Shown: in pieces, positions 1 through 64,000 of the stretch
Layout of the letters: the number at the start of each line of letters is the position of its first letter
How positions within the stretch are numbered: position 1 is the first letter of the stretch
Source: Lingula anatina
Taxonomy: Eukaryota > Animalia > Brachiopoda
Length of the DNA stretch: 64,000 nucleotides
Direction: 5' to 3'
NCBI GenBank assembly: GCA_051362555.1
Contig: CM120641.1
Coordinates: forward strand, 16,678,001 to 16,742,000
The notes under the pieces: generated by a model
The model's database searches: none
What the model was told of the DNA's origin: nothing
The model's input: the letters and a program-made list of their open reading frames with translations, nothing else
Program-made: the position numbers and the translations under genes

Positions 1-870
1 TGGTGATTAGGGTGATGATTGACCAAGTATGGTGAGTTTTGCGATTTTTAAACAATATCTATTGGACTTAGATATGCCATGCTTACAGCGTTTTTAAAAA
101 TGCTTTACCTGCATATTAAACATCAAAACTCTACATCAGAAACGAATGCGTCTAACTCATAATGGACCTTGAAGATGTGTTAGGATACAGTTTTGTGAAT
201 AAATCGAAAAGGTGAAATAGCCATTAGTATTGGAGGAATCCATTTTAATTCAATTTTTGGCACTTTTTAAATGTTCCAATTTGTAGCATATCATGGCAAA
301 AACCAAAAGAGCACCCCTAAACGTTTTTTTATGAATGGGATTTGCTCTCATGCTCTCAAGAAGTGACTTGCCTAATAACATATGTTCCTCACGCGTACTG
401 CAATAATCTCCCATTGGCGGTGTACATGCAATTCAACAAGGGTTACTTTTCTGCACTTTTCTTCCGAAGAGAATGGCGGAGTTGGTTCAGTAAGTGGGGT
501 TGATTATACTGTGCACCGCGCACCATATTTCATCCCACAAGTGTTCAATAGGGTTAGTATCAACATTTTTCCGCAACAAGTAACTCACCTAACTGTGAGC
601 GGGTGCGTTGCCATGGTGACGGTTTTGAGGTGTCAATTTTGTGATCATTTTCTAACGTCTATGGAAATCAATGTGGATTATCAGATTTGAGAGGGTGCAT
701 GGTCCAGATATTAATAAATGATGAACAACATGTATATTTTTTTGCTCCGTAATTCATGTTAGATATGGAAAAGAAAATAAAAACTTTTTAAAACGTTTTA
801 CAACGTGATATGATATGTTTCGCCAATTAAAATAAAAAATCTTCTATATTGTAAGTATTGTGCAAAAACC

Positions 871-1249
871 TTTATTGAGGTATGTATGAGGTATATATTA
901 TATATAAACATATACAGATGTAAGAAAACTGTCAATTCTTCTTTTAGATCTCTGTTTTTTCTACATAAATAAATATATAAATAACGTACATATAAAAATA
1001 ACGTACAAAAATACGTGTTTTGACACTTAGAGTATAATTACTATTTAGCAATTACCACAGTTTATTTGGCATAAAACATTTCTTTTGTAAAAAAAATATA
1101 TCTTAAATTTGTATAAAATGTGTAAATAAACTTATCAAAATAAAATGTGCGAAAAATGATATAAAATATTTCTTCATTTAAGTCTCTTCATCATGAGGCA
1201 TAATCATAAATGCGTTTCAAAGTCCGTTTGTTCGAGTCGTTTTGACCTT
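871..1249 (-). promoter_or_regulatory. AU-rich 3' UTR and poly(A) signals of the cytokine-like gene
   Basis: Minus strand TTATTTATATATTTATTTAT at 984-965 and TTATTTA near 1123-1129; AATAAA at 1066-1061 and 876-871. The genome is AT-rich, so specificity is limited. Confidence 0.4.
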
Positions 1250-3213
1250 TCATTTCAAAGAATTTGTTGTCAAAGTCACGATAAATCGTTTAAGATCTTG
1301 CAGCAGCGTCATGATTTTTAGTGCAGTATAGGTGCCAGTTCTGCGTAATTCTTCGCCATATACGTGGTCTTGTATTTTTCTCGCTTTCTCTAGAATCTGG
1401 GAGTCGATAGGGATGTAATTTTCGCCTAACAGAATTTTGATTTTACACAAAGGTTCGCTCATGGTGTTGGAAAATCTGCAAATGGACTGTTCCACCATTC
1501 CACTATCCGCCTTCGTAAAAATTTCCAATTTGTAAACAGTATTCAACCTTGCAGTTGCTTTAAGCATTTCTGTAAAAAGACTGGCCAGGTAGATGTTTTG
1601 TGCTTCCTGCAACGATACATAGAAGGGTACACAATGAGAAGAATAAAAAATCATATAAAATGGTACCAACAGATTTTAAATCATGACTATAGACACATCA
1701 TTTAAAAAAGTCTACCCTTTTACGAGACTTCCATTGGTCTATATGTTCCAATATTATATTATTTTCTCTGTTTCAATAAAAAGTTTAAATACATTAAGCA
1801 TGAGAGTACAAACGCTGGACAGTTGAAACATACTGTGAAGTTGAGTTGCTTGCCCTGTGGTTTTACATTTTGGTGCCAATCGCATTGTAGTTCGCTTGTA
1901 TGGAGGTTGGCACTTAGACCAGCTGACTGTAAACAGAAATTATACATCACTTTGAAATCAGAATTTTTCCAATGTTGAATTTTACTAATTTTCTAAACAT
2001 TTCATTTTCAAACACCACGATTGGACCTTTTTCACGCTGTGATATAGTATGGAATATTCCCTTCGCCTTTTAACTGATAACTGGATTGGTCTTCAAATAA
2101 CGACAATAAATCTCTCTCAAAACTTACATAAATGTTAAGCACGTCTTTTATTCTGTGGCAAGATGTCCTCCAAAGTCGCCTCAATGCCAAAAGGGTCCTC
2201 TTCATTGGAAAAACAGTCAATTGCACACCTGGACAGAAATACGATGGAAAAGTTGATGTCGGCATATGGTTTTGATGCCATATATACATATTATACATTC
2301 GATGCACTTAAATCATCAAAATATTTTCTCTAAGCTATCTGTGCAATAGTACTGTAAAGAACAACAGGGGGAAATGTAATTATATTCGATGCAAGACTCG
2401 TTCGTGCCAAAAGGAAGTAATTTCCACGTGAGTTTGGTGGGAAATTTTGTCACTGGTCCTATCGATTCCCAACAAGGGAATACTAGTGTCTGTTTCGCGA
2501 GACTAAGGCGCAATGGGTTAGTGCTAGCATCACTTACCTCTCCGTTGCCGAAAAGGAATCGCATCCACAGAACAAGGATTTTCGTAGTCAATATCAAAAT
2601 CCAGATTTTGATTTGATCGGCAAGATGTTGCGTCTAAGACATTAAGTGCACTAAACAAGGCCAAGCCAAATATTGCCGCTTCTGTAGAGAGGAAACAATA
2701 ATGGATTAGCATAGTTATTTTAATCAGTTAAGTCTCACAATTGGCATGTGATGTTTATTGTACAAAAGGTAGGTAAAGGAGGGAAAATTTACTCACATAA
2801 AGACAAGGCAACAGTCCATTAAATCGACACCTTTGATGTCATGCGTTTCATTGCAAACAAAAATAAAGAAACCACAACAAACATAATCGAATCTGTGTCC
2901 AAGTAGAAATTATGAAAATCTGTCGCACAATATATTTCCTTTTTAGTAGATGAAGAGAGAAAATTGTAAATTTGAGCTGAAATTACTTATTCGACACTCT
3001 ACATTATGTCCTGACTGTGTTCTTTAATTGTACCATTTATATTTTGTCATCTTCTATTTGTTACGTGAAATGTATACAATAGGTATCAATTAGACCATTC
3101 AAAGAAAAATAGTTATCACATGCAGAGGTATTTCTTTGGCTATTCTAACACCACATTAAGTGCCAAAACTTTTTCTTAACGATTACTCCTCGTTCATAAA
3201 AAAATTCGATTAT

Positions 3214-3255
<42 letters not shown>

Positions 3256-4863
3256 ATCGTTATCATCTGTCTCTTTACACTGATACTACGTTCTTCACTA
3301 GCATAATTACACCTTTCCACGCGAAACCTTTCAAAAACCACAAGAGTATAATCGCGGTTTATCCATCTCTCCCTACAGCTAACATTTTGCTCAAATATCG
3401 ATCTTGTTTTATGTAAACGTAGAAAGTGTCATACTCTCGTGGACATGCCAGCCCTATTAGACTCCCCATCTTTTCAGTTCATCGAGAAGGAGCATAATAT
3501 CATTGGCATTAAAAATTCTAAAACTAGATGTGACATTCTTTTGCTAGACTCAAAAGGTGCGAAAAAAACAGTTACAGGATGTGCTATTGCCGACGGCACT
3601 GTTAAGTTTCACTTAGGTTCGAATAAAACTGATGGCGGATGTGTTAATGGAGTTTAGTTACCATCATACTGAATTTGACAAACATTGAATACAGGTGGCT
3701 GTCTAGATCACAAGGACGCGTGCCTAATTTTATAATCGAGTATTCTAAAGAGTCGTACCTCTGGCGGTACAACTTACCTGGAGGTGCCAACCTATTCAAA
3801 TATCAAGTTTCGACGTAAAATGCTCCTGCTATTCTACACATACTTTCTTTCAAAAGTAGTAAAAAAAAGGGTCACTAATACATGTAGTGAAACAAAAACA
3901 CGAGTTTCCACAATCCTTAATGCGTGGTAAACGAATCAGTTTTTGTTAAAACATTTTTGGCACTGTGTGCTGCTGGAGTTCTATTCATGAAATCGGTACA
4001 TTGATTTTTTTATCACAATATAGGGGGCCTACAGCGTATACTTTGTGTAGCGTAAACAACAAAAATAACCGTGTCAAAGTGCATTGTGGCTATTTCCATT
4101 AATGAACTGTTAATGGGCTATAAGAGTCGTATCCTTTTCTGCTTTTTAACCATGTAGATATTCAAATCTGATCTGAAGTTAAGAGAAAATGAATAAAATC
4201 GAGTGGTGCCAATTTGTCATTTTTGGGAGGAAATAACGTTTTTGGTTTTGGGGTTTTCTGCCAAAACTGCCAAAATTACCTAAAAGACAAAACATTTGTG
4301 TACAAAGGGATATTTTTTAATGCCTGATTTTATGTACTTTTACATGAAATCACTCCATATTACAATGGACTGGCAATAACTTAGAAACAAACATATACGT
4401 CGACAGTATGCGATACCTATCAAGAGTCCATATACTTCTTAAAAAGTACAGTGAATTCCGTAGTTATTACACGAAACATATTTATCATAGCTTGTTCAAT
4501 CTGTAAAGGTATAAAACGGCGAAAAAATGTTCACGGGCAGGCAAACATAGGTTAATGATAAATAACTTAGTTGACAGCTTTACCTGTTATTGTTGACCCC
4601 ACGATCAGATAGATGATTTTATACAACGTTAGATACGTTTTTGGTTATCACAAACACACAAAAACATAAAAAAATATGGATTAAGCTCCCTTTACCCACC
4701 ACTTCCTTCTTAAGGGGAAACCTGAATGAAAATATTTAAAAGATCGTTTTAAATCAGAGTTAATACATACAACTGACTCAAAAGTAACCCGTTTGTTCCT
4801 TACTAGTCCTTAATCTGTGATTGCAATTAATCGTTTACACTTACCCTGGACTCTCATTCTCAT
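1250..4863 (-). CDS. Spliced 5-exon gene for a 237-aa secreted protein; putative long-chain four-helix-bundle cytokine (IL-6/LIF/Unpaired-like)
   Basis: Coding exons 4863-4845 (19 nt, CAGG|gtaagt), 2681-2538 (144 nt, ctctctacag| ... AG|gtaagt), 2228-2128 (101 nt, tgtccag| ... TAT|gtaagt), 1926-1834 (93 nt, tttacag| ... ACA|gtatgt), 1606-1250 (357 nt, ttgcag| ... TGA). Phases 1,1,0,0 join in frame to 714 nt: MRMRVQEAAIFGLALFSALNVLDATSCRSNQNLDFDIDYENPCSVDAIPFRQRR/GVQLTVFPMKRTLLALRRLWRTSCHRIKDVLNIYSAGLSANLHTSELQCDWHQNVKPQGKQLNFTEAQNIYLASLFTEMLKATARLNTVYKLEIFTKADSGMVEQSICRFSNTMSEPLCKIKILLGENYIPIDSQILEKARKIQDHVYGEELRRTGTYTALKIMTLLQDLKRFIVTLTTNSLK. The gene model is well supported by the splice sites; the cytokine assignment is inference. 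Confidence 0.75.
3216..3254. repeat. Poly(A) tract (~39 nt) in intron 1 of the cytokine-like gene
   Basis: Direct sequence. Confidence 0.9.
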
Positions 4864-4950
4864 TAGAGTTATTTCAAATCTATCCAATGCATATACTGCA
4901 AAATATTCAGTCTTTTATACCAATAAATTGATAGTAACTTCCTTTAATTT

Positions 4951-5049
4951 ATTTATAAAAATCCATCATTTTATTTTAAGTTTCCTTATCCTTGATTAAT
5001 TTTCATCATTCCTTTCGCAAGATTTGCGGAAGGTGCAATGGGAATCCCA
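4951..5049 (-). promoter_or_regulatory. Putative proximal promoter of the cytokine-like gene: TATA box, C/EBP-like and NF-kappaB-like sites
   Basis: TATAAAT on the minus strand at 4957-4951 (~90 nt upstream of ATG 4863); TTTCGCAA at 5013-5020; GGGAATCCC at 5040-5048. Confidence 0.5.
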
Positions 5050-8000
5050 TGTATCACCTTTTACTACCGATTAGTACAGGAATCGGTCACTTCACCTTTT
5101 CTGTGGGAATGTGTGTTAAGGGACTAAAGAACAGTATCTTGAAATATAAAACGCTTTTACATTGTATAAGGTGTATGAAAGTATCACGCGGGTCGTTGAG
5201 TTTGTCATACCTCGTACTCCTTTGGCCATTGCCATGTGTGGCAGATCACATACATATAAAACAGGAAAAAATCGATAAGCGTTTATAGTGCGAAACTACG
5301 AATATAAAAAGAAAAAAACGGCTTGCTGGCGAAATTAACTGACCTTAATGGCACTTTCGATGATACACTCAACATTTCGCATCCATTCAAGAGACATGTT
5401 ATATATGATAATCAATAATTTCATTTGACACGACCGAATTATGATCTTCGCTCGCCATCTTTCGCAAAACTCATTATGTTCGACTGTTTTAAACATTACG
5501 TTTAAATCACCTATTGCTAATTTAAAAAATGATTGTATTGTGACCTACCGATTTTATTAGATCAGATTAATATGAGACTTGTCACAGCGCCTTTGACGAG
5601 CTGTGGAGTTGAACGTGATTTAAAGCCAGAAACACGCCGTTTGCTTGCTGCGGGATATATGTAGTTTTTTGTTTTTTTTTTCATCTTTATAATAATTCTC
5701 TCCGCTTAAAGAGTATTCAATTGACTTTGGATCTGAAAATGGAGACACACGCACCGATGATAACCCACGCTGCACGACAGCTACTTGAAAAGAACACGGT
5801 TTTCCCCAAGTGAAAACTACCCTAATTTACTACCTCAATCTTAATCGAGTCCCATTTTGATTTCGCCTGACCCAGGTGCAGAAAGACTTGCTTTTAAATT
5901 AAAGCAGTTTTTATCGGTGTATCAGTTTTCACAGATGAGAATTGAAAATATCCCACTTTTAAAGGACCGTTCTTTTCGAATAGCTAAGGTCTCCTGATGT
6001 ACACATAAATTGTGTGTCTCCATCGGGTACGACACCTTCACTTAATCTTAAGTATCTTTTTATTTTAATTATTTCTTTTTTTATTGTAGTTCATTTTACT
6101 TGCTTCGTATCAATCAGTTTAATTCTCGCTGCATAAATGACGAGTGAACTGAGGTAAACTACTTCCCCTCGCAGGTAGAATATGCCTGAATTCTTCCACA
6201 GCCTCTATATCAATTATCAAAAATATGCATTGTTTCAATCTCATAGTTTCAAACGTACACTATGACACTTGATTCAGACTTACCCCTGTTTGGCTCTTCT
6301 TCCTATGTTTCGATTTCAAGTGATTCAAGTAATGAGAAGGATGCGACTACTGTGTTAAATTTTTGTTGGAGGATTCACGCACTAGTAACTTCTTTCTTCT
6401 ACTCCCAACAGAGACACGCACCAGTTAACATGTAACTTCACATTGTTCCACCTTAAAATAAAAAAAAAATCCCATTATTTGTGCTCCTTTAAAAAAGGAG
6501 TTCAGACAATTGTGTCGGTTATCGAATTTCGATAAATTTAAAAGTGAACGATTAAGGAACTAAATTAAGTTTCAGATTTATTAAGCATAGAAATTTTTAT
6601 TTCTTAAGATGTGGTATAGCGAAACACTAACCTATTTCCACTGCTCGCCTTGTGATTTAGACCATTTTTTATTTCAAGAAATGCAATTATTTCAAGAAAT
6701 GAGTGTTACACAATGTGTCTCAAACTGTCGAGCTGTCCCCGATGAAGACAAATGCCAAAAGTTTTTTGATTCAGGAATTACAAGCAATAACATAAACTTC
6801 GCTTTAAAATGACGACCCTGACAATAACATGAAGTCAAAGGTTTTATCAATTTATCAAGTAATATCTTTTAAAGATATTTCGATTACTTTAACAAAACAG
6901 AGATGCGTAAGATTTATAACGGATGAAAATCTAACCAGATGAATCAACTGTCAATTTTTGCAACTGTTCAGAAAAGATTTAATCCGGAAACACAGCACCT
7001 TGATCGATTTTTACGGGGTTATGATATTTTTGTCAAAAGATAAATAATTGGAGTAAAATATATAAAAGGAAATAAGTTTCACTAAAATTTTGAAATTTCG
7101 GTAAGTAATAATCTTTACCTACATTTTTTCAACGGTTACAATGTTTTGCAAATGTGTGCTCGAGTTAGATATTCACTTCACAGAGGACCTGAGAAGACCT
7201 TATCTATGATCTGATCTCCCATACGTCCTTATGAAGTTTCTCAAAAGTCTTGATATCGATTTTCTTATCAAGACGTTCTCCACATGTCTTAAAGAAACGA
7301 GTATTTACGAAAACATCTGTGTTATATTAGATGTACGAACGTCTTCAACAAACGGCCTCTTCGCGAGAGGTCGCCGTGACCAAGACCAATGGCCGAGTGG
7401 GCAGCGGCAAACACTGCAATTTTCATGCAGACTTTACATGAGGTACTTGCAATCATTTATCAGTCGCACTTTTCGTGTCTCCGATTAGGCGAGAAGTTTA
7501 AAGGAACATAAATTTAAGTTGTAGAAAGTAAAGTGCTAGTAATACCCTTATCTGAGTTGTTGTGACCCTTGAATAATATGCAAGTTATAGCAAGGGGCAC
7601 AACACTGGACTATAAAGTCAGATTTCAACTTACAAAATCAGATTTCAACTGTGACCCCAAAGTCAAAGTAGAGTTCACAGTCATCCGGAACAGGCCTACG
7701 ACGAAGCGTGTGTCGCTCCTAGAGCGACTGGGGGCGGTGGAAGCATCTGTATTTGGGGCGGAATGCATGTTGATGCCAAAACCTCATTGGCAGTCAACGA
7801 TGGAAACCTGAGCCAGATCAAATACATGAATATTTTGGAAACCAACTGCCTCCCATTTGCTAGAGGGCAAAAGTCGGGGAAAAAAATTCACATTAAATTT
7901 CAATTCTGTGTAATAAAAGGGTTCTATTCATTACATCTATTTCGTTGTCCCATTTAAATAAACTTTTAAAACCATTACAAAGATCACTCAGAGGTTCAGT

Positions 8001-9872
8001 TCACGTTTAAAAATGTCCCAAATTCATATCCTGCAAGCTGATTTTCTGTCCTATTAAAACGACGAAACTCCTTATTTAGAAACACCAGATGTTAATTTTT
8101 CTCAATTTTTCATAAGTGACAGGGAAAAAACTCATTACCAGCAAAATTATTTTATTATAAATCGTGCAAAACATCCCATCTATGAGCAAGGGCGGGGCTA
8201 GCAATGATACGCAATAAGGAGAAAATGTTTTTTTAACATAATATTTGACCCGATATAGATAGGATGCCTTAAACAAGAAAATAACATGATTGTCTGCGGA
8301 TCGTTTTGTACATCTGCAATTGCGACAGATGAAACACAACCTCATAGGCATCGGTGGTTCCTGCAAGACTACAGTCAAGGAGGACCTGCACTCTACCAGG
8401 TGTGTCGGTAGAGAACCTTAAAAGCGTCTTCTCTGAAGGACAGGTGGAGAAACTGTACATGTAGCTTACTTTGGGCTGTTCTTGCACTAAGGGCAACCAG
8501 CAAACCATCAGACCACTGGGTTGTTAGTATGTGCTGTATGTCCAAGGGTAAGATTAAAACATTTGCTTGGACCTCAACCATCAAAGTCGCTGCTAGAAGC
8601 CTGGGGTTTACAAATCACAATGGAAAACATAGCCCATACGTTTCACGACCATCCAAACCTAGACCAAAAAACATTAAAAAATTGAGAATTAGGAGGAATA
8701 ACGATCTAATGATGAATTCAGTAAAATAAAAACACTCTTTAAATATCAATTCATACAAAAACCAATAAAATAATGAAAACTATTACAGGGCACACCTACA
8801 GCATTTGATTAGCTTTCATAGATTTCAGTCTAGTTTCTAAGACGTCGATGCGTTAAGGTAAAAAAAAGTAGCACCAAGGTTGTGAAAAAAAATCATTTAC
8901 GCCTGAAGTAACTGCATATCTCCAAATCGAATTTGACAAGCGCGTCATAAATCATTCTGCCTAAAGTGGTTACAAAGCCTCTGTGCGTGCGTGCGGGTGA
9001 AAGGGGGGGGGGGGGTTCTGACGCCTGTTGATGTGAAGTACTCCAGGTCAGCTTATTCATATGCAAAGATTCTTGGAAAGAGAGATAATGTACAGCGCAG
9101 TGAGTGACATCGTGACAACTGGCTGTCTCGTACCTAGAGGGAAACGGTGGCGTGATTACTTCTCTTACTTTACGATAATCGCAAATAATAAGAGAGTGCA
9201 GTTGACTGTACCTGCCGCAAGTACACGTACCTGGGGTAAGCAGGTGCAAGGTTTCATGGAAGAATATAGAAAAGGGGAAACACATGCTTACATGCACCAT
9301 ACAAGCAAGGCTGACAAGTGTTGACGATATAAGCCTACAACCCGCTGAGCAACTACCGCTACAAAAACGTTTAGTTGATCAAAAAAGCCTTCTGCAGTCT
9401 ACCTTTACCCAACTTTGTGATAATTCAATGCTTTACCATGACGTCATGAGGACAGCTTACCCCCCTATTTACCTGCCTTCGAAAACATTTAATTCACAGT
9501 ATTTATATTTCGATTACGCTTAGATTTATTGTGCATGTGCCATGTGTGAGACAACGCATATAGACTTAAACTTTATATTTATATATAAGAGCTTTTAAAG
9601 TAGGTCATAGACGGTTTCTGCTAAAAAGAAAATACAGCATTTCATTTGTTTGCAATTGATACGTGCACAGGAAACCGGATGATCATTGAACTGGTGAAAT
9701 ATGAATAAGGAGGGAAAACACTTTTGTCAGAAGCTTCACATTGGGCATACTATACCAAAGCACACGCGTTTTCCAATAACCCCGAATGCCCTAAGCTTAC
9801 CAGTGATTAGTTTGAAGCCGTCAACTTTCCCATAGAGCTGCATATTGTTGTGACAGTGCTTCACGCAAGAAC

Positions 9873-10802
9873 ATGGCGTCAGCGAGTTTAGTTCGATCTA
9901 CCGATCGTAGAAATTCAGTTACTACTGGACCACTAGGCTACACCATCACCGCTGAAATAGGCCGAGGGGTGTTTGGAGTTGTTTTTCGAGGTGTGGATCC
10001 GCGAGGAAATGACTGCGCTATGAAGCATGTACATCTAACCAGTCCCGTAGTTCGGGCTGAGATAGCAATGTTATCCCAACTGCATCCCCACCCGAACTTA
10101 GTACGGGTTCTTGAAGTCAGCGAGGATCATAAGAAACCGGACTTTGTATGGTACGTGATAGATTTTTGTACAGGTCCAACCTTAAATGATTACATCCTAA
10201 GCTCTGTTCCTAAGATAGACGTTTCTTTAAAGCTTAAGCTCATACTAGACGTCGCCAATGCATTACAATACCTGCATTCAAAAAACTTGTTGCACCGCAA
10301 TCTTAAACCCGACAATATATTCGTGAGTGGATTTGAAGGAGGGGAAGGGATTGTCACTCGGTGTAAAGTGGCAGATTTTGGCTTGGCACACATTTGGGAA
10401 GCTAATACCACCCTCCCGACATCGTACTATACCAAAACCTCGCACAGCTTCGGACCCCCATTTTACACAGCCCCTGAGGTAAGAGAATTGAAGATTGTTA
10501 CGGACAAATGTGATATTTACTCGCTGGGAATGCTTTTACTTGGATCGATATTGGAAACGACGGCACAGTGCCTGTGGGCAGTAGAGAAGGAAATGCTGGT
10601 GCCGATAATCAATGATCAAGACATAGAAGAAGCCACACCTTTACAGATACAGAAAGCAATGGAAGACAAAGGTGTTAGAAACACCCAGCTAATCCAAATT
10701 GTCATCCACATGCTGTCTGTTGATCATGAAAGGAGGCCTAATATATTTGAAGTATGCTCACCTCTACTGGATGCGTTATTTGCGCATTTTAATTCCAGAT
10801 AG
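9873..10802 (+). CDS. Intronless Ser/Thr protein kinase-like protein, PDIK1L/STK35-like; probable pseudokinase (HRN)
   Basis: 309-aa ORF with G-loop GRGVFG, beta3 Lys (CAMK), alphaC Glu (AEIAML), catalytic loop HRNLKPDN, KVADFGLA, YTAPE and KCDIYSLG. Confidence 0.85.
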   Translation: MASASLVRSTDRRNSVTTGPLGYTITAEIGRGVFGVVFRGVDPRGNDCAMKHVHLTSPVVRAEIAMLSQLHPHPNLVRVLEVSEDHKKPDFVWYVIDFCTGPTLNDYILSSVPKIDVSLKLKLILDVANALQYLHSKNLLHRNLKPDNIFVSGFEGGEGIVTRCKVADFGLAHIWEANTTLPTSYYTKTSHSFGPPFYTAPEVRELKIVTDKCDIYSLGMLLLGSILETTAQCLWAVEKEMLVPIINDQDIEEATPLQIQKAMEDKGVRNTQLIQIVIHMLSVDHERRPNIFEVCSPLLDALFAHFNSR

Positions 10803-12166
10803 GCAGGATGGGGAAGGTGGAATAATGATGGGCTGTATTGTCTATATCCGCGCAAATATAATGATTAAATCAATAACAGTACAAAATACAAGCCTACTTC
10901 TTAATATTTTATCATTTCATCTGAGTGAAATAAATCCGGCATTAGGACTGCCAGTTTAAAGGGAATGCCTAATAACCGTTATAAGCGTTGATTTCAAGCT
11001 TAATACTTGATTTAAGGTGCAGCTTATTGTAAATATGAAGCTACTGTTATCCTTTGTTGTGATTCAGCTCCATCGGGTGTAATATTGATATATATCGTAT
11101 AGCGCGGTCAGTGTTCTTCATTCAGTAACTCATGTTCGATACGTTGTGTAATATGAGCTAGAGCTTTACGTCAATGCGGCGAGAACAATTATAAAAAAAA
11201 GCTTTCAGTGATATCCCAAGAGGAAAGATAATCAAAACAAACTCACATTAGTACGTATACTGTAGTTCCAGCGTGCTAATTTTTTCAAAAAAGGTTTTTG
11301 CAGTTTAACTTCTGAGGATGCCTTAATATGAATTTGAGACCCTGTCTGATCTTTCAGAGGCATGCCAGGGTTGTTGCTGACAATTGGAAAAGATTATGAA
11401 GAGGGAAGGAATATGAAGCTGCCTCCACGCACCGACCCTCTTCGGTGAACTAAATCTTCAATCCTCTTTTCACCCTTAATTTCCTACTGGATTTTTATAG
11501 AAGTTGATATTGTGATACCATGGTTAGCCTTTTAATTTACGTACTGAATGTTAATATATTATTATTATTTATCTACGACAGTATATATTGTGGGATACAG
11601 TCTGATAACATATTGATCCATAATCCAAATGGCCGATGTTTCAGCGGATAAAAGATATTTTTTAAAAGTCCATTACGGCAAAAAGTCGAATCTTTTGCAT
11701 CATAAAATCGATTACCGCTACGCGACATTAATATACTGTGTTTAAACAATTTAAGTCTAACATTTGAATAAAACTTCGAAAGTCGATATCACGCACATAA
11801 TTGTACTTCGGTCGAGACGACGGATATTAAAAAACTGCCAAAAAAAGGACTGTTGTGTTTTGAATTAAGATTAAGGTTAGGTTGACATTTAGTGTTAAAG
11901 AAAAAGGGGGATAATTTACCCTTCATGCCTTTCAACGTGAATGCTATAAATATATAATTTTATGGAAAATATCGCAAATCTCATGAAACTGTGGTAAGGC
12001 AATATAATATTCACCAATGAAATTTTCGCTTTTTTGCAGACGAGAGAAATGTCTTCAGTGGCCCAGAAAAACCTGGTAATGAAACGGAAATTCGAAAGAT
12101 TGTGTGTGTTTGTATGTGTTTGTGAGCGTACGTTCATGCGTGCGTTTTTGCGTGCGCGTGTGTGTT

Positions 12167-12168
<2 letters not shown>

Positions 12169-12209
<41 letters not shown>
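12169..12209. repeat. (GA)n microsatellite
   Basis: Direct sequence. Confidence 0.95.
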
Positions 12210-12212
<3 letters not shown>

Positions 12213-13049
12213 AAACAACACGATAAGCGATTGATCGATATTTGATATACGTAAGAACAAATAATTCCATGTTGCCTTTGTAGCTAATTAAAAATTAAAC
12301 TGGCTGCCGCTTGCAAAGTCGCAGGAAACGACACGCGCGGGCAAAGTATATTTTTTTACATGTAGTATCAGACTTGAGATGGAAATGTCAAATGGAATAT
12401 AAATGTAGTTTAGCAATTAATTGTACTAAGGAAAAGAAGGTTCGAGAGGAATGGAAACGTAGAAATTATTCTATTTCCGTTTAATGATGCAATTTTCACG
12501 GTGGTCTTGAACCAGCAGAAATATTTCTACGAGACACATTTAAATGCTCTTTCTTTTTTGTACTATGTTTATTTATTTATTTATATGTAAAACTACAATT
12601 TCGTGTCCTTTTCAATTTGTAATGATAATGGAATATTTGCATGCGATATGTTGTGAAAGCACCGGATGATCAGTACATGTTTCTCTTATTTGAATTTTAC
12701 GTCATTAAAACATGAGAAGCAATACCCCAATACCCAAAGCTCTGATTCACGAAAACAACTTTCAGAACTGACTGTTTATTGCAAATACGCAGTTATACAT
12801 AAAAAGAATTCGTCCTATTTATGACACGCATACAGCACACAAATATCTATGATTCGAGAAAAAATTGCACGATCATTTTGATATAGACCAGTTAAGAGGT
12901 TTACAAGTGCGACTCTAGAAAACTTTGCAGTTTAATTTGACACCTTGCATCATTCTATCATATCAGAAATGGCATACAAAGCAACTTGTTTCTCTTTCGA
13001 TAACAAACAATTGTTTCTCCAGACTCGCAGGAAGCAGAATATAAGCTTT

Positions 13050-13058
13050 TGTGTGTGT

Positions 13059-13089
<31 letters not shown>
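13050..13089. repeat. (TG)n microsatellite followed by poly(G)
   Basis: Direct sequence. Confidence 0.9.
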
Positions 13090-13654
13090 TAGTTGGGGGA
13101 GGGTAAGCATTCCGAAGGAAAAAAGATATTGTTATTGGACGGCAGACGTAAAATAATTTAGGTAGGCCCTAATGGCCCCCACAGCCTACCCCAACCCAGG
13201 TAAACTGGTACAAAATAAACAGACACGCCCATGTTTCGTGGATGTGCATAATGCGAATATGATTAATGGCTTACAGGTTGGACTCGAGTGGTTCCACTGA
13301 AAACCTGCTATTCATGAGACACACAAGCGACTGTTCTAGAGCCCTCTCTACAGTTTCAAACCATTTAAAACGGCATGGAAGTATTTAAGTTACGGCATAA
13401 GTTACATGCCAGTGGATATATACATGTACCTTTGTGAATGTGAATATCCTTGCATAAAATGCTCAACTCTGAAAATGATTCCTACAAATCGTACCATCCG
13501 TGGGTACCGAACACAAGCCGTCGGTTCAAAATGCTCACCTTTCATGGACTATCTAAACTTCCATAACATTTGGGCAGTTACCGGTATATGTGATTTGAAA
13601 ATCTCAGGGTTATCAACTATTCATGGTCCTTGTGGTGTTTTTCAGGCTCATGCA

Positions 13655-14290
13655 TAATTAATAATAATAATAATAAGTTTATTGAGCACTAAATGATATG
13701 AATACATTTGCAGGCTCACTAGACTACATTATTTACACAATATAAGGATATACATTTATATATGTTTACATATGCAGTATGCTAAATTACACGTGTTAAT
13801 GCTTGTTAGCGATTCACAGCATTATCGACAATTAGTGACGGTGATGCACTAAATTGCAACTATGTATTTTAACAGCAGTCTTTACAAATTCTATTATTTC
13901 TTTGAGACTTTTTTCACAGGGTGGATTAAGGAGAATTGACAATACCTGACCACTGTCCTCTAGACCCACTACATTGATTTTCAAGAGTTCATCATGCATT
14001 CGTTGCCTTTCAACAGTGTATCTTGCACATTCCGGGAGGAAGTGTTTTCATCCTCTACGCAGTTGCAAGCTTTACATTTTCTCTCATCAAGTGGAGTTTT
14101 AGGGTTTGTGTATCGGTCCCTTTCTATTGCCAGGTCGTGATCACTGCCAGTGGAGGAGACACTCATTTTGATGTATTTTTCACATTCATAAGATATTTTA
14201 ATTCTTTTGTATGTCCTTAATTGTTTGAGGTCCAGTTATTTAATTCCTGCCAAAACAGTTTTTCAATTTTTATGTTCAATTTTTCTACTA
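13655..14290 (-). mobile_element. 5'-truncated, degenerate non-LTR retrotransposon (LINE) 3' end
   Basis: Minus-strand fragment ...HDLAIERDRYTNPKTPLDERKCKACNCVEDE resembles the C-terminal Cys-motif region of LINE ORF2 proteins and is frameshifted. It ends in AATAAA plus a (TTA)n tail at ~13655-13683. Confidence 0.7.
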
Positions 14291-16515
14291 GGTTTTCTAT
14301 TCCATGTATTTTCATTGGGTGGTTGGACCACCTTTGCACACGATTAACAATTGCCCTGATATAGCGGTACTATTACGCGCTTACACCAGTATATGCAGAT
14401 AGAAAACTCGGCATGCGACACGTACAGTTTGCAGTCATGCCACGTTGTGATAGGGGTTACAGGTAGAAAGTTACAGGCTATGACATGAAAATGCCCAAAA
14501 AGGTACCCTAAAATGTTACATCTGACCAGCATGGATAGTATTGGGGAGGTTATGGTTCCAGAGTATTTATTAAAAAATTAATAAATAAATAAAGGGGTCA
14601 CTTTTAACGACAGTGATTTAATGTGAGATGCAGGCCTTATTCGCCCATTCGCTATGTTTTTTAAAATACAGCATTTTAATGTAGCAATAGCTCAGGTGGC
14701 TGGCCTGTCAGGACTGATACCATTATGAATTCATCTGTGTAAGCATTGTGGTGGTGTAACACGTGTTAGCACAAAGTCGACGGCGGTGGCAGTGTGATCG
14801 ATCACTGTACTCTCTAACTCACGTTAATGACATAGCGCACAGTTGCCGCGGTAAGGTGGAAGGAACGAATTTTATCGTGGTTTCGACACTATTTTGGTGG
14901 CCATTGTGAACTACACCTTACTCATTCTACCGTTCCTTTTATTAAATTATTCTTTCATGTAACCGTCACTTGACACTACAAGCCCCCTTGGGTGGTTTCA
15001 AATTTTATTATTTCTTATACTGTAACTCATCGAGTGCTCTTTATTTGGTATACGTGAGTCATATAAAGCGTATATATCAAATATAAAAAGTAGCTAATTT
15101 TGAGTAAACGATTATACGTAAGCCTTTGCTGCTGAATATTGAGTGGAGAAACTAGAAATTTGGGCGGGTAACATTACAGATTTCTTCTTCTTAAAGTGAA
15201 TGCACTACGTAATCGACAAAATGACAAAAGACTGGAATATATGCTAATATTCAGTTGTGTGTCATAATGTATTTTTAGAGTCGTTACAATTAGTTAAATT
15301 TCAGTAAATAGATCGTATCAAATCACCGCAAAGATTTTTAATAAGAAAAGAATAAGTCATAACTTATTTAGATTACTTATTTACTAAATAGTTCAAGCAC
15401 GCATGCCCTTTTAAAGAACTACAAAAGTTAAAGAAGTATTTTATCTTACTGGTTTACAGTCGTTGGGAGCATATTTTAAGTGTGGTAAGTGTGTGTATGT
15501 GGGGGTAACCACTAGAAGAAAATAAGTTACAGGGTAGTAAAATAACCTCAGTTCATAAGTAAACCGGACTTATCTCCTCCGATGCAGCAGGGGGTGATTC
15601 TTAGCGGGTCGGCCAAAAGGGCTGAAAGGGTTTTTTAGGAGTTCTCCTTGATCTTTAGCCACGAGGTTGGAGTCCTGTGTAGACGGTTCTTCTGAAATCC
15701 AGGTTTCGCCACGGTGTTACCACTGTCCCTAAGAGATGGTGCTGACAAGTTTTTCTTACGGCGTTTTGTTTTGTGGAGTCTTCGATCCTGTCTGGCTGTT
15801 GTTTTACGTACGACCAGTACTAATGTTTGGTCGCAGAACACTTCATCTACACAACTTGCCCACCTCTTTTAAAGGCTATATGACGAGGCACCGCCCCCTC
15901 TTTAAATGTGCTGCACAAACTTACAACTGCAAACTCCAGTACACGTAGAATATTATTTTTCTCCGATTTATTATATATATATGCCTTTAACAGCCTTGTA
16001 CCCCACTCAAGATATTTGTTCGATTTCTGCCACTTGGAGATTGTTTACCATTGCTACAGTCAGCTTTATAAATAGTTTTGTATCAGCTTTTAAATTGTTG
16101 GGATAACAATTTAAGATTACAATTGTGCCTGTAATTTTAATAATATGCCATCATTTTAGCAGGACTGCAATATGAATTTTTTCTTTAAATTATAGGCAAT
16201 TCCACTTTCCTTCTTATTAAGCAAAAAGCTAAATTGGCTAAATCTTTACACACCCCGGATTAAGAAGGAAAAGTCCCAATCCTATAACTATGGTTGGTTA
16301 AGTTGGAAGGTAGATAATGTTATGCGATTCATTGCCATACCACGCCCCATTTTCCATAGGGGTCAGATTTTAGTAAAATAGAAAATCGCTATCAAAATTT
16401 GTCCCCTTTTTGGTTATAATTTGCCGAAATATGGGTTGTGGCCCAAAGCCTAACAGAACAGTTTGTGATGCAGCGGGTTGGTCACAAGTGACAATGCAGT
16501 TCGTTAAAATGGAAT

Positions 16516-19500
16516 TCAAAACTCCGTTTGCGGTCTCTTCGCTAACCAATCAGCTATCTTTGGGAGAGCTTTAATGCGGCCAAGGAATGCTTGCAATTCG
16601 TCGCAATTTGCCATGCATTTGGGGAACTTAACCACCATCCCTGAACATTGATCGAAGACTGCTAGATCGGCAATGGAGAGCTGAATGTGAAAAGAAATAC
16701 AGTCAATTATTCGAATGAAAAACTACGATGAAATAAGAGTTTAGTTTTTAATATCTTATATATCTCACTTAATTTTGAAAAACTAAAAAATAAGACCACC
16801 ATTTTGAATATAAAAGTAAAAATACTGTACATCTTAATAATATGAGCAGCACAATACAATATTTCAAGACAAAGCCTTTTGTCTAACCTTGTCTCCTGCA
16901 AAGTATCCTTTGCCGCCGTCGTTGCTTTTTAAAAGTTTATTAAGGCGTTGCATGAATCCAGGCAGTGTTTCATCAGTTAACTTCTTTTCTTTCTCTGCCT
17001 AGGAAAAAGATGGAGGACCAATGAAGTCAACAGAACTATCACTTGATATTCGATTGGTTTGAAACAAAATTGGCCTTTAAAACCCTGGTCCCTTGTCCAA
17101 AATTCTATTACGGCACCATGGTTACCCCCCCCCCCCGGACAATCCCCCTCAAGACAGCCTCACCCCTATTCCAGGAAACAAAATACACAGCTTTTTCACT
17201 ATGTACTTGAGCCATTCACACATTTCTTGAATTTTTTACTGAATGTAAAAAAGAAGACAAAAAATTAAATAAAAACAATGATTGGATATTGATTATAAGA
17301 CTCGGTAGGCTCATTATACGCTTAAAAAGTGAGGTAACTTTAAATTTCAAGATGCTACAGATGCTTCAGGTGCATATTTGACATTACTAATAAAACAAAC
17401 ACTACACCATTTTATCCATTTTTCTACACAACTTTCACTTGATTAAGGGGAAGGGGGGTAAAACAGTTAATAGTACCAGTTCATCAAAGGGATTCCTAGA
17501 TGAGAGAGATTATTTGTTTAATCCGCCTATACCTGGAGATACATTTTGATTAAAGGCAGTCATTATTTTGTTTCAATATCACACTGTTCATGCTCAGTTT
17601 GATATTCATTACAGGAAGGGGAATTGCCCAAAGGGAATTGTCCGGGGGGAGGGATATCGGGGGGTAGGGGGATTGTTCTGATACCCTACATGTAATACAC
17701 TTCTTGTCACAGTTATCAACCATTACGTACACCAAACAGACCAGTCACTTAAATATGCTACCTTCTTTGCTTCATCTTGCTCGAAATGCCAGTCGATAAG
17801 AGACTTGGTCATATCCTCTAAAGTGTAAAGGACCTGGTCGATCATGGCACCGTCCATGGTACTATTTCCATAAAGCCCTAGAAAGAAAGAATTGAGTTGT
17901 AAAAAACACTGAAATAACTTTAAGGTGGCTAGACTTTGTACATGTAGCACAGCCGCTGCCTTTGATCAACGCTTAAAATTTGTTTCTGTAAGGTAATCTC
18001 TTACGTGTTTAAGCCTAGGTCCCAACTACGTTTTGGACGCACGGTTTTTAGGTTCCTTGCGTCCGACTAGGACGTAGCTATATCGCAGGGAAGAAATCAA
18101 GTAATTGGTGATAAGTTTCTACGTGCTGTTTGCGTCCTCCAAAAGTCGCACTATGGACGTGCTCCTCAGGCACGAATTCCCAAGTATGCCCCATTTTTTG
18201 GGCCGTAGACCACACGTAGCAGCCCGCACGTTCGGTTGGGACCTAGGCTTTACTAGTAAGCGAAAACTACAATGCAGAAAATCTTTGAACATCTGTCACA
18301 TTCCTTACCGTGTTCTCGTGCCACATAACGCGCCATAGCCAAACTCTGACCAATCTTCTTCCCGTCCACCTCCATGAATGGGCTCTGTCCGGTTGGGCTC
18401 ACTGTAAAATAAGTGAAATTATGTTAAACGGTAATACTTGACTATGACGCCTGGCCTGGTTGTCAGATCCATGCAGCTTCGTTATTTTTAAATTGCGTGG
18501 ATATGTGAAGATTTAAAAATGACGAATGCTGACTCGCACAGAATCTGAATCTTAGGGTCTAAAGCTAACAAGGCAGAATATGTAACTGGCATAGGGCTTC
18601 AGACCCATGAGAGTTGAAATTCACATATTAAAATGCCACAATGAGAAAATTCGAAATTTTACAAAAAAAGTGCACAAATTCAAGAAAAATAATGTTATCA
18701 AGCGGGCTTTCCAATAAGAGCTGTATGTCAATCCTAAGAATAATTCTTTAAGTTAGAAAATAATGTAACACGTTTTTCCTTTCAGAGCTTATTTAATTGC
18801 AATGCAAAATGTTTTACTCAATTGGGACGCAATATTATATAATGATTAACTACATAACATGGGCATGTAAAAATGTTGTGACTGCCATACGGCGTGTTTA
18901 TGCCATCGGGAGTTTAAGTCCCACACTGAAAATGCCAGTATGTGAAAAATGAACATTTCACAAAAATTGCATTTATTTCCACAAAAATAGTCCAATCAGG
19001 CTGCTTTAAGCTGTATTTTAGTCCTATGAATATTTTCTGTGAGTTTTGGAATCATAAGTAACATGGTTTTCTTTCAATGGTCATTATGACGGCAGTGCCC
19101 AAAATAGGGCCCGGTTTCTTCAATTTGATTCAAAATTACATAATGCTTAACAGCATAATGACCACCAATTTTAAATAGTTCATAAATTGGATATTCAGAA
19201 AAATATAATTAGCAAAGGCTTTCAGGCCCATGGAAGTTCAAAGTCACACCTTGAAATTGCTCTTATGTGAAAAATAATCATTTCACAAAAAACTTAACTT
19301 CCATAAAATTAGTACAATTAGACTGGTTTTTAAACTCAACCTGTATTTCAGTCCTTTGAATAGGGGAGTTGGACCCCGGGGTAAGTTGCCCCCCCCCCAT
19401 CAAGTCACTTTAATAAAGTTACTTAAAGATGCTAAATTATTTCATTTGGACTCACTGCCGACGCTTTCTTAGCACTATTGGATACGATCACTTTACAAAA

Positions 19501-19826
19501 TGATGTGATCAATTCTTTTACCCCATAGTTACTTTGTCATAAATTGATGGGGCCAACTTACCCCGGGGTCCAACTAGCCCCGGTCTCCCCTATATCGACA
19601 ATTATAAGTAGGCCTAACATGGTTTTCCTTTCATGGTCATTATGGCAGCTGCGTCCAAAATAGGGTTTTCTTCAATTTTGATGCAATATTACACAAAGCT
19701 AAACAGCATAATCACCACCATTTTGAATAATATAATAAAACATCTTGGATATTCAGGAAATGTGACTAGCAAACGCCTTCAGGCCCATGGAAGTCCAAAG
19801 TCACGCCTTGAAACTGACAAATGAAC

Positions 19827-19858
<32 letters not shown>

Positions 19859-21090
19859 AGAATGCATAACTACAAGGAAAAATCCAATCAGGCTGGTTTC
19901 TGAACTCGACCTGTATTTCAGTAATACTTATCACTCCTGTTAGTTTGAAGACAATAGTTCGAGGTCAGTGCGATATTTGTATTGCATATATGCTGAAAAA
20001 AGGCTAAAAATTTTTTTAATGGTCTGACCAAGCTGATTTACGAACTCGACCTGTATTTTATGAATATTAACTTCTGTAAGTTTGAAGACAATGCAAGTAG
20101 TTCAAACGGTTTTCCATTTATTTATTTATTCGTTGTATCTCTGGAAATGCACGGCGACGGCGAAGACAGCGAATGGCTATAAAAAGTCAGAAACCTAACG
20201 ATATCGAATGCATCTACCACTATTGGTTATATCTAAAATCCGTATGCTGTTTCATAGGTTAGATGTAAAATACTAAACTTCATCTACCTATCCCTTAAGA
20301 TGTCTAGGGATGTATAGTTCTGGGGAGTCTAGCCATCACCGCTAGCGTACCGGTGTCATGAAAATGACAGTCCGTGTGACAGAAAGTCCGCCCTCCATAT
20401 AGTTACAATGGTTAGGGTTAGTTTGATCTAAGCGGGTCAAAATCTAGGGCGAGACTCACCTGTATAAATGATTGGGAAGCGGACTCTCTGTCAAGGGGTA
20501 CATGATACCGGGTACTGTATATCGCAGAGATAATCACAAGCCTTGGAACAATGGCACGTCCGCTCTATCAAAGGTCAGCAGGGCGATGACATCATTTTCC
20601 CCAAAATATTTATCGCTCACAGTACAGAAAAGTGCAGAGATATAGCCAGAGAAATAAAAGTGAATATCAAGTGGAAATTGTTTACTGGGGCCATGGCAGT
20701 AGGTTTATAGGTATAAGATACATGGACCTAAGCGTAAAATGAGGTAATAGGGAATCATGCTTTGTTCCGTGATTGTGGTGCTCGCTGAACTTCCACTACA
20801 TGCACCAAGAAACGTACGAGCAGGTGCAATCTCTCTTCTCTATTGGATTAAGACTAGTATTTCAGGCGATGCAACAAATAAAGAATCAATTGAATGACTC
20901 AAATGTTTTATGAGAATCAGACATGTAAGATTACAAATGGAAATAACTCACGCTGCTTGTAGTTATTAAGCCAATCATCACGGTCTTTAAATCTGATGTC
21001 TTCATATTCCACACCGGCAGCAGCAAGCGCCAGACGGGTAATCTCTGCACGTCCTCGTGCGTTAAAATAATATACCTTGTAGCTCGGCAT
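16516..21090 (-). CDS. Glutathione S-transferase, sigma class (paralog 1), 5 exons, 207 aa
   Basis: Exons 21090-20952, 18401-18309, 17877-17762, 16998-16888, 16680-16516, all GT-AG and in frame (624 nt). Motifs [70 protein letters not shown]. Confidence 0.92.
18012..18249. mobile_element. MITE, PIF/Harbinger-like, in GST1 intron 2
   Basis: TIR AGCCTAGGTCCCAAC ... GTTGGGACCTAGGCT flanked by TTA direct repeats. Confidence 0.75.
18567..20185 (-). mobile_element. Helentron-associated (HINE/DINE-1-like) element with degenerate internal tandem repeats, in GST1 intron 1
   Basis: The reverse complement shares TTTTT-ATAGCCAT...GTCGCCGT, the AATATTCATAAAATACAGGTCGAGTTCG repeat unit and the 3' CTGCCTTGTT end with the elements at 59271-61533. 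Confidence 0.65.
19361..19592. mobile_element. MITE with TAGGGGAG...CTCCCCTA termini nested in the HINE-like element
   Basis: Inverted repeats GGACCCCGGGGTAAGTTG / CAACTTACCCCGGGGTCC with TA at both ends. Confidence 0.65.
20348..20511 (+). repeat. Dispersed short repeat family (further copies at ~23010-23180 reverse and ~50080-50175)
   Basis: Shared core TCAAAATCTAGGGCGAG..CTCACCTGTA.AAATGA..GGGAAGCGGACTCTCTGT in three places. Confidence 0.7.
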
Positions 21091-21207
21091 CTTGGAGGTT
21101 AACAAACGCAGCTAAGTAATGAAACAGAAGACAAGGTCTACACTTGCTACTCGTACAACCTGTGATTCTACCCTCAGTATCGGGGCGTATATGTATGTCA
21201 GAATAAG

Positions 21208-21217
21208 TGCTGACTCA
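21208..21217 (-). promoter_or_regulatory. Antioxidant-response element (Nrf2/Maf-type) upstream of GST1
   Basis: TGAGTCAGCA on the minus strand, ~118 nt upstream of the ATG; the paralogous site TGAGTTAGCA lies at 26341-26350 upstream of GST2. Confidence 0.6.
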
Positions 21218-21888
21218 CGACCTAACCCAATATCTACAAACATTGTACACCGTTGGTTTACTCTTTGGGGCCATTATATAGGTCACTCGATAGAGTCAAT
21301 ACTTTAAAGGATTGATATCACCTTGGCAGTGACAACGAGTCATTGGCACGTAGTCATTGGCCATGCAACAAAGAACAGAGAAAAACTCACTGAACAGGCG
21401 TCTATAACAAGATTGAGAAATGTTTTGCAATTTTTGCAATGATGAATTGATCAGTAATTTGTTTGGGTTTGCACATAAATATTACAAAAGCAGGCTATAC
21501 ATGTAGATTGTAGGACCTATGAGCATACGGGTCAAAATTATTATTGGTTTTTCGTTTCTAAATAGGTGTTCAATTACCTCTTATTTACATACTGTTAAAC
21601 AAACAGACATGCATATGTTACTCTTAGAAGGGGGTGCATGGTCATCAGGCGAAATATCAAGTGGTGTTTCACACCTTAACATGGGACAAAATGCATACTT
21701 TCCGTGTGTGAATATCTCCCAAAGTCATATAATTTCATATTTACCCACCCTGGAAAGCTTCTTATCTTTCTCAATCCAGACCCTACAAACGTTCAAACCC
21801 CTGATATATAAGTACCTGACGCCAGTATTTCCTAATTAGAAATTAGAATATCAAATACCAGTACAGGTACGGATTGAGAACAATATGG

Positions 21889-22527
21889 TTGGTGGTGCGA
21901 TATGATCTATATATACCTTTTACATAATTGCGAATGATGTACACAAGCAGGAATGTATGACATCAGCACTCAGACTGTATTTTGCGACTGAGATAAGCAG
22001 AATTTTTATGTGTACCCTTATTACCACACGACCAGGGTCCGATGTCACTGGAATGCATGAAGAACGTGGTGTGGGTCATTTGGAGTTGACATAGTTCGTA
22101 ACTGTCGATATTTGATAGAATAAAGTTCCTAAAACTGCCCACTGCCACATACTGGCGTTTTAGATTCGATCTTGGAAAACGAATATTTGCTAGAAATAGT
22201 GCGTATGTAAGAAAAATAGCTTATGCTCATAAAATTATCAAAAAATCCACCTACCCCAGTGGCAGATTTAGGGGGAGGGGGTCAGGGGGTCCTGACACCC
22301 CCTTCAGTTTCTGGAAAAAATATTCACTTCTTAAAATTAGAATTTTTACTAGCTAAAGCATAATTTTAAACTTTCCTGGGGCCTCCAGCGAGCCCCGAAC
22401 CCTAAGGGTGCTTTCTGCTTATCTCAGTCGCAAAATACGGTCTGAGTGCTGATGTCATACATTCCTGCTCGTGTACATCATTCGCAATTATGTAAAAGGT
22501 ATATATAGATCATATCGCACCACCAAC
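21889..22527. mobile_element. Foldback/MITE element with ~113-bp terminal inverted repeats
   Basis: 21889-22002 (GTTGGTGGTGCGATATGATC...GAGATAAGCAGAA) is the near-perfect reverse complement of 22414-22527. A second small element (~22257-22405) is nested inside. Confidence 0.8.
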
Positions 22528-22555
22528 GATCCAAAGATCCATCTAAAGATTAAGA

Positions 22556-22720
22556 TTTAGATCGACCTAACTCCCTGGGGGTTCACGCTAAATTGCAGTC
22601 AGTCGAGCGGGCACCATAGTTAATTACCCCCTTACAGCTTTTAGTAGGCGGGACAGACGCTTAAGCCGGCCAAGCTGACAGTTATCTAGTTAGACACCCC
22701 ACAGGGATAGATCGATCTAA
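22556..22720. mobile_element. Imperfect palindromic MITE-like repeat, related to 54283-54495
   Basis: TTTAGATCGACCTAACTCCCTGGGG ... CCCCACAGGGATAGATCGATCTAAA; a homologous copy sits in a METTL22 intron. Confidence 0.6.
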
Positions 22721-23932
22721 AAATCTATGGAAATGGGGTGTAAGCCAAGGGGGCGAGGAGCGGCTTTGCATCCCAGGCCTGTCATCCCTCCCCCCCCCCC
22801 CCCAAAAAAAAAAAAAATCAGACCCACTAAAAATAATCCTGTATCCGCCCCTGCACCCTTATATTCGTGTTGTACCCGCGTACCCCTCCTTGTACCTAAT
22901 CTTGAGTAGTGTACTAGGTGCAACCCAGTTGAATGTACTGAGTATAAACCCATTTTGGAATGTCTCGAAGTTCTTATTACACGTTTGAAACCTCGATTCT
23001 GTTCTATGGGCTGTTGTAACGTGGCAGAGTCCCCCATAACAGAGAGTCCGCTTCCCATTCATTTGTACAGCTAATCCTCGCCCTAGATTTTGAGCCACTT
23101 AGGTCAGGCTAACCCTAACGGTTATAACTAAATGGAGGGTGGACTTTCTGTTACACGGACCTTCACTTTCGTTACACCTGGCCATAATAAAATGGGCACG
23201 AAACAAGTTCCTGGAACGCTACCGAAGTGTCTCTCATCATGAGCAGAATTGGACAAATATAGCAGGTTGTGCAAAGTTCAAGCCAGTGGGCAACACGAGC
23301 TAAATTATGCATTTGACCATGGACCTGGTTTTTAGGTTCATATGGTTCGATTTATTGAATCTTATTCCCTAACATTTGTTGACCGGGAAACATGACCGAT
23401 ATCAGTCCCTAAATACGTTGTTCCATTAAACAAAGGGATCATCTGCCTCTTTACTGATAAAGTAATCCATTCAAGTAAATTTTTTAAGACCCGATTCCGC
23501 CCATCGCAGCCCGCTGTAGTACTCCTTGCTGTCCGCTCTAGTACTCGTATTGATGGCTGTTCAGGGAGATCTGTTTCAAAGCGAAAAAGCAGTTATTCGC
23601 CCCAATGTATGTAAGATGTGATTGCATCATCTCAAAACATGACATTGTTTTTCTCCCGCATTATCAAAGCAGATGAGGAATAAAGTAAGACGCACAGGAC
23701 CCTGTTAAACCTCGTGGGGGCCACTAGAATTAATTGTTTCCGAACTTTTCAATACAGCCAGATTTAAGTTTGTTAATAATGGACGCTTTTTTAAAAATGT
23801 ATTATTGTAGATTATGACAGGTTTTGTTTGATTGAGGGATATTTTAAGCAACATTTTTAAATCGCTCTGAGGATTCCTCTGCATAATACAAAGCAATGCT
23901 CATGTAGCTCGTTAGAAACAATTGTATGGATT

Positions 23933-26209
23933 TTAAAACTGCGTCTCCGGTCTGTTTGCCACCCAATTAGCTATATTTGGGATGGCTTTGATGCGGTCAA
24001 TGAACGCTGGTAAGGCAGTGCATTTGTCCATGCACTTTGGGAACATAGCTCCCCTGCCGGCACATGTGTTGAACACTGCAATGTCAGCAATGGAGATCTG
24101 GATGATAAAAGAAATAGTTATCAAAACTCGAACATATATATCACACGGAATGTTTTTTTAATTAGAATTGGACTCTTTTTGTGTGAACATCAGTTAAATT
24201 ATGAGCTCTACTTACTTCTGAAATGCCTGACCTATTTAATTAAAATAAAATAAAATAAAATCATTAAAAGAAGACACTTGCAGATTTAAATGGTATAAGC
24301 ATTATTCTGAAATACAATATTTCAGAAAAATCGTCTTTTATATTACCCCATCTCCTACAAAGAATCCTTTTCCGCCGTCATTATTTTTTAAAAGTTTGTC
24401 AAGGAGTTGCATGAATGCAGGAATGGTTTCTTCATCTAGCTTCTTTTTCTTCTCTTCCTAGCAAAAATAAATAAAGAAATAAATAAAAATACTAATAATA
24501 ATAATAATAATAAGATGGAGGACAAATAAACCCTGCAAAACTACTACCTGACGTTAGATTGGTATGAAAGTAAATTATCTTTAAAATCCTCTCCCCTTGC
24601 GCCACTTGCCACAGTTATCAATCATTGCATGAAGTAGACAGGAAACGTTAAATATGTCACCTTCTTTGCTTCATCTTGCTCAAAACGCCAGTCTATTAGA
24701 GGCTTGGTCATATCTTCTAAAGTGTCGAGGATTTGGTCGATCAAGGCACCTTCCCAGTTGTCTTTACCATACAGTTCTAAAAATAATAAAATGTTGATTG
24801 AGAGCACCATGATTGAAAAAATAACAATAAAAGCTTCCTTTTGTTTCCAACGTACTCGTATTAACATGAGCTTATCTGTATTCTACTCAATGCCAGGAGG
24901 CGTGTTACTTTGTTAATTTGATTGCATTCAGCGAGATTCCTTGCAGAGTTGGGCCATTCAACGTAGAGCGACAATTTCATTGGGAATGAACCCTTACTGT
25001 GTTCTCGTGCCACATAACGCGCTATAGCCATACTCTGACCAATCTTCTTCCCGTCCGCCTCAAAGAAGGGGCTCTGTCCGGTGGGGCTCACTGTAAAATA
25101 AGTGAAATTATGTCAAACGGTAATACTTAGCACGAAAATTCATGCGTTAGCACTCCTATTGACGATTCTGACACGTAGGCCTACTGGCTGTGATCAGGAT
25201 CGTCAATAGGAGTGCTAACGCATGGATTCTCGTGCTATATTTGACTGAGCGTCAGATCCGATGCACCTTCTTATTTTTTCAAATTTCTGGTTTTTTTTCA
25301 TGTATGGAGATTTATTATTATATAACAAAGGTGCTAAGCTTACTTATGCCCCGTTTCGGTCAATTCATATGCCCATCAGGTCCGTAGCCAGCAATTTCAA
25401 AAGGGGAGTTGTTTTTTTTTGAAAATGTGGACCTTTTACCATGAAACCTTCATATACCTAGATAAAATTTTACCCAAAGGGGTCCTTTTCCCAGCAAAAA
25501 GGGGGGTTCTTTCGACCCCCCCCCCCCCCCCCCCCCGACGGGCCTGCGCATAGCAAGGCTATACCCTCTACCAGGACCGCAGTTATTATTGTGGACATTT
25601 TCAACCCCTTGTAAGTTGTTCTAAGTTGCGTTGTGAGTTACATGGAATCTCATGATATGTTTAACTAGGCCGCATTTAATGACGAGTCGATCGAGGGTTC
25701 GTAGACGGAACTAAAGCACCTCTGCCTCAGCTATATAAAAGTCTAGTTTTTTGCTAACGGTAGGTAGGGGCAAATAATTGAATCTAAGAGTAAACCGAGG
25801 TATATGGACGTCATGCGATTAATAACGTACGTGAATGTAGGCCTACACCTGTGATAAGATGGCGCAGGCGACACGGTTCATTCAGTATTTCCTTTGCATA
25901 TGCAGCCACTACAAACAGTATATACACTAGTTACCGTGCGTTATTCTCTGCAGGGTTAGCTTTCAGTTCAAACAAAGAAACAATGAGCCAATGCCAAGAT
26001 AATGTATTAGAAATAAGCATTTAAACAATCGCTGAGCGATTATAAGCGTAAAGTGGCTCACAGTGCTTGTAGTTATTGATCCAGTCATCGCGGTCTTTAA
26101 ATCTGATGTCTTCATATTCCACACCGGCATAAGCAAGCGCCAGACGAATGACTTCTGCACGTCCTCGTGCGTTGAAGTAGTACAGCTTGTACTTCACGTC
26201 CTTCGACAT
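23933..26209 (-). CDS. Glutathione S-transferase, sigma class (paralog 2), 5 exons, 210 aa
   Basis: Exons 26209-26062, 25090-24998, 24776-24661, 24457-24347, 24097-23933. Exons 2-5 have the same sizes as in paralog 1 (93/116/111/165). [23 protein letters not shown] ... [10 protein letters not shown]. Confidence 0.92.
25128..25237. mobile_element. ~110-bp near-perfect hairpin (MITE-like insertion) in GST2 intron 1
   Basis: TAGCACGAAAATTCATGCGTTAGCACTCCTATTGACGAT ... ATCGTCAATAGGAGTGCTAACGCATGGATTCTCGTGCTA; absent from the homologous position in GST1. Confidence 0.75.
25377..25546 (-). mobile_element. MITE, CAGG(C/T)CCGTAGCCAG family (copy 1)
   Basis: Reverse-orientation homolog of 57211-57380; termini CAGGTCCGTAGCCAG ... 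CGACGGGCCTG. Confidence 0.75.
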
Positions 26210-26508
26210 CTTGGGGGTGATCAGATGCACTGCTACGTAATGAAGAAGATAAATTTTATGCGTGTTACTAGTACAACTTGTAATTCTACAGTGTGTTTGT
26301 CCTCTATACACCGGGTCGTATGTGTACTATCGTGAAGAAGTGCTAACTCATGCATATTTTTTATGCACACGTACCGTACATAGAACGGTTGTATTCCGTT
26401 GGTTTACTCGTTAGGGTTAGTATATAGGTTACTCGTTAGTGTTTTTATATAGAACGACTGATGTCCACTCTGACACTGACATGCACGCCCCCCCTCCCCC
26501 CCCCCCCC

Positions 26509-26523
<15 letters not shown>

Positions 26524-26562
<39 letters not shown>
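26524..26562. repeat. (AT)n microsatellite preceded by poly(C)/poly(A)
   Basis: Direct sequence. Confidence 0.9.
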
Positions 26563-26566
<4 letters not shown>

Positions 26567-29391
26567 TTTGTGAAACCGGGGCCAGTTGACAGGGACGCAT
26601 AGTTTTTCACTGTGGAAAGTGATTTGTTCCGCTTGTTTTCATTCCTTTTAAAAACACTGCATCATCTTTCCCTCAACAAATTTGCCCGTCCAACACACTC
26701 ATGTCAATTTTTAAGCATGGATTTTATTGGCATGTTCTTGTGAAAAAAAAAGTAAAGGAAATGAAACAAATTACTTCACAGAACATACGTCAATGACTGG
26801 ACTCAAATGTGCAATTTTTGGTGAAATGAACCAAACAATTGAAAAGCAAAGTTTTTTTGTGCGAAGTTGCTGTTAACAACATAGCGTCAATTACAAAAAT
26901 GTTTTTTCCCCTAACATTTTTGAAGATAAACTTTCAATATAGTGGAAACAAGAACAACACATGAAAAGACATTTTTATTCCCATAATATTATTTTCATAC
27001 TGCTATGACCTATTTGTATCTGTGCCCTGGTTCTCAATTTAAACCTGCCATATTACTGCTGATGAAAAAAAAAACAAAAAACAACTATGAAATCAGATAT
27101 CAAAACCCGCAAATAACAGAATACAAAACAAAGAAGACAAGGCTATTAAGATCTCAGAAATAGACCTACTTATTACAGTAATCAACACCACACATACTTA
27201 AAAAACATTAAATCTCCACAATATTATTTTAACAAGTCCCATTGCAACAATACAGCAACAACCAAACATAACAAAACTTGTAAAAATATAATAACCTAAA
27301 GCCTTTCCAGTCATTTTACTTGCATACCAGTAATATAGCAGCATCACCTTTGGTGTATTTTATTGTACATCTTTTTCTAGTCTTTACAAAAGACTACTTT
27401 GGAAACTTTACTTGATGCTGATCACTGAGACACCTGCTACTATTTAGTATTACATACAACACCTGGATAACACTGCATCATGTTGAAATGTTCATTAAAA
27501 CTGTTTGCATTTAGACATACATAGACTTGCAGACGGTGGAGAACTGCAAATCTTGGAAGAGTGTTACTAAGAGAATATTACATATCAAAGCAATGTTAGC
27601 AAAAAAGTTATCAAACACTCACAATACATCAGATGTATTCAGCAGATAATAGCAATATGTATCACAGTCAGGAAATTAACAACAACATCCTAGATGTAAC
27701 ATTTAGTAAAAAAAAAGTTACATTTAAAGCTCAAATTAGCTGCTGAATTGGTGTCTGTGTTGCTTTGTGCTCTCAAAATTGAATTCACTTGTCTACTATT
27801 TGAACTTTACATTTTAAATATAACCAAAAACTGAGTGAAAAGACACAATAGCACCCTTAAAGCAATGACCATGACAAGGATTACATATGTGAAATACAAA
27901 CTGTTTTTGGAATGTTTAAGTTTTACTGCATTTTACAATCACACTGTATGCACCTTAACAGCAACTTTTCTATTTGTCAAAGAAAAAAGGCACTAAATGT
28001 TATAAATGTCTTCAAATTTTGCAAAACAAAATGTAACTGAGTGACCCCTTGATGAATCATTTCTATCCAAATCTTATCCAACGGCCTTCCTGCAGATTTG
28101 ATAGTCGATGTGAAATTCAGATGAATTATGCCTTAAAATCAAAGTATAAAGCTTTTTAATGCTGTAATTCTTCACAACACCAGTTTCAAAATACCTGTTT
28201 GTCTTAAATGGTGATAAACCTTAAAGTTGTCTTTTGCTAACAGACCATGCCCCTGCCAAAATTTTAATCCCCTTAAGAGCTCAAAATTGGTTCAAAAGCC
28301 CCTTTTTTCTCCCTCTACAAAAACATCATGACATCAGGCCTTGCAATGATGATCATGATCCTGAGAGACTCTGCACCAAGTATTCAATCAATATATACAC
28401 CACTATTGACTCCAAACTCCTCCCTCGGCATGGCACCTCTTTAGCACGAGTCTAAACTTCTCCCGCGGCATGACACCTCTGCACCACAACTGCAAACTCC
28501 GCCCATGGCCTCATAACCTCACCTTGATGCAGCCCTATCTAACTCGAATCCATGAACTAATGCATCACCATGACGCAGCTAATTCTCTCCCAATGACATG
28601 AACCAGCCAAATATCCTTTGTCAATTTCTGATCACAGATATAATAAGCAGTGTGCCCTTGAACAGTAGATGTGCATAGAAACCATGCATAAAATACCATA
28701 AAAAGATCCCCTGTAACTACCTGTTAAATAAAACTACAGGTTGTTTTTCCTTTTTCTATTTTATAACCTTGACAAGTTTGACTTAGTAATGAAATAAACC
28801 TCCAGTAAAAATAAACCTCTTAGAAACCTTGAACAGCAATGTCCCCACTGTTTGATATGCACCCACAATTAATTTAAAATGATAATTGTTGTTTTCACCA
28901 CCCCTCAAACATTCACAGCTGATATCATGTGTTTTAGTGTCTTTCTTGCACTATGAAAACCTGCCCCTCTTGTAGCTGCTTTGTTGCATTTAAGAAGTGC
29001 TGAAATTTAAAAGAAAGAAATGTTCATTAAAGATTACCATACCCATTCAAAGAAACATTTGAATGTTTTAAAAAATATGAAGGATCAAACTATTATGTTG
29101 GGACTACATGTCTCACCCTTTTAATTGCTTTGTTTATTTAGAAAACAGAACTTCGCTGTCTTCTGGTCCACATACTTTTCTGCACATCTCATTTTCTGCA
29201 CTTAAAATATATCACTATCTTAATGAGTCATAAATTATGCTAACTTAAGTCTACAAAGAACACAGCTCAATTCCTACTATTTTCCTCAAAAAATTTCAAA
29301 AGTTTATAAAATTTCCAAAGATATTGCACCCTCATCTACCCGTCTGTGCAGTGATGGTGTCCTCCTTACCCCCAAATGTACAATACTACAA

Positions 29392-32300
29392 TTACCCTTC
29401 CTCTACATACCTCTCTGCTGCCGCAGCAGGCTGCTCCTTGGGAACTGGCGAAGCAGGTGGTTCTGGCTGGGGAGGAGGACTGGCCTCTCCACCCTCCACT
29501 CCTTGCTCTGGCTTGCTGTGAGAGTCTGAACTGAGGCTAGACACACTGGACTCTGTCACCTTGAGTCCCTGTGCAGGCCCATTCTCTACCACGGAACCCT
29601 GACTGCTGGTGCTGTGGTGCCGGGCTGGTTTGAGGTTAGCCTTCAGGGGGCCCTGCTTTGGCTTGGGTTGAAGAGCATCTGGGGAGGCCTCTTGGATCTG
29701 CATGTGGTACTTATAGGTCTCCTCCGTGCTGTGGACCTTACCTGAGAGGGCGAGGTGGACAGAGTGTGAAACAAAGCTGGGTGACATTTAAAGTTGAACA
29801 AAAGCTGATTATGTCCTAATAAATTTAATATTGTTACACTGATTGTATATATGTTATGTATATTCTGAGCTTGTAAAATATTTTGTACTTTCTGCTCACG
29901 TTGGTATCTACTGACTTTCACTAGTGACCTTCATATCAGCACTTAAACATGGTGGCCAAGACAAATGTTATACTCCAGAATACTTTGGGATGCCTTTGAA
30001 ATAATCCCGTGTGTATTAGATATTAAATCAAATATTAAAATTACAATATTTAGTGGCATACTCACACCTGGCAAACCTCTGACATCTACTAAATGTTGAC
30101 ACCATTCAAATGTACAGTTACCTGACGCCAGATTAAATGTCCTTCCCTTGACCCCCGTCTCCTTGGGAGGAGGTGACCACCAGCTGACCAGTGACCCCAC
30201 AAGTGGAACATGGCGTAAAAGGCCCTGATACAGTATAATACAGAAGTCACGTCAAGTCATGACATCTATTTGTTTTTTCCCAAATACACTTTTTTAAATA
30301 ATGCAATGATAACACTAAGTAACATTATGTCATCAGACTTTTTTCATACTTCCAAGGCATCATAAAATGCCTTTACCAAACTTGCAATCATAATGCTTGC
30401 AGATATATAGTGCCGTCATCTTCCGCGTATCATCATAATGGTATAGATTATGTTACATCATGCACAGTTCAAATTTACATCCATTTTAACGAGGAAAAAT
30501 GCTGAAAAATGAGAAACAATTACATTCCCTACCTCCTGTATAAGTTTTTCTTCATTTTCTTTCTTCAGATCTTCATTGGCTGCCTCTATACCTTTCCTGA
30601 CAATTTCTGACATCTTCTCCAGGAATTTGGATGATTCTTCAATTTCTTTGGCAGTAGTGTAGACCAGTCCTATCAGCTCTTCCATGTCTGTCTCCTCAGT
30701 GATGAGACCAAACCTTGCACACACCAAACCATCCTCTGCTCTACCTGAAGAAATAATATATACCAATTTATTATCAAATGACAAGTGTTAGTTTTCATAT
30801 CATAACTGTTAACTGTGTTGCTTTTAATTTGGAGACTGTTCACCTGGTGCAATGAAATTAAGTTGTTTTGACTCACATGTACAGGCCACAATGTCCCTGT
30901 TTTATCCTACTACAATCAATGCTAATGAAATGGACCTTTAACTTATTAACTTTATAACTCCTATTGTGTTTTAATATGTAACTTCTTTTAATACTAGGTC
31001 TTGATACATGTACAAGCTGGCAACATGGCCATTTATTTTTAGAGATTTGCTAAATTCTAGTGCATGATTATTGTTCTTGAAGTATGTTTATTTCTGTTTT
31101 TTTTTCTTACTTCATCCTCATATGTGTCCGGCTGGTGTCATACTTTTCCTTCATGGGTCCCTTTGGTCTCTTAACGCAACTTAACTTTGTTTCCTTTTAC
31201 CACAGTCATCACTTACTATGTGTATAAATATTCTCACTTTTTACCCCCTCCAGTTCTCTTCTTACAGGGCCCCAAGTATATTCAGCACTGTATATGTGTG
31301 CTTACATATTTTCATTTGTTCAATTTCTACACAAGGTCTTACCTAATGAAAATGCAGTGTCACTAGATTTGAGTTGTTTGACTAGTTCAGTGTTGAGGTG
31401 ATTGATCTCTCTTTTAGCAGCAGCCGTCAGAGCATCCAATTTGTCTATCCAGTGGTCTGGAATGTATCTGCAGCAGATTTGACAAGTTTTAGTTAAGAAG
31501 TGAAAAGTTACGTTGTCAGGTGTGTAAAAACCAAAGCTGAATATTAATCCTTGTACAGCACATACACGTATATATATAATATATATTCTTATTCAATGCA
31601 CAAATCACCCATTTCATATATACCAAGCTTATAACTACCAGTCAATCTTAGTTTCCTGTTACTCTGAACTAAAAGGAATAAATACTGCTTCACCAAAATG
31701 AATACTGCTAAAAAATATTGTATCCCTGAACCCCATCTACAAACAAATAACTGCCTAAACCTACAACTCAACAGATCACAACTGACACCAAATGCAAACA
31801 AGTGATAACAATGGTGAAGCAATACTAAAAAGTCAACAGCGCTGTTCTGCTCCGACTTACTGCACTGCTCCCAGTCCAGCCCAGGTGGGCAGGTGGACAA
31901 GCCTCAGGTTATCCTGGGCCTCCACAACCTCCTGGAAGTTCTCCTTCTGCTTCACTGTGGCATTCAGAATGGACTGGAGAGGAGAGGGTTCCAGATTAAG
32001 ACTCCAGTTATGTGGCAAATTAGTCATATTGCAAATAAATGTTTAAGACACACACTTATTATCTTGGACCGTGACCCCTCTGTGGCTCAATCGAAGCTGT
32101 GAAGGCGGCAATTAATTTACACAGTATCAGTATACAAAGATGATATATCACTCTAGTAAAACCTATGCACTTACCACTTGCTTGCCTAGAGATTTCCCCC
32201 ACACCTCCATATCTTCCAATGTTGTTCCTTGGACTGACATAAATTGGAACAAATACAAATTATAATCCACAATATAGAAAATGATCCAAATGATCATGAA

Positions 32301-35300
32301 TAGACTTTAAAATTGAAGTTTTTGCTTACACTTGGGAAGCTTCTTGGTGATATAAAAATGAACAGCTGCAAATGACAAACTTGAAATATTACAGGAAATC
32401 TGAAATCTTCCTTCACCCACTGATTCCTGTATTAGTAAAGGCAGCCCACCAACTGCCAGTAATGATTCCAAGGGGTGAATAGATGCAGTTATGTCACTCT
32501 TGAATATCATTAGCCACTCTGGAATATTATTAGCTTTGGCAGTAAAAAGCAACTGCTCTCACCTTGTGCATTTTCCAGTGGTGAAAACCTGATACACAGT
32601 CCTTCATTTGGAACTTCAATGGTGTCCAGGTGCACTGTAGACACTTCCCTCTTTAGAGTTTCAGCAAGCTAAAACATCAAATACGTCACAATTAGTTCAA
32701 AGCAGTGAAGTTTAGGACACACGTCTTTTGTTTCTAAAAATACTGCTTTTAGGAAAAGTGACAATTTTTCTTAATACGTAACTGAAATCACATTATGCTT
32801 GCAAACTTCTATCTGAAAAGTGGTAAACTGAAAAGTTCCAGTAATATCTAACCTACAGTCAACCAGAAAAATATCAATTCAGGCTTACAATTGAGGATGA
32901 TATATACAATAGGAAAACCCCATACCCAAATGTTAAGGGCATCAAAATAATCTTCATGTCTGTAACTCTCTTCTGTGTCCACACTCATAGTGGGGGGTTC
33001 AGCGCCGTCCTCTGATTGAGTGCTGCTGGGAACATGGTTGGCAGAAGTTTCTTGAGCTGCATATGGGGCACGCTCAGGCATCTTTGCTGGAATTTTGACG
33101 GGTTTTGGTGCATTTTTTGCATAAGAGGCTACTTCTGTAATGAAAACAATTTTTTTTTTTAAATCAAAGGTTGTTGATGGAAATATCACAAACAGATAAT
33201 AAAAACATACATTCAGTATGGTTTAATGATGTCCATCTATGCAAATGTCATTGTATCTTAAATCAGTCACTGCCACCTTTTGTGGTGAAAATTCATTATT
33301 TCAATGGAATTTCCACTTTTTTTCAGGCAGGTAGCAAGGAATACCTTAGGACTCAGAAATAGGATTCTACGATTAAAGAAACTGGGTAAACTTGTATTTA
33401 TGCACAGCGAGCAACTGATTTGAATCATAAATAATAAATGCATCTTGAAGCAGCTGTAAAACTTGAGTATTCAAATGAAAGAGCTTAGAGCAATATACAT
33501 ACTGACCTGGCGGCGCATCTGACGCATAACAACTGTACTTAAATACCACACTTGGGGAAGAGATTTCATAAGTCAACTGAAATAAGAGAAAAACCTTTAC
33601 TTCTTCCTGAATGCAACAGAATTGGCATAAAGTGTACTAGATGAGAATGACTGGGTTAAGAAAGTGTTACTATGCAATGATATTATTGATCAAACCCATC
33701 CAAAAGATAACTCTATGTGATTGTAACAGTTTTCACATAAAAATACACACTCTGGGAGGATGGCTAGATGATACTCTTACCATATAAGATTATCCAAATC
33801 GCTTTGCATTGTTTAATATTATGATCATACTTAAAATGTTCAATATCAATATCCAATTTTACAATATCTAATTCATTTTGAAGCTGACAGCATGTACTCT
33901 ATAGGGGAAGTGTTTTTTTTTTTTTTCGGTACAACACCAATGCTAAACAATAACTGTAAACAAAATGAAATAATCATATAGAGTGCAATAAACATAATTC
34001 AGTGCTAAATTAATCAAAATCTTGTAGTGTGAGACATCAATCAGGATTTTATTATCTCCCCTTTTTATCATAATTGACACTTATATAAGACAGCCCATAC
34101 ATGTCAATAAGTAGACAGAAAGTTAAACACTAAACATCAAAGACTTCTCACAAAACTAAACTTGCAGTGCTATAGTCATCTAGATCTGTGATAATGAATA
34201 CTTATCACTTTAAAAAATAGGATGTTAGCCAGAGCAAAGACTTCTCAGAATGTAAGTATGCTAATTTAGAGATTGAAAACACATCTTTAAACTCAGCTAC
34301 ACCCTCTTCAAATTGTCCAGGCAATCAAATACTTCTACTCTAACCTAACTACCTGCAAGCATACTTACAAAATTGACAACAGCTTTACTGATACGTGACC
34401 TTAAAGATGTTTCATTGGGGTCCTTGTCAGCAGGCTTAACTGTGTTACTCTGTGAAGTTAATGGTGTACACCAAACGTGTTACTCACAGCAAAAACACAG
34501 TAATACTGGATAATGTATATATACTCAAGTATGAGGCACAAAGAGGGATTTGATGACAGACCACACATAGCACACTGCAGGTGTAGAAGGTTGTACTCAC
34601 AGCAAGCCTTAGACTACACTAGACACAACACAGAGGTTTGTTAGCAACACCTTTCTTTGTCCTGATTTCACTTACAAGGGCATTTATAGCTTTTGAGAGC
34701 ATGTGCCCTAAACCTTCACTTTCAGCTTCAGGCTTGGGAGGTGCTCGGTTACTCTGGTGATAGAGTCAGATAAAGATACCATGATATTGAATTAACTCTT
34801 ACCAATAATCCCAAAGTGCCTAGATTGTTTTGAAAATTGACAACTCAGATAAATAATAATAGTGTAATATAAAGATAAGGTATTCTAGTAAGTATTTCTT
34901 GTCTACAGTATTCACAAACCCCATTAAGTTAAACTCCATTCATCCTAATGTCTAAACAAACATGCAGCAGGAGAGATTCCAAATGAAAACCTTAGTAACA
35001 AGCCTCAAAAGTTTGGGTTGGGTACATTTATCAAACATCATTCAGAGCTAGAGCTAAAAGAAGTGTAGTTTACATGCCCTATCATAGGAGAGCATTTGCC
35101 ATAATTGTTTGCTTTATCCTTCATGCAAACTGGTTGCCTTATGAATAAAAACTGTCTTAAAAGAGTTTTTTCTCCCAAACTAAAAACTTCAGTTTAAAAA
35201 ATTGGTATTACTTTGATAAACTTGCAGTGATAATGTATAAAATGTATAATACTTACCACTTCCTGAAGTGAACTGTGTCCCATCAATTTTTCATGCATTT

Positions 35301-38300
35301 TCTCTGCCTAGTAAAAGAGAAATATAAATCCATGTTATGATGTACAAAATAAATATAAATCATAATGCAAAGAGAGAGGGATTTTATTAATAAGTTTCCT
35401 GTAATAATAACATTTAGATAACTTAATATCATTTCATCAAAAATAAAGATATTCAATTGCTTACTAATTCAAAATGATTTTTAAGTTTGGAAGAGTTACC
35501 TATATAGCTTAAAAGATTCATTTTTCAATCTATCATATAATCAATACACTGGGGAGCTTTTCCTATTCATCTACACGTTAACACATCTAAATTCATCATA
35601 ATACATGTAAAAATGAATATAATCAATAAAATTCCAGTTAATTCATATGTTACCAGGTCTACTGATAATTTGATCCTGTTGACCACCCCTTCGTGCCCCA
35701 GGTTTTGTAGACACACCCATATGGGAAGACAACTGAGCTTGTAGTGTGTTTGTAAAGATGTCAGGCCAGCATGGTAGGCCTGGGTGCTGTCAGCAGTTTT
35801 ATATAAGGTCTGAACAGTAATGTTAAGGTAGAAAAATTTACAGTTAGGGTAAATGCCACTTAAAATGATAAGTGTCGAAACTGTGTACATAGTAAACTCT
35901 ACCAAGAAGGAAAATCAGAAACAGATAATTTTATTCGTAAGCTGGTACTTCACATATTTAATCAAACACTTTATTAAAACTGGGCGCCAACAGAAGACTT
36001 ATCATTCCACTTTTAATTCACAGAGCTTTTAAATTCACTAGTTTACCAGATAAGATGGTTTACTTTAAGGGACATGATGAAAATGGGCATTAATTTTTTT
36101 TTTATCAAATTACAGAATAACATTTTCTATCCACTTAGTCCTTTATGAACTGTCAAATGATGAAATTAGTCAAAAGGATACCACATAAGGCAAAGAGGGC
36201 AGACCCAGCCAGCAGCCCAGGTTTAGAGTGATACTGTCTCCGGTCTTCACTGGTGACACATTGGTTGGGACAGAGTACATGGCTAAGGTGGCCAAGTGAT
36301 GACTAGAAAGTACAGAGATAAAATTACAAAATTATTTCTTGAAACTATAAAAATTTAAAAATAAAGGAAATATGATGGTGAAATACTAAATTTAATTATC
36401 AATCTTTCGTTATATGGGTCATCTTTAGAAGCAACTGTTTTTTTTCTTTTATTTTGATATCATTTTCCTCAACAAAGAAAAAGTTTAAATATCTTGGGTT
36501 CTACTTTTGACATGTTGTCTGCCAAATGATACAGCATGAATCTGTGGTCTTACCCTTCCACATGAAACCAAATCTGGTGCTTTTTACAAATGCTCTGAAT
36601 CTTTTCTATGTCATCAACCTGAGCAATGACAGGAGTACCTGAAGATACACAAATGTGAATGTTCAAATAAAAGATAATAAATAAAGTAAATTAACATTTA
36701 AGGTCTGCTTTTTGTAATTCTTTCATGTTACTGTTATAAAACTTTATCTATTTTTTATGAAAGCTAAATAGGGCACGATATGAATCTAATAAGTATATAT
36801 TCAACAGCAGCTGCAAACACTTTAAGATAACAGATATCACTAATACCTCAACTGATTACATGAATTAGACACATTCACCGCAGTGTTACTATTACAACAT
36901 CTATACTGTATACAGTAGGTGTTAATGTAAACTTAGGCTTCCATTTCCTCACCATCATAACATAATACAATTAGAGCACAGCTGGTGGATTTTCATTTTC
37001 ATAATTTATATGCCATATTTTTCCATTATCAACACAGGCATAGATGTGCAAAAATATATATGCAGATATCACAACTGTATATTTATCTGAAATGTCTATC
37101 TCATCATCTATATGATATTTTATCCAAGGCATTCCATGTACCAACATATGTAATAAAAAACCATAAAACTGCATTGTTGAAAGACTGTCTTATATAAACT
37201 ATTAGGAAATTATGTCCTTTTTTGACAGTAATCTTACCTAAAAAATATAATCCTACCTGCATTTAGGAAATTTGATAAAAAGATGTTAAAAATGTGTACG
37301 TCCCATTTCCTTAATTAAAGGGATCCTCCCATTTTTTAAAATTTACTATGTGATCTTACCCATCAAATATGTACATTACCTGCATATCCTAACACCAGTA
37401 GTGGTGTCCTGGCTGACGTGACATCATCCTCCACTTGTTGCTCTAATGCTGTTGTATCCTGACATTAAATAAAACAAATATAGATATAACATAGACAAAA
37501 TTATCAGACTTTTTAGATATGATATATGTTAACTTTTTGTGCCATATTGGACTATATTTCTAATCCTTTAATGATAAATATTCAGACACAATAAGACAAA
37601 GAACAAAAAACACTGACATCATTTTAAGTATAGTCAACTATTTTTTCATTAACATTATTTTGCATTTACCAGGGGAACATACATTTTAAACACTGATACA
37701 TGCCATAATTCTATATATAAAATAAATTTAAAAAACCTCCATCTTAACTAAAGTCAATAATTGATTATATTATATTATATTATATTGCATATAAGAAAGA
37801 ATCTTAAGAAGATATAGTATGATAAAATATCTACAGAACTTTGCTCCCACTTTGAGAGGAAGAAAACTAACAAGTAGCTTGCCAGGTTACGAAGTTGTTT
37901 CACTGGTATGTTTCAATAATACTAAATTTCTTTATAACCATAACACAATATCACCTTTTATGGGTTTTGAAGCAATGATGACGCTTAACATCCTTAGAAA
38001 TATTTAAAAGAATGGCCTAGATGCCCTGATTACTTACCATTTTATGCTGACAGCCTGGTTGTATGCTGCAGGGAATTGTACTGAGACATGAACTGGGCAA
38101 TCCAAGCTGTAATTAACATATAGGAAAAAATAATTTTTTCAATACATTCATTTAAATTACCAGGTTTATAAATTGATGGAAGAAAACCTAAACAACAAAA
38201 AAATTAACTTGTTACCTTTTATTGAAAGCTCTGGGCCATAAATATATAATGTGATATCCTAAATATACATAAAATTATTTATGAAAATTTCTCTGAACAC

Positions 38301-41300
38301 ATGCAGTGTCTATAAACAACAAGAAATAAAAGTGCTTTAAGTGCCTATCTAGACATTTAGAATAGCAACAAATAACAAGCAGAACTAGACTTACATCACT
38401 GGAGCAAATAAAAAAAATTTATTTTTTGTTCATTCATCACACCTTAAACAAAAATTTTGATATGGCTAATTAAAAAACAGCTACTTAACAAACTCAAAAT
38501 CTCTTGAAGAGTGAGGCAAGGTTATATGTGAATCCTATCACCTGTGCACACAGATAATCTCCCATCCCAGCTTTGGCTGCAGAGCTGAGGTATATCACAG
38601 GGGGCCTGGAGTATAGGGCTTCATAGCCCTCATCCAAGTATTTGGGAAACTTTTTGTGCAGGGCAAGACGGCACAGCCTGATTAAGCCTTCTCTCTCGTC
38701 CTCGTGGTAGAACACTGCTGCATCATCAAATCTAAACATAAAATAAATATTTTAAAAATAAATAAAGACTTTTGTTAAGAGATGCCACTAACTAAGAAAC
38801 CATTAGATGCAAATGTGGTTGAACCATCAATGGCATACGTATCAATGCAAGTCCCAAATGTGCTAGTTTGCATTCAGTTGTTTGCTGAGTAATTAAGTAT
38901 TAAGTAGGCATTGTAAGTAATATAAAGTACACATAGAAAGCAAAGGATAAAATGAAAAACAAAACTGAGCAAAAAATGTAAAGACCTCACTTTTCTTATC
39001 TGTTGAGTACGTATGTGTCTTAATCAAGTGAACTGAATTTCTTTCTTTTTTTTTCACATATACAACTTGTCTGACCCAAATACCCTGACCTCCTCGAACT
39101 TAAAGTGATTGAATTATCATCTACTCTGTTATACCATCTGAACTAGGACAAACATAAAAACCATTATCACTTTATACACAATACAGTGTATCATGTGAAT
39201 AAAGCCAGTAGCAAAATGTCACGAGAAAAAGATCAACAAAAGTACACCTCAAAAGACTTAAATGATGGCATATATGCAACAGACACCTGTAACACTGACT
39301 TGAATGCATTAAAAAATTGATCTCTATTTCACAGAATATGACCTTATTCGTCTATATATCAGCTGTATAACCTGGTTAAATATTAATGGTGTCTAGTCAA
39401 GTTAACTACAAAGTAGGTTCTATCTATACAGACTTCTGCGCTTATGTACATAATTCTAAATCCTAGGAAGCCTTGTTTTACTGTCACTATAATTGCTAGT
39501 AATGTAATTTGGTTATATATGGGGTCAGAAATCTATATCACAGAGTCTGCTGAAACACTGTATGTGAAGCCATGGCAATTAAACACAACATGCAGCCTTA
39601 TTTTTGGACAGGCAGGCCATAATAGTAACTCCAACACCTCTGCATTTGCATACTAGCAGGCAGATACATCTCCACAGGATCATTAAAGACATGCTAATTA
39701 CTCAATCTTTTCAATGTGGGGAAATTCTTTAAATTAAAACATTCCTATTGAGTGGTGACAATAAAATTAATAAGCAGGCTATTTTGTAGTTCTATTCTAT
39801 GCAGTAAAAGTACCACAAATGCAACACAGAAATATCATCCTGTGATTACAAAATTATGTATCTGAAAGTTTGATCATTTTTCCTATTGAAAACATTGAGT
39901 CATTATGGTAACTGTACTAACCTGAACATCCGTGAGAGCCACAGGGAAGTGTCCTCTACTATATTATTGGTGAAATGTTTTAAATGAGAGGGTTCAAGCA
40001 GAGAGACGTATGCTGACAAGCCATGCGACAGGATGGCCACCTCTGCATTTTCATCCAGTAATCTTAACTTTGCAGGTCTGAAAATATGAAACAAGAAATA
40101 ATGTGCTTCCAACTGAAACATAATATGCCATCATATTTTACCTGCTTGAAATTGTTTCTCAAACTGTTTCTAAGACTAGGACAGTGTTTCTAAAAGTATC
40201 ATGTAAAAACAAATTCAGCTTCATTTACAAAATGATCATGGTATTACTTACATTAATTTTTGTTCTTCTAGGCCATCCACATAATTTTCATAAACCATAA
40301 GGTCTTCCAAATGTTTAATTATGTCTTCCAAATTTTGTCCACTAAAATAACAGATAAAAAACACTTTTATCTGACAGAACATAGCATCAAACATGAAACT
40401 GATAATTGTAGCATGGTTCTAAATTAAAATTTTAATCTTAAAATGTCCTTTTTAGGCAATTTTTAGAAATTTAGTCAATTCTTTGTAAAGTTATAATTGT
40501 TTTTAGGCAAATTTTAGAAAGTTAGTCAATTCTAAGATCTTACTGTCCCTTCAGTGGCTCTGGAATGTGTTCACTTAATCTTAATTTTCTTTCTGCTTCT
40601 TTTTCCTCTCTCCACTTCCTGCACAATAAAAAAAAATATGCACTTCAATGAAGGGAAACTAGATAACTCTTTATAAAGTTGACCAATATTTGGAAAATGA
40701 GAATCCAAGTAAGGAATGCTACTATTTGAAAGTTTATTTTCTTCTGCCTCTCATATATTAGGCGCCAAATTGGAATTAATGTCAAATTTGAAAACTTTCA
40801 TGGTGCCATGCACATACAAGCTGTTGAACCTATACATGTACTGTACAATCACATTATTACCAAAATGCTATATAAAATATGATTGAGCTCAATGAAATTC
40901 AATTCAAACATATGCACTGCCTATCACCAGATGGCTTGGCTTTAAAAAATCAGTTTGGCTAAGGACAATAATATGCCCAGTGAATTCAATAATCTAACTC
41001 ATAATAGCATGCATTCCAAATCTTGCTTACCTATTCATTTCATCCATGACTCTGTTATTCTCTTGTATTTTCCTTTCCAGCTCAGCTAACATGGGATTCA
41101 TCCATACCTGAGGGGGGAATTGTACAAATTTACTGCAGTTTATATATATACACTGTACTTCATTATAAACGGGATGTAAGGGCTATAAAATTAATGATCC
41201 ACCTCGTGACCTGGTGATAAACATATATAGCACTACATGTAATCAAGCTAACATTTTTTGTTTAACTGCATAATATAAAATGTAAAAAATAATAAGCATT

Positions 41301-42643
41301 AATATTTTTTTGTTTTACGTTTCATATCCCAATGAAATGTCTAATTACACTTGAGCCAAAGTGCCTGTCTGTCACGTGATATAATAATAGCAGTTCGAGA
41401 TAAAAAGCCCTTTTTTGTCTCCTCATTTTTGCAGTGATTAAAATTGTTTGAATGGCAATAATAAAAAAATGAAATAAAACAAATAAACTAAAAAAAAAAA
41501 ACTTTACCAAAGCACTACAATACAGTTACTGTATCTTTATTGTCCTCAATTCATTACTTTCGATTTTATCTCCATAAAATATTTATGTGACATTACATAT
41601 AATACAGATGAGATTTTCACTTTCAATATCAACAACTTTGCAAAGCATTTAAAAATCTTTTATATTATATACTTTTTACAAGGGGAAGGGAACAAAAAAT
41701 AATCTGGTCCCTCCTTCTGAGATCCTTGATAAGCAGTTGTTTGTAAAAAATGCAAGAGAGAGATGAAATATCGAAGTAAGGAAAAAAATGGACAAAGATC
41801 AAGTTGACATTGGCACTATGAAGAAAGGGTAAAAATGCTTGAATGGCTATCATCATCTTCTCAACATCTGTATCATGGATTATTCCAATTTGACATTCAT
41901 GTAATTTTTTTAATTTTAAATCTTAATAATAAAGGTGGGAAATATGGAGCCTTGGCAGTTGACTACCTCCAGTCTATAGTATCTGGCCACAACAAAGCCT
42001 AATGAGAACAGTTTCTAAAAACTAACACTGAGTCATGCACATTCTTGCACTCCCTTTCGTCTAAGCTTTATCGTGGTGTAATCTGCGTTATAATATTGAC
42101 CAAAAGTTGTAAACAACCTAAAAAGATATTTTCCCATTTGCGTGTCATTTTCAGATTTACTCTCATTAATCTCTTTGGAAATTAGCGCATCTCATTCAGT
42201 TTCATTATCATTTTATCAAATGGATGCAGAACTTCGAGATGATCTTCGAAGCTTTAGTTACCTGAATACCCCTACATGTACATGTACGACATTGACATGC
42301 ATAAATCACGCGTGCCGCAAGACCCAAATTTACAAAAAGTTTTTTTCGACTTCATGTCAAACAACCTGTGCTTTTCTCTTACCCTTCTTAAATCTCTCGC
42401 CATTTGTGAATCATCCTCTTTGGTCTTAGCCTTTGGGTTATCACCGCCCCTGGGAGTCGTTGGTTTGGAAGAACTTTGGCTTCTCGGTGATTTAGCTGTT
42501 GTTTTATTTCTTGGACTTTTGGGACCATTTTTGACATCAACTACTTTTACGTCCTCGACGCTCTTGATGCTTTCCTCTCCACCGCTATCCTGAGCGCCGC
42601 CTTCCAACCCGAGTTTCAAAAGAGGTTTGTTTTCGTCGGCCAT
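29392..42643 (-). CDS. PDXDC1: Pyridoxal-dependent decarboxylase domain-containing protein 1 (multi-exon)
   Basis: Exons include 42643-42383, 41107-41031, 40618-40544, 40341-40252, 40077-39922 (LWLSRMFR), 38731-38542 (FYHEDEREGLIRLCRLALH..EGYEALYSRPPVIYLSSAA), 38106-38038, further exons at ~37380-35257, 33576-33507, ~33134-32926, ~30744-30533 (EIEESSKFLEKMSEIVRKGIEAANEDLKKENEEKL), ~30224-30121 (VGSLVSWWSPP..GVKGRTFNL) and the last exon ending at 29392 (STEETYKYHMQ). These motifs are typical of PDXDC1. Not all internal boundaries were checked. Confidence 0.9.
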
Positions 42644-44008
42644 TTTTCTCTGGTTACACGTCGGAGTGCCACCAGAGGGTACGTTCAGTTTGACGACAAC
42701 GCAAAATTGTCTTTTTTACTGTAGTTTTATTGTTTTTCTTATCTCAAAGGTAGAACATTTTCACTTTCTATCATTTATATACCACATTTGTAACTAAATC
42801 GTTCACCCTTCCACTAGAAAGTTATGTCGTTAAAATATCAAACGCTTCTGCGGTAAAATGAAAATTCGCAAGGAATGGTGGAATCAACAGGTAGATTCCG
42901 TGGTAAGTTCTGGGGGTTTGATTATGGCAAAGTTCATGAAATGATAATTATGAAATTAATAGGCCCTTAAAATGCAAGAGAAGGATACTGGAGAATTCAG
43001 ATGACACCAACACATACAGAACATTTAGTGTCAAGTGACCGTATTGCCGCCGACTGTAAATTAATAGATCTATCAATTTGATATTCATACTACGGAGCAA
43101 AGGCTGTACATTACAAAGATTCATTTAAGTTGACAGTGGCAGTTGTCGTCACTGCCTGTAAAAAGTCCGAATGATGTATTTTGCCTAGCATCTCAACCTT
43201 TATGTAGCTGCATAATTCGCCCCGAATTAAATCGAGGATAAGATTTTAATTAAAATAATGATTTTTTTTATCCTTTAAAAAAAAATAACAGGTAACTAAC
43301 TGTTAAGTACTAGCAACAGTTTATTGCCATAAGAACTTAATGTAAAACAAAGGCCATTTATTTTGTCCCTTTAATAGTTTATTTTGTGACGTGGCTTCAG
43401 TCATATGATATTGTATTACCTGAAGGTGAATAAACACAGTCACCTGAATACACTCATACATTGCAGTTGACAGTGACATGAGTCCAATGCTGGACTATTA
43501 TTTTCTGGTCTAGTGCCTCTAGTGCATGAAACCCAACAATAGGACATATAGCTATGCATTGTTGTTCTTGTTTGGTTAGAAATACAGCTTTCAAAGCAAG
43601 GGTAGAGAATTACTAGTACTATGTAATAATATGTTAAAGAGATACATGTTATATTCTAGACATTATGTTCAGGTAGTCTTATTCAAAGCTGTCAACTTAA
43701 TTTTGTGGTGGTGCCCATTTAACTTTGTGAATTATTTTGTATGTTCTCTTTTTCCCCCAGTAACTACATATATGCATTTCCTTAGTTTTTAAGTTATGTA
43801 TTTGAAATACTTAACATCTTTTTAAATTAAGGTTTATTTATATTTATCATGATGATTTGCTGTATTGAATAACTAATTCCATTTAGTACTCAGAGTATTC
43901 AATAATACTGTAAAATAAAACTGAAATTCATTCTTTTTTTAATTTCAGATATGCCCCTTTAATAGACAGAAGGTTTAAAGGAATCATCTGAGACAGAACG
44001 TAAGGTCC

Positions 44009-46261
44009 ATGGGGAAATCAAGCAAAAAGAAAAGCAGTATGGCAAAGAAAGGGAATACTAAACAAAAGAGACTTGTCAATGCCTTTGAAGTTGTGAACAT
44101 CACAAAGTCCTTGGTCATCACAGACTTCTTTCATTTTTTCTATGCTGGTGGTAAAGTTTGCCTTCTGCCATTTCTGACTTTATTTTTCCGTCAGTTGGGA
44201 TTGAGTGCGACACAGGCTGGGATAATATGTGCAGCCAAGGCATTGGTGGGCTTGGTAAGCACACCACTGTGGTCTGCTTGTTCGACTAAGTGCAATGTGA
44301 GGAGAGTGACATTGATGAGCTCCATATTTGTGATGATTGCAATATACCTGGCTTTGACTTTGGTGCCACCTGTGAACCAGCCTGGCAAGGAGTCCCTCAT
44401 GTTCTGCTCTCAAAACCAAGCCAACCAAAACTCGGGACACAACCCACAGACATCTAACAAGACTGTTGTTCATGTGACTCTACCTAAGATGCCTTCAACT
44501 GTGACAACAGTATTTATTTCTACAACAGCAACAACATTATCAGACAAAGAAATGGCAACTAATTCATCCCAGAGTAAGCAGAAGGAAGGTTCTACACCAC
44601 CATCACCAAGCGTAAGTCCTTCAAGTTCTGCCAGTCCTGCAGCTGAAACAACAGCAGCTGCTGGAAAAACAACAACTGGGTCAGAAAATAATGAAGCTTC
44701 TGGTTCAGGCTCTGACAATACTAAAACTGTTTCCTCAGCTCACTCCAACTTGGCCGAAACAACACCATGGTTTTCCTCTACTGGATTTGTTTCATCAACA
44801 TTTTCTGTTTCCCAGGGTCTCCTGTCAACCACAAGCCCAGCATCTGACATTGAAGTTGGTGAAAGGAAGCCTGACGTCCACTTGTCAAAGGCACAGATAA
44901 AGATGTTGATCAGGCAACTTGGACTTACAAGAGAGGACTTGATAAGTATGACCAATAAAGAACTTAAAGTCTTATTGACAGAAAGGTTAAAGGAGTTAAC
45001 TGCGCTTAAAAAAGCAGGGAACAAGCATGGTGAGTGGAATTCAAATCTAGAGGAAGGGGAATCTTTTGGAAGAAACCCATATGACCAATTTGAGAGAAAC
45101 AGTTTTCAGGGTAGGATTAATAGACACACTGTACACAAGAGGTATGCCAATGAAACTAAGGGACTGCTGGATAAGTTGAAAGACCTGAAAGAAAAACTGT
45201 CTGCCAGTGAATATTACAGTAAATACAAGACTTTCCTGGTAATTATGTTTGTTCTTCTTCTTGGAGAATTCTTTGCGGCTCCAACTGAGAAAATAGCAGA
45301 TGATGCCTGGTATGACTTTCTGGAGAATGTTGATGATGTGGAGAAATACGGCCAACAGGGATTCTGGGCTCTCTTAGCTACTGATATTTTTGCTGTGGTC
45401 ATAGCACTCATTGTGGACAACACTGACTGTGTCCTGAGCCTGAACATCAACCACTTCATGATCCACTTCTACATGTTTGCTGGCCTCATGACTCTGAGCC
45501 TGCTGGTTGGTTTCTGCTACCCTCTGACAGGCAAGTGTAAGAGTAAACCCAGGAGAGGTGCTGTGATGAAGACTGTGAGACTTCTCTGCTGTGACCTGAG
45601 GTGTTTCACCTTTGCGGTCTCCACTCTGGTCATGGGGATCATCCGAGGCAGTCTCTTCAGCTTTCTTTTCTGGCAGATTGAAGACCTGGGTGGTACGGAG
45701 ATAGTCATGGGTCTCACCATCACTGTGGCAGCATGCGCAGAGATTCCAATGTTCTTCATGGGTGGGTGGCTTGCCCGTAAGATCAGCAGCACTGTTTTGG
45801 TAGGCACAGCCCTGGTGGCCCAGGCAGGGCAGTTGGTCTATTTCTCCTTCCTGTGGAGTCCCTGGGCTGCTGTTCCCATACATGTTCTCAATATGTTTAC
45901 AAGCACTGGCTTTTGGAAGGCAATGGAAACGCACCAAGACTTTTCCACCAGCCACCACGCAGGAATAGGAAGGACAGTCAAGACGTTCTTGAATGCTATA
46001 TACAATTGCCTCGGATTTGCCATTGGGTGTGGCCTTTCAGGGTGGCTGTATGATCAGTTTGGCATTGCCATTTTGTTTAGAGGGGCAGCAGTGCTGTGTG
46101 GAGCTTGGTTTTTGCTGTTCCTTCTGCTGCAGAAGTGTGTTCCCAAAAAAGAGAGAGTAGAGTACATCAAACTACTAAATGCTGATGATGACACATTCAG
46201 TGATTCCTCAGATAACTTGTATGAAGATGACTGGTTAAAAAATGCCATGAAAGAAGCATGA
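44009..46261 (+). CDS. MFSD6L: Major facilitator superfamily domain-containing protein 6-like (MFSD6/MFSD6L family), single coding exon, 750 aa
   Basis: FFHFFYAGG..CLLPFLTLFFRQLGLSATQAGII N-terminal MFS motif, a long Ser/Thr-rich loop, YGQQGFW, FLFWQIEDLGG, C-terminal TM helices and a DSSD..EDDWL tail. An acceptor tttcag at 43948-43949 indicates a 5' UTR intron. Confidence 0.85.
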   Translation: MGKSSKKKSSMAKKGNTKQKRLVNAFEVVNITKSLVITDFFHFFYAGGKVCLLPFLTLFFRQLGLSATQAGIICAAKALVGLVSTPLWSACSTKCNVRRVTLMSSIFVMIAIYLALTLVPPVNQPGKESLMFCSQNQANQNSGHNPQTSNKTVVHVTLPKMPSTVTTVFISTTATTLSDKEMATNSSQSKQKEGSTPPSPSVSPSSSASPAAETTAAAGKTTTGSENNEASGSGSDNTKTVSSAHSNLAETTPWFSSTGFVSSTFSVSQGLLSTTSPASDIEVGERKPDVHLSKAQIKMLIRQLGLTREDLISMTNKELKVLLTERLKELTALKKAGNKHGEWNSNLEEGESFGRNPYDQFERNSFQGRINRHTVHKRYANETKGLLDKLKDLKEKLSASEYYSKYKTFLVIMFVLLLGEFFAAPTEKIADDAWYDFLENVDDVEKYGQQGFWALLATDIFAVVIALIVDNTDCVLSLNINHFMIHFYMFAGLMTLSLLVGFCYPLTGKCKSKPRRGAVMKTVRLLCCDLRCFTFAVSTLVMGIIRGSLFSFLFWQIEDLGGTEIVMGLTITVAACAEIPMFFMGGWLARKISSTVLVGTALVAQAGQLVYFSFLWSPWAAVPIHVLNMFTSTGFWKAMETHQDFSTSHHAGIGRTVKTFLNAIYNCLGFAIGCGLSGWLYDQFGIAILFRGAAVLCGAWFLLFLLLQKCVPKKERVEYIKLLNADDDTFSDSSDNLYEDDWLKNAMKEA

Positions 46262-48658
46262 GATTGGAAAAAAATAGTCATATATCTCAGCATGCAGTTG
46301 ATGTGGCATTAAAACATTCTTTTGAATGAAAACTTACAGTGTATTCTATAGGACATTAAGATACAGCTGCCTTTTGTATAAAACATGAAATATGCCTTAC
46401 CTTACTTGTCAAATTATGCAATTATAGCAAATTTTAACATATTTTTTCATATTTTACTCAGACAAGTTTGTCTTCCAAATTTACATTTACAGTATATATT
46501 CCATTTATTGCTGCTGCAATTTTAAATGAAAAAGAAAAAATGATGCACGATTATCAGCTCCCTTCCCCTTGTTCTGCATTTTCAGGTGCATAATTGATAT
46601 TACATAAAATTGGTGGTGCTTCCTTATATTACAATCAGCACAATATCTCTTCCATAGAACCTGGCTGTTGGTGGGTGCAAACAGTTTCCAGCAAATACAC
46701 AGACTTCAGCATTATCTGGTTGTGATTGTTGGGTTGATGTTCTTTTTAAACCATTCCAGTTTTATATTGGTTGGGTGGATATAAGGGTTCTTTATTGGTT
46801 CTTTACAGGGTTGTTGTACGTAAGAATGATTTATACTCCTACATCAATATGCATGTTACAATATGCAATTTAGAAGCTTTACAGTTGCCAGTGCTTGTTC
46901 ATTATGTATCAATTTCTGAAGAAAGAAAATTTCCACTTTTCATTATTATTATAATTAATGCCTTTATAATTTTTTGTTGTTGTTGTTTTTATAGTATGAT
47001 TTAGTATAAAACTTTAATTTGTATTTGATTTCATTTTTGTTACACATTCCTTAAATTAAAAAACAAATTGAAACTTACAGAAATTTTACCATATTCTTAA
47101 TAGTCTATTTGGTCATTTTCCATAAGAAATAAGACTTAAAGATGAATATATTATCAACAAGTTGTTATGTATTTTGGCAATAAAATCAGTGAGAAGTCTC
47201 TATCTGCTTGGGTCTTACCATCTGTATTGAGGCAGGAATATCATATGTCCATAAGATTTTTTCCTCTGTGAAACCTTTAAATAGCTTGATGATTAATTTT
47301 CACGATGAAATAACTGCAGTCTTTCCTGTCTAGTTTTATATGGGCATTAAAGATGGTTTAATTCCAGCGTATTGAAGCTTTGGACTTTCAAATTAATTTG
47401 ACTTGCAAATCCATATTGGAATTTAATATATAACATAGGTTTATTTATGTCTTTTTACAGTTCAAATGTGAATGCAGTTGTGTTTACTCTGTTGTTGTGT
47501 TATTTTAATAAGTTAATTATGTTAAAATCTCTTATGTCTTAGTTTGAATTGGTTAATCAAAATGGTATGAATACCTGTCTCAAATATAATTTTTTTTCTT
47601 GAGAAACAGTTATACAGAGTAAGCATGGTAATAAGAAACAGTTTAAGTATATGCATTGTTGGAAAAGAAACTACACATATTGGACATTCATGGGTGTCTG
47701 ATAATTTAGTTTATTTGCTACATTTTGCTGTAAGCATGCATCTGTTTTTGAAGAATCATTTTGCTTGTGTTGACTTATAGGAGTAAACTTTCAGAGTCAT
47801 TGGAGGTATGAAAGAATGTGTGGGGAAATAGTCTGTATTTGTTACAATTTTTTTTTATTTCAGTTGTCATTTTTTTTGTTTTTCCTTGTTGAAGTTCTCA
47901 AAAACTTGTTTTGTATGTCCCTTGTCTCATGAACAACTAAATATTATGTTAACCTTACTGATATTGGTGATGGTGAAAAATAAAGGTACCTTATGACTTC
48001 ATTCATAACTGTTTGCCTGCAGTTCTGAATTCATTTTTCTCTGAAACTCACCATGTTGGAATGAAACATTTTGCATTTATTTTAATAGTGACTTGTCCAG
48101 ATTTAGCACTTACATGCACTAAGTAGGTCTGAAAATTTTAAACTCTGTGTATGGTATCTGATACTGACACTGAAACTGATATGCTTTTTTCTCTCCCCCC
48201 CACCTCCATATAGTTACTGGAGAGCCGAGAGTCGATATCAGGCAGCAGAAGGGAGGTCTGTGTTTTACGCAGTGATCATGAGATAGTGAACCAGCATTAT
48301 CTTCCAGACAACAATTTTTTTTACTGAGAACTGGTGAGAAGGGATGGTACAAATGCTTTGTTAAGATGTCTCAGATGAAATGTTATTCACCAGTATTAGT
48401 TGGAAATTGATTTTATTTTTTATTATGGCTGGTAAGGACAATATTTGGATATTTTCGTCATTTTTATTGATTTGAAAAAGAAATTTGTAATTCAGGACTA
48501 TGCATAAATAATGACGTTTATAGTGCCCTACAGGCATAATGATCAAGGCTGCATAAACGAGCCAGCTTTTATATGATAAAAATTGCCAGTATGAGCAAGG
48601 AGCTGTATGTATTGTATGAGATTATCAGCTTTGTGGTTTATTCTAAGTACTTGCAGAC

Positions 48659-49786
48659 ATGGTTTGTTGTAAACTGAAAATAATGAAAAATGCATTATCA
48701 ATGAAGAAGCAACGGGCAATTCATCTGCTTCAAATCATGTTGCTTGGATGGGTATGTTTCACATTTACATGCTTTCAAGGTCCAGCCGTTACTTCTGGGC
48801 GACGTAGGATGTTGATCAACTCGACTAAGAGGGTTGCAGCTACTAGTACTACCGAATCCTCAGCGTGTATTGTGCCGGAGCCTATATGTGCCATGAAACA
48901 AGACAAAGCACATCTGTGGTATCACATCAGAAGGTATGGGTACACCATCAATATTCCCCGTGCTTGTAAAACCGATAAAGGCAGGCTATTTCTTCTTGTT
49001 TTTGTTATTTCGGATCCAAACGATTTTAAAGGAAGGGCACTTTTTCGTCGCTTCTGTGGAAATATAAAGGAATTTGAAAAGAAAGAAATCAAAACTTTCT
49101 TTTTTGTCGGGCAGGCGATAACGGGGACAGAAACGCGTGGTCACTACAACATAACAGATGAAAGCAAAATGTTTGGTGATATAATTCAAGCGGATTTTAT
49201 AGATTCGTATCAGAATATTACATTGAAAACTATCCTGGCGTTCCGTTGGATAACTCAGTTTTGCCCAAGTGCTCAATACATTTTACGCTGTGGACACGAT
49301 GTGTTTATAAACTATGAAGAAGTTGTAAAATATCTGTGCAATATTTCCGCAACAGGTTTGACGTCAAAACTTTTCACAGGAGACCGTCATAGTGCGCTCT
49401 CTCGTGTCTGGCGAAATCCTGACAGTAAATATCACCAGACACTCGAGCAGTACAGTGCAGAGAGATTCCCAGCTTTCATATCAGGTTGGGCGTCTATTTT
49501 TACCTTTGATGTTGTCTACCTGCTTCACTGGGCCTCTTCTGGAAAACATTTGTTCATAGAAGACGTCTTCATGTCCACGATAGCACAAGAACATAACATA
49601 ACTCTTCTTCACAACAGACATTTCTTACAGTGGAGCGAAAGATGGCCCAAGGCAACTGGTGAACTAGTTCGTCGGCTCAAATGCCGTCTGAGACGTGCGT
49701 TGTCTATTCACGGCGCGCCCCAAAATCAAGACTTTTGGAGATTTTTGAACAACACCGCCAAGAGGAAAGACAATGTCTGCAAGTAG
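48659..49786 (+). CDS. Beta-1,3-galactosyltransferase-like protein (GT31 family), single exon, divergent catalytic motif
   Basis: Type II TM near the N-terminus, LLVFVIS, DESKMFGDIIQADFIDSYQNITLKT, WITQFCPSAQYIL, FPAFISG, FIEDVFM. The usual DDD/DxD motif reads GHD. Confidence 0.85.
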   Translation: MVCCKLKIMKNALSMKKQRAIHLLQIMLLGWVCFTFTCFQGPAVTSGRRRMLINSTKRVAATSTTESSACIVPEPICAMKQDKAHLWYHIRRYGYTINIPRACKTDKGRLFLLVFVISDPNDFKGRALFRRFCGNIKEFEKKEIKTFFFVGQAITGTETRGHYNITDESKMFGDIIQADFIDSYQNITLKTILAFRWITQFCPSAQYILRCGHDVFINYEEVVKYLCNISATGLTSKLFTGDRHSALSRVWRNPDSKYHQTLEQYSAERFPAFISGWASIFTFDVVYLLHWASSGKHLFIEDVFMSTIAQEHNITLLHNRHFLQWSERWPKATGELVRRLKCRLRRALSIHGAPQNQDFWRFLNNTAKRKDNVCK

Positions 49787-50316
49787 TGTATATCATATTA
49801 TTAGTTATTCTGGTTCACAAATAAACGCCAGTCAACCTCAGTATTGCAAGTGAGTTTGATATTAGAATAAAAACAACCCGAATTGAATTTACAACTGAAA
49901 GTTGAAGCTGTTTATCAAGTCCCACGCTTTTCAAAGGGTATAAAAATCCACTCTCAGCCTATGACAGTTATATATAAATTTCGGGTAGTAGTTATTAATG
50001 AATATAAGTGAATGGAATAAATAAATTCTATAATCATCTTTTGAATTGACAAAGTTTTTGCTCTCGTCCTTTTGACATCCCGGTGCTGGTCAAAATCTAG
50101 GGCGAGGCTCACCTGTACAAATGAATAGGACGCGGACTCCCTGTTATGGGGGACTCTCTGTCACGTTACACCGGTTCCACTAGCACTTATTTTACGGGTA
50201 GGGAAGCGTGTTGGTTTATGTAACTTTTAAAACTCATGCACAGTCCGTACGTACCATAAACGTACCGTTGACAAGCGGATATGAATTTAATATAAACATT
50301 CTCCTGAAGCAAATAT

Positions 50317-50492
50317 TGGGGGGCGTCTCGATAGTCCGAAGGTTCATTGGTCCGAAGGTTCATTGGTCCGAAAAGTGGTAACATTTTCATCGATTTTTTA
50401 ATCAAGGGTTCATTGGTCCGAAGGTTCTATAGTGAACTTTCGGACCAATGAACCTTCGGACTATTGAACCTTCGGACTATCGCTACGGCCCC
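50317..50492. mobile_element. Small element of inverted 17-bp tandem repeats (GTCCGAAGGTTCATTG) with GGGGC termini
   Basis: Repeats at 50334-50372 and 50407-50430 are mirrored at 50437-50482; the element is flanked by CAAATATTG on both sides. Confidence 0.65.
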
Positions 50493-51263
50493 AAATATTG
50501 TATATAAAACTTACAGGAACGACAACTCTTCATATAAGATTGAAATTTCACAATAATTACATATAGTAAACAACAGATAAAATGTAATAAATTGCATTTA
50601 ACCATCCAAACGGCGGTTAATCGCAATATCCGGACATTGCGAGAAAGTGGACCGTCATTGATTGCTACCCTCCCTAATAATCACTAAGGAAGAAGCTTCA
50701 TTTGATAAAAAGGAAGGTTGAAGTCAAAAATCTGCATGATCAGATTATTTTTCGATTATTTTACAAAAGTTGTTGGAATTTTGCCATGTATTTTGCGACG
50801 TTCGCCCCTTAAGTGCCGAACCATATTTTTCGTTGTTGTTATTATTTTAATTTATCTAAAAAGCTTTCTTGAGAAAAAAGGAAGGCTGACTTCGAAATTC
50901 AGCATGGGCAGACTACTTTTACGAATTTTTAATTTTGTAAAAATACTTATTCATTTAGTTATTTATAGATGTTCTCCCCACAGCTGACCTCACAAGTGCC
51001 AAACCACATTTTTGATTTAATTCAAATATGTTAGAAAGTTGTTCAGTGAAAAAGCAGGTTTAGTTCGAAAATCAACATGAACATTATTTAAAATTTTCAC
51101 GAAAGTTCTCCTAGGCCTATCTTGCTAACATGTTTGTTGCATCGATGCATATAGAATTACAGTTTTCACTAAGTCTAGCAGACCATGCATTTTACTGTAG
51201 GTTGTCATTTTTGATAGAGACAACAATTCTTTGGTAGAGCAAAGCACTTGTTGGTGGCCTGTG

Positions 51264-52254
51264 ATGGATCCTGATGATGAGGTCCTCTCTGATGTACATT
51301 TATATTGTAAAACAACTGCAAATGGGACACAGGGAAAGTACAAACGTAAGTTGACTGTTCGCCACCGTGCCTCAGTTTTCGGTCGGTCCCTCATCCCTAA
51401 CTTAAATTTTCTGTAGGAGTCCTCACCATAGGAATCCTATAGGAAATTGGCCCAAAATCCAATATAGTCTTATAGGACATATGTCCTACTAGTAGATAGG
51501 AATCCTATAGAAAACTGACAGGGCGTCTGAAAATGATATACATATACAAGGCACATAGAATAATTAATTCATATTGACTCTGGCCCATAACGCCCTGTAC
51601 TTTAGGATTCCTTTGCTACAGAGTCCCATAGAGTCCTATAAGACTCCTATAGGAAATTTTGGAAAGGATAATAGCCCAACACTGCTGTAAATAATTAAAA
51701 TCACAAGAAAAGAGCATTTAAGTGGTTTGCATGGCTTAAGGATATGTATAAAATCTAGGGGAGGGGGGGGGGAGGCAAAAGGAGGGGACACAAGGTGGGA
51801 TGACAGCTTTTGAACTACATGTATGTAATTCATTTCTTATAATCTAATAGAGGGGTGTCATTTTTTTAGGTAGAGTATAATGTATTGGCGAGGTAAGTAC
51901 AAAAATAAATGTATTAGTTCCTTTCTTTACCTTTTTCAGCATGTGCCAATGTACTCAGTATAGCATTTAAAGATAGGTACATGAACACAGTAGGTTTAAT
52001 TCTGAAGAATAGCATGCAGCTAGTAAATCACCTCTTTTGGAGCTCTAAAATTTTTGTCTAGTCACACACTGCTAGAAAAATTTAGTCAATCAACGATGCC
52101 GTCAATAACTGCTATGAATAAGGTAATATTTATCTGCTAGTCTGCCAACTATGCTGCTGTGAAATCATGAGCCTGTGCAGACCACCATCAACTGACTTAA
52201 TTCTGAATCTGTGATTAAGAGAAAATATTGATATGAGTAGTAATTTTCATGCCA

Positions 52255-52289
<35 letters not shown>

Positions 52290-55200
52290 TCAGTTTTGAA
52301 GAGTAGATTTCTTTTTAAAATTCCCAAGAAGGCTGTTGAAGATGTGATACCAACGGAGATCTTAAGCAGTGAACAAGTGCCCTTTGTTACTGGACTGGAT
52401 GAACACAAGTGTCCAGTTGTGTCCAGTTCTAGTGACAGTGAAGGGCTTGTCTTAGATGAGGATGGGGATGTTGTTGTGTCCAGGCATAAAGACATAGAAG
52501 AAGAGCAAGATGTCATATACATAGGTATACAGTTTGGATCAGCAGAATGCTTTCCTGTGTGTAATGCATGACATATAGGCGTTGACTTGCATTATGAATC
52601 TATGTGAATAAAATGCTGAGTAATTATTGTACTTTGTACTCAATGATCATTTACTCAGACAATGTATCAGAAATGTTATATGCAATTTTAAAGATCAAGA
52701 TCAGTTTTGTTCTAAGGAGTGAATAACATAGTTTATGTTCCATTCCAGAGCATGCAATGGCCACAAAACTGTCTGATGTGGGATTACAGGTAAGTGTTGC
52801 TTATTGATGAGGTATAGTTCTACTCATATCATGTTTTACAAAATGAATTCATTCATCTAGAAATGTTGCTTGTTGGAAGTCTTAGATTTATGAGAAGAAT
52901 GAGCCTTGTTGCTTTTGCAATGTTTTGTTGATATCTTAAATAGATTTTCTAACAATAGAAATTAAGATCATACTTTTTCTTCAAAAGTTTATTCAGCTAC
53001 ACATGAATGTAATGTGCATTATGTCAGCTTGTTGTTTACCAGTATTTTCAGCTTATTCTACTTCAGTCACTGATCTCATCTTTTGACAAATGGTTTGATT
53101 TAAAACGAGAAAAAATAAAGCTCAACAGTCAAGACAAAAAAGCTTATTATTCAACCTACACTCAATCCATCTTCCCTTACAGGTATGGAGAGGAGCTTTA
53201 TTGCTGTGTGATTTCATACTGTCCCAGAGGTCAGAGTTCATTGACAAAGTTGTACTGGAGCTTGGGTCTGGGGCAGGTCTAGCCAGCATACTGCTGAGCT
53301 CGGTGGCACAGACTGTATATGCAACAGGTAGATGTATAGAGCTTTTCAGACTGCTGATTGCCCTTGGTTTATGTAGTGTAAAGCAACCTGTAAATTGGTT
53401 GGTTCAATAGCAAAATTTTTATGTTGCACGGTCTGATTTTGAACAGTAGTTTCAGGCCTGCTAACTAACAAAAAGTGCCAATGTATCCTCAGTTATGCGT
53501 ACTACAAGATAAAAGTCATATATTCAAATAAAATAAGATTTTTGAAGTTTTGTGGATGGGTGGGTGGGGGTAGTCAAGATTTCATGCGGGGAATCATATG
53601 TTTATCATGAAATTTTGACTCCAGGAGTCAGATTTTCATGGGAGTCAGATTTTCATGTAACAATGCAAGTTGTCAATCTGGACACTTGATGTCTCTTACA
53701 GATACTGGTGATGAAGTCTTAGCACTGTGTAAGAAGAATTGTGAACTTAACAAAAATATATCATGTCACCAGAATGCAATCAATGTCAGAGAACTGGACT
53801 GGTTTGAGGACAATTTCTGTCAAGGTGTGTTTATGAATTGTACTTATAGCAGACAGTTAAACAGAAAATTTTATAAATTTTTTAGTACAACTGACAACTG
53901 TAGAACACATCTGTAATGAATGAGGCATTATTGGAGGTAACATTCAATTACATCATGTTTTGTATTCTCTTTTTGAAAATCTTTTATGGATTGTTATTTT
54001 TTTTTTATTTTATTACTACATCGTTTTTTTTTTTCAGTTTATAAATTGGCTGAGAGTTTTTGTTTCCCCTAGATAATGTGTTACTCTATAGTGTATCACA
54101 GGTGATGTGAATCCAAAGTCATTGTGTATTTGTTCACCAGTATTAACAAACGTGTAGTGTAAAAAAATTATTTGGCTTTACTAGAAAGTATATTGCAGTG
54201 CCCAAGGACACAGTCACTTAAGACGTTTTCAATTTCGCAACCGCTGGTTGTGCTAGGAGTCTTAGAGACCATTCCCACAGATATTTGGATCGATCTATCT
54301 TCCTGGGGAGTCTCACTAAATTGCTATCAAACTAACTGGCTTAAACGTCTGTCACGCCTAGTAAACTGTTAGGGAGTAATTATCTTTACCCCTAGCTGAT
54401 TCGTTAGGCGTGACAGACATTTAAGCCTCTTGAGCTGATAGCAATTTAGCTTGAGCCCCCAGGGAGTTAGGTCCATCCAGATGGATCGATCTAAGTATGG
54501 GAACCCAGTCTTACACCTCTACTCACCCTGTTACCACCAAGAACTTGTTTGCCAATGTGCAATGAAGGAGCCATTTCTTATGTTTTCAGATCCTAAGAAT
54601 CCATTTCATTGGTTAGCTGAAGACATTTGCAGATTGAAGGGGAATATAATTCTAGTGGCAGCAGATGGTAAGTGGTCCTCCTGTGGGTGGGTAACCCTGT
54701 ATTATCTACAGCACAAGACAGTACACAGGCATGAGATTTTTCCGTCTTTTGGCGGAATTCCGACTTTTTTCCTTCAAAAATGTCATTTTTTATATCATTG
54801 CAAATCCGTTGAGAAAATTTCAGGGGGGGGGGGGGGTAGGGGTACCCTTCCCTTCCCCGGCGAGACCCTTCACTCATCGGCACTCGCATGTTTTCAATTT
54901 TGACCTTGCCGAAAAACGTTACCAACCGTACATATATATCGATTCTGGGACGCACTGTTATCAAGGGGGAAACTTTTGCGACATCTATACGACATTTATA
55001 CAGTCATTGAATGCAATTACCGTAAAACGGCCTGTATCCTGTTCATATAGCGCTGCGCGGTTTTCTCCATGTGGTATCGTGTGTCGCTTTTGCGTTTTGG
55101 AAAATGAAGCTACTTGAGGCCGGTGTAAACGACGATAGAGTCAGAGAAATCGATAAAGGGATTAAGAATAAATTCAGATACGTTGTTTTACTAGATCGGT

Positions 55201-56682
55201 TGTGTGTATGTCGTATGAAGACATTGAACTTGCATCTGAAAATTTTCATGTTTTGAGTTGTCGACTTGTCGCTCGTTTAAAATTGTGCCCAACTGTTGAA
55301 TCACTAAATCTACTGATCGTCTGATGTGATGACGGTGTTGTCACTAGTAATAGTATAAACGATAGTTGTACTAGATCTATGACATGGTTTAAACGTACAT
55401 CAACAGAATTAAATGCTGAATTAGAGATCAGTAACGTTCTCACTCAGTCACTGGTGTGTGTGTGTGTGTCACTGAGTGTGTGTGTGTGTGTGTGTTACTG
55501 TATTATAGTGTATACTGTCAATCAAACTATTCCTACATGTATAGGCCTAGCCTACGTGTGCGTTAAGATTTTTCTTCGAAAAATCTTTCAGACTTTTTTA
55601 TCAAAACCAAATCTCATGCCTGAGTACACTAATACAAGAATGCATGTTAGGTAGGCATTTTCTGCAGCTGTCTGACCAAATACTTCCTTCTTCATTGCAG
55701 AATAAAATTTTGACATAGTTTTTTTTAATCTTTTTGTTTGGAATCCTCATGTTAAACCTACAAGGCTTTGCCAACTGCTTTAATTTATTAGTTTATTTAA
55801 TTTTTTCAATCTCATTTGGTTCTATATTATATTGTAATAGGCCATATTGCTTAAAACCATTTCTAGGTTTTAATTTCAGTGATCTATGATGAGGATCTGA
55901 CAGAATCTTTCTTCAGGAGAGTGCACAGAATAATGAGTGTGCCACCCAGGAAGAAGATGTATATTTCATTAGAAAAAAGGTAAAGATATACAGCAACATG
56001 ACAGTGATAACTATAAGTAGTTTAAGCTATGATGTATTCATGAGAAATGGTAATGAAATATGGCAAACAACTTATTGCTGACATGGTGTACAAGTATGTT
56101 CTTTTGATCACTGACTCTTATAATGAATATTATTGATCTACAGATTAAGTAACTGATCATTGCTTACGTAGTTTCGTATTTTTTACTTTTTAGACTCAAT
56201 TTCACCCTGTCAGATCTGGATGTGGCTTGTCCTGCATATGATCACTTTCAGCAGTGCCTCTCGGAGCTGACAGTGTTCAGAGAAGACAATGGTGTGACGT
56301 ACACAGTGGAACAAGTGCCCTCAACCTTTCCACAGTATTTCAAATATGACAGGACAAAATATTTGGTACATCCAGCTTGACACTAAATCATTCTACATGT
56401 TAGTTATAGTTATTATAAGGTGAAATGTTTGGTAAATATGGTTTGACACTTAATCATAATAGTTTAATAGTGAAAGGTGAAATATTTGGTAAATATGGTT
56501 GGAAATTTATGGAATGTTAGGGTGGTAAAACGGTTTTTGGATGGTTCTTGTTTTTCAAGGCAATGGGATTAAATTTGTTTGACATAAACATTTTTATTGT
56601 TAAAAAATATCTATTATGTGTATTGAGCCAATTTTTTTTAAAATAGGAACTATGGCTAATTACCTCCAGTTTTGAAAAATGA
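51264..56682 (+). CDS. METTL22: Methyltransferase-like protein 22 (seven-beta-strand protein lysine methyltransferase), 9 exons, 335 aa
   Basis: Exons 51264-51345, 52294-52524, 52749-52789, 53183-53327, 53702-53824, 54590-54667, 55880-55979, 56194-56365, 56647-56682 (1008 nt in frame). Motifs VLSDVHL, LDEDGDVVV, EHAMATKLSDVGLQVWRGALLLCDFI, VLELGSGAGL, VRELDW, AADVIYDEDLT, LEKRLNFTL, FPQYFKYDR..LELW. Confidence 0.92.
54283..54495. mobile_element. Palindromic MITE-like repeat in a METTL22 intron (related to 22556-22720)
   Basis: GATCGATCTATCTTCCTGGGG ... CCCCAGGGAGTTAGGTCC..GATCGATCTAA with internal inverted repeats (TGTCACGCCTA / TAGGCGTGACA). Confidence 0.6.
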
Positions 56683-57210
56683 ATGGATTGCTAAAGAAAC
56701 GAAGGTGGCAGCACAGGAACAAGTAAATCAGGTATGTTGTTCATTCCAAGAAAATGTGACAAGATATTTTCTCCACCTCTGAGCTTTTTTATGGCAATAC
56801 ATCAAGGGGATATGTTTGTATATCTCCTTGATTATATCTTATTTTTTAAATGAATAACATGCCATTTTAATCACTTACACTGAGTTTTTAGTGAAAATGC
56901 TTATTTTAACTAATGAAACAAAAATGTTCTGAATAAAATCAAATATATTTGTGAAATTATTAATTGGTATTGGTTTGCAGAAAGACTCGAACTTTTCAAT
57001 TGTGAATTTTACAGATTTCTATTTTTAAGTCAAAAATTCTTTCAATTAAAATATTCCTGTTGAGTAGTAGCAACAAAATTGAAAAGCAAGCTCTATTACA
57101 CAGCTAAAGCATTCAAATGCTATACCTAATTTATATATTTAAAAAATTGACAATTCTTCCCCATTAAAAAATTGAGTCACTGCTGTACTTAAGAATTATA
57201 GCAGTGAAAT

Positions 57211-57380
57211 CAGGCCCGTAGCCAGGGGGGGGGTTCGGGGGGTTCGAAAGAACCGCCCCTTTTGCTGGAAAAAGGTCCACTCTGGGTAAAATTTTATCTA
57301 GGTACATGAAGATTTTATGGGAAAAGGTCCACTTTTTCAAAAAAAGAACCCCCCTTTTGAAATTGCTGGCTACGGGCCTG
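57211..57380 (+). mobile_element. MITE with 15-bp TIR CAGGCCCGTAGCCAG and 5-bp GAAAT flanking direct repeat (copy 2)
   Basis: GAAAT|CAGGCCCGTAGCCAG ... CTGGCTACGGGCCTG|GAAAT. Confidence 0.8.
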
Positions 57381-59138
57381 GAAATACTTCATTGTTGGGT
57401 GGTCAACAAGCAGACCACAAGCTTGAAACAAGTGATGACAAACTTGAGCTTGCAAATAAACAAATGATCATAGTCACCTTTACCACATACTACTGTAGTA
57501 AACTTTTCACCTTTATTATAATTTAGGAAATTTAGTAATGACAATGTTTCATGTTCTTTGCATTTATTTAGGATCACTGATTGTGGTAGGAAGTTACTGT
57601 GGAGCCCAGACTTTGGGAGAATTTCGGCATCAGAATCGTTGAATTTCAAGAAAAACCTGTTGGTTGGTGGTATTTATTATTATTAATTTTTTATTATTAA
57701 AGTGGTGGTAATTTTTTTACTCTGACCAAATACAATATGTTAAGCCATTCTTGAGAAAATGATTCTGAAATAAGTATAACGCATGTACCTCTGTAATGAA
57801 GCAATAAATCTTTAACTTAGGATGTCAACATATTTCTGGAATCAGTACCAGGAATGGTAGTATGTAAAATATAAAGTTTTTTTTCTTTCAGGTAACCATC
57901 AGGACACCACTGGTACAACGTAACTTCTCAGTGACCTGGATATAGCAGTAAAATAGACTTATCATGCAATTTATCAAAGAAACCTGAAAAAAAATGGACC
58001 AAAAATCTTCAAGCAAGACTTGTATACACAAATATAAACTGGTCACTATTGTGGTTCATATATACTGTCACACAGTTAGACAACCGTGGCAAGAAAGCCA
58101 AAGAGTAATGTTTAAACAAGATAAAATGCATGATTAAATATGTTATAAAGGTCAACATACAGCAAAAGGCCCTTTTCATTTATATAAAATACCCATTTTG
58201 ATATAAGTGCAATAAAGATGTAGACCAAAACCTCCTGCACAGAGGATGGAGAAGCGTTTACATCCACTTTTGCTTTGTAAATTAGAGCGAGATAGTGATC
58301 GGTCTTCGGTTCTGTACCTAAGACAACGTCATAAAAAAAGGCATGGTTGATGACTGGGGTTTGAACTATAATCTGGTGACATCGTTTTTACGTTATTATG
58401 CTAAAGAGATAAAACCCCATTCCATTACACAAACGCATTATTTAGCCTCTTTTAAGTTAAAACTGATAAAATCATAAAAAGTCTTTTGCGAAGATTTCTT
58501 GGCAACGGATTATATGTTTTGTTTTGACACTCTAATTAAGACATGCATGCCAAAATATGGACCAAATAATGGCAGTGAAGTTTTAGAATTTTGAAGAATG
58601 CCAAACTTAAATTTTTACCTTTCATAATCTTTTCTAAGAGAAATGTTTATTATATTAGAAGAGTAATATTGATTATATTCATGAAAAATGAGTTTAATTG
58701 AATTTTCTCATATGAGTTAAGCCTTTTCATTGCAAAAAATGTCCTTTACAGAAAAATCATTTAGCTTTTGTATTCGTTCCCTGAAAAAGATATTTCTGCT
58801 GTTATGATGCATTTTGTACGCAGAATGCACAGCTTTGTCAATAGCTTTCACAGTGTAAACAATAAAAATCTGTTATAGATACCCTTTTCATCATCAAGTG
58901 TATTAAACCCTATGGTGACTATTAATGGCAAATGGTTACCAAGTCGAGTGGAAGATTAGAGGCAAGGTAGCACTACTTATTAAGTGAACGGGTCCACATC
59001 GGATTGCAGACGTCACAGTTATTGAATCACGTGTTGTAGTGACTGCAGTGGCACTCTAGGTTGAAGGTTTTTGTAAATACAGTTGTTTTGTATACAAGTA
59101 TATAGACAGACTCTTCTCACTACAGTTGAAACCTTTTA

Positions 59139-62100
59139 TTTTTGCACCGCTTCAGTATACACAGATGGGGTTTTTTTAGTAGAATGGGATGCGACACAAC
59201 AGCAATGGGCAATCAGAATATATCCACATTTGGTTTGCTTCGGGCGAAGCGTGCACTTGCTTACCTTTTTATGTACAGACACAGATGTGTCTGTACATAT
59301 AGCCATCATCTGCGTCTGTCGTCGCCGTCGCCGTCGTTGCCGTCGTTGCCGTCATCGCCGTGCACTTTTACCGATAACACGATAAGTGCAAACCTGTTTT
59401 TTCTTTTGGCTTGAAACTTACAGAACTGATGAATATTCATAATACGCAGGTCAAGTTCGAAAATCAGCATGATCGGGTCACTTTTAGGGAATTTATGCTG
59501 TTTTTATGTACAGACACAGATGTGTCTGTACATATAGCCATCATCTGCGTCTGTCGTCGCCGTCGCCGTCGTCGCCGTCGCCGTCGTCGCCGTCGCCGTC
59601 GCCGTGCACTTTTACCGATAACACGATAAGTGGAAAACCATTTTACCTTTTGACTTGAAACTTGCAGAACTGATGAATATTCATAATACGCAGGTCAAGT
59701 TCGAAAATCAGCATGATCGGGTCACTTTTAGGGAATTTATGCTGTTTTTTATGTACAGACACAGATGTGTCTGTACATATTGCCATCACCTGCGTCTGTC
59801 GTCGCCGTCGTCGCCGTCGCCGATGCCGATGCCGGCGCCGTGCACTTTCCTTGTTAACACGATAAGTGGAGGGCAGTTTTACTTTTTGGCTTTATATTTA
59901 CATAGCTGATGAATATTCATAAAACGCAGGTCAAGTTCGAAAATCAGCATGATCGGGCCATTATTGTAGAAGTTATGCTGTTTTTTCACTTTTCAGCATA
60001 TATGCAACCCTGTTAACACATTTTAAGGAAAACCGATAGGCCTGTTGTCATGAAACTCACAGGAGTAATCAATCTTACTAAAACGCAGGTCAAGTTCGAA
60101 AATCGGCATGATCAGGCCACTATTTTAGTAGTTATGCTGTTTTTTTTCACTTTTCAGCATATGTGCAACACTGTTAACACATTTCAAGGAAAACCAATAG
60201 ACCTGTTGTCATGAAACTCACAGGAGTAATCAATCTTACTAAAACGCAGGTCAAGTTCGAAAATCAGCATAATCGGGCCATTATTTTATAAGTTATGCTG
60301 TTTTTTCACATTTCCTCAGATTCAATTCTTAGGCATGTTAACAGTCTCATTATTTAACTAATAAGATACGTAAAAGTGTTTGTTTGACATTTCCTGCATC
60401 TTTACAACATTGTTAGTTGATTATGTAAAAATGATGGTAAACTTGTTATCGTGTATTGTGTAATAAAGTTTCAAAAATGGAAATAAACTCATATCATTGC
60501 AGTTTGTCAGATTCAATCATTCACTGTGTTCAGAATCTCGGAATGGAAGAAATTGGACATTTAACACTGCTCTATTGATATTTTTCCCATCTCATCAATT
60601 TTCTTAGTTGATCATATAAAAATGGCAGTAAACTGTTTATTTAATTTTATGTTAAAATTGTTAAAAATGAAAAAAAAAATCATTTCAGAACAGTGCTGTC
60701 TTGTTTACATTTTGGCATTTTCAAGTTGTGACTTTCAAGTTGTGACTTTGAAGTTCTATGGGCCTGAAGACCTTTGCTAGTCACATTATCTGAATATCCA
60801 TGATACTAATATTTTAGTATTAAAAATTGATGGTCATTATGCTGTTAAACATTATGTAATATTGCATCAAAATGTGAAAAAAACCTATTTTGGGCACTGC
60901 TCCCATGATGACCATTTAAGAAAAACCATGTCACGTACTGTGTCAAACTTACAAGAAAGAAACATGGGACTAAAATACAGCTTCAGTAGGCAATGCAGTC
61001 TGTTTGGTAATTCTTTCTGCCATTTAAACAGTTTTATTTTTGTGAAGTTCCACAGGCTTGAAGACCCATGCTAATCACATTTTCTGAAAATCCATGATAC
61101 ATATATTTTATTATTAAAATTGATTGTCATTATGCTGTTAACCATTTTGTAATATTGCATCAGAATAGAAGAAAACACAACTTTGGGTGCTGCTGCCATG
61201 ATGACCATTATGGGAAAACCATGTTACTTATGATTGCCAAACTTTCAAAAAAGAAATACAGGACTAAAATGCAGCCTGAGTTGGAAAAGCAGTCTAATTG
61301 ACTTCTTTTTCTGGAAGTTATACATTTTCAAAGTGTGAACTTGAACTCCCATGGGCCTGAAGCCTTATGCTTTTACACATTTTACTTACATTGGCATTAC
61401 CTGTTGAGCATAATTGAAATTTGATGTTGAATTTGCAGTTTAACATAATGTACTTTTGCATCAGAATTGATAGTAGCCTATTTTGCTATTTCCTGCTTTT
61501 TGTCTGTACATTTGACAGCTTTGCTGCCTTGTTCACTTTTTTCAGCATATATGCAGCACCGATAACACGATAAGTGGAAAACCATTTTACCTTTTGACTT
61601 GAAACTTGCAGAACTGATGAATATTCATAATACGCAGGTCAAGTTCGAAAATCAGCATGATCGGGTTACTTTTAGGGAATTTATGCTGTTTTTTCACTTT
61701 TTTCAGCATGTATGCAGCACCGATAACACGATAAGTGGAAAACCATTTTACCTTTTGACTTGAAACTTATAGAACTGATGAATATTCATAATACGCAGGT
61801 CAAGTTCGAAAATCAGCATGATCGGGTCACTTTTAGGGAATTTATGCTGTTTTTTCACTTTTTTCAGCATATATGCAGCACCGTTAACACGATAAGTGGA
61901 AAACCATTTTACCTTTTGACTTGAAACTTACAGAACTGATGAATATTCATAATACGCAGTTCAAGTTTGTAAATTGGCCTGATCGGGTCACTTTTAGGTA
62001 ATTTATGCTGTTTTTTCACTATTTTCAATATAAATGCAACACTGATAACACAATATAAGAAAAACGGATTGGCCAATTGTTATTATACTCACAGGAGTGG

Positions 62101-64000
62101 TCAATCTTACTAAAACGCAGATTGAGTTCGAAAATAAGCATAATCGGGCCATTACTTAAGAAATTATACTGTTTTTTCACATTTCCTCAGATTCAATTAT
62201 TAGGCATGTTAACAGTCTCATTATTTAACTAATAAGATGCCTAAAAGTGTTTGTTTGATATTTCCTGCATCTTTACAACATTGTTAGTTGATTATGTAAA
62301 AAACATGGTAAACTTGTTATCATGTATTGTGTAATAAAGTGTCAAAAATGGAAATAAACTCATATCATTGCAGTTTGTCAGATTCAATCATCCACTATGT
62401 TCAGAATCTCAGAATGGAGGAAATTGGACATTTAACACTGTTCTATTGATACTTTTCCCATCTCATCAATTTTCTTAGTTGGACATATAAAAATGGCAGT
62501 AAAATGTTTATTTTGTTTTATGTTAAAAAAGTGTTAAAAATGGAAATAAACCCATTTCAGAACAGTGCTGTCTTGTTTCAGCATATATGCAGCACCGATA
62601 ACACGATAAGTGGAAAACCATTTTACCTTTTCCCTTGAAACTTACAAAACTGATGAATATTCATAATACGCAGGTCAAGTTCGAAAATCAGCATGATTGG
62701 GTCATTTTTAGGGAAGTTATGCTGTTTTTCACTTTTTATGTACAGACACAGATGTGTCTGTACATATAGCCATCATCTGCGTCTGTCGTCGCCGTCGCTG
62801 TCGCCGTCGTCGCCGTCGCCGTGCACTTTTACCGATAACACGATAAGTGGAAAACTGTTTTTTCTTTTGGCTTGAAACTTACAGAACTGATTAATATTCG
62901 TAATACGCAGGTCAAGTTCGAAAATCAGCATGATCGGGTCACTTATAGGGAATTTATGGTGTTTTTTCACTTTTTTCAGCATATATGCAGCACCGATAAC
63001 ACGATAAGTGGAAAACCATGTTACCTTTTGGCTTGAAACTTACAGAACTGATAAATATTCATAATACGCAGGTCAAGTTCAAAAATCAGCATGATTCGAT
63101 TATTGTTAGGGAATTTATGCTGTTTTTTCACTTCTTTCAGCATATATGCAGCACTGATAACACAATAAGTGGAAAACCATGTTACCTTTTGGCTTGAAAC
63201 TTACAAAACTGATGAATATTCATAATACACAGGTCAAGTTCGAAAATCAGCATGATTGGGTCATTTTTAGGGAATTTATGCAGTTTTTTCACTTTTTCCA
63301 GCATATATGCACCACCGATAACACGATAAGTGGAAAACCATTTTACCTTTTCCCTTGAAACTTACAAAACTGATGAATATTCATAATACGCAGGTCAAGT
63401 TCGAAAATCAGCATGATCGGGTCATTTTTAGGGAATTTATGCTGTTTTTTCACTTTTTCAGCATATATGCAACCCCGATAACACCATAAGTGGAAAACTA
63501 ATTTACCTTTTGGCTTGAAAATTGCAGAACTGATAAATATTCATAATACGCAAGTCAAGTTCAAAAATCAGCATGATTCGATTATTGTTAGGGAATTTAT
63601 GCTGTTTTTTCACTTCTTTCAGCATATATGCAGCACTGATAACACAATAAGTGGAAAACCATGTTACCTTTTGGCTTGAAACTTACAAAACTGATGAATA
63701 TTCATAATACACAGGTCAAGTTCGAAAATCAGCATGATTGGGTCATTTTTAGGGAATTTATGCAGTTTTTTCACTTTTTTCAGCATATATGCAGCACCGA
63801 TAACACCATAAGTGGAAAACCAATTTACCTTTTGGCTTGAAAATTGCAGAACTGATAAATATTCATAATACGCAAGTCAAGTTCAAAAATCAGCATGATT
63901 CGATTATTGTTAGGGAATTTATGCTGTTTTTTCACTTCTTTCAGCATATATGCAGCACTGATAGCACAATAAGTGGAAAACTGTTTTTTCATTTGGCTTG
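59139..64000 (+). mobile_element. Cluster of nested Helentron-associated (HINE/DINE-1-like) elements carrying a ~120-bp tandem satellite
   Basis: Head modules TTTTT-ATGTACAGACACAGATGTGTCTGTACAT-(GTCGCC)n at 59271, 59506, 59751 and 62738; ~120-bp repeats (GATAACACGATAAGTGGAAAACC...GCAGGTCAAGTTCGAAAATCAGCATGATCGGGTCA...); 3' end TGTCTGTACAT + CAGC-TTT-GCTG hairpin + CTTGTT at 61501-61533. The array runs off the window end. Confidence 0.75.

Follow-up and report, generated by a model that had tools for sequence, protein, structure and literature searches.

The window analysed here, a stretch of 64,000 nucleotides from the brachiopod Lingula anatina, carries close to its start a minus-strand gene with five coding exons (Table 1), whose coordinates and lengths of 19, 144, 101, 93 and 357 nt were checked in the DNA. 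The four introns that separate them, of 2163, 309, 201 and 227 nt, are all GT-AG and have phases 1, 1, 0 and 0, and the spliced coding sequence of 714 nt encodes 237 amino acids and a stop, with one N-glycosylation sequon (residue 117) and six cysteines. The exons, splice sites, phases, uninterrupted frame and sequon had all been given in a preliminary description of this locus, which had also proposed an invertebrate host, and each was reproduced. The same description had called the gene hidden, which it is not. A search with the last exon returned a single protein, identical across 118 residues, XP_013415591.1 (LOC106177381, Lingula anatina, uncharacterized, 235 aa), which is the same gene model begun at the second Met, so that the gene is already annotated and merely unnamed. 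The RefSeq record carries neither function nor family, and the alternative first exon and short form described below are absent from it. In the 3' UTR we counted six ATTTA motifs against 3.1 in shuffles, a difference that is not significant (p = 0.08).

Table 1. Features of the five-exon gene and its upstream region, in window positions
Feature	Position	Strand	Remarks
3' UTR, AU-rich	857..1249	-	AATAAA at 1066 and 876; read depth reaches about 857
Exon 5, coding part	1250..1606	-	Predicted helices B, C, short CD-loop helix and D, then stop
Exon 4	1834..1926	-	Holds Cys103 and N-glycosylation sequon 117 within the predicted long AB loop
Exon 3	2128..2228	-	Predicted helix A (63-88); contains Met63, where the exon-1b transcript has its first in-frame start
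Exon 2	2538..2681	-	Hydrophobic part of predicted signal peptide and acidic pro-piece with RQRR, a predicted furin site, at its end; symmetric exon (phase 1-1)
Exon 1a, coding part (signal-peptide start)	4845..4863	-	Phase-1 donor GGTAAGT; used in the RefSeq model from the second Met; no supporting read among those listed
TATA box	4913..4919	-	56 nt upstream of the first ATG
C/EBP-like motif	5013..5020	-	0.21 expected by chance per 300 nt, weak alone
kappaB-like palindrome (candidate)	5040..5048		Upstream of exon 1a; sole such 9-mer site in 64 kb
Alternative first exon 1b	6284..6307 (minimum extent)	-	Apparently a short exon; has an in-frame stop and lacks an in-frame ATG; joined to exon 2 across an intron of 3602 nt

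Head-to-head with this gene, about 3.5 kb from exon 1b, a protein kinase domain (PF00069, E 4e-37) is encoded on the plus strand at 9816-10802 by one single open frame, 328 codons long, with good read cover in RNA-seq run X2 only (depth 10-32). An expressed minus-strand spliced gene, or more than one, occupies 13620-20000, with CT..AC joints at 16680-16888, 16997-17761 and 17876-18308 and many loose ends and repeat-like joints at about 19000-19800. Two further single open frames on the plus strand encode an MFS_1-like transporter with a long Ser/Thr-rich insert (43979-46261, 760 codons; PF12832, E 2.5e-47) and a member of the galactosyltransferase family (48647-49786; PF01762, E 3e-32). Tandem arrays of a 161-bp unit (87-93% matches) and of related longer periods fill 59266-64000 and continue past the window end.

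Transcripts and first exons

Exons 2 to 5 are spliced and expressed, with the frame intact. Seven of nine available RNA-seq runs were mapped, namely X1, X2, X4, X5, X7, X8 and X9, and the three downstream junctions were seen in five of the seven, with spliced reads across junctions 2-3, 3-4 and 4-5 numbering 9, 6 and 9 in X7, 7, 9 and 10 in X8, 9, 7 and 6 in X9, 1, 7 and 4 in X2 and 0, 1 and 2 in X1, where junction 2-3 was absent. X4 had no read across the 64-kb stretch, and X5 had zero depth on the gene. In X1 and X2, first mates were on the plus strand only, which fits a minus-strand RNA. The fourth junction of the preliminary description, 1-2, had no read among the joints listed: depth was zero at 4782-4938 in all four runs viewed there (including X1, X7 and X8), none of the 23 loose ends that were listed for the acceptor of exon 2 in X7 and X8 joined exon 1a to exon 2, and for X2 and X9 the junction was not among the 15 of 35 joints listed.

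The 19-nt first exon had been described as joined to exon 2; the reads seen use another one instead. All 23 listed loose-end reads at the exon 2 acceptor (15 in X7, 8 in X8; agreement 1) carry a sequence that matches the window once, at 6285-6303 (1 mismatch; chance mean 0.02), with a GTAAGT donor directly after the match. The overhangs on this exon 1b are short, with medians of 11 nt in X7 and 14 nt in X8, and explain the whole X7 depth in the bin 5928-6568 (about 160 bases, that is, 15 reads of 11 nt), so that exon 1b is probably short. It is defined by loose ends in these two runs of one study and is not among the 15 of 35 joints listed elsewhere. None of seven scanned motifs is present in the 300 nt upstream of it.

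In the exon-1b transcript the first in-frame ATG is Met63, preceded by two out-of-frame short reading frames (2 and 12 codons). Since exon 1b has no in-frame ATG, this transcript would yield a 175-aa signal-less protein from Met63, and because Met63 is the exact start of predicted helix A, the short form would retain the entire predicted bundle. CNTF is a protein released on damage, and the working product here might similarly be the signal-less 175-aa form, intracellular or damage-released, with exon 1a minor or unused. The uniform use of exon 1b among the listed reads and the integrity of the predicted bundle from Met63 would suit such a product, but exon 2 retains an in-frame hydrophobic signal core and a furin site, exon 1a is used by RefSeq, two out-of-frame ATGs come before Met63, and exon 1b is known from two runs of one study; we regard this as improbable.

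We favour instead a secreted product that starts in exon 1a. The window contains 51 mini-exons with an ATG and a phase-1 donor, or 0.4 per kb on each strand, so that a 19-nt exon by itself is not above chance; exon 1a is still likely to be real, on its RefSeq usage and its promoter context of TATA, C/EBP-like and kappaB-like elements. By consensus patterns that were picked after inspection (kappaB, C/EBP and others), a kappaB-like site lies upstream of only one of these 51 mini-exons, and that one is exon 1a. We suggest that the secreted form is made from an inducible promoter and the signal-less one from a basal promoter.

Protein anatomy and predicted structure

A hydrophobic N-terminal segment spans residues 7-24 of the exon 1a form; the exon 1b form, which is the read-supported one, is without it. 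After about residue 24 follows a 30-residue acidic stretch with a pI of 4.8 and two Cys, closed by RQRR (51-54), a predicted furin site whose end falls exactly at intron 2. The domain beyond it is basic and has 183 aa, 21 kDa, a pI of 9.5 and four Cys, and its length, together with the long-short-long spacing of its segments, fits the long-chain cytokines, whose core has some 170-200 aa and consists of four amphipathic helices of 20-30 residues joined through long AB and CD loops. Intron 3 marks the end of predicted helix A, and intron 4 that of the AB loop.

Four amphipathic segments had been proposed for this domain. Set against shuffles, the hydrophobic moment sustains A (p = 0.016) and C (p = 0.027), is borderline for D (p = 0.064) and leaves B not above shuffles (p = 0.19), with p = 0.029 for the CD-loop helix, all of these values being optimistic since the segments were chosen by eye. 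Predicted helix C contains Pro171. Single-sequence AlphaFold models had pLDDT values of 32.4 and 36.6, too low to use; both have a helix at A, at B, in the CD loop and at D, with strand or coil in the helix C region, and fold searches with them came back blank. The ESM Atlas's own model had a pTM of 0.65 and a pLDDT of 0.61. No cytokine appears among the ten listed Atlas structure rows for either query, the best TM being 0.44 for the whole protein and 0.50 for residues 50-235, in a search that recovers about two thirds of best matches. An up-up-down-down topology is predicted for the Lingula protein; this topology defines class I long-chain cytokines, and IL-6 is described as having a short helix in its CD loop (PMC7378365).

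Family assignment

Sequence searches place the protein in no family. Pfam returned zero families, even at E up to 10, and the IL-6-family HMMs PF00489, PF07400, PF01291 and PF01110 gave no match at E up to 10. Sequence relatives were absent among 1.84 billion representatives, a PDB sequence search gave no match, word-indexed searches found only the protein itself, and there was no sequence similarity to insect Upd1-3 (only self matches and no Pfam hit). The label of an IL-6/LIF/Unpaired-type cytokine, under which the gene was first described, finds no backing in HMM matches to IL-6 or LIF families or in sequence matches to Upd1-3, and the protein can be assigned to none of these three subfamilies.

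Language-model features point to long-chain cytokine families. An ESM Atlas feature search scored 0.94, with 214-218 of 256 features common to the protein and the top three clusters, of which one holds unnamed arthropod proteins, another unnamed mollusc proteins, 11% of them carrying PF00489 (IL6), and the third chordate proteins, 24% of them carrying Hormone_1. LIF, IL-6, G-CSF-like and IL-12 alpha clusters are among the further listed rows, and the ten best family-bearing hits share one family or clan (listed as IL6, Hormone_1, LIF_OSM, GCSF, IL11 and IL12). Residues 50-235 gave a like picture, adding CNTF/cardiotrophin, with LIF/OSM and IL-11 listed; the two feature searches are one source of evidence. 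Vertebrate long-chain cytokine clusters have feature scores of 0.90-0.94; by the tool's calibration, a score of 0.9 is attained by 4-10 of every 100 shuffled proteins, and ten hits from one clan by a third of them. The feature counts found here (197-218) are above 170, the tool's figure for same-family hits. No interferon cluster is among the Atlas rows listed, and the phases 1, 1, 0, 0 differ from those of class II interferons, which have five exons, phases 0-0-0-0 and five helices (10.64898/2026.05.30.728932).

Judged mainly by these language-model features, the product of the gene is probably a long-chain cytokine with four helices (class I helical). The original four-helix reading gains support from the Atlas features and is favoured further by the length, the hydrophobic N-terminal segment and the spacing of the amphipathic segments; the fold itself is a predicted one, with no cytokine in the listed Atlas structure rows and AlphaFold models that are unusable. 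Amphipathic helices and a signal peptide might by themselves produce such a match in a secreted helical protein that is confined to this lineage and has no relation to cytokines, or in a gene under relaxed selection, and the empty sequence searches, the lack of a cytokine in the listed structure rows and a pN/pS near 1 (see below) speak for this. This is nevertheless unlikely, given that the feature counts exceed the same-family figure, the match persists without the signal peptide (residues 50-235), exon boundaries track the predicted helix/loop borders, and the frame is intact in diverged individuals.

If the protein is a helical cytokine by fold, it might still be a GH/prolactin/leptin-like hormone, or act on another receptor (e.g. 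CRLF3-type), rather than serve Domeless as an inducible immune ligand. Among the listed hits, Hormone_1 clusters form the largest set (11 of 30 for the full length and 12 of 30 for residues 50-235), the pro-piece and furin site are hormone-like, and a functional GH-like cytokine is described in amphioxus (PMC9010856). In those clusters, however, only 14-32% of members carry Hormone_1, and the kappaB-like, C/EBP-like and TATA elements at exon 1a together with fast divergence suit an immune role better, so that we consider a hormone-type function rather unlikely.

Comparison with known ligands

The Lingula gene resembles the vertebrate IL-6/gp130-family and G-CSF (PF00489, PF07400, PF16647, PF03039, PF01110) in size, predicted N-terminal signal, five coding exons and signal-peptide intron, and also in its predicted four amphipathic helices, long AB and CD loops and CD-loop helix. 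It differs from the IL-6/gp130-family in having no sequence or HMM match, an extra furin-site pro-piece and helices B-D in one exon, its fold being a predicted one. The IL-6 gene has the phase pattern 1,0,0,0. In Lingula five exons and a signal-peptide intron are likewise present, but the phases are 1,1,0,0, an intron sits at the border of the pro-piece, and just two lie within the bundle. IL-6 genes are described with five exons, a single intron within the signal peptide and three in the domain (PMC13081863).

Mammalian LIF (PF01291; first exons D, M and T) shares with Lingula a tiny ATG-bearing first exon and an ATG-less alternative. The LIF first exon has 19 coding nt. Among the alternative first exons of LIF, that of LIF-T is without an in-frame AUG and leads to an intracellular protein (PMC538256, PMC8358831). 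LIF has three exons, however, and the Lingula short product is predicted only; as no homology to LIF is shown, the first-exon layout may be convergent. Drosophila Unpaired 1-3, the Domeless ligands, are secreted helical ligands of a protostome and have a basic mature domain in common with the Lingula protein, but there is no sequence match, and no Unpaired cluster is named in the listed Atlas rows. Upd proteins bind matrix. Of the amphioxus GH-like cytokine and vertebrate GH/prolactin (PF00103), the former is a class I helical cytokine that comes from an invertebrate and is about as long as the Lingula protein, and many Hormone_1 clusters occur among the hits; the hosts there are chordates, however, with no sequence match, and the GH-type cysteine pattern is not evident in Lingula. 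The amphioxus protein has 208 aa, and several class I cytokine genes are reported from that animal (PMC9010856).

A 2026 survey of 18 animal groups, including Brachiopoda, reports IL-6-family ligands in vertebrates only and suggests that the mollusc receptor module is perhaps driven by other ligands; its section 3.3 lists a Lingula STAT, and a Lingula receptor is not stated in its text (PMC13203501). Structure-guided screens have recently found lamprey IL-6 (PMC13081863), a lancelet interferon (10.64898/2026.05.30.728932) and IL-1 across animals, including Lingula (PMC13736523), so that such discovery is current. Our literature search found no paper naming a brachiopod helical cytokine; preprint supplements could list invertebrate four-helix candidates.

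Proposed mechanism

With some reserve, we favour a secreted long-chain four-helix cytokine that would act on a receptor of the Domeless/gp130 kind and activate JAK/STAT; the second first exon would give a signal-less form. Upon immune or wound stimulation, the proximal promoter (TATA, C/EBP-like, kappaB-like) would drive exon 1a, which would give the ATG for the signal peptide and hence secretion. Signal cleavage is predicted near residue 24, and a predicted furin-type cleavage after RQRR54 would remove the acidic pro-piece and free the basic 183-aa domain, which would fold into the four helices A-D, with the AB and CD loops being long. By analogy with the family, the bundle would then bind a class I cytokine receptor of the Domeless/gp130-like kind, and JAK/STAT signalling would follow. 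At rest, exon 1b transcripts would give the 175-aa intracellular bundle from Met63, or else little protein, because two short upstream reading frames come first. The protein would work like the IL-6 family, but it has no HMM match to that family and its introns are placed differently.

The odds that it is a JAK/STAT ligand seem to us slightly better than even. A fuller version, in which a furin-activated brachiopod JAK/STAT pro-cytokine is made as an intracellular form from a basal promoter and as a secreted ligand from an NF-kappaB-inducible one (the LIF-D/LIF-T logic in a protostome), is speculative and on balance unlikely. If true, class I cytokines, and perhaps the promoter switch too, would predate the protostome-deuterostome split. 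An expressed Lingula candidate makes the question of invertebrate ligands testable with one recombinant protein, and the two first exons yield a prediction, namely that infection or wounding should move transcripts from exon 1b to exon 1a. The weight of the candidate is tempered by the existing annotation of the gene, by a fold that comes from one language-model source and by the similar unnamed mollusc and arthropod clusters in the Atlas.

Divergence between reads and window

The X7 and X8 reads show 22 nearly fixed coding differences from the window, 16 amino-acid-changing and 6 silent, and indels confined to the 3' UTR. The resulting pN/pS is 0.80; a ratio of 0.2 or less is rejected (p = 0.002) and a ratio of 1 is not (p = 0.62), and as the value is indistinguishable from 1 and stands without a control gene, selection may be relaxed. 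Predicted helix D has zero changes, and the only changes on hydrophobic faces are F130L and M168I, both conservative. The pattern fits a fast-evolving ligand, with no control gene beside it.

Across 857-2681, about 3% of coding sites differ in X7 and X8 but no more than some 1.4% of sites in the 3' UTR, and almost all of these differences are fixed; the two runs may derive from a different population or from a cryptic species. At 2642, a change in the same reads abolishes the upstream ATG that comes first in the exon 1b transcript.
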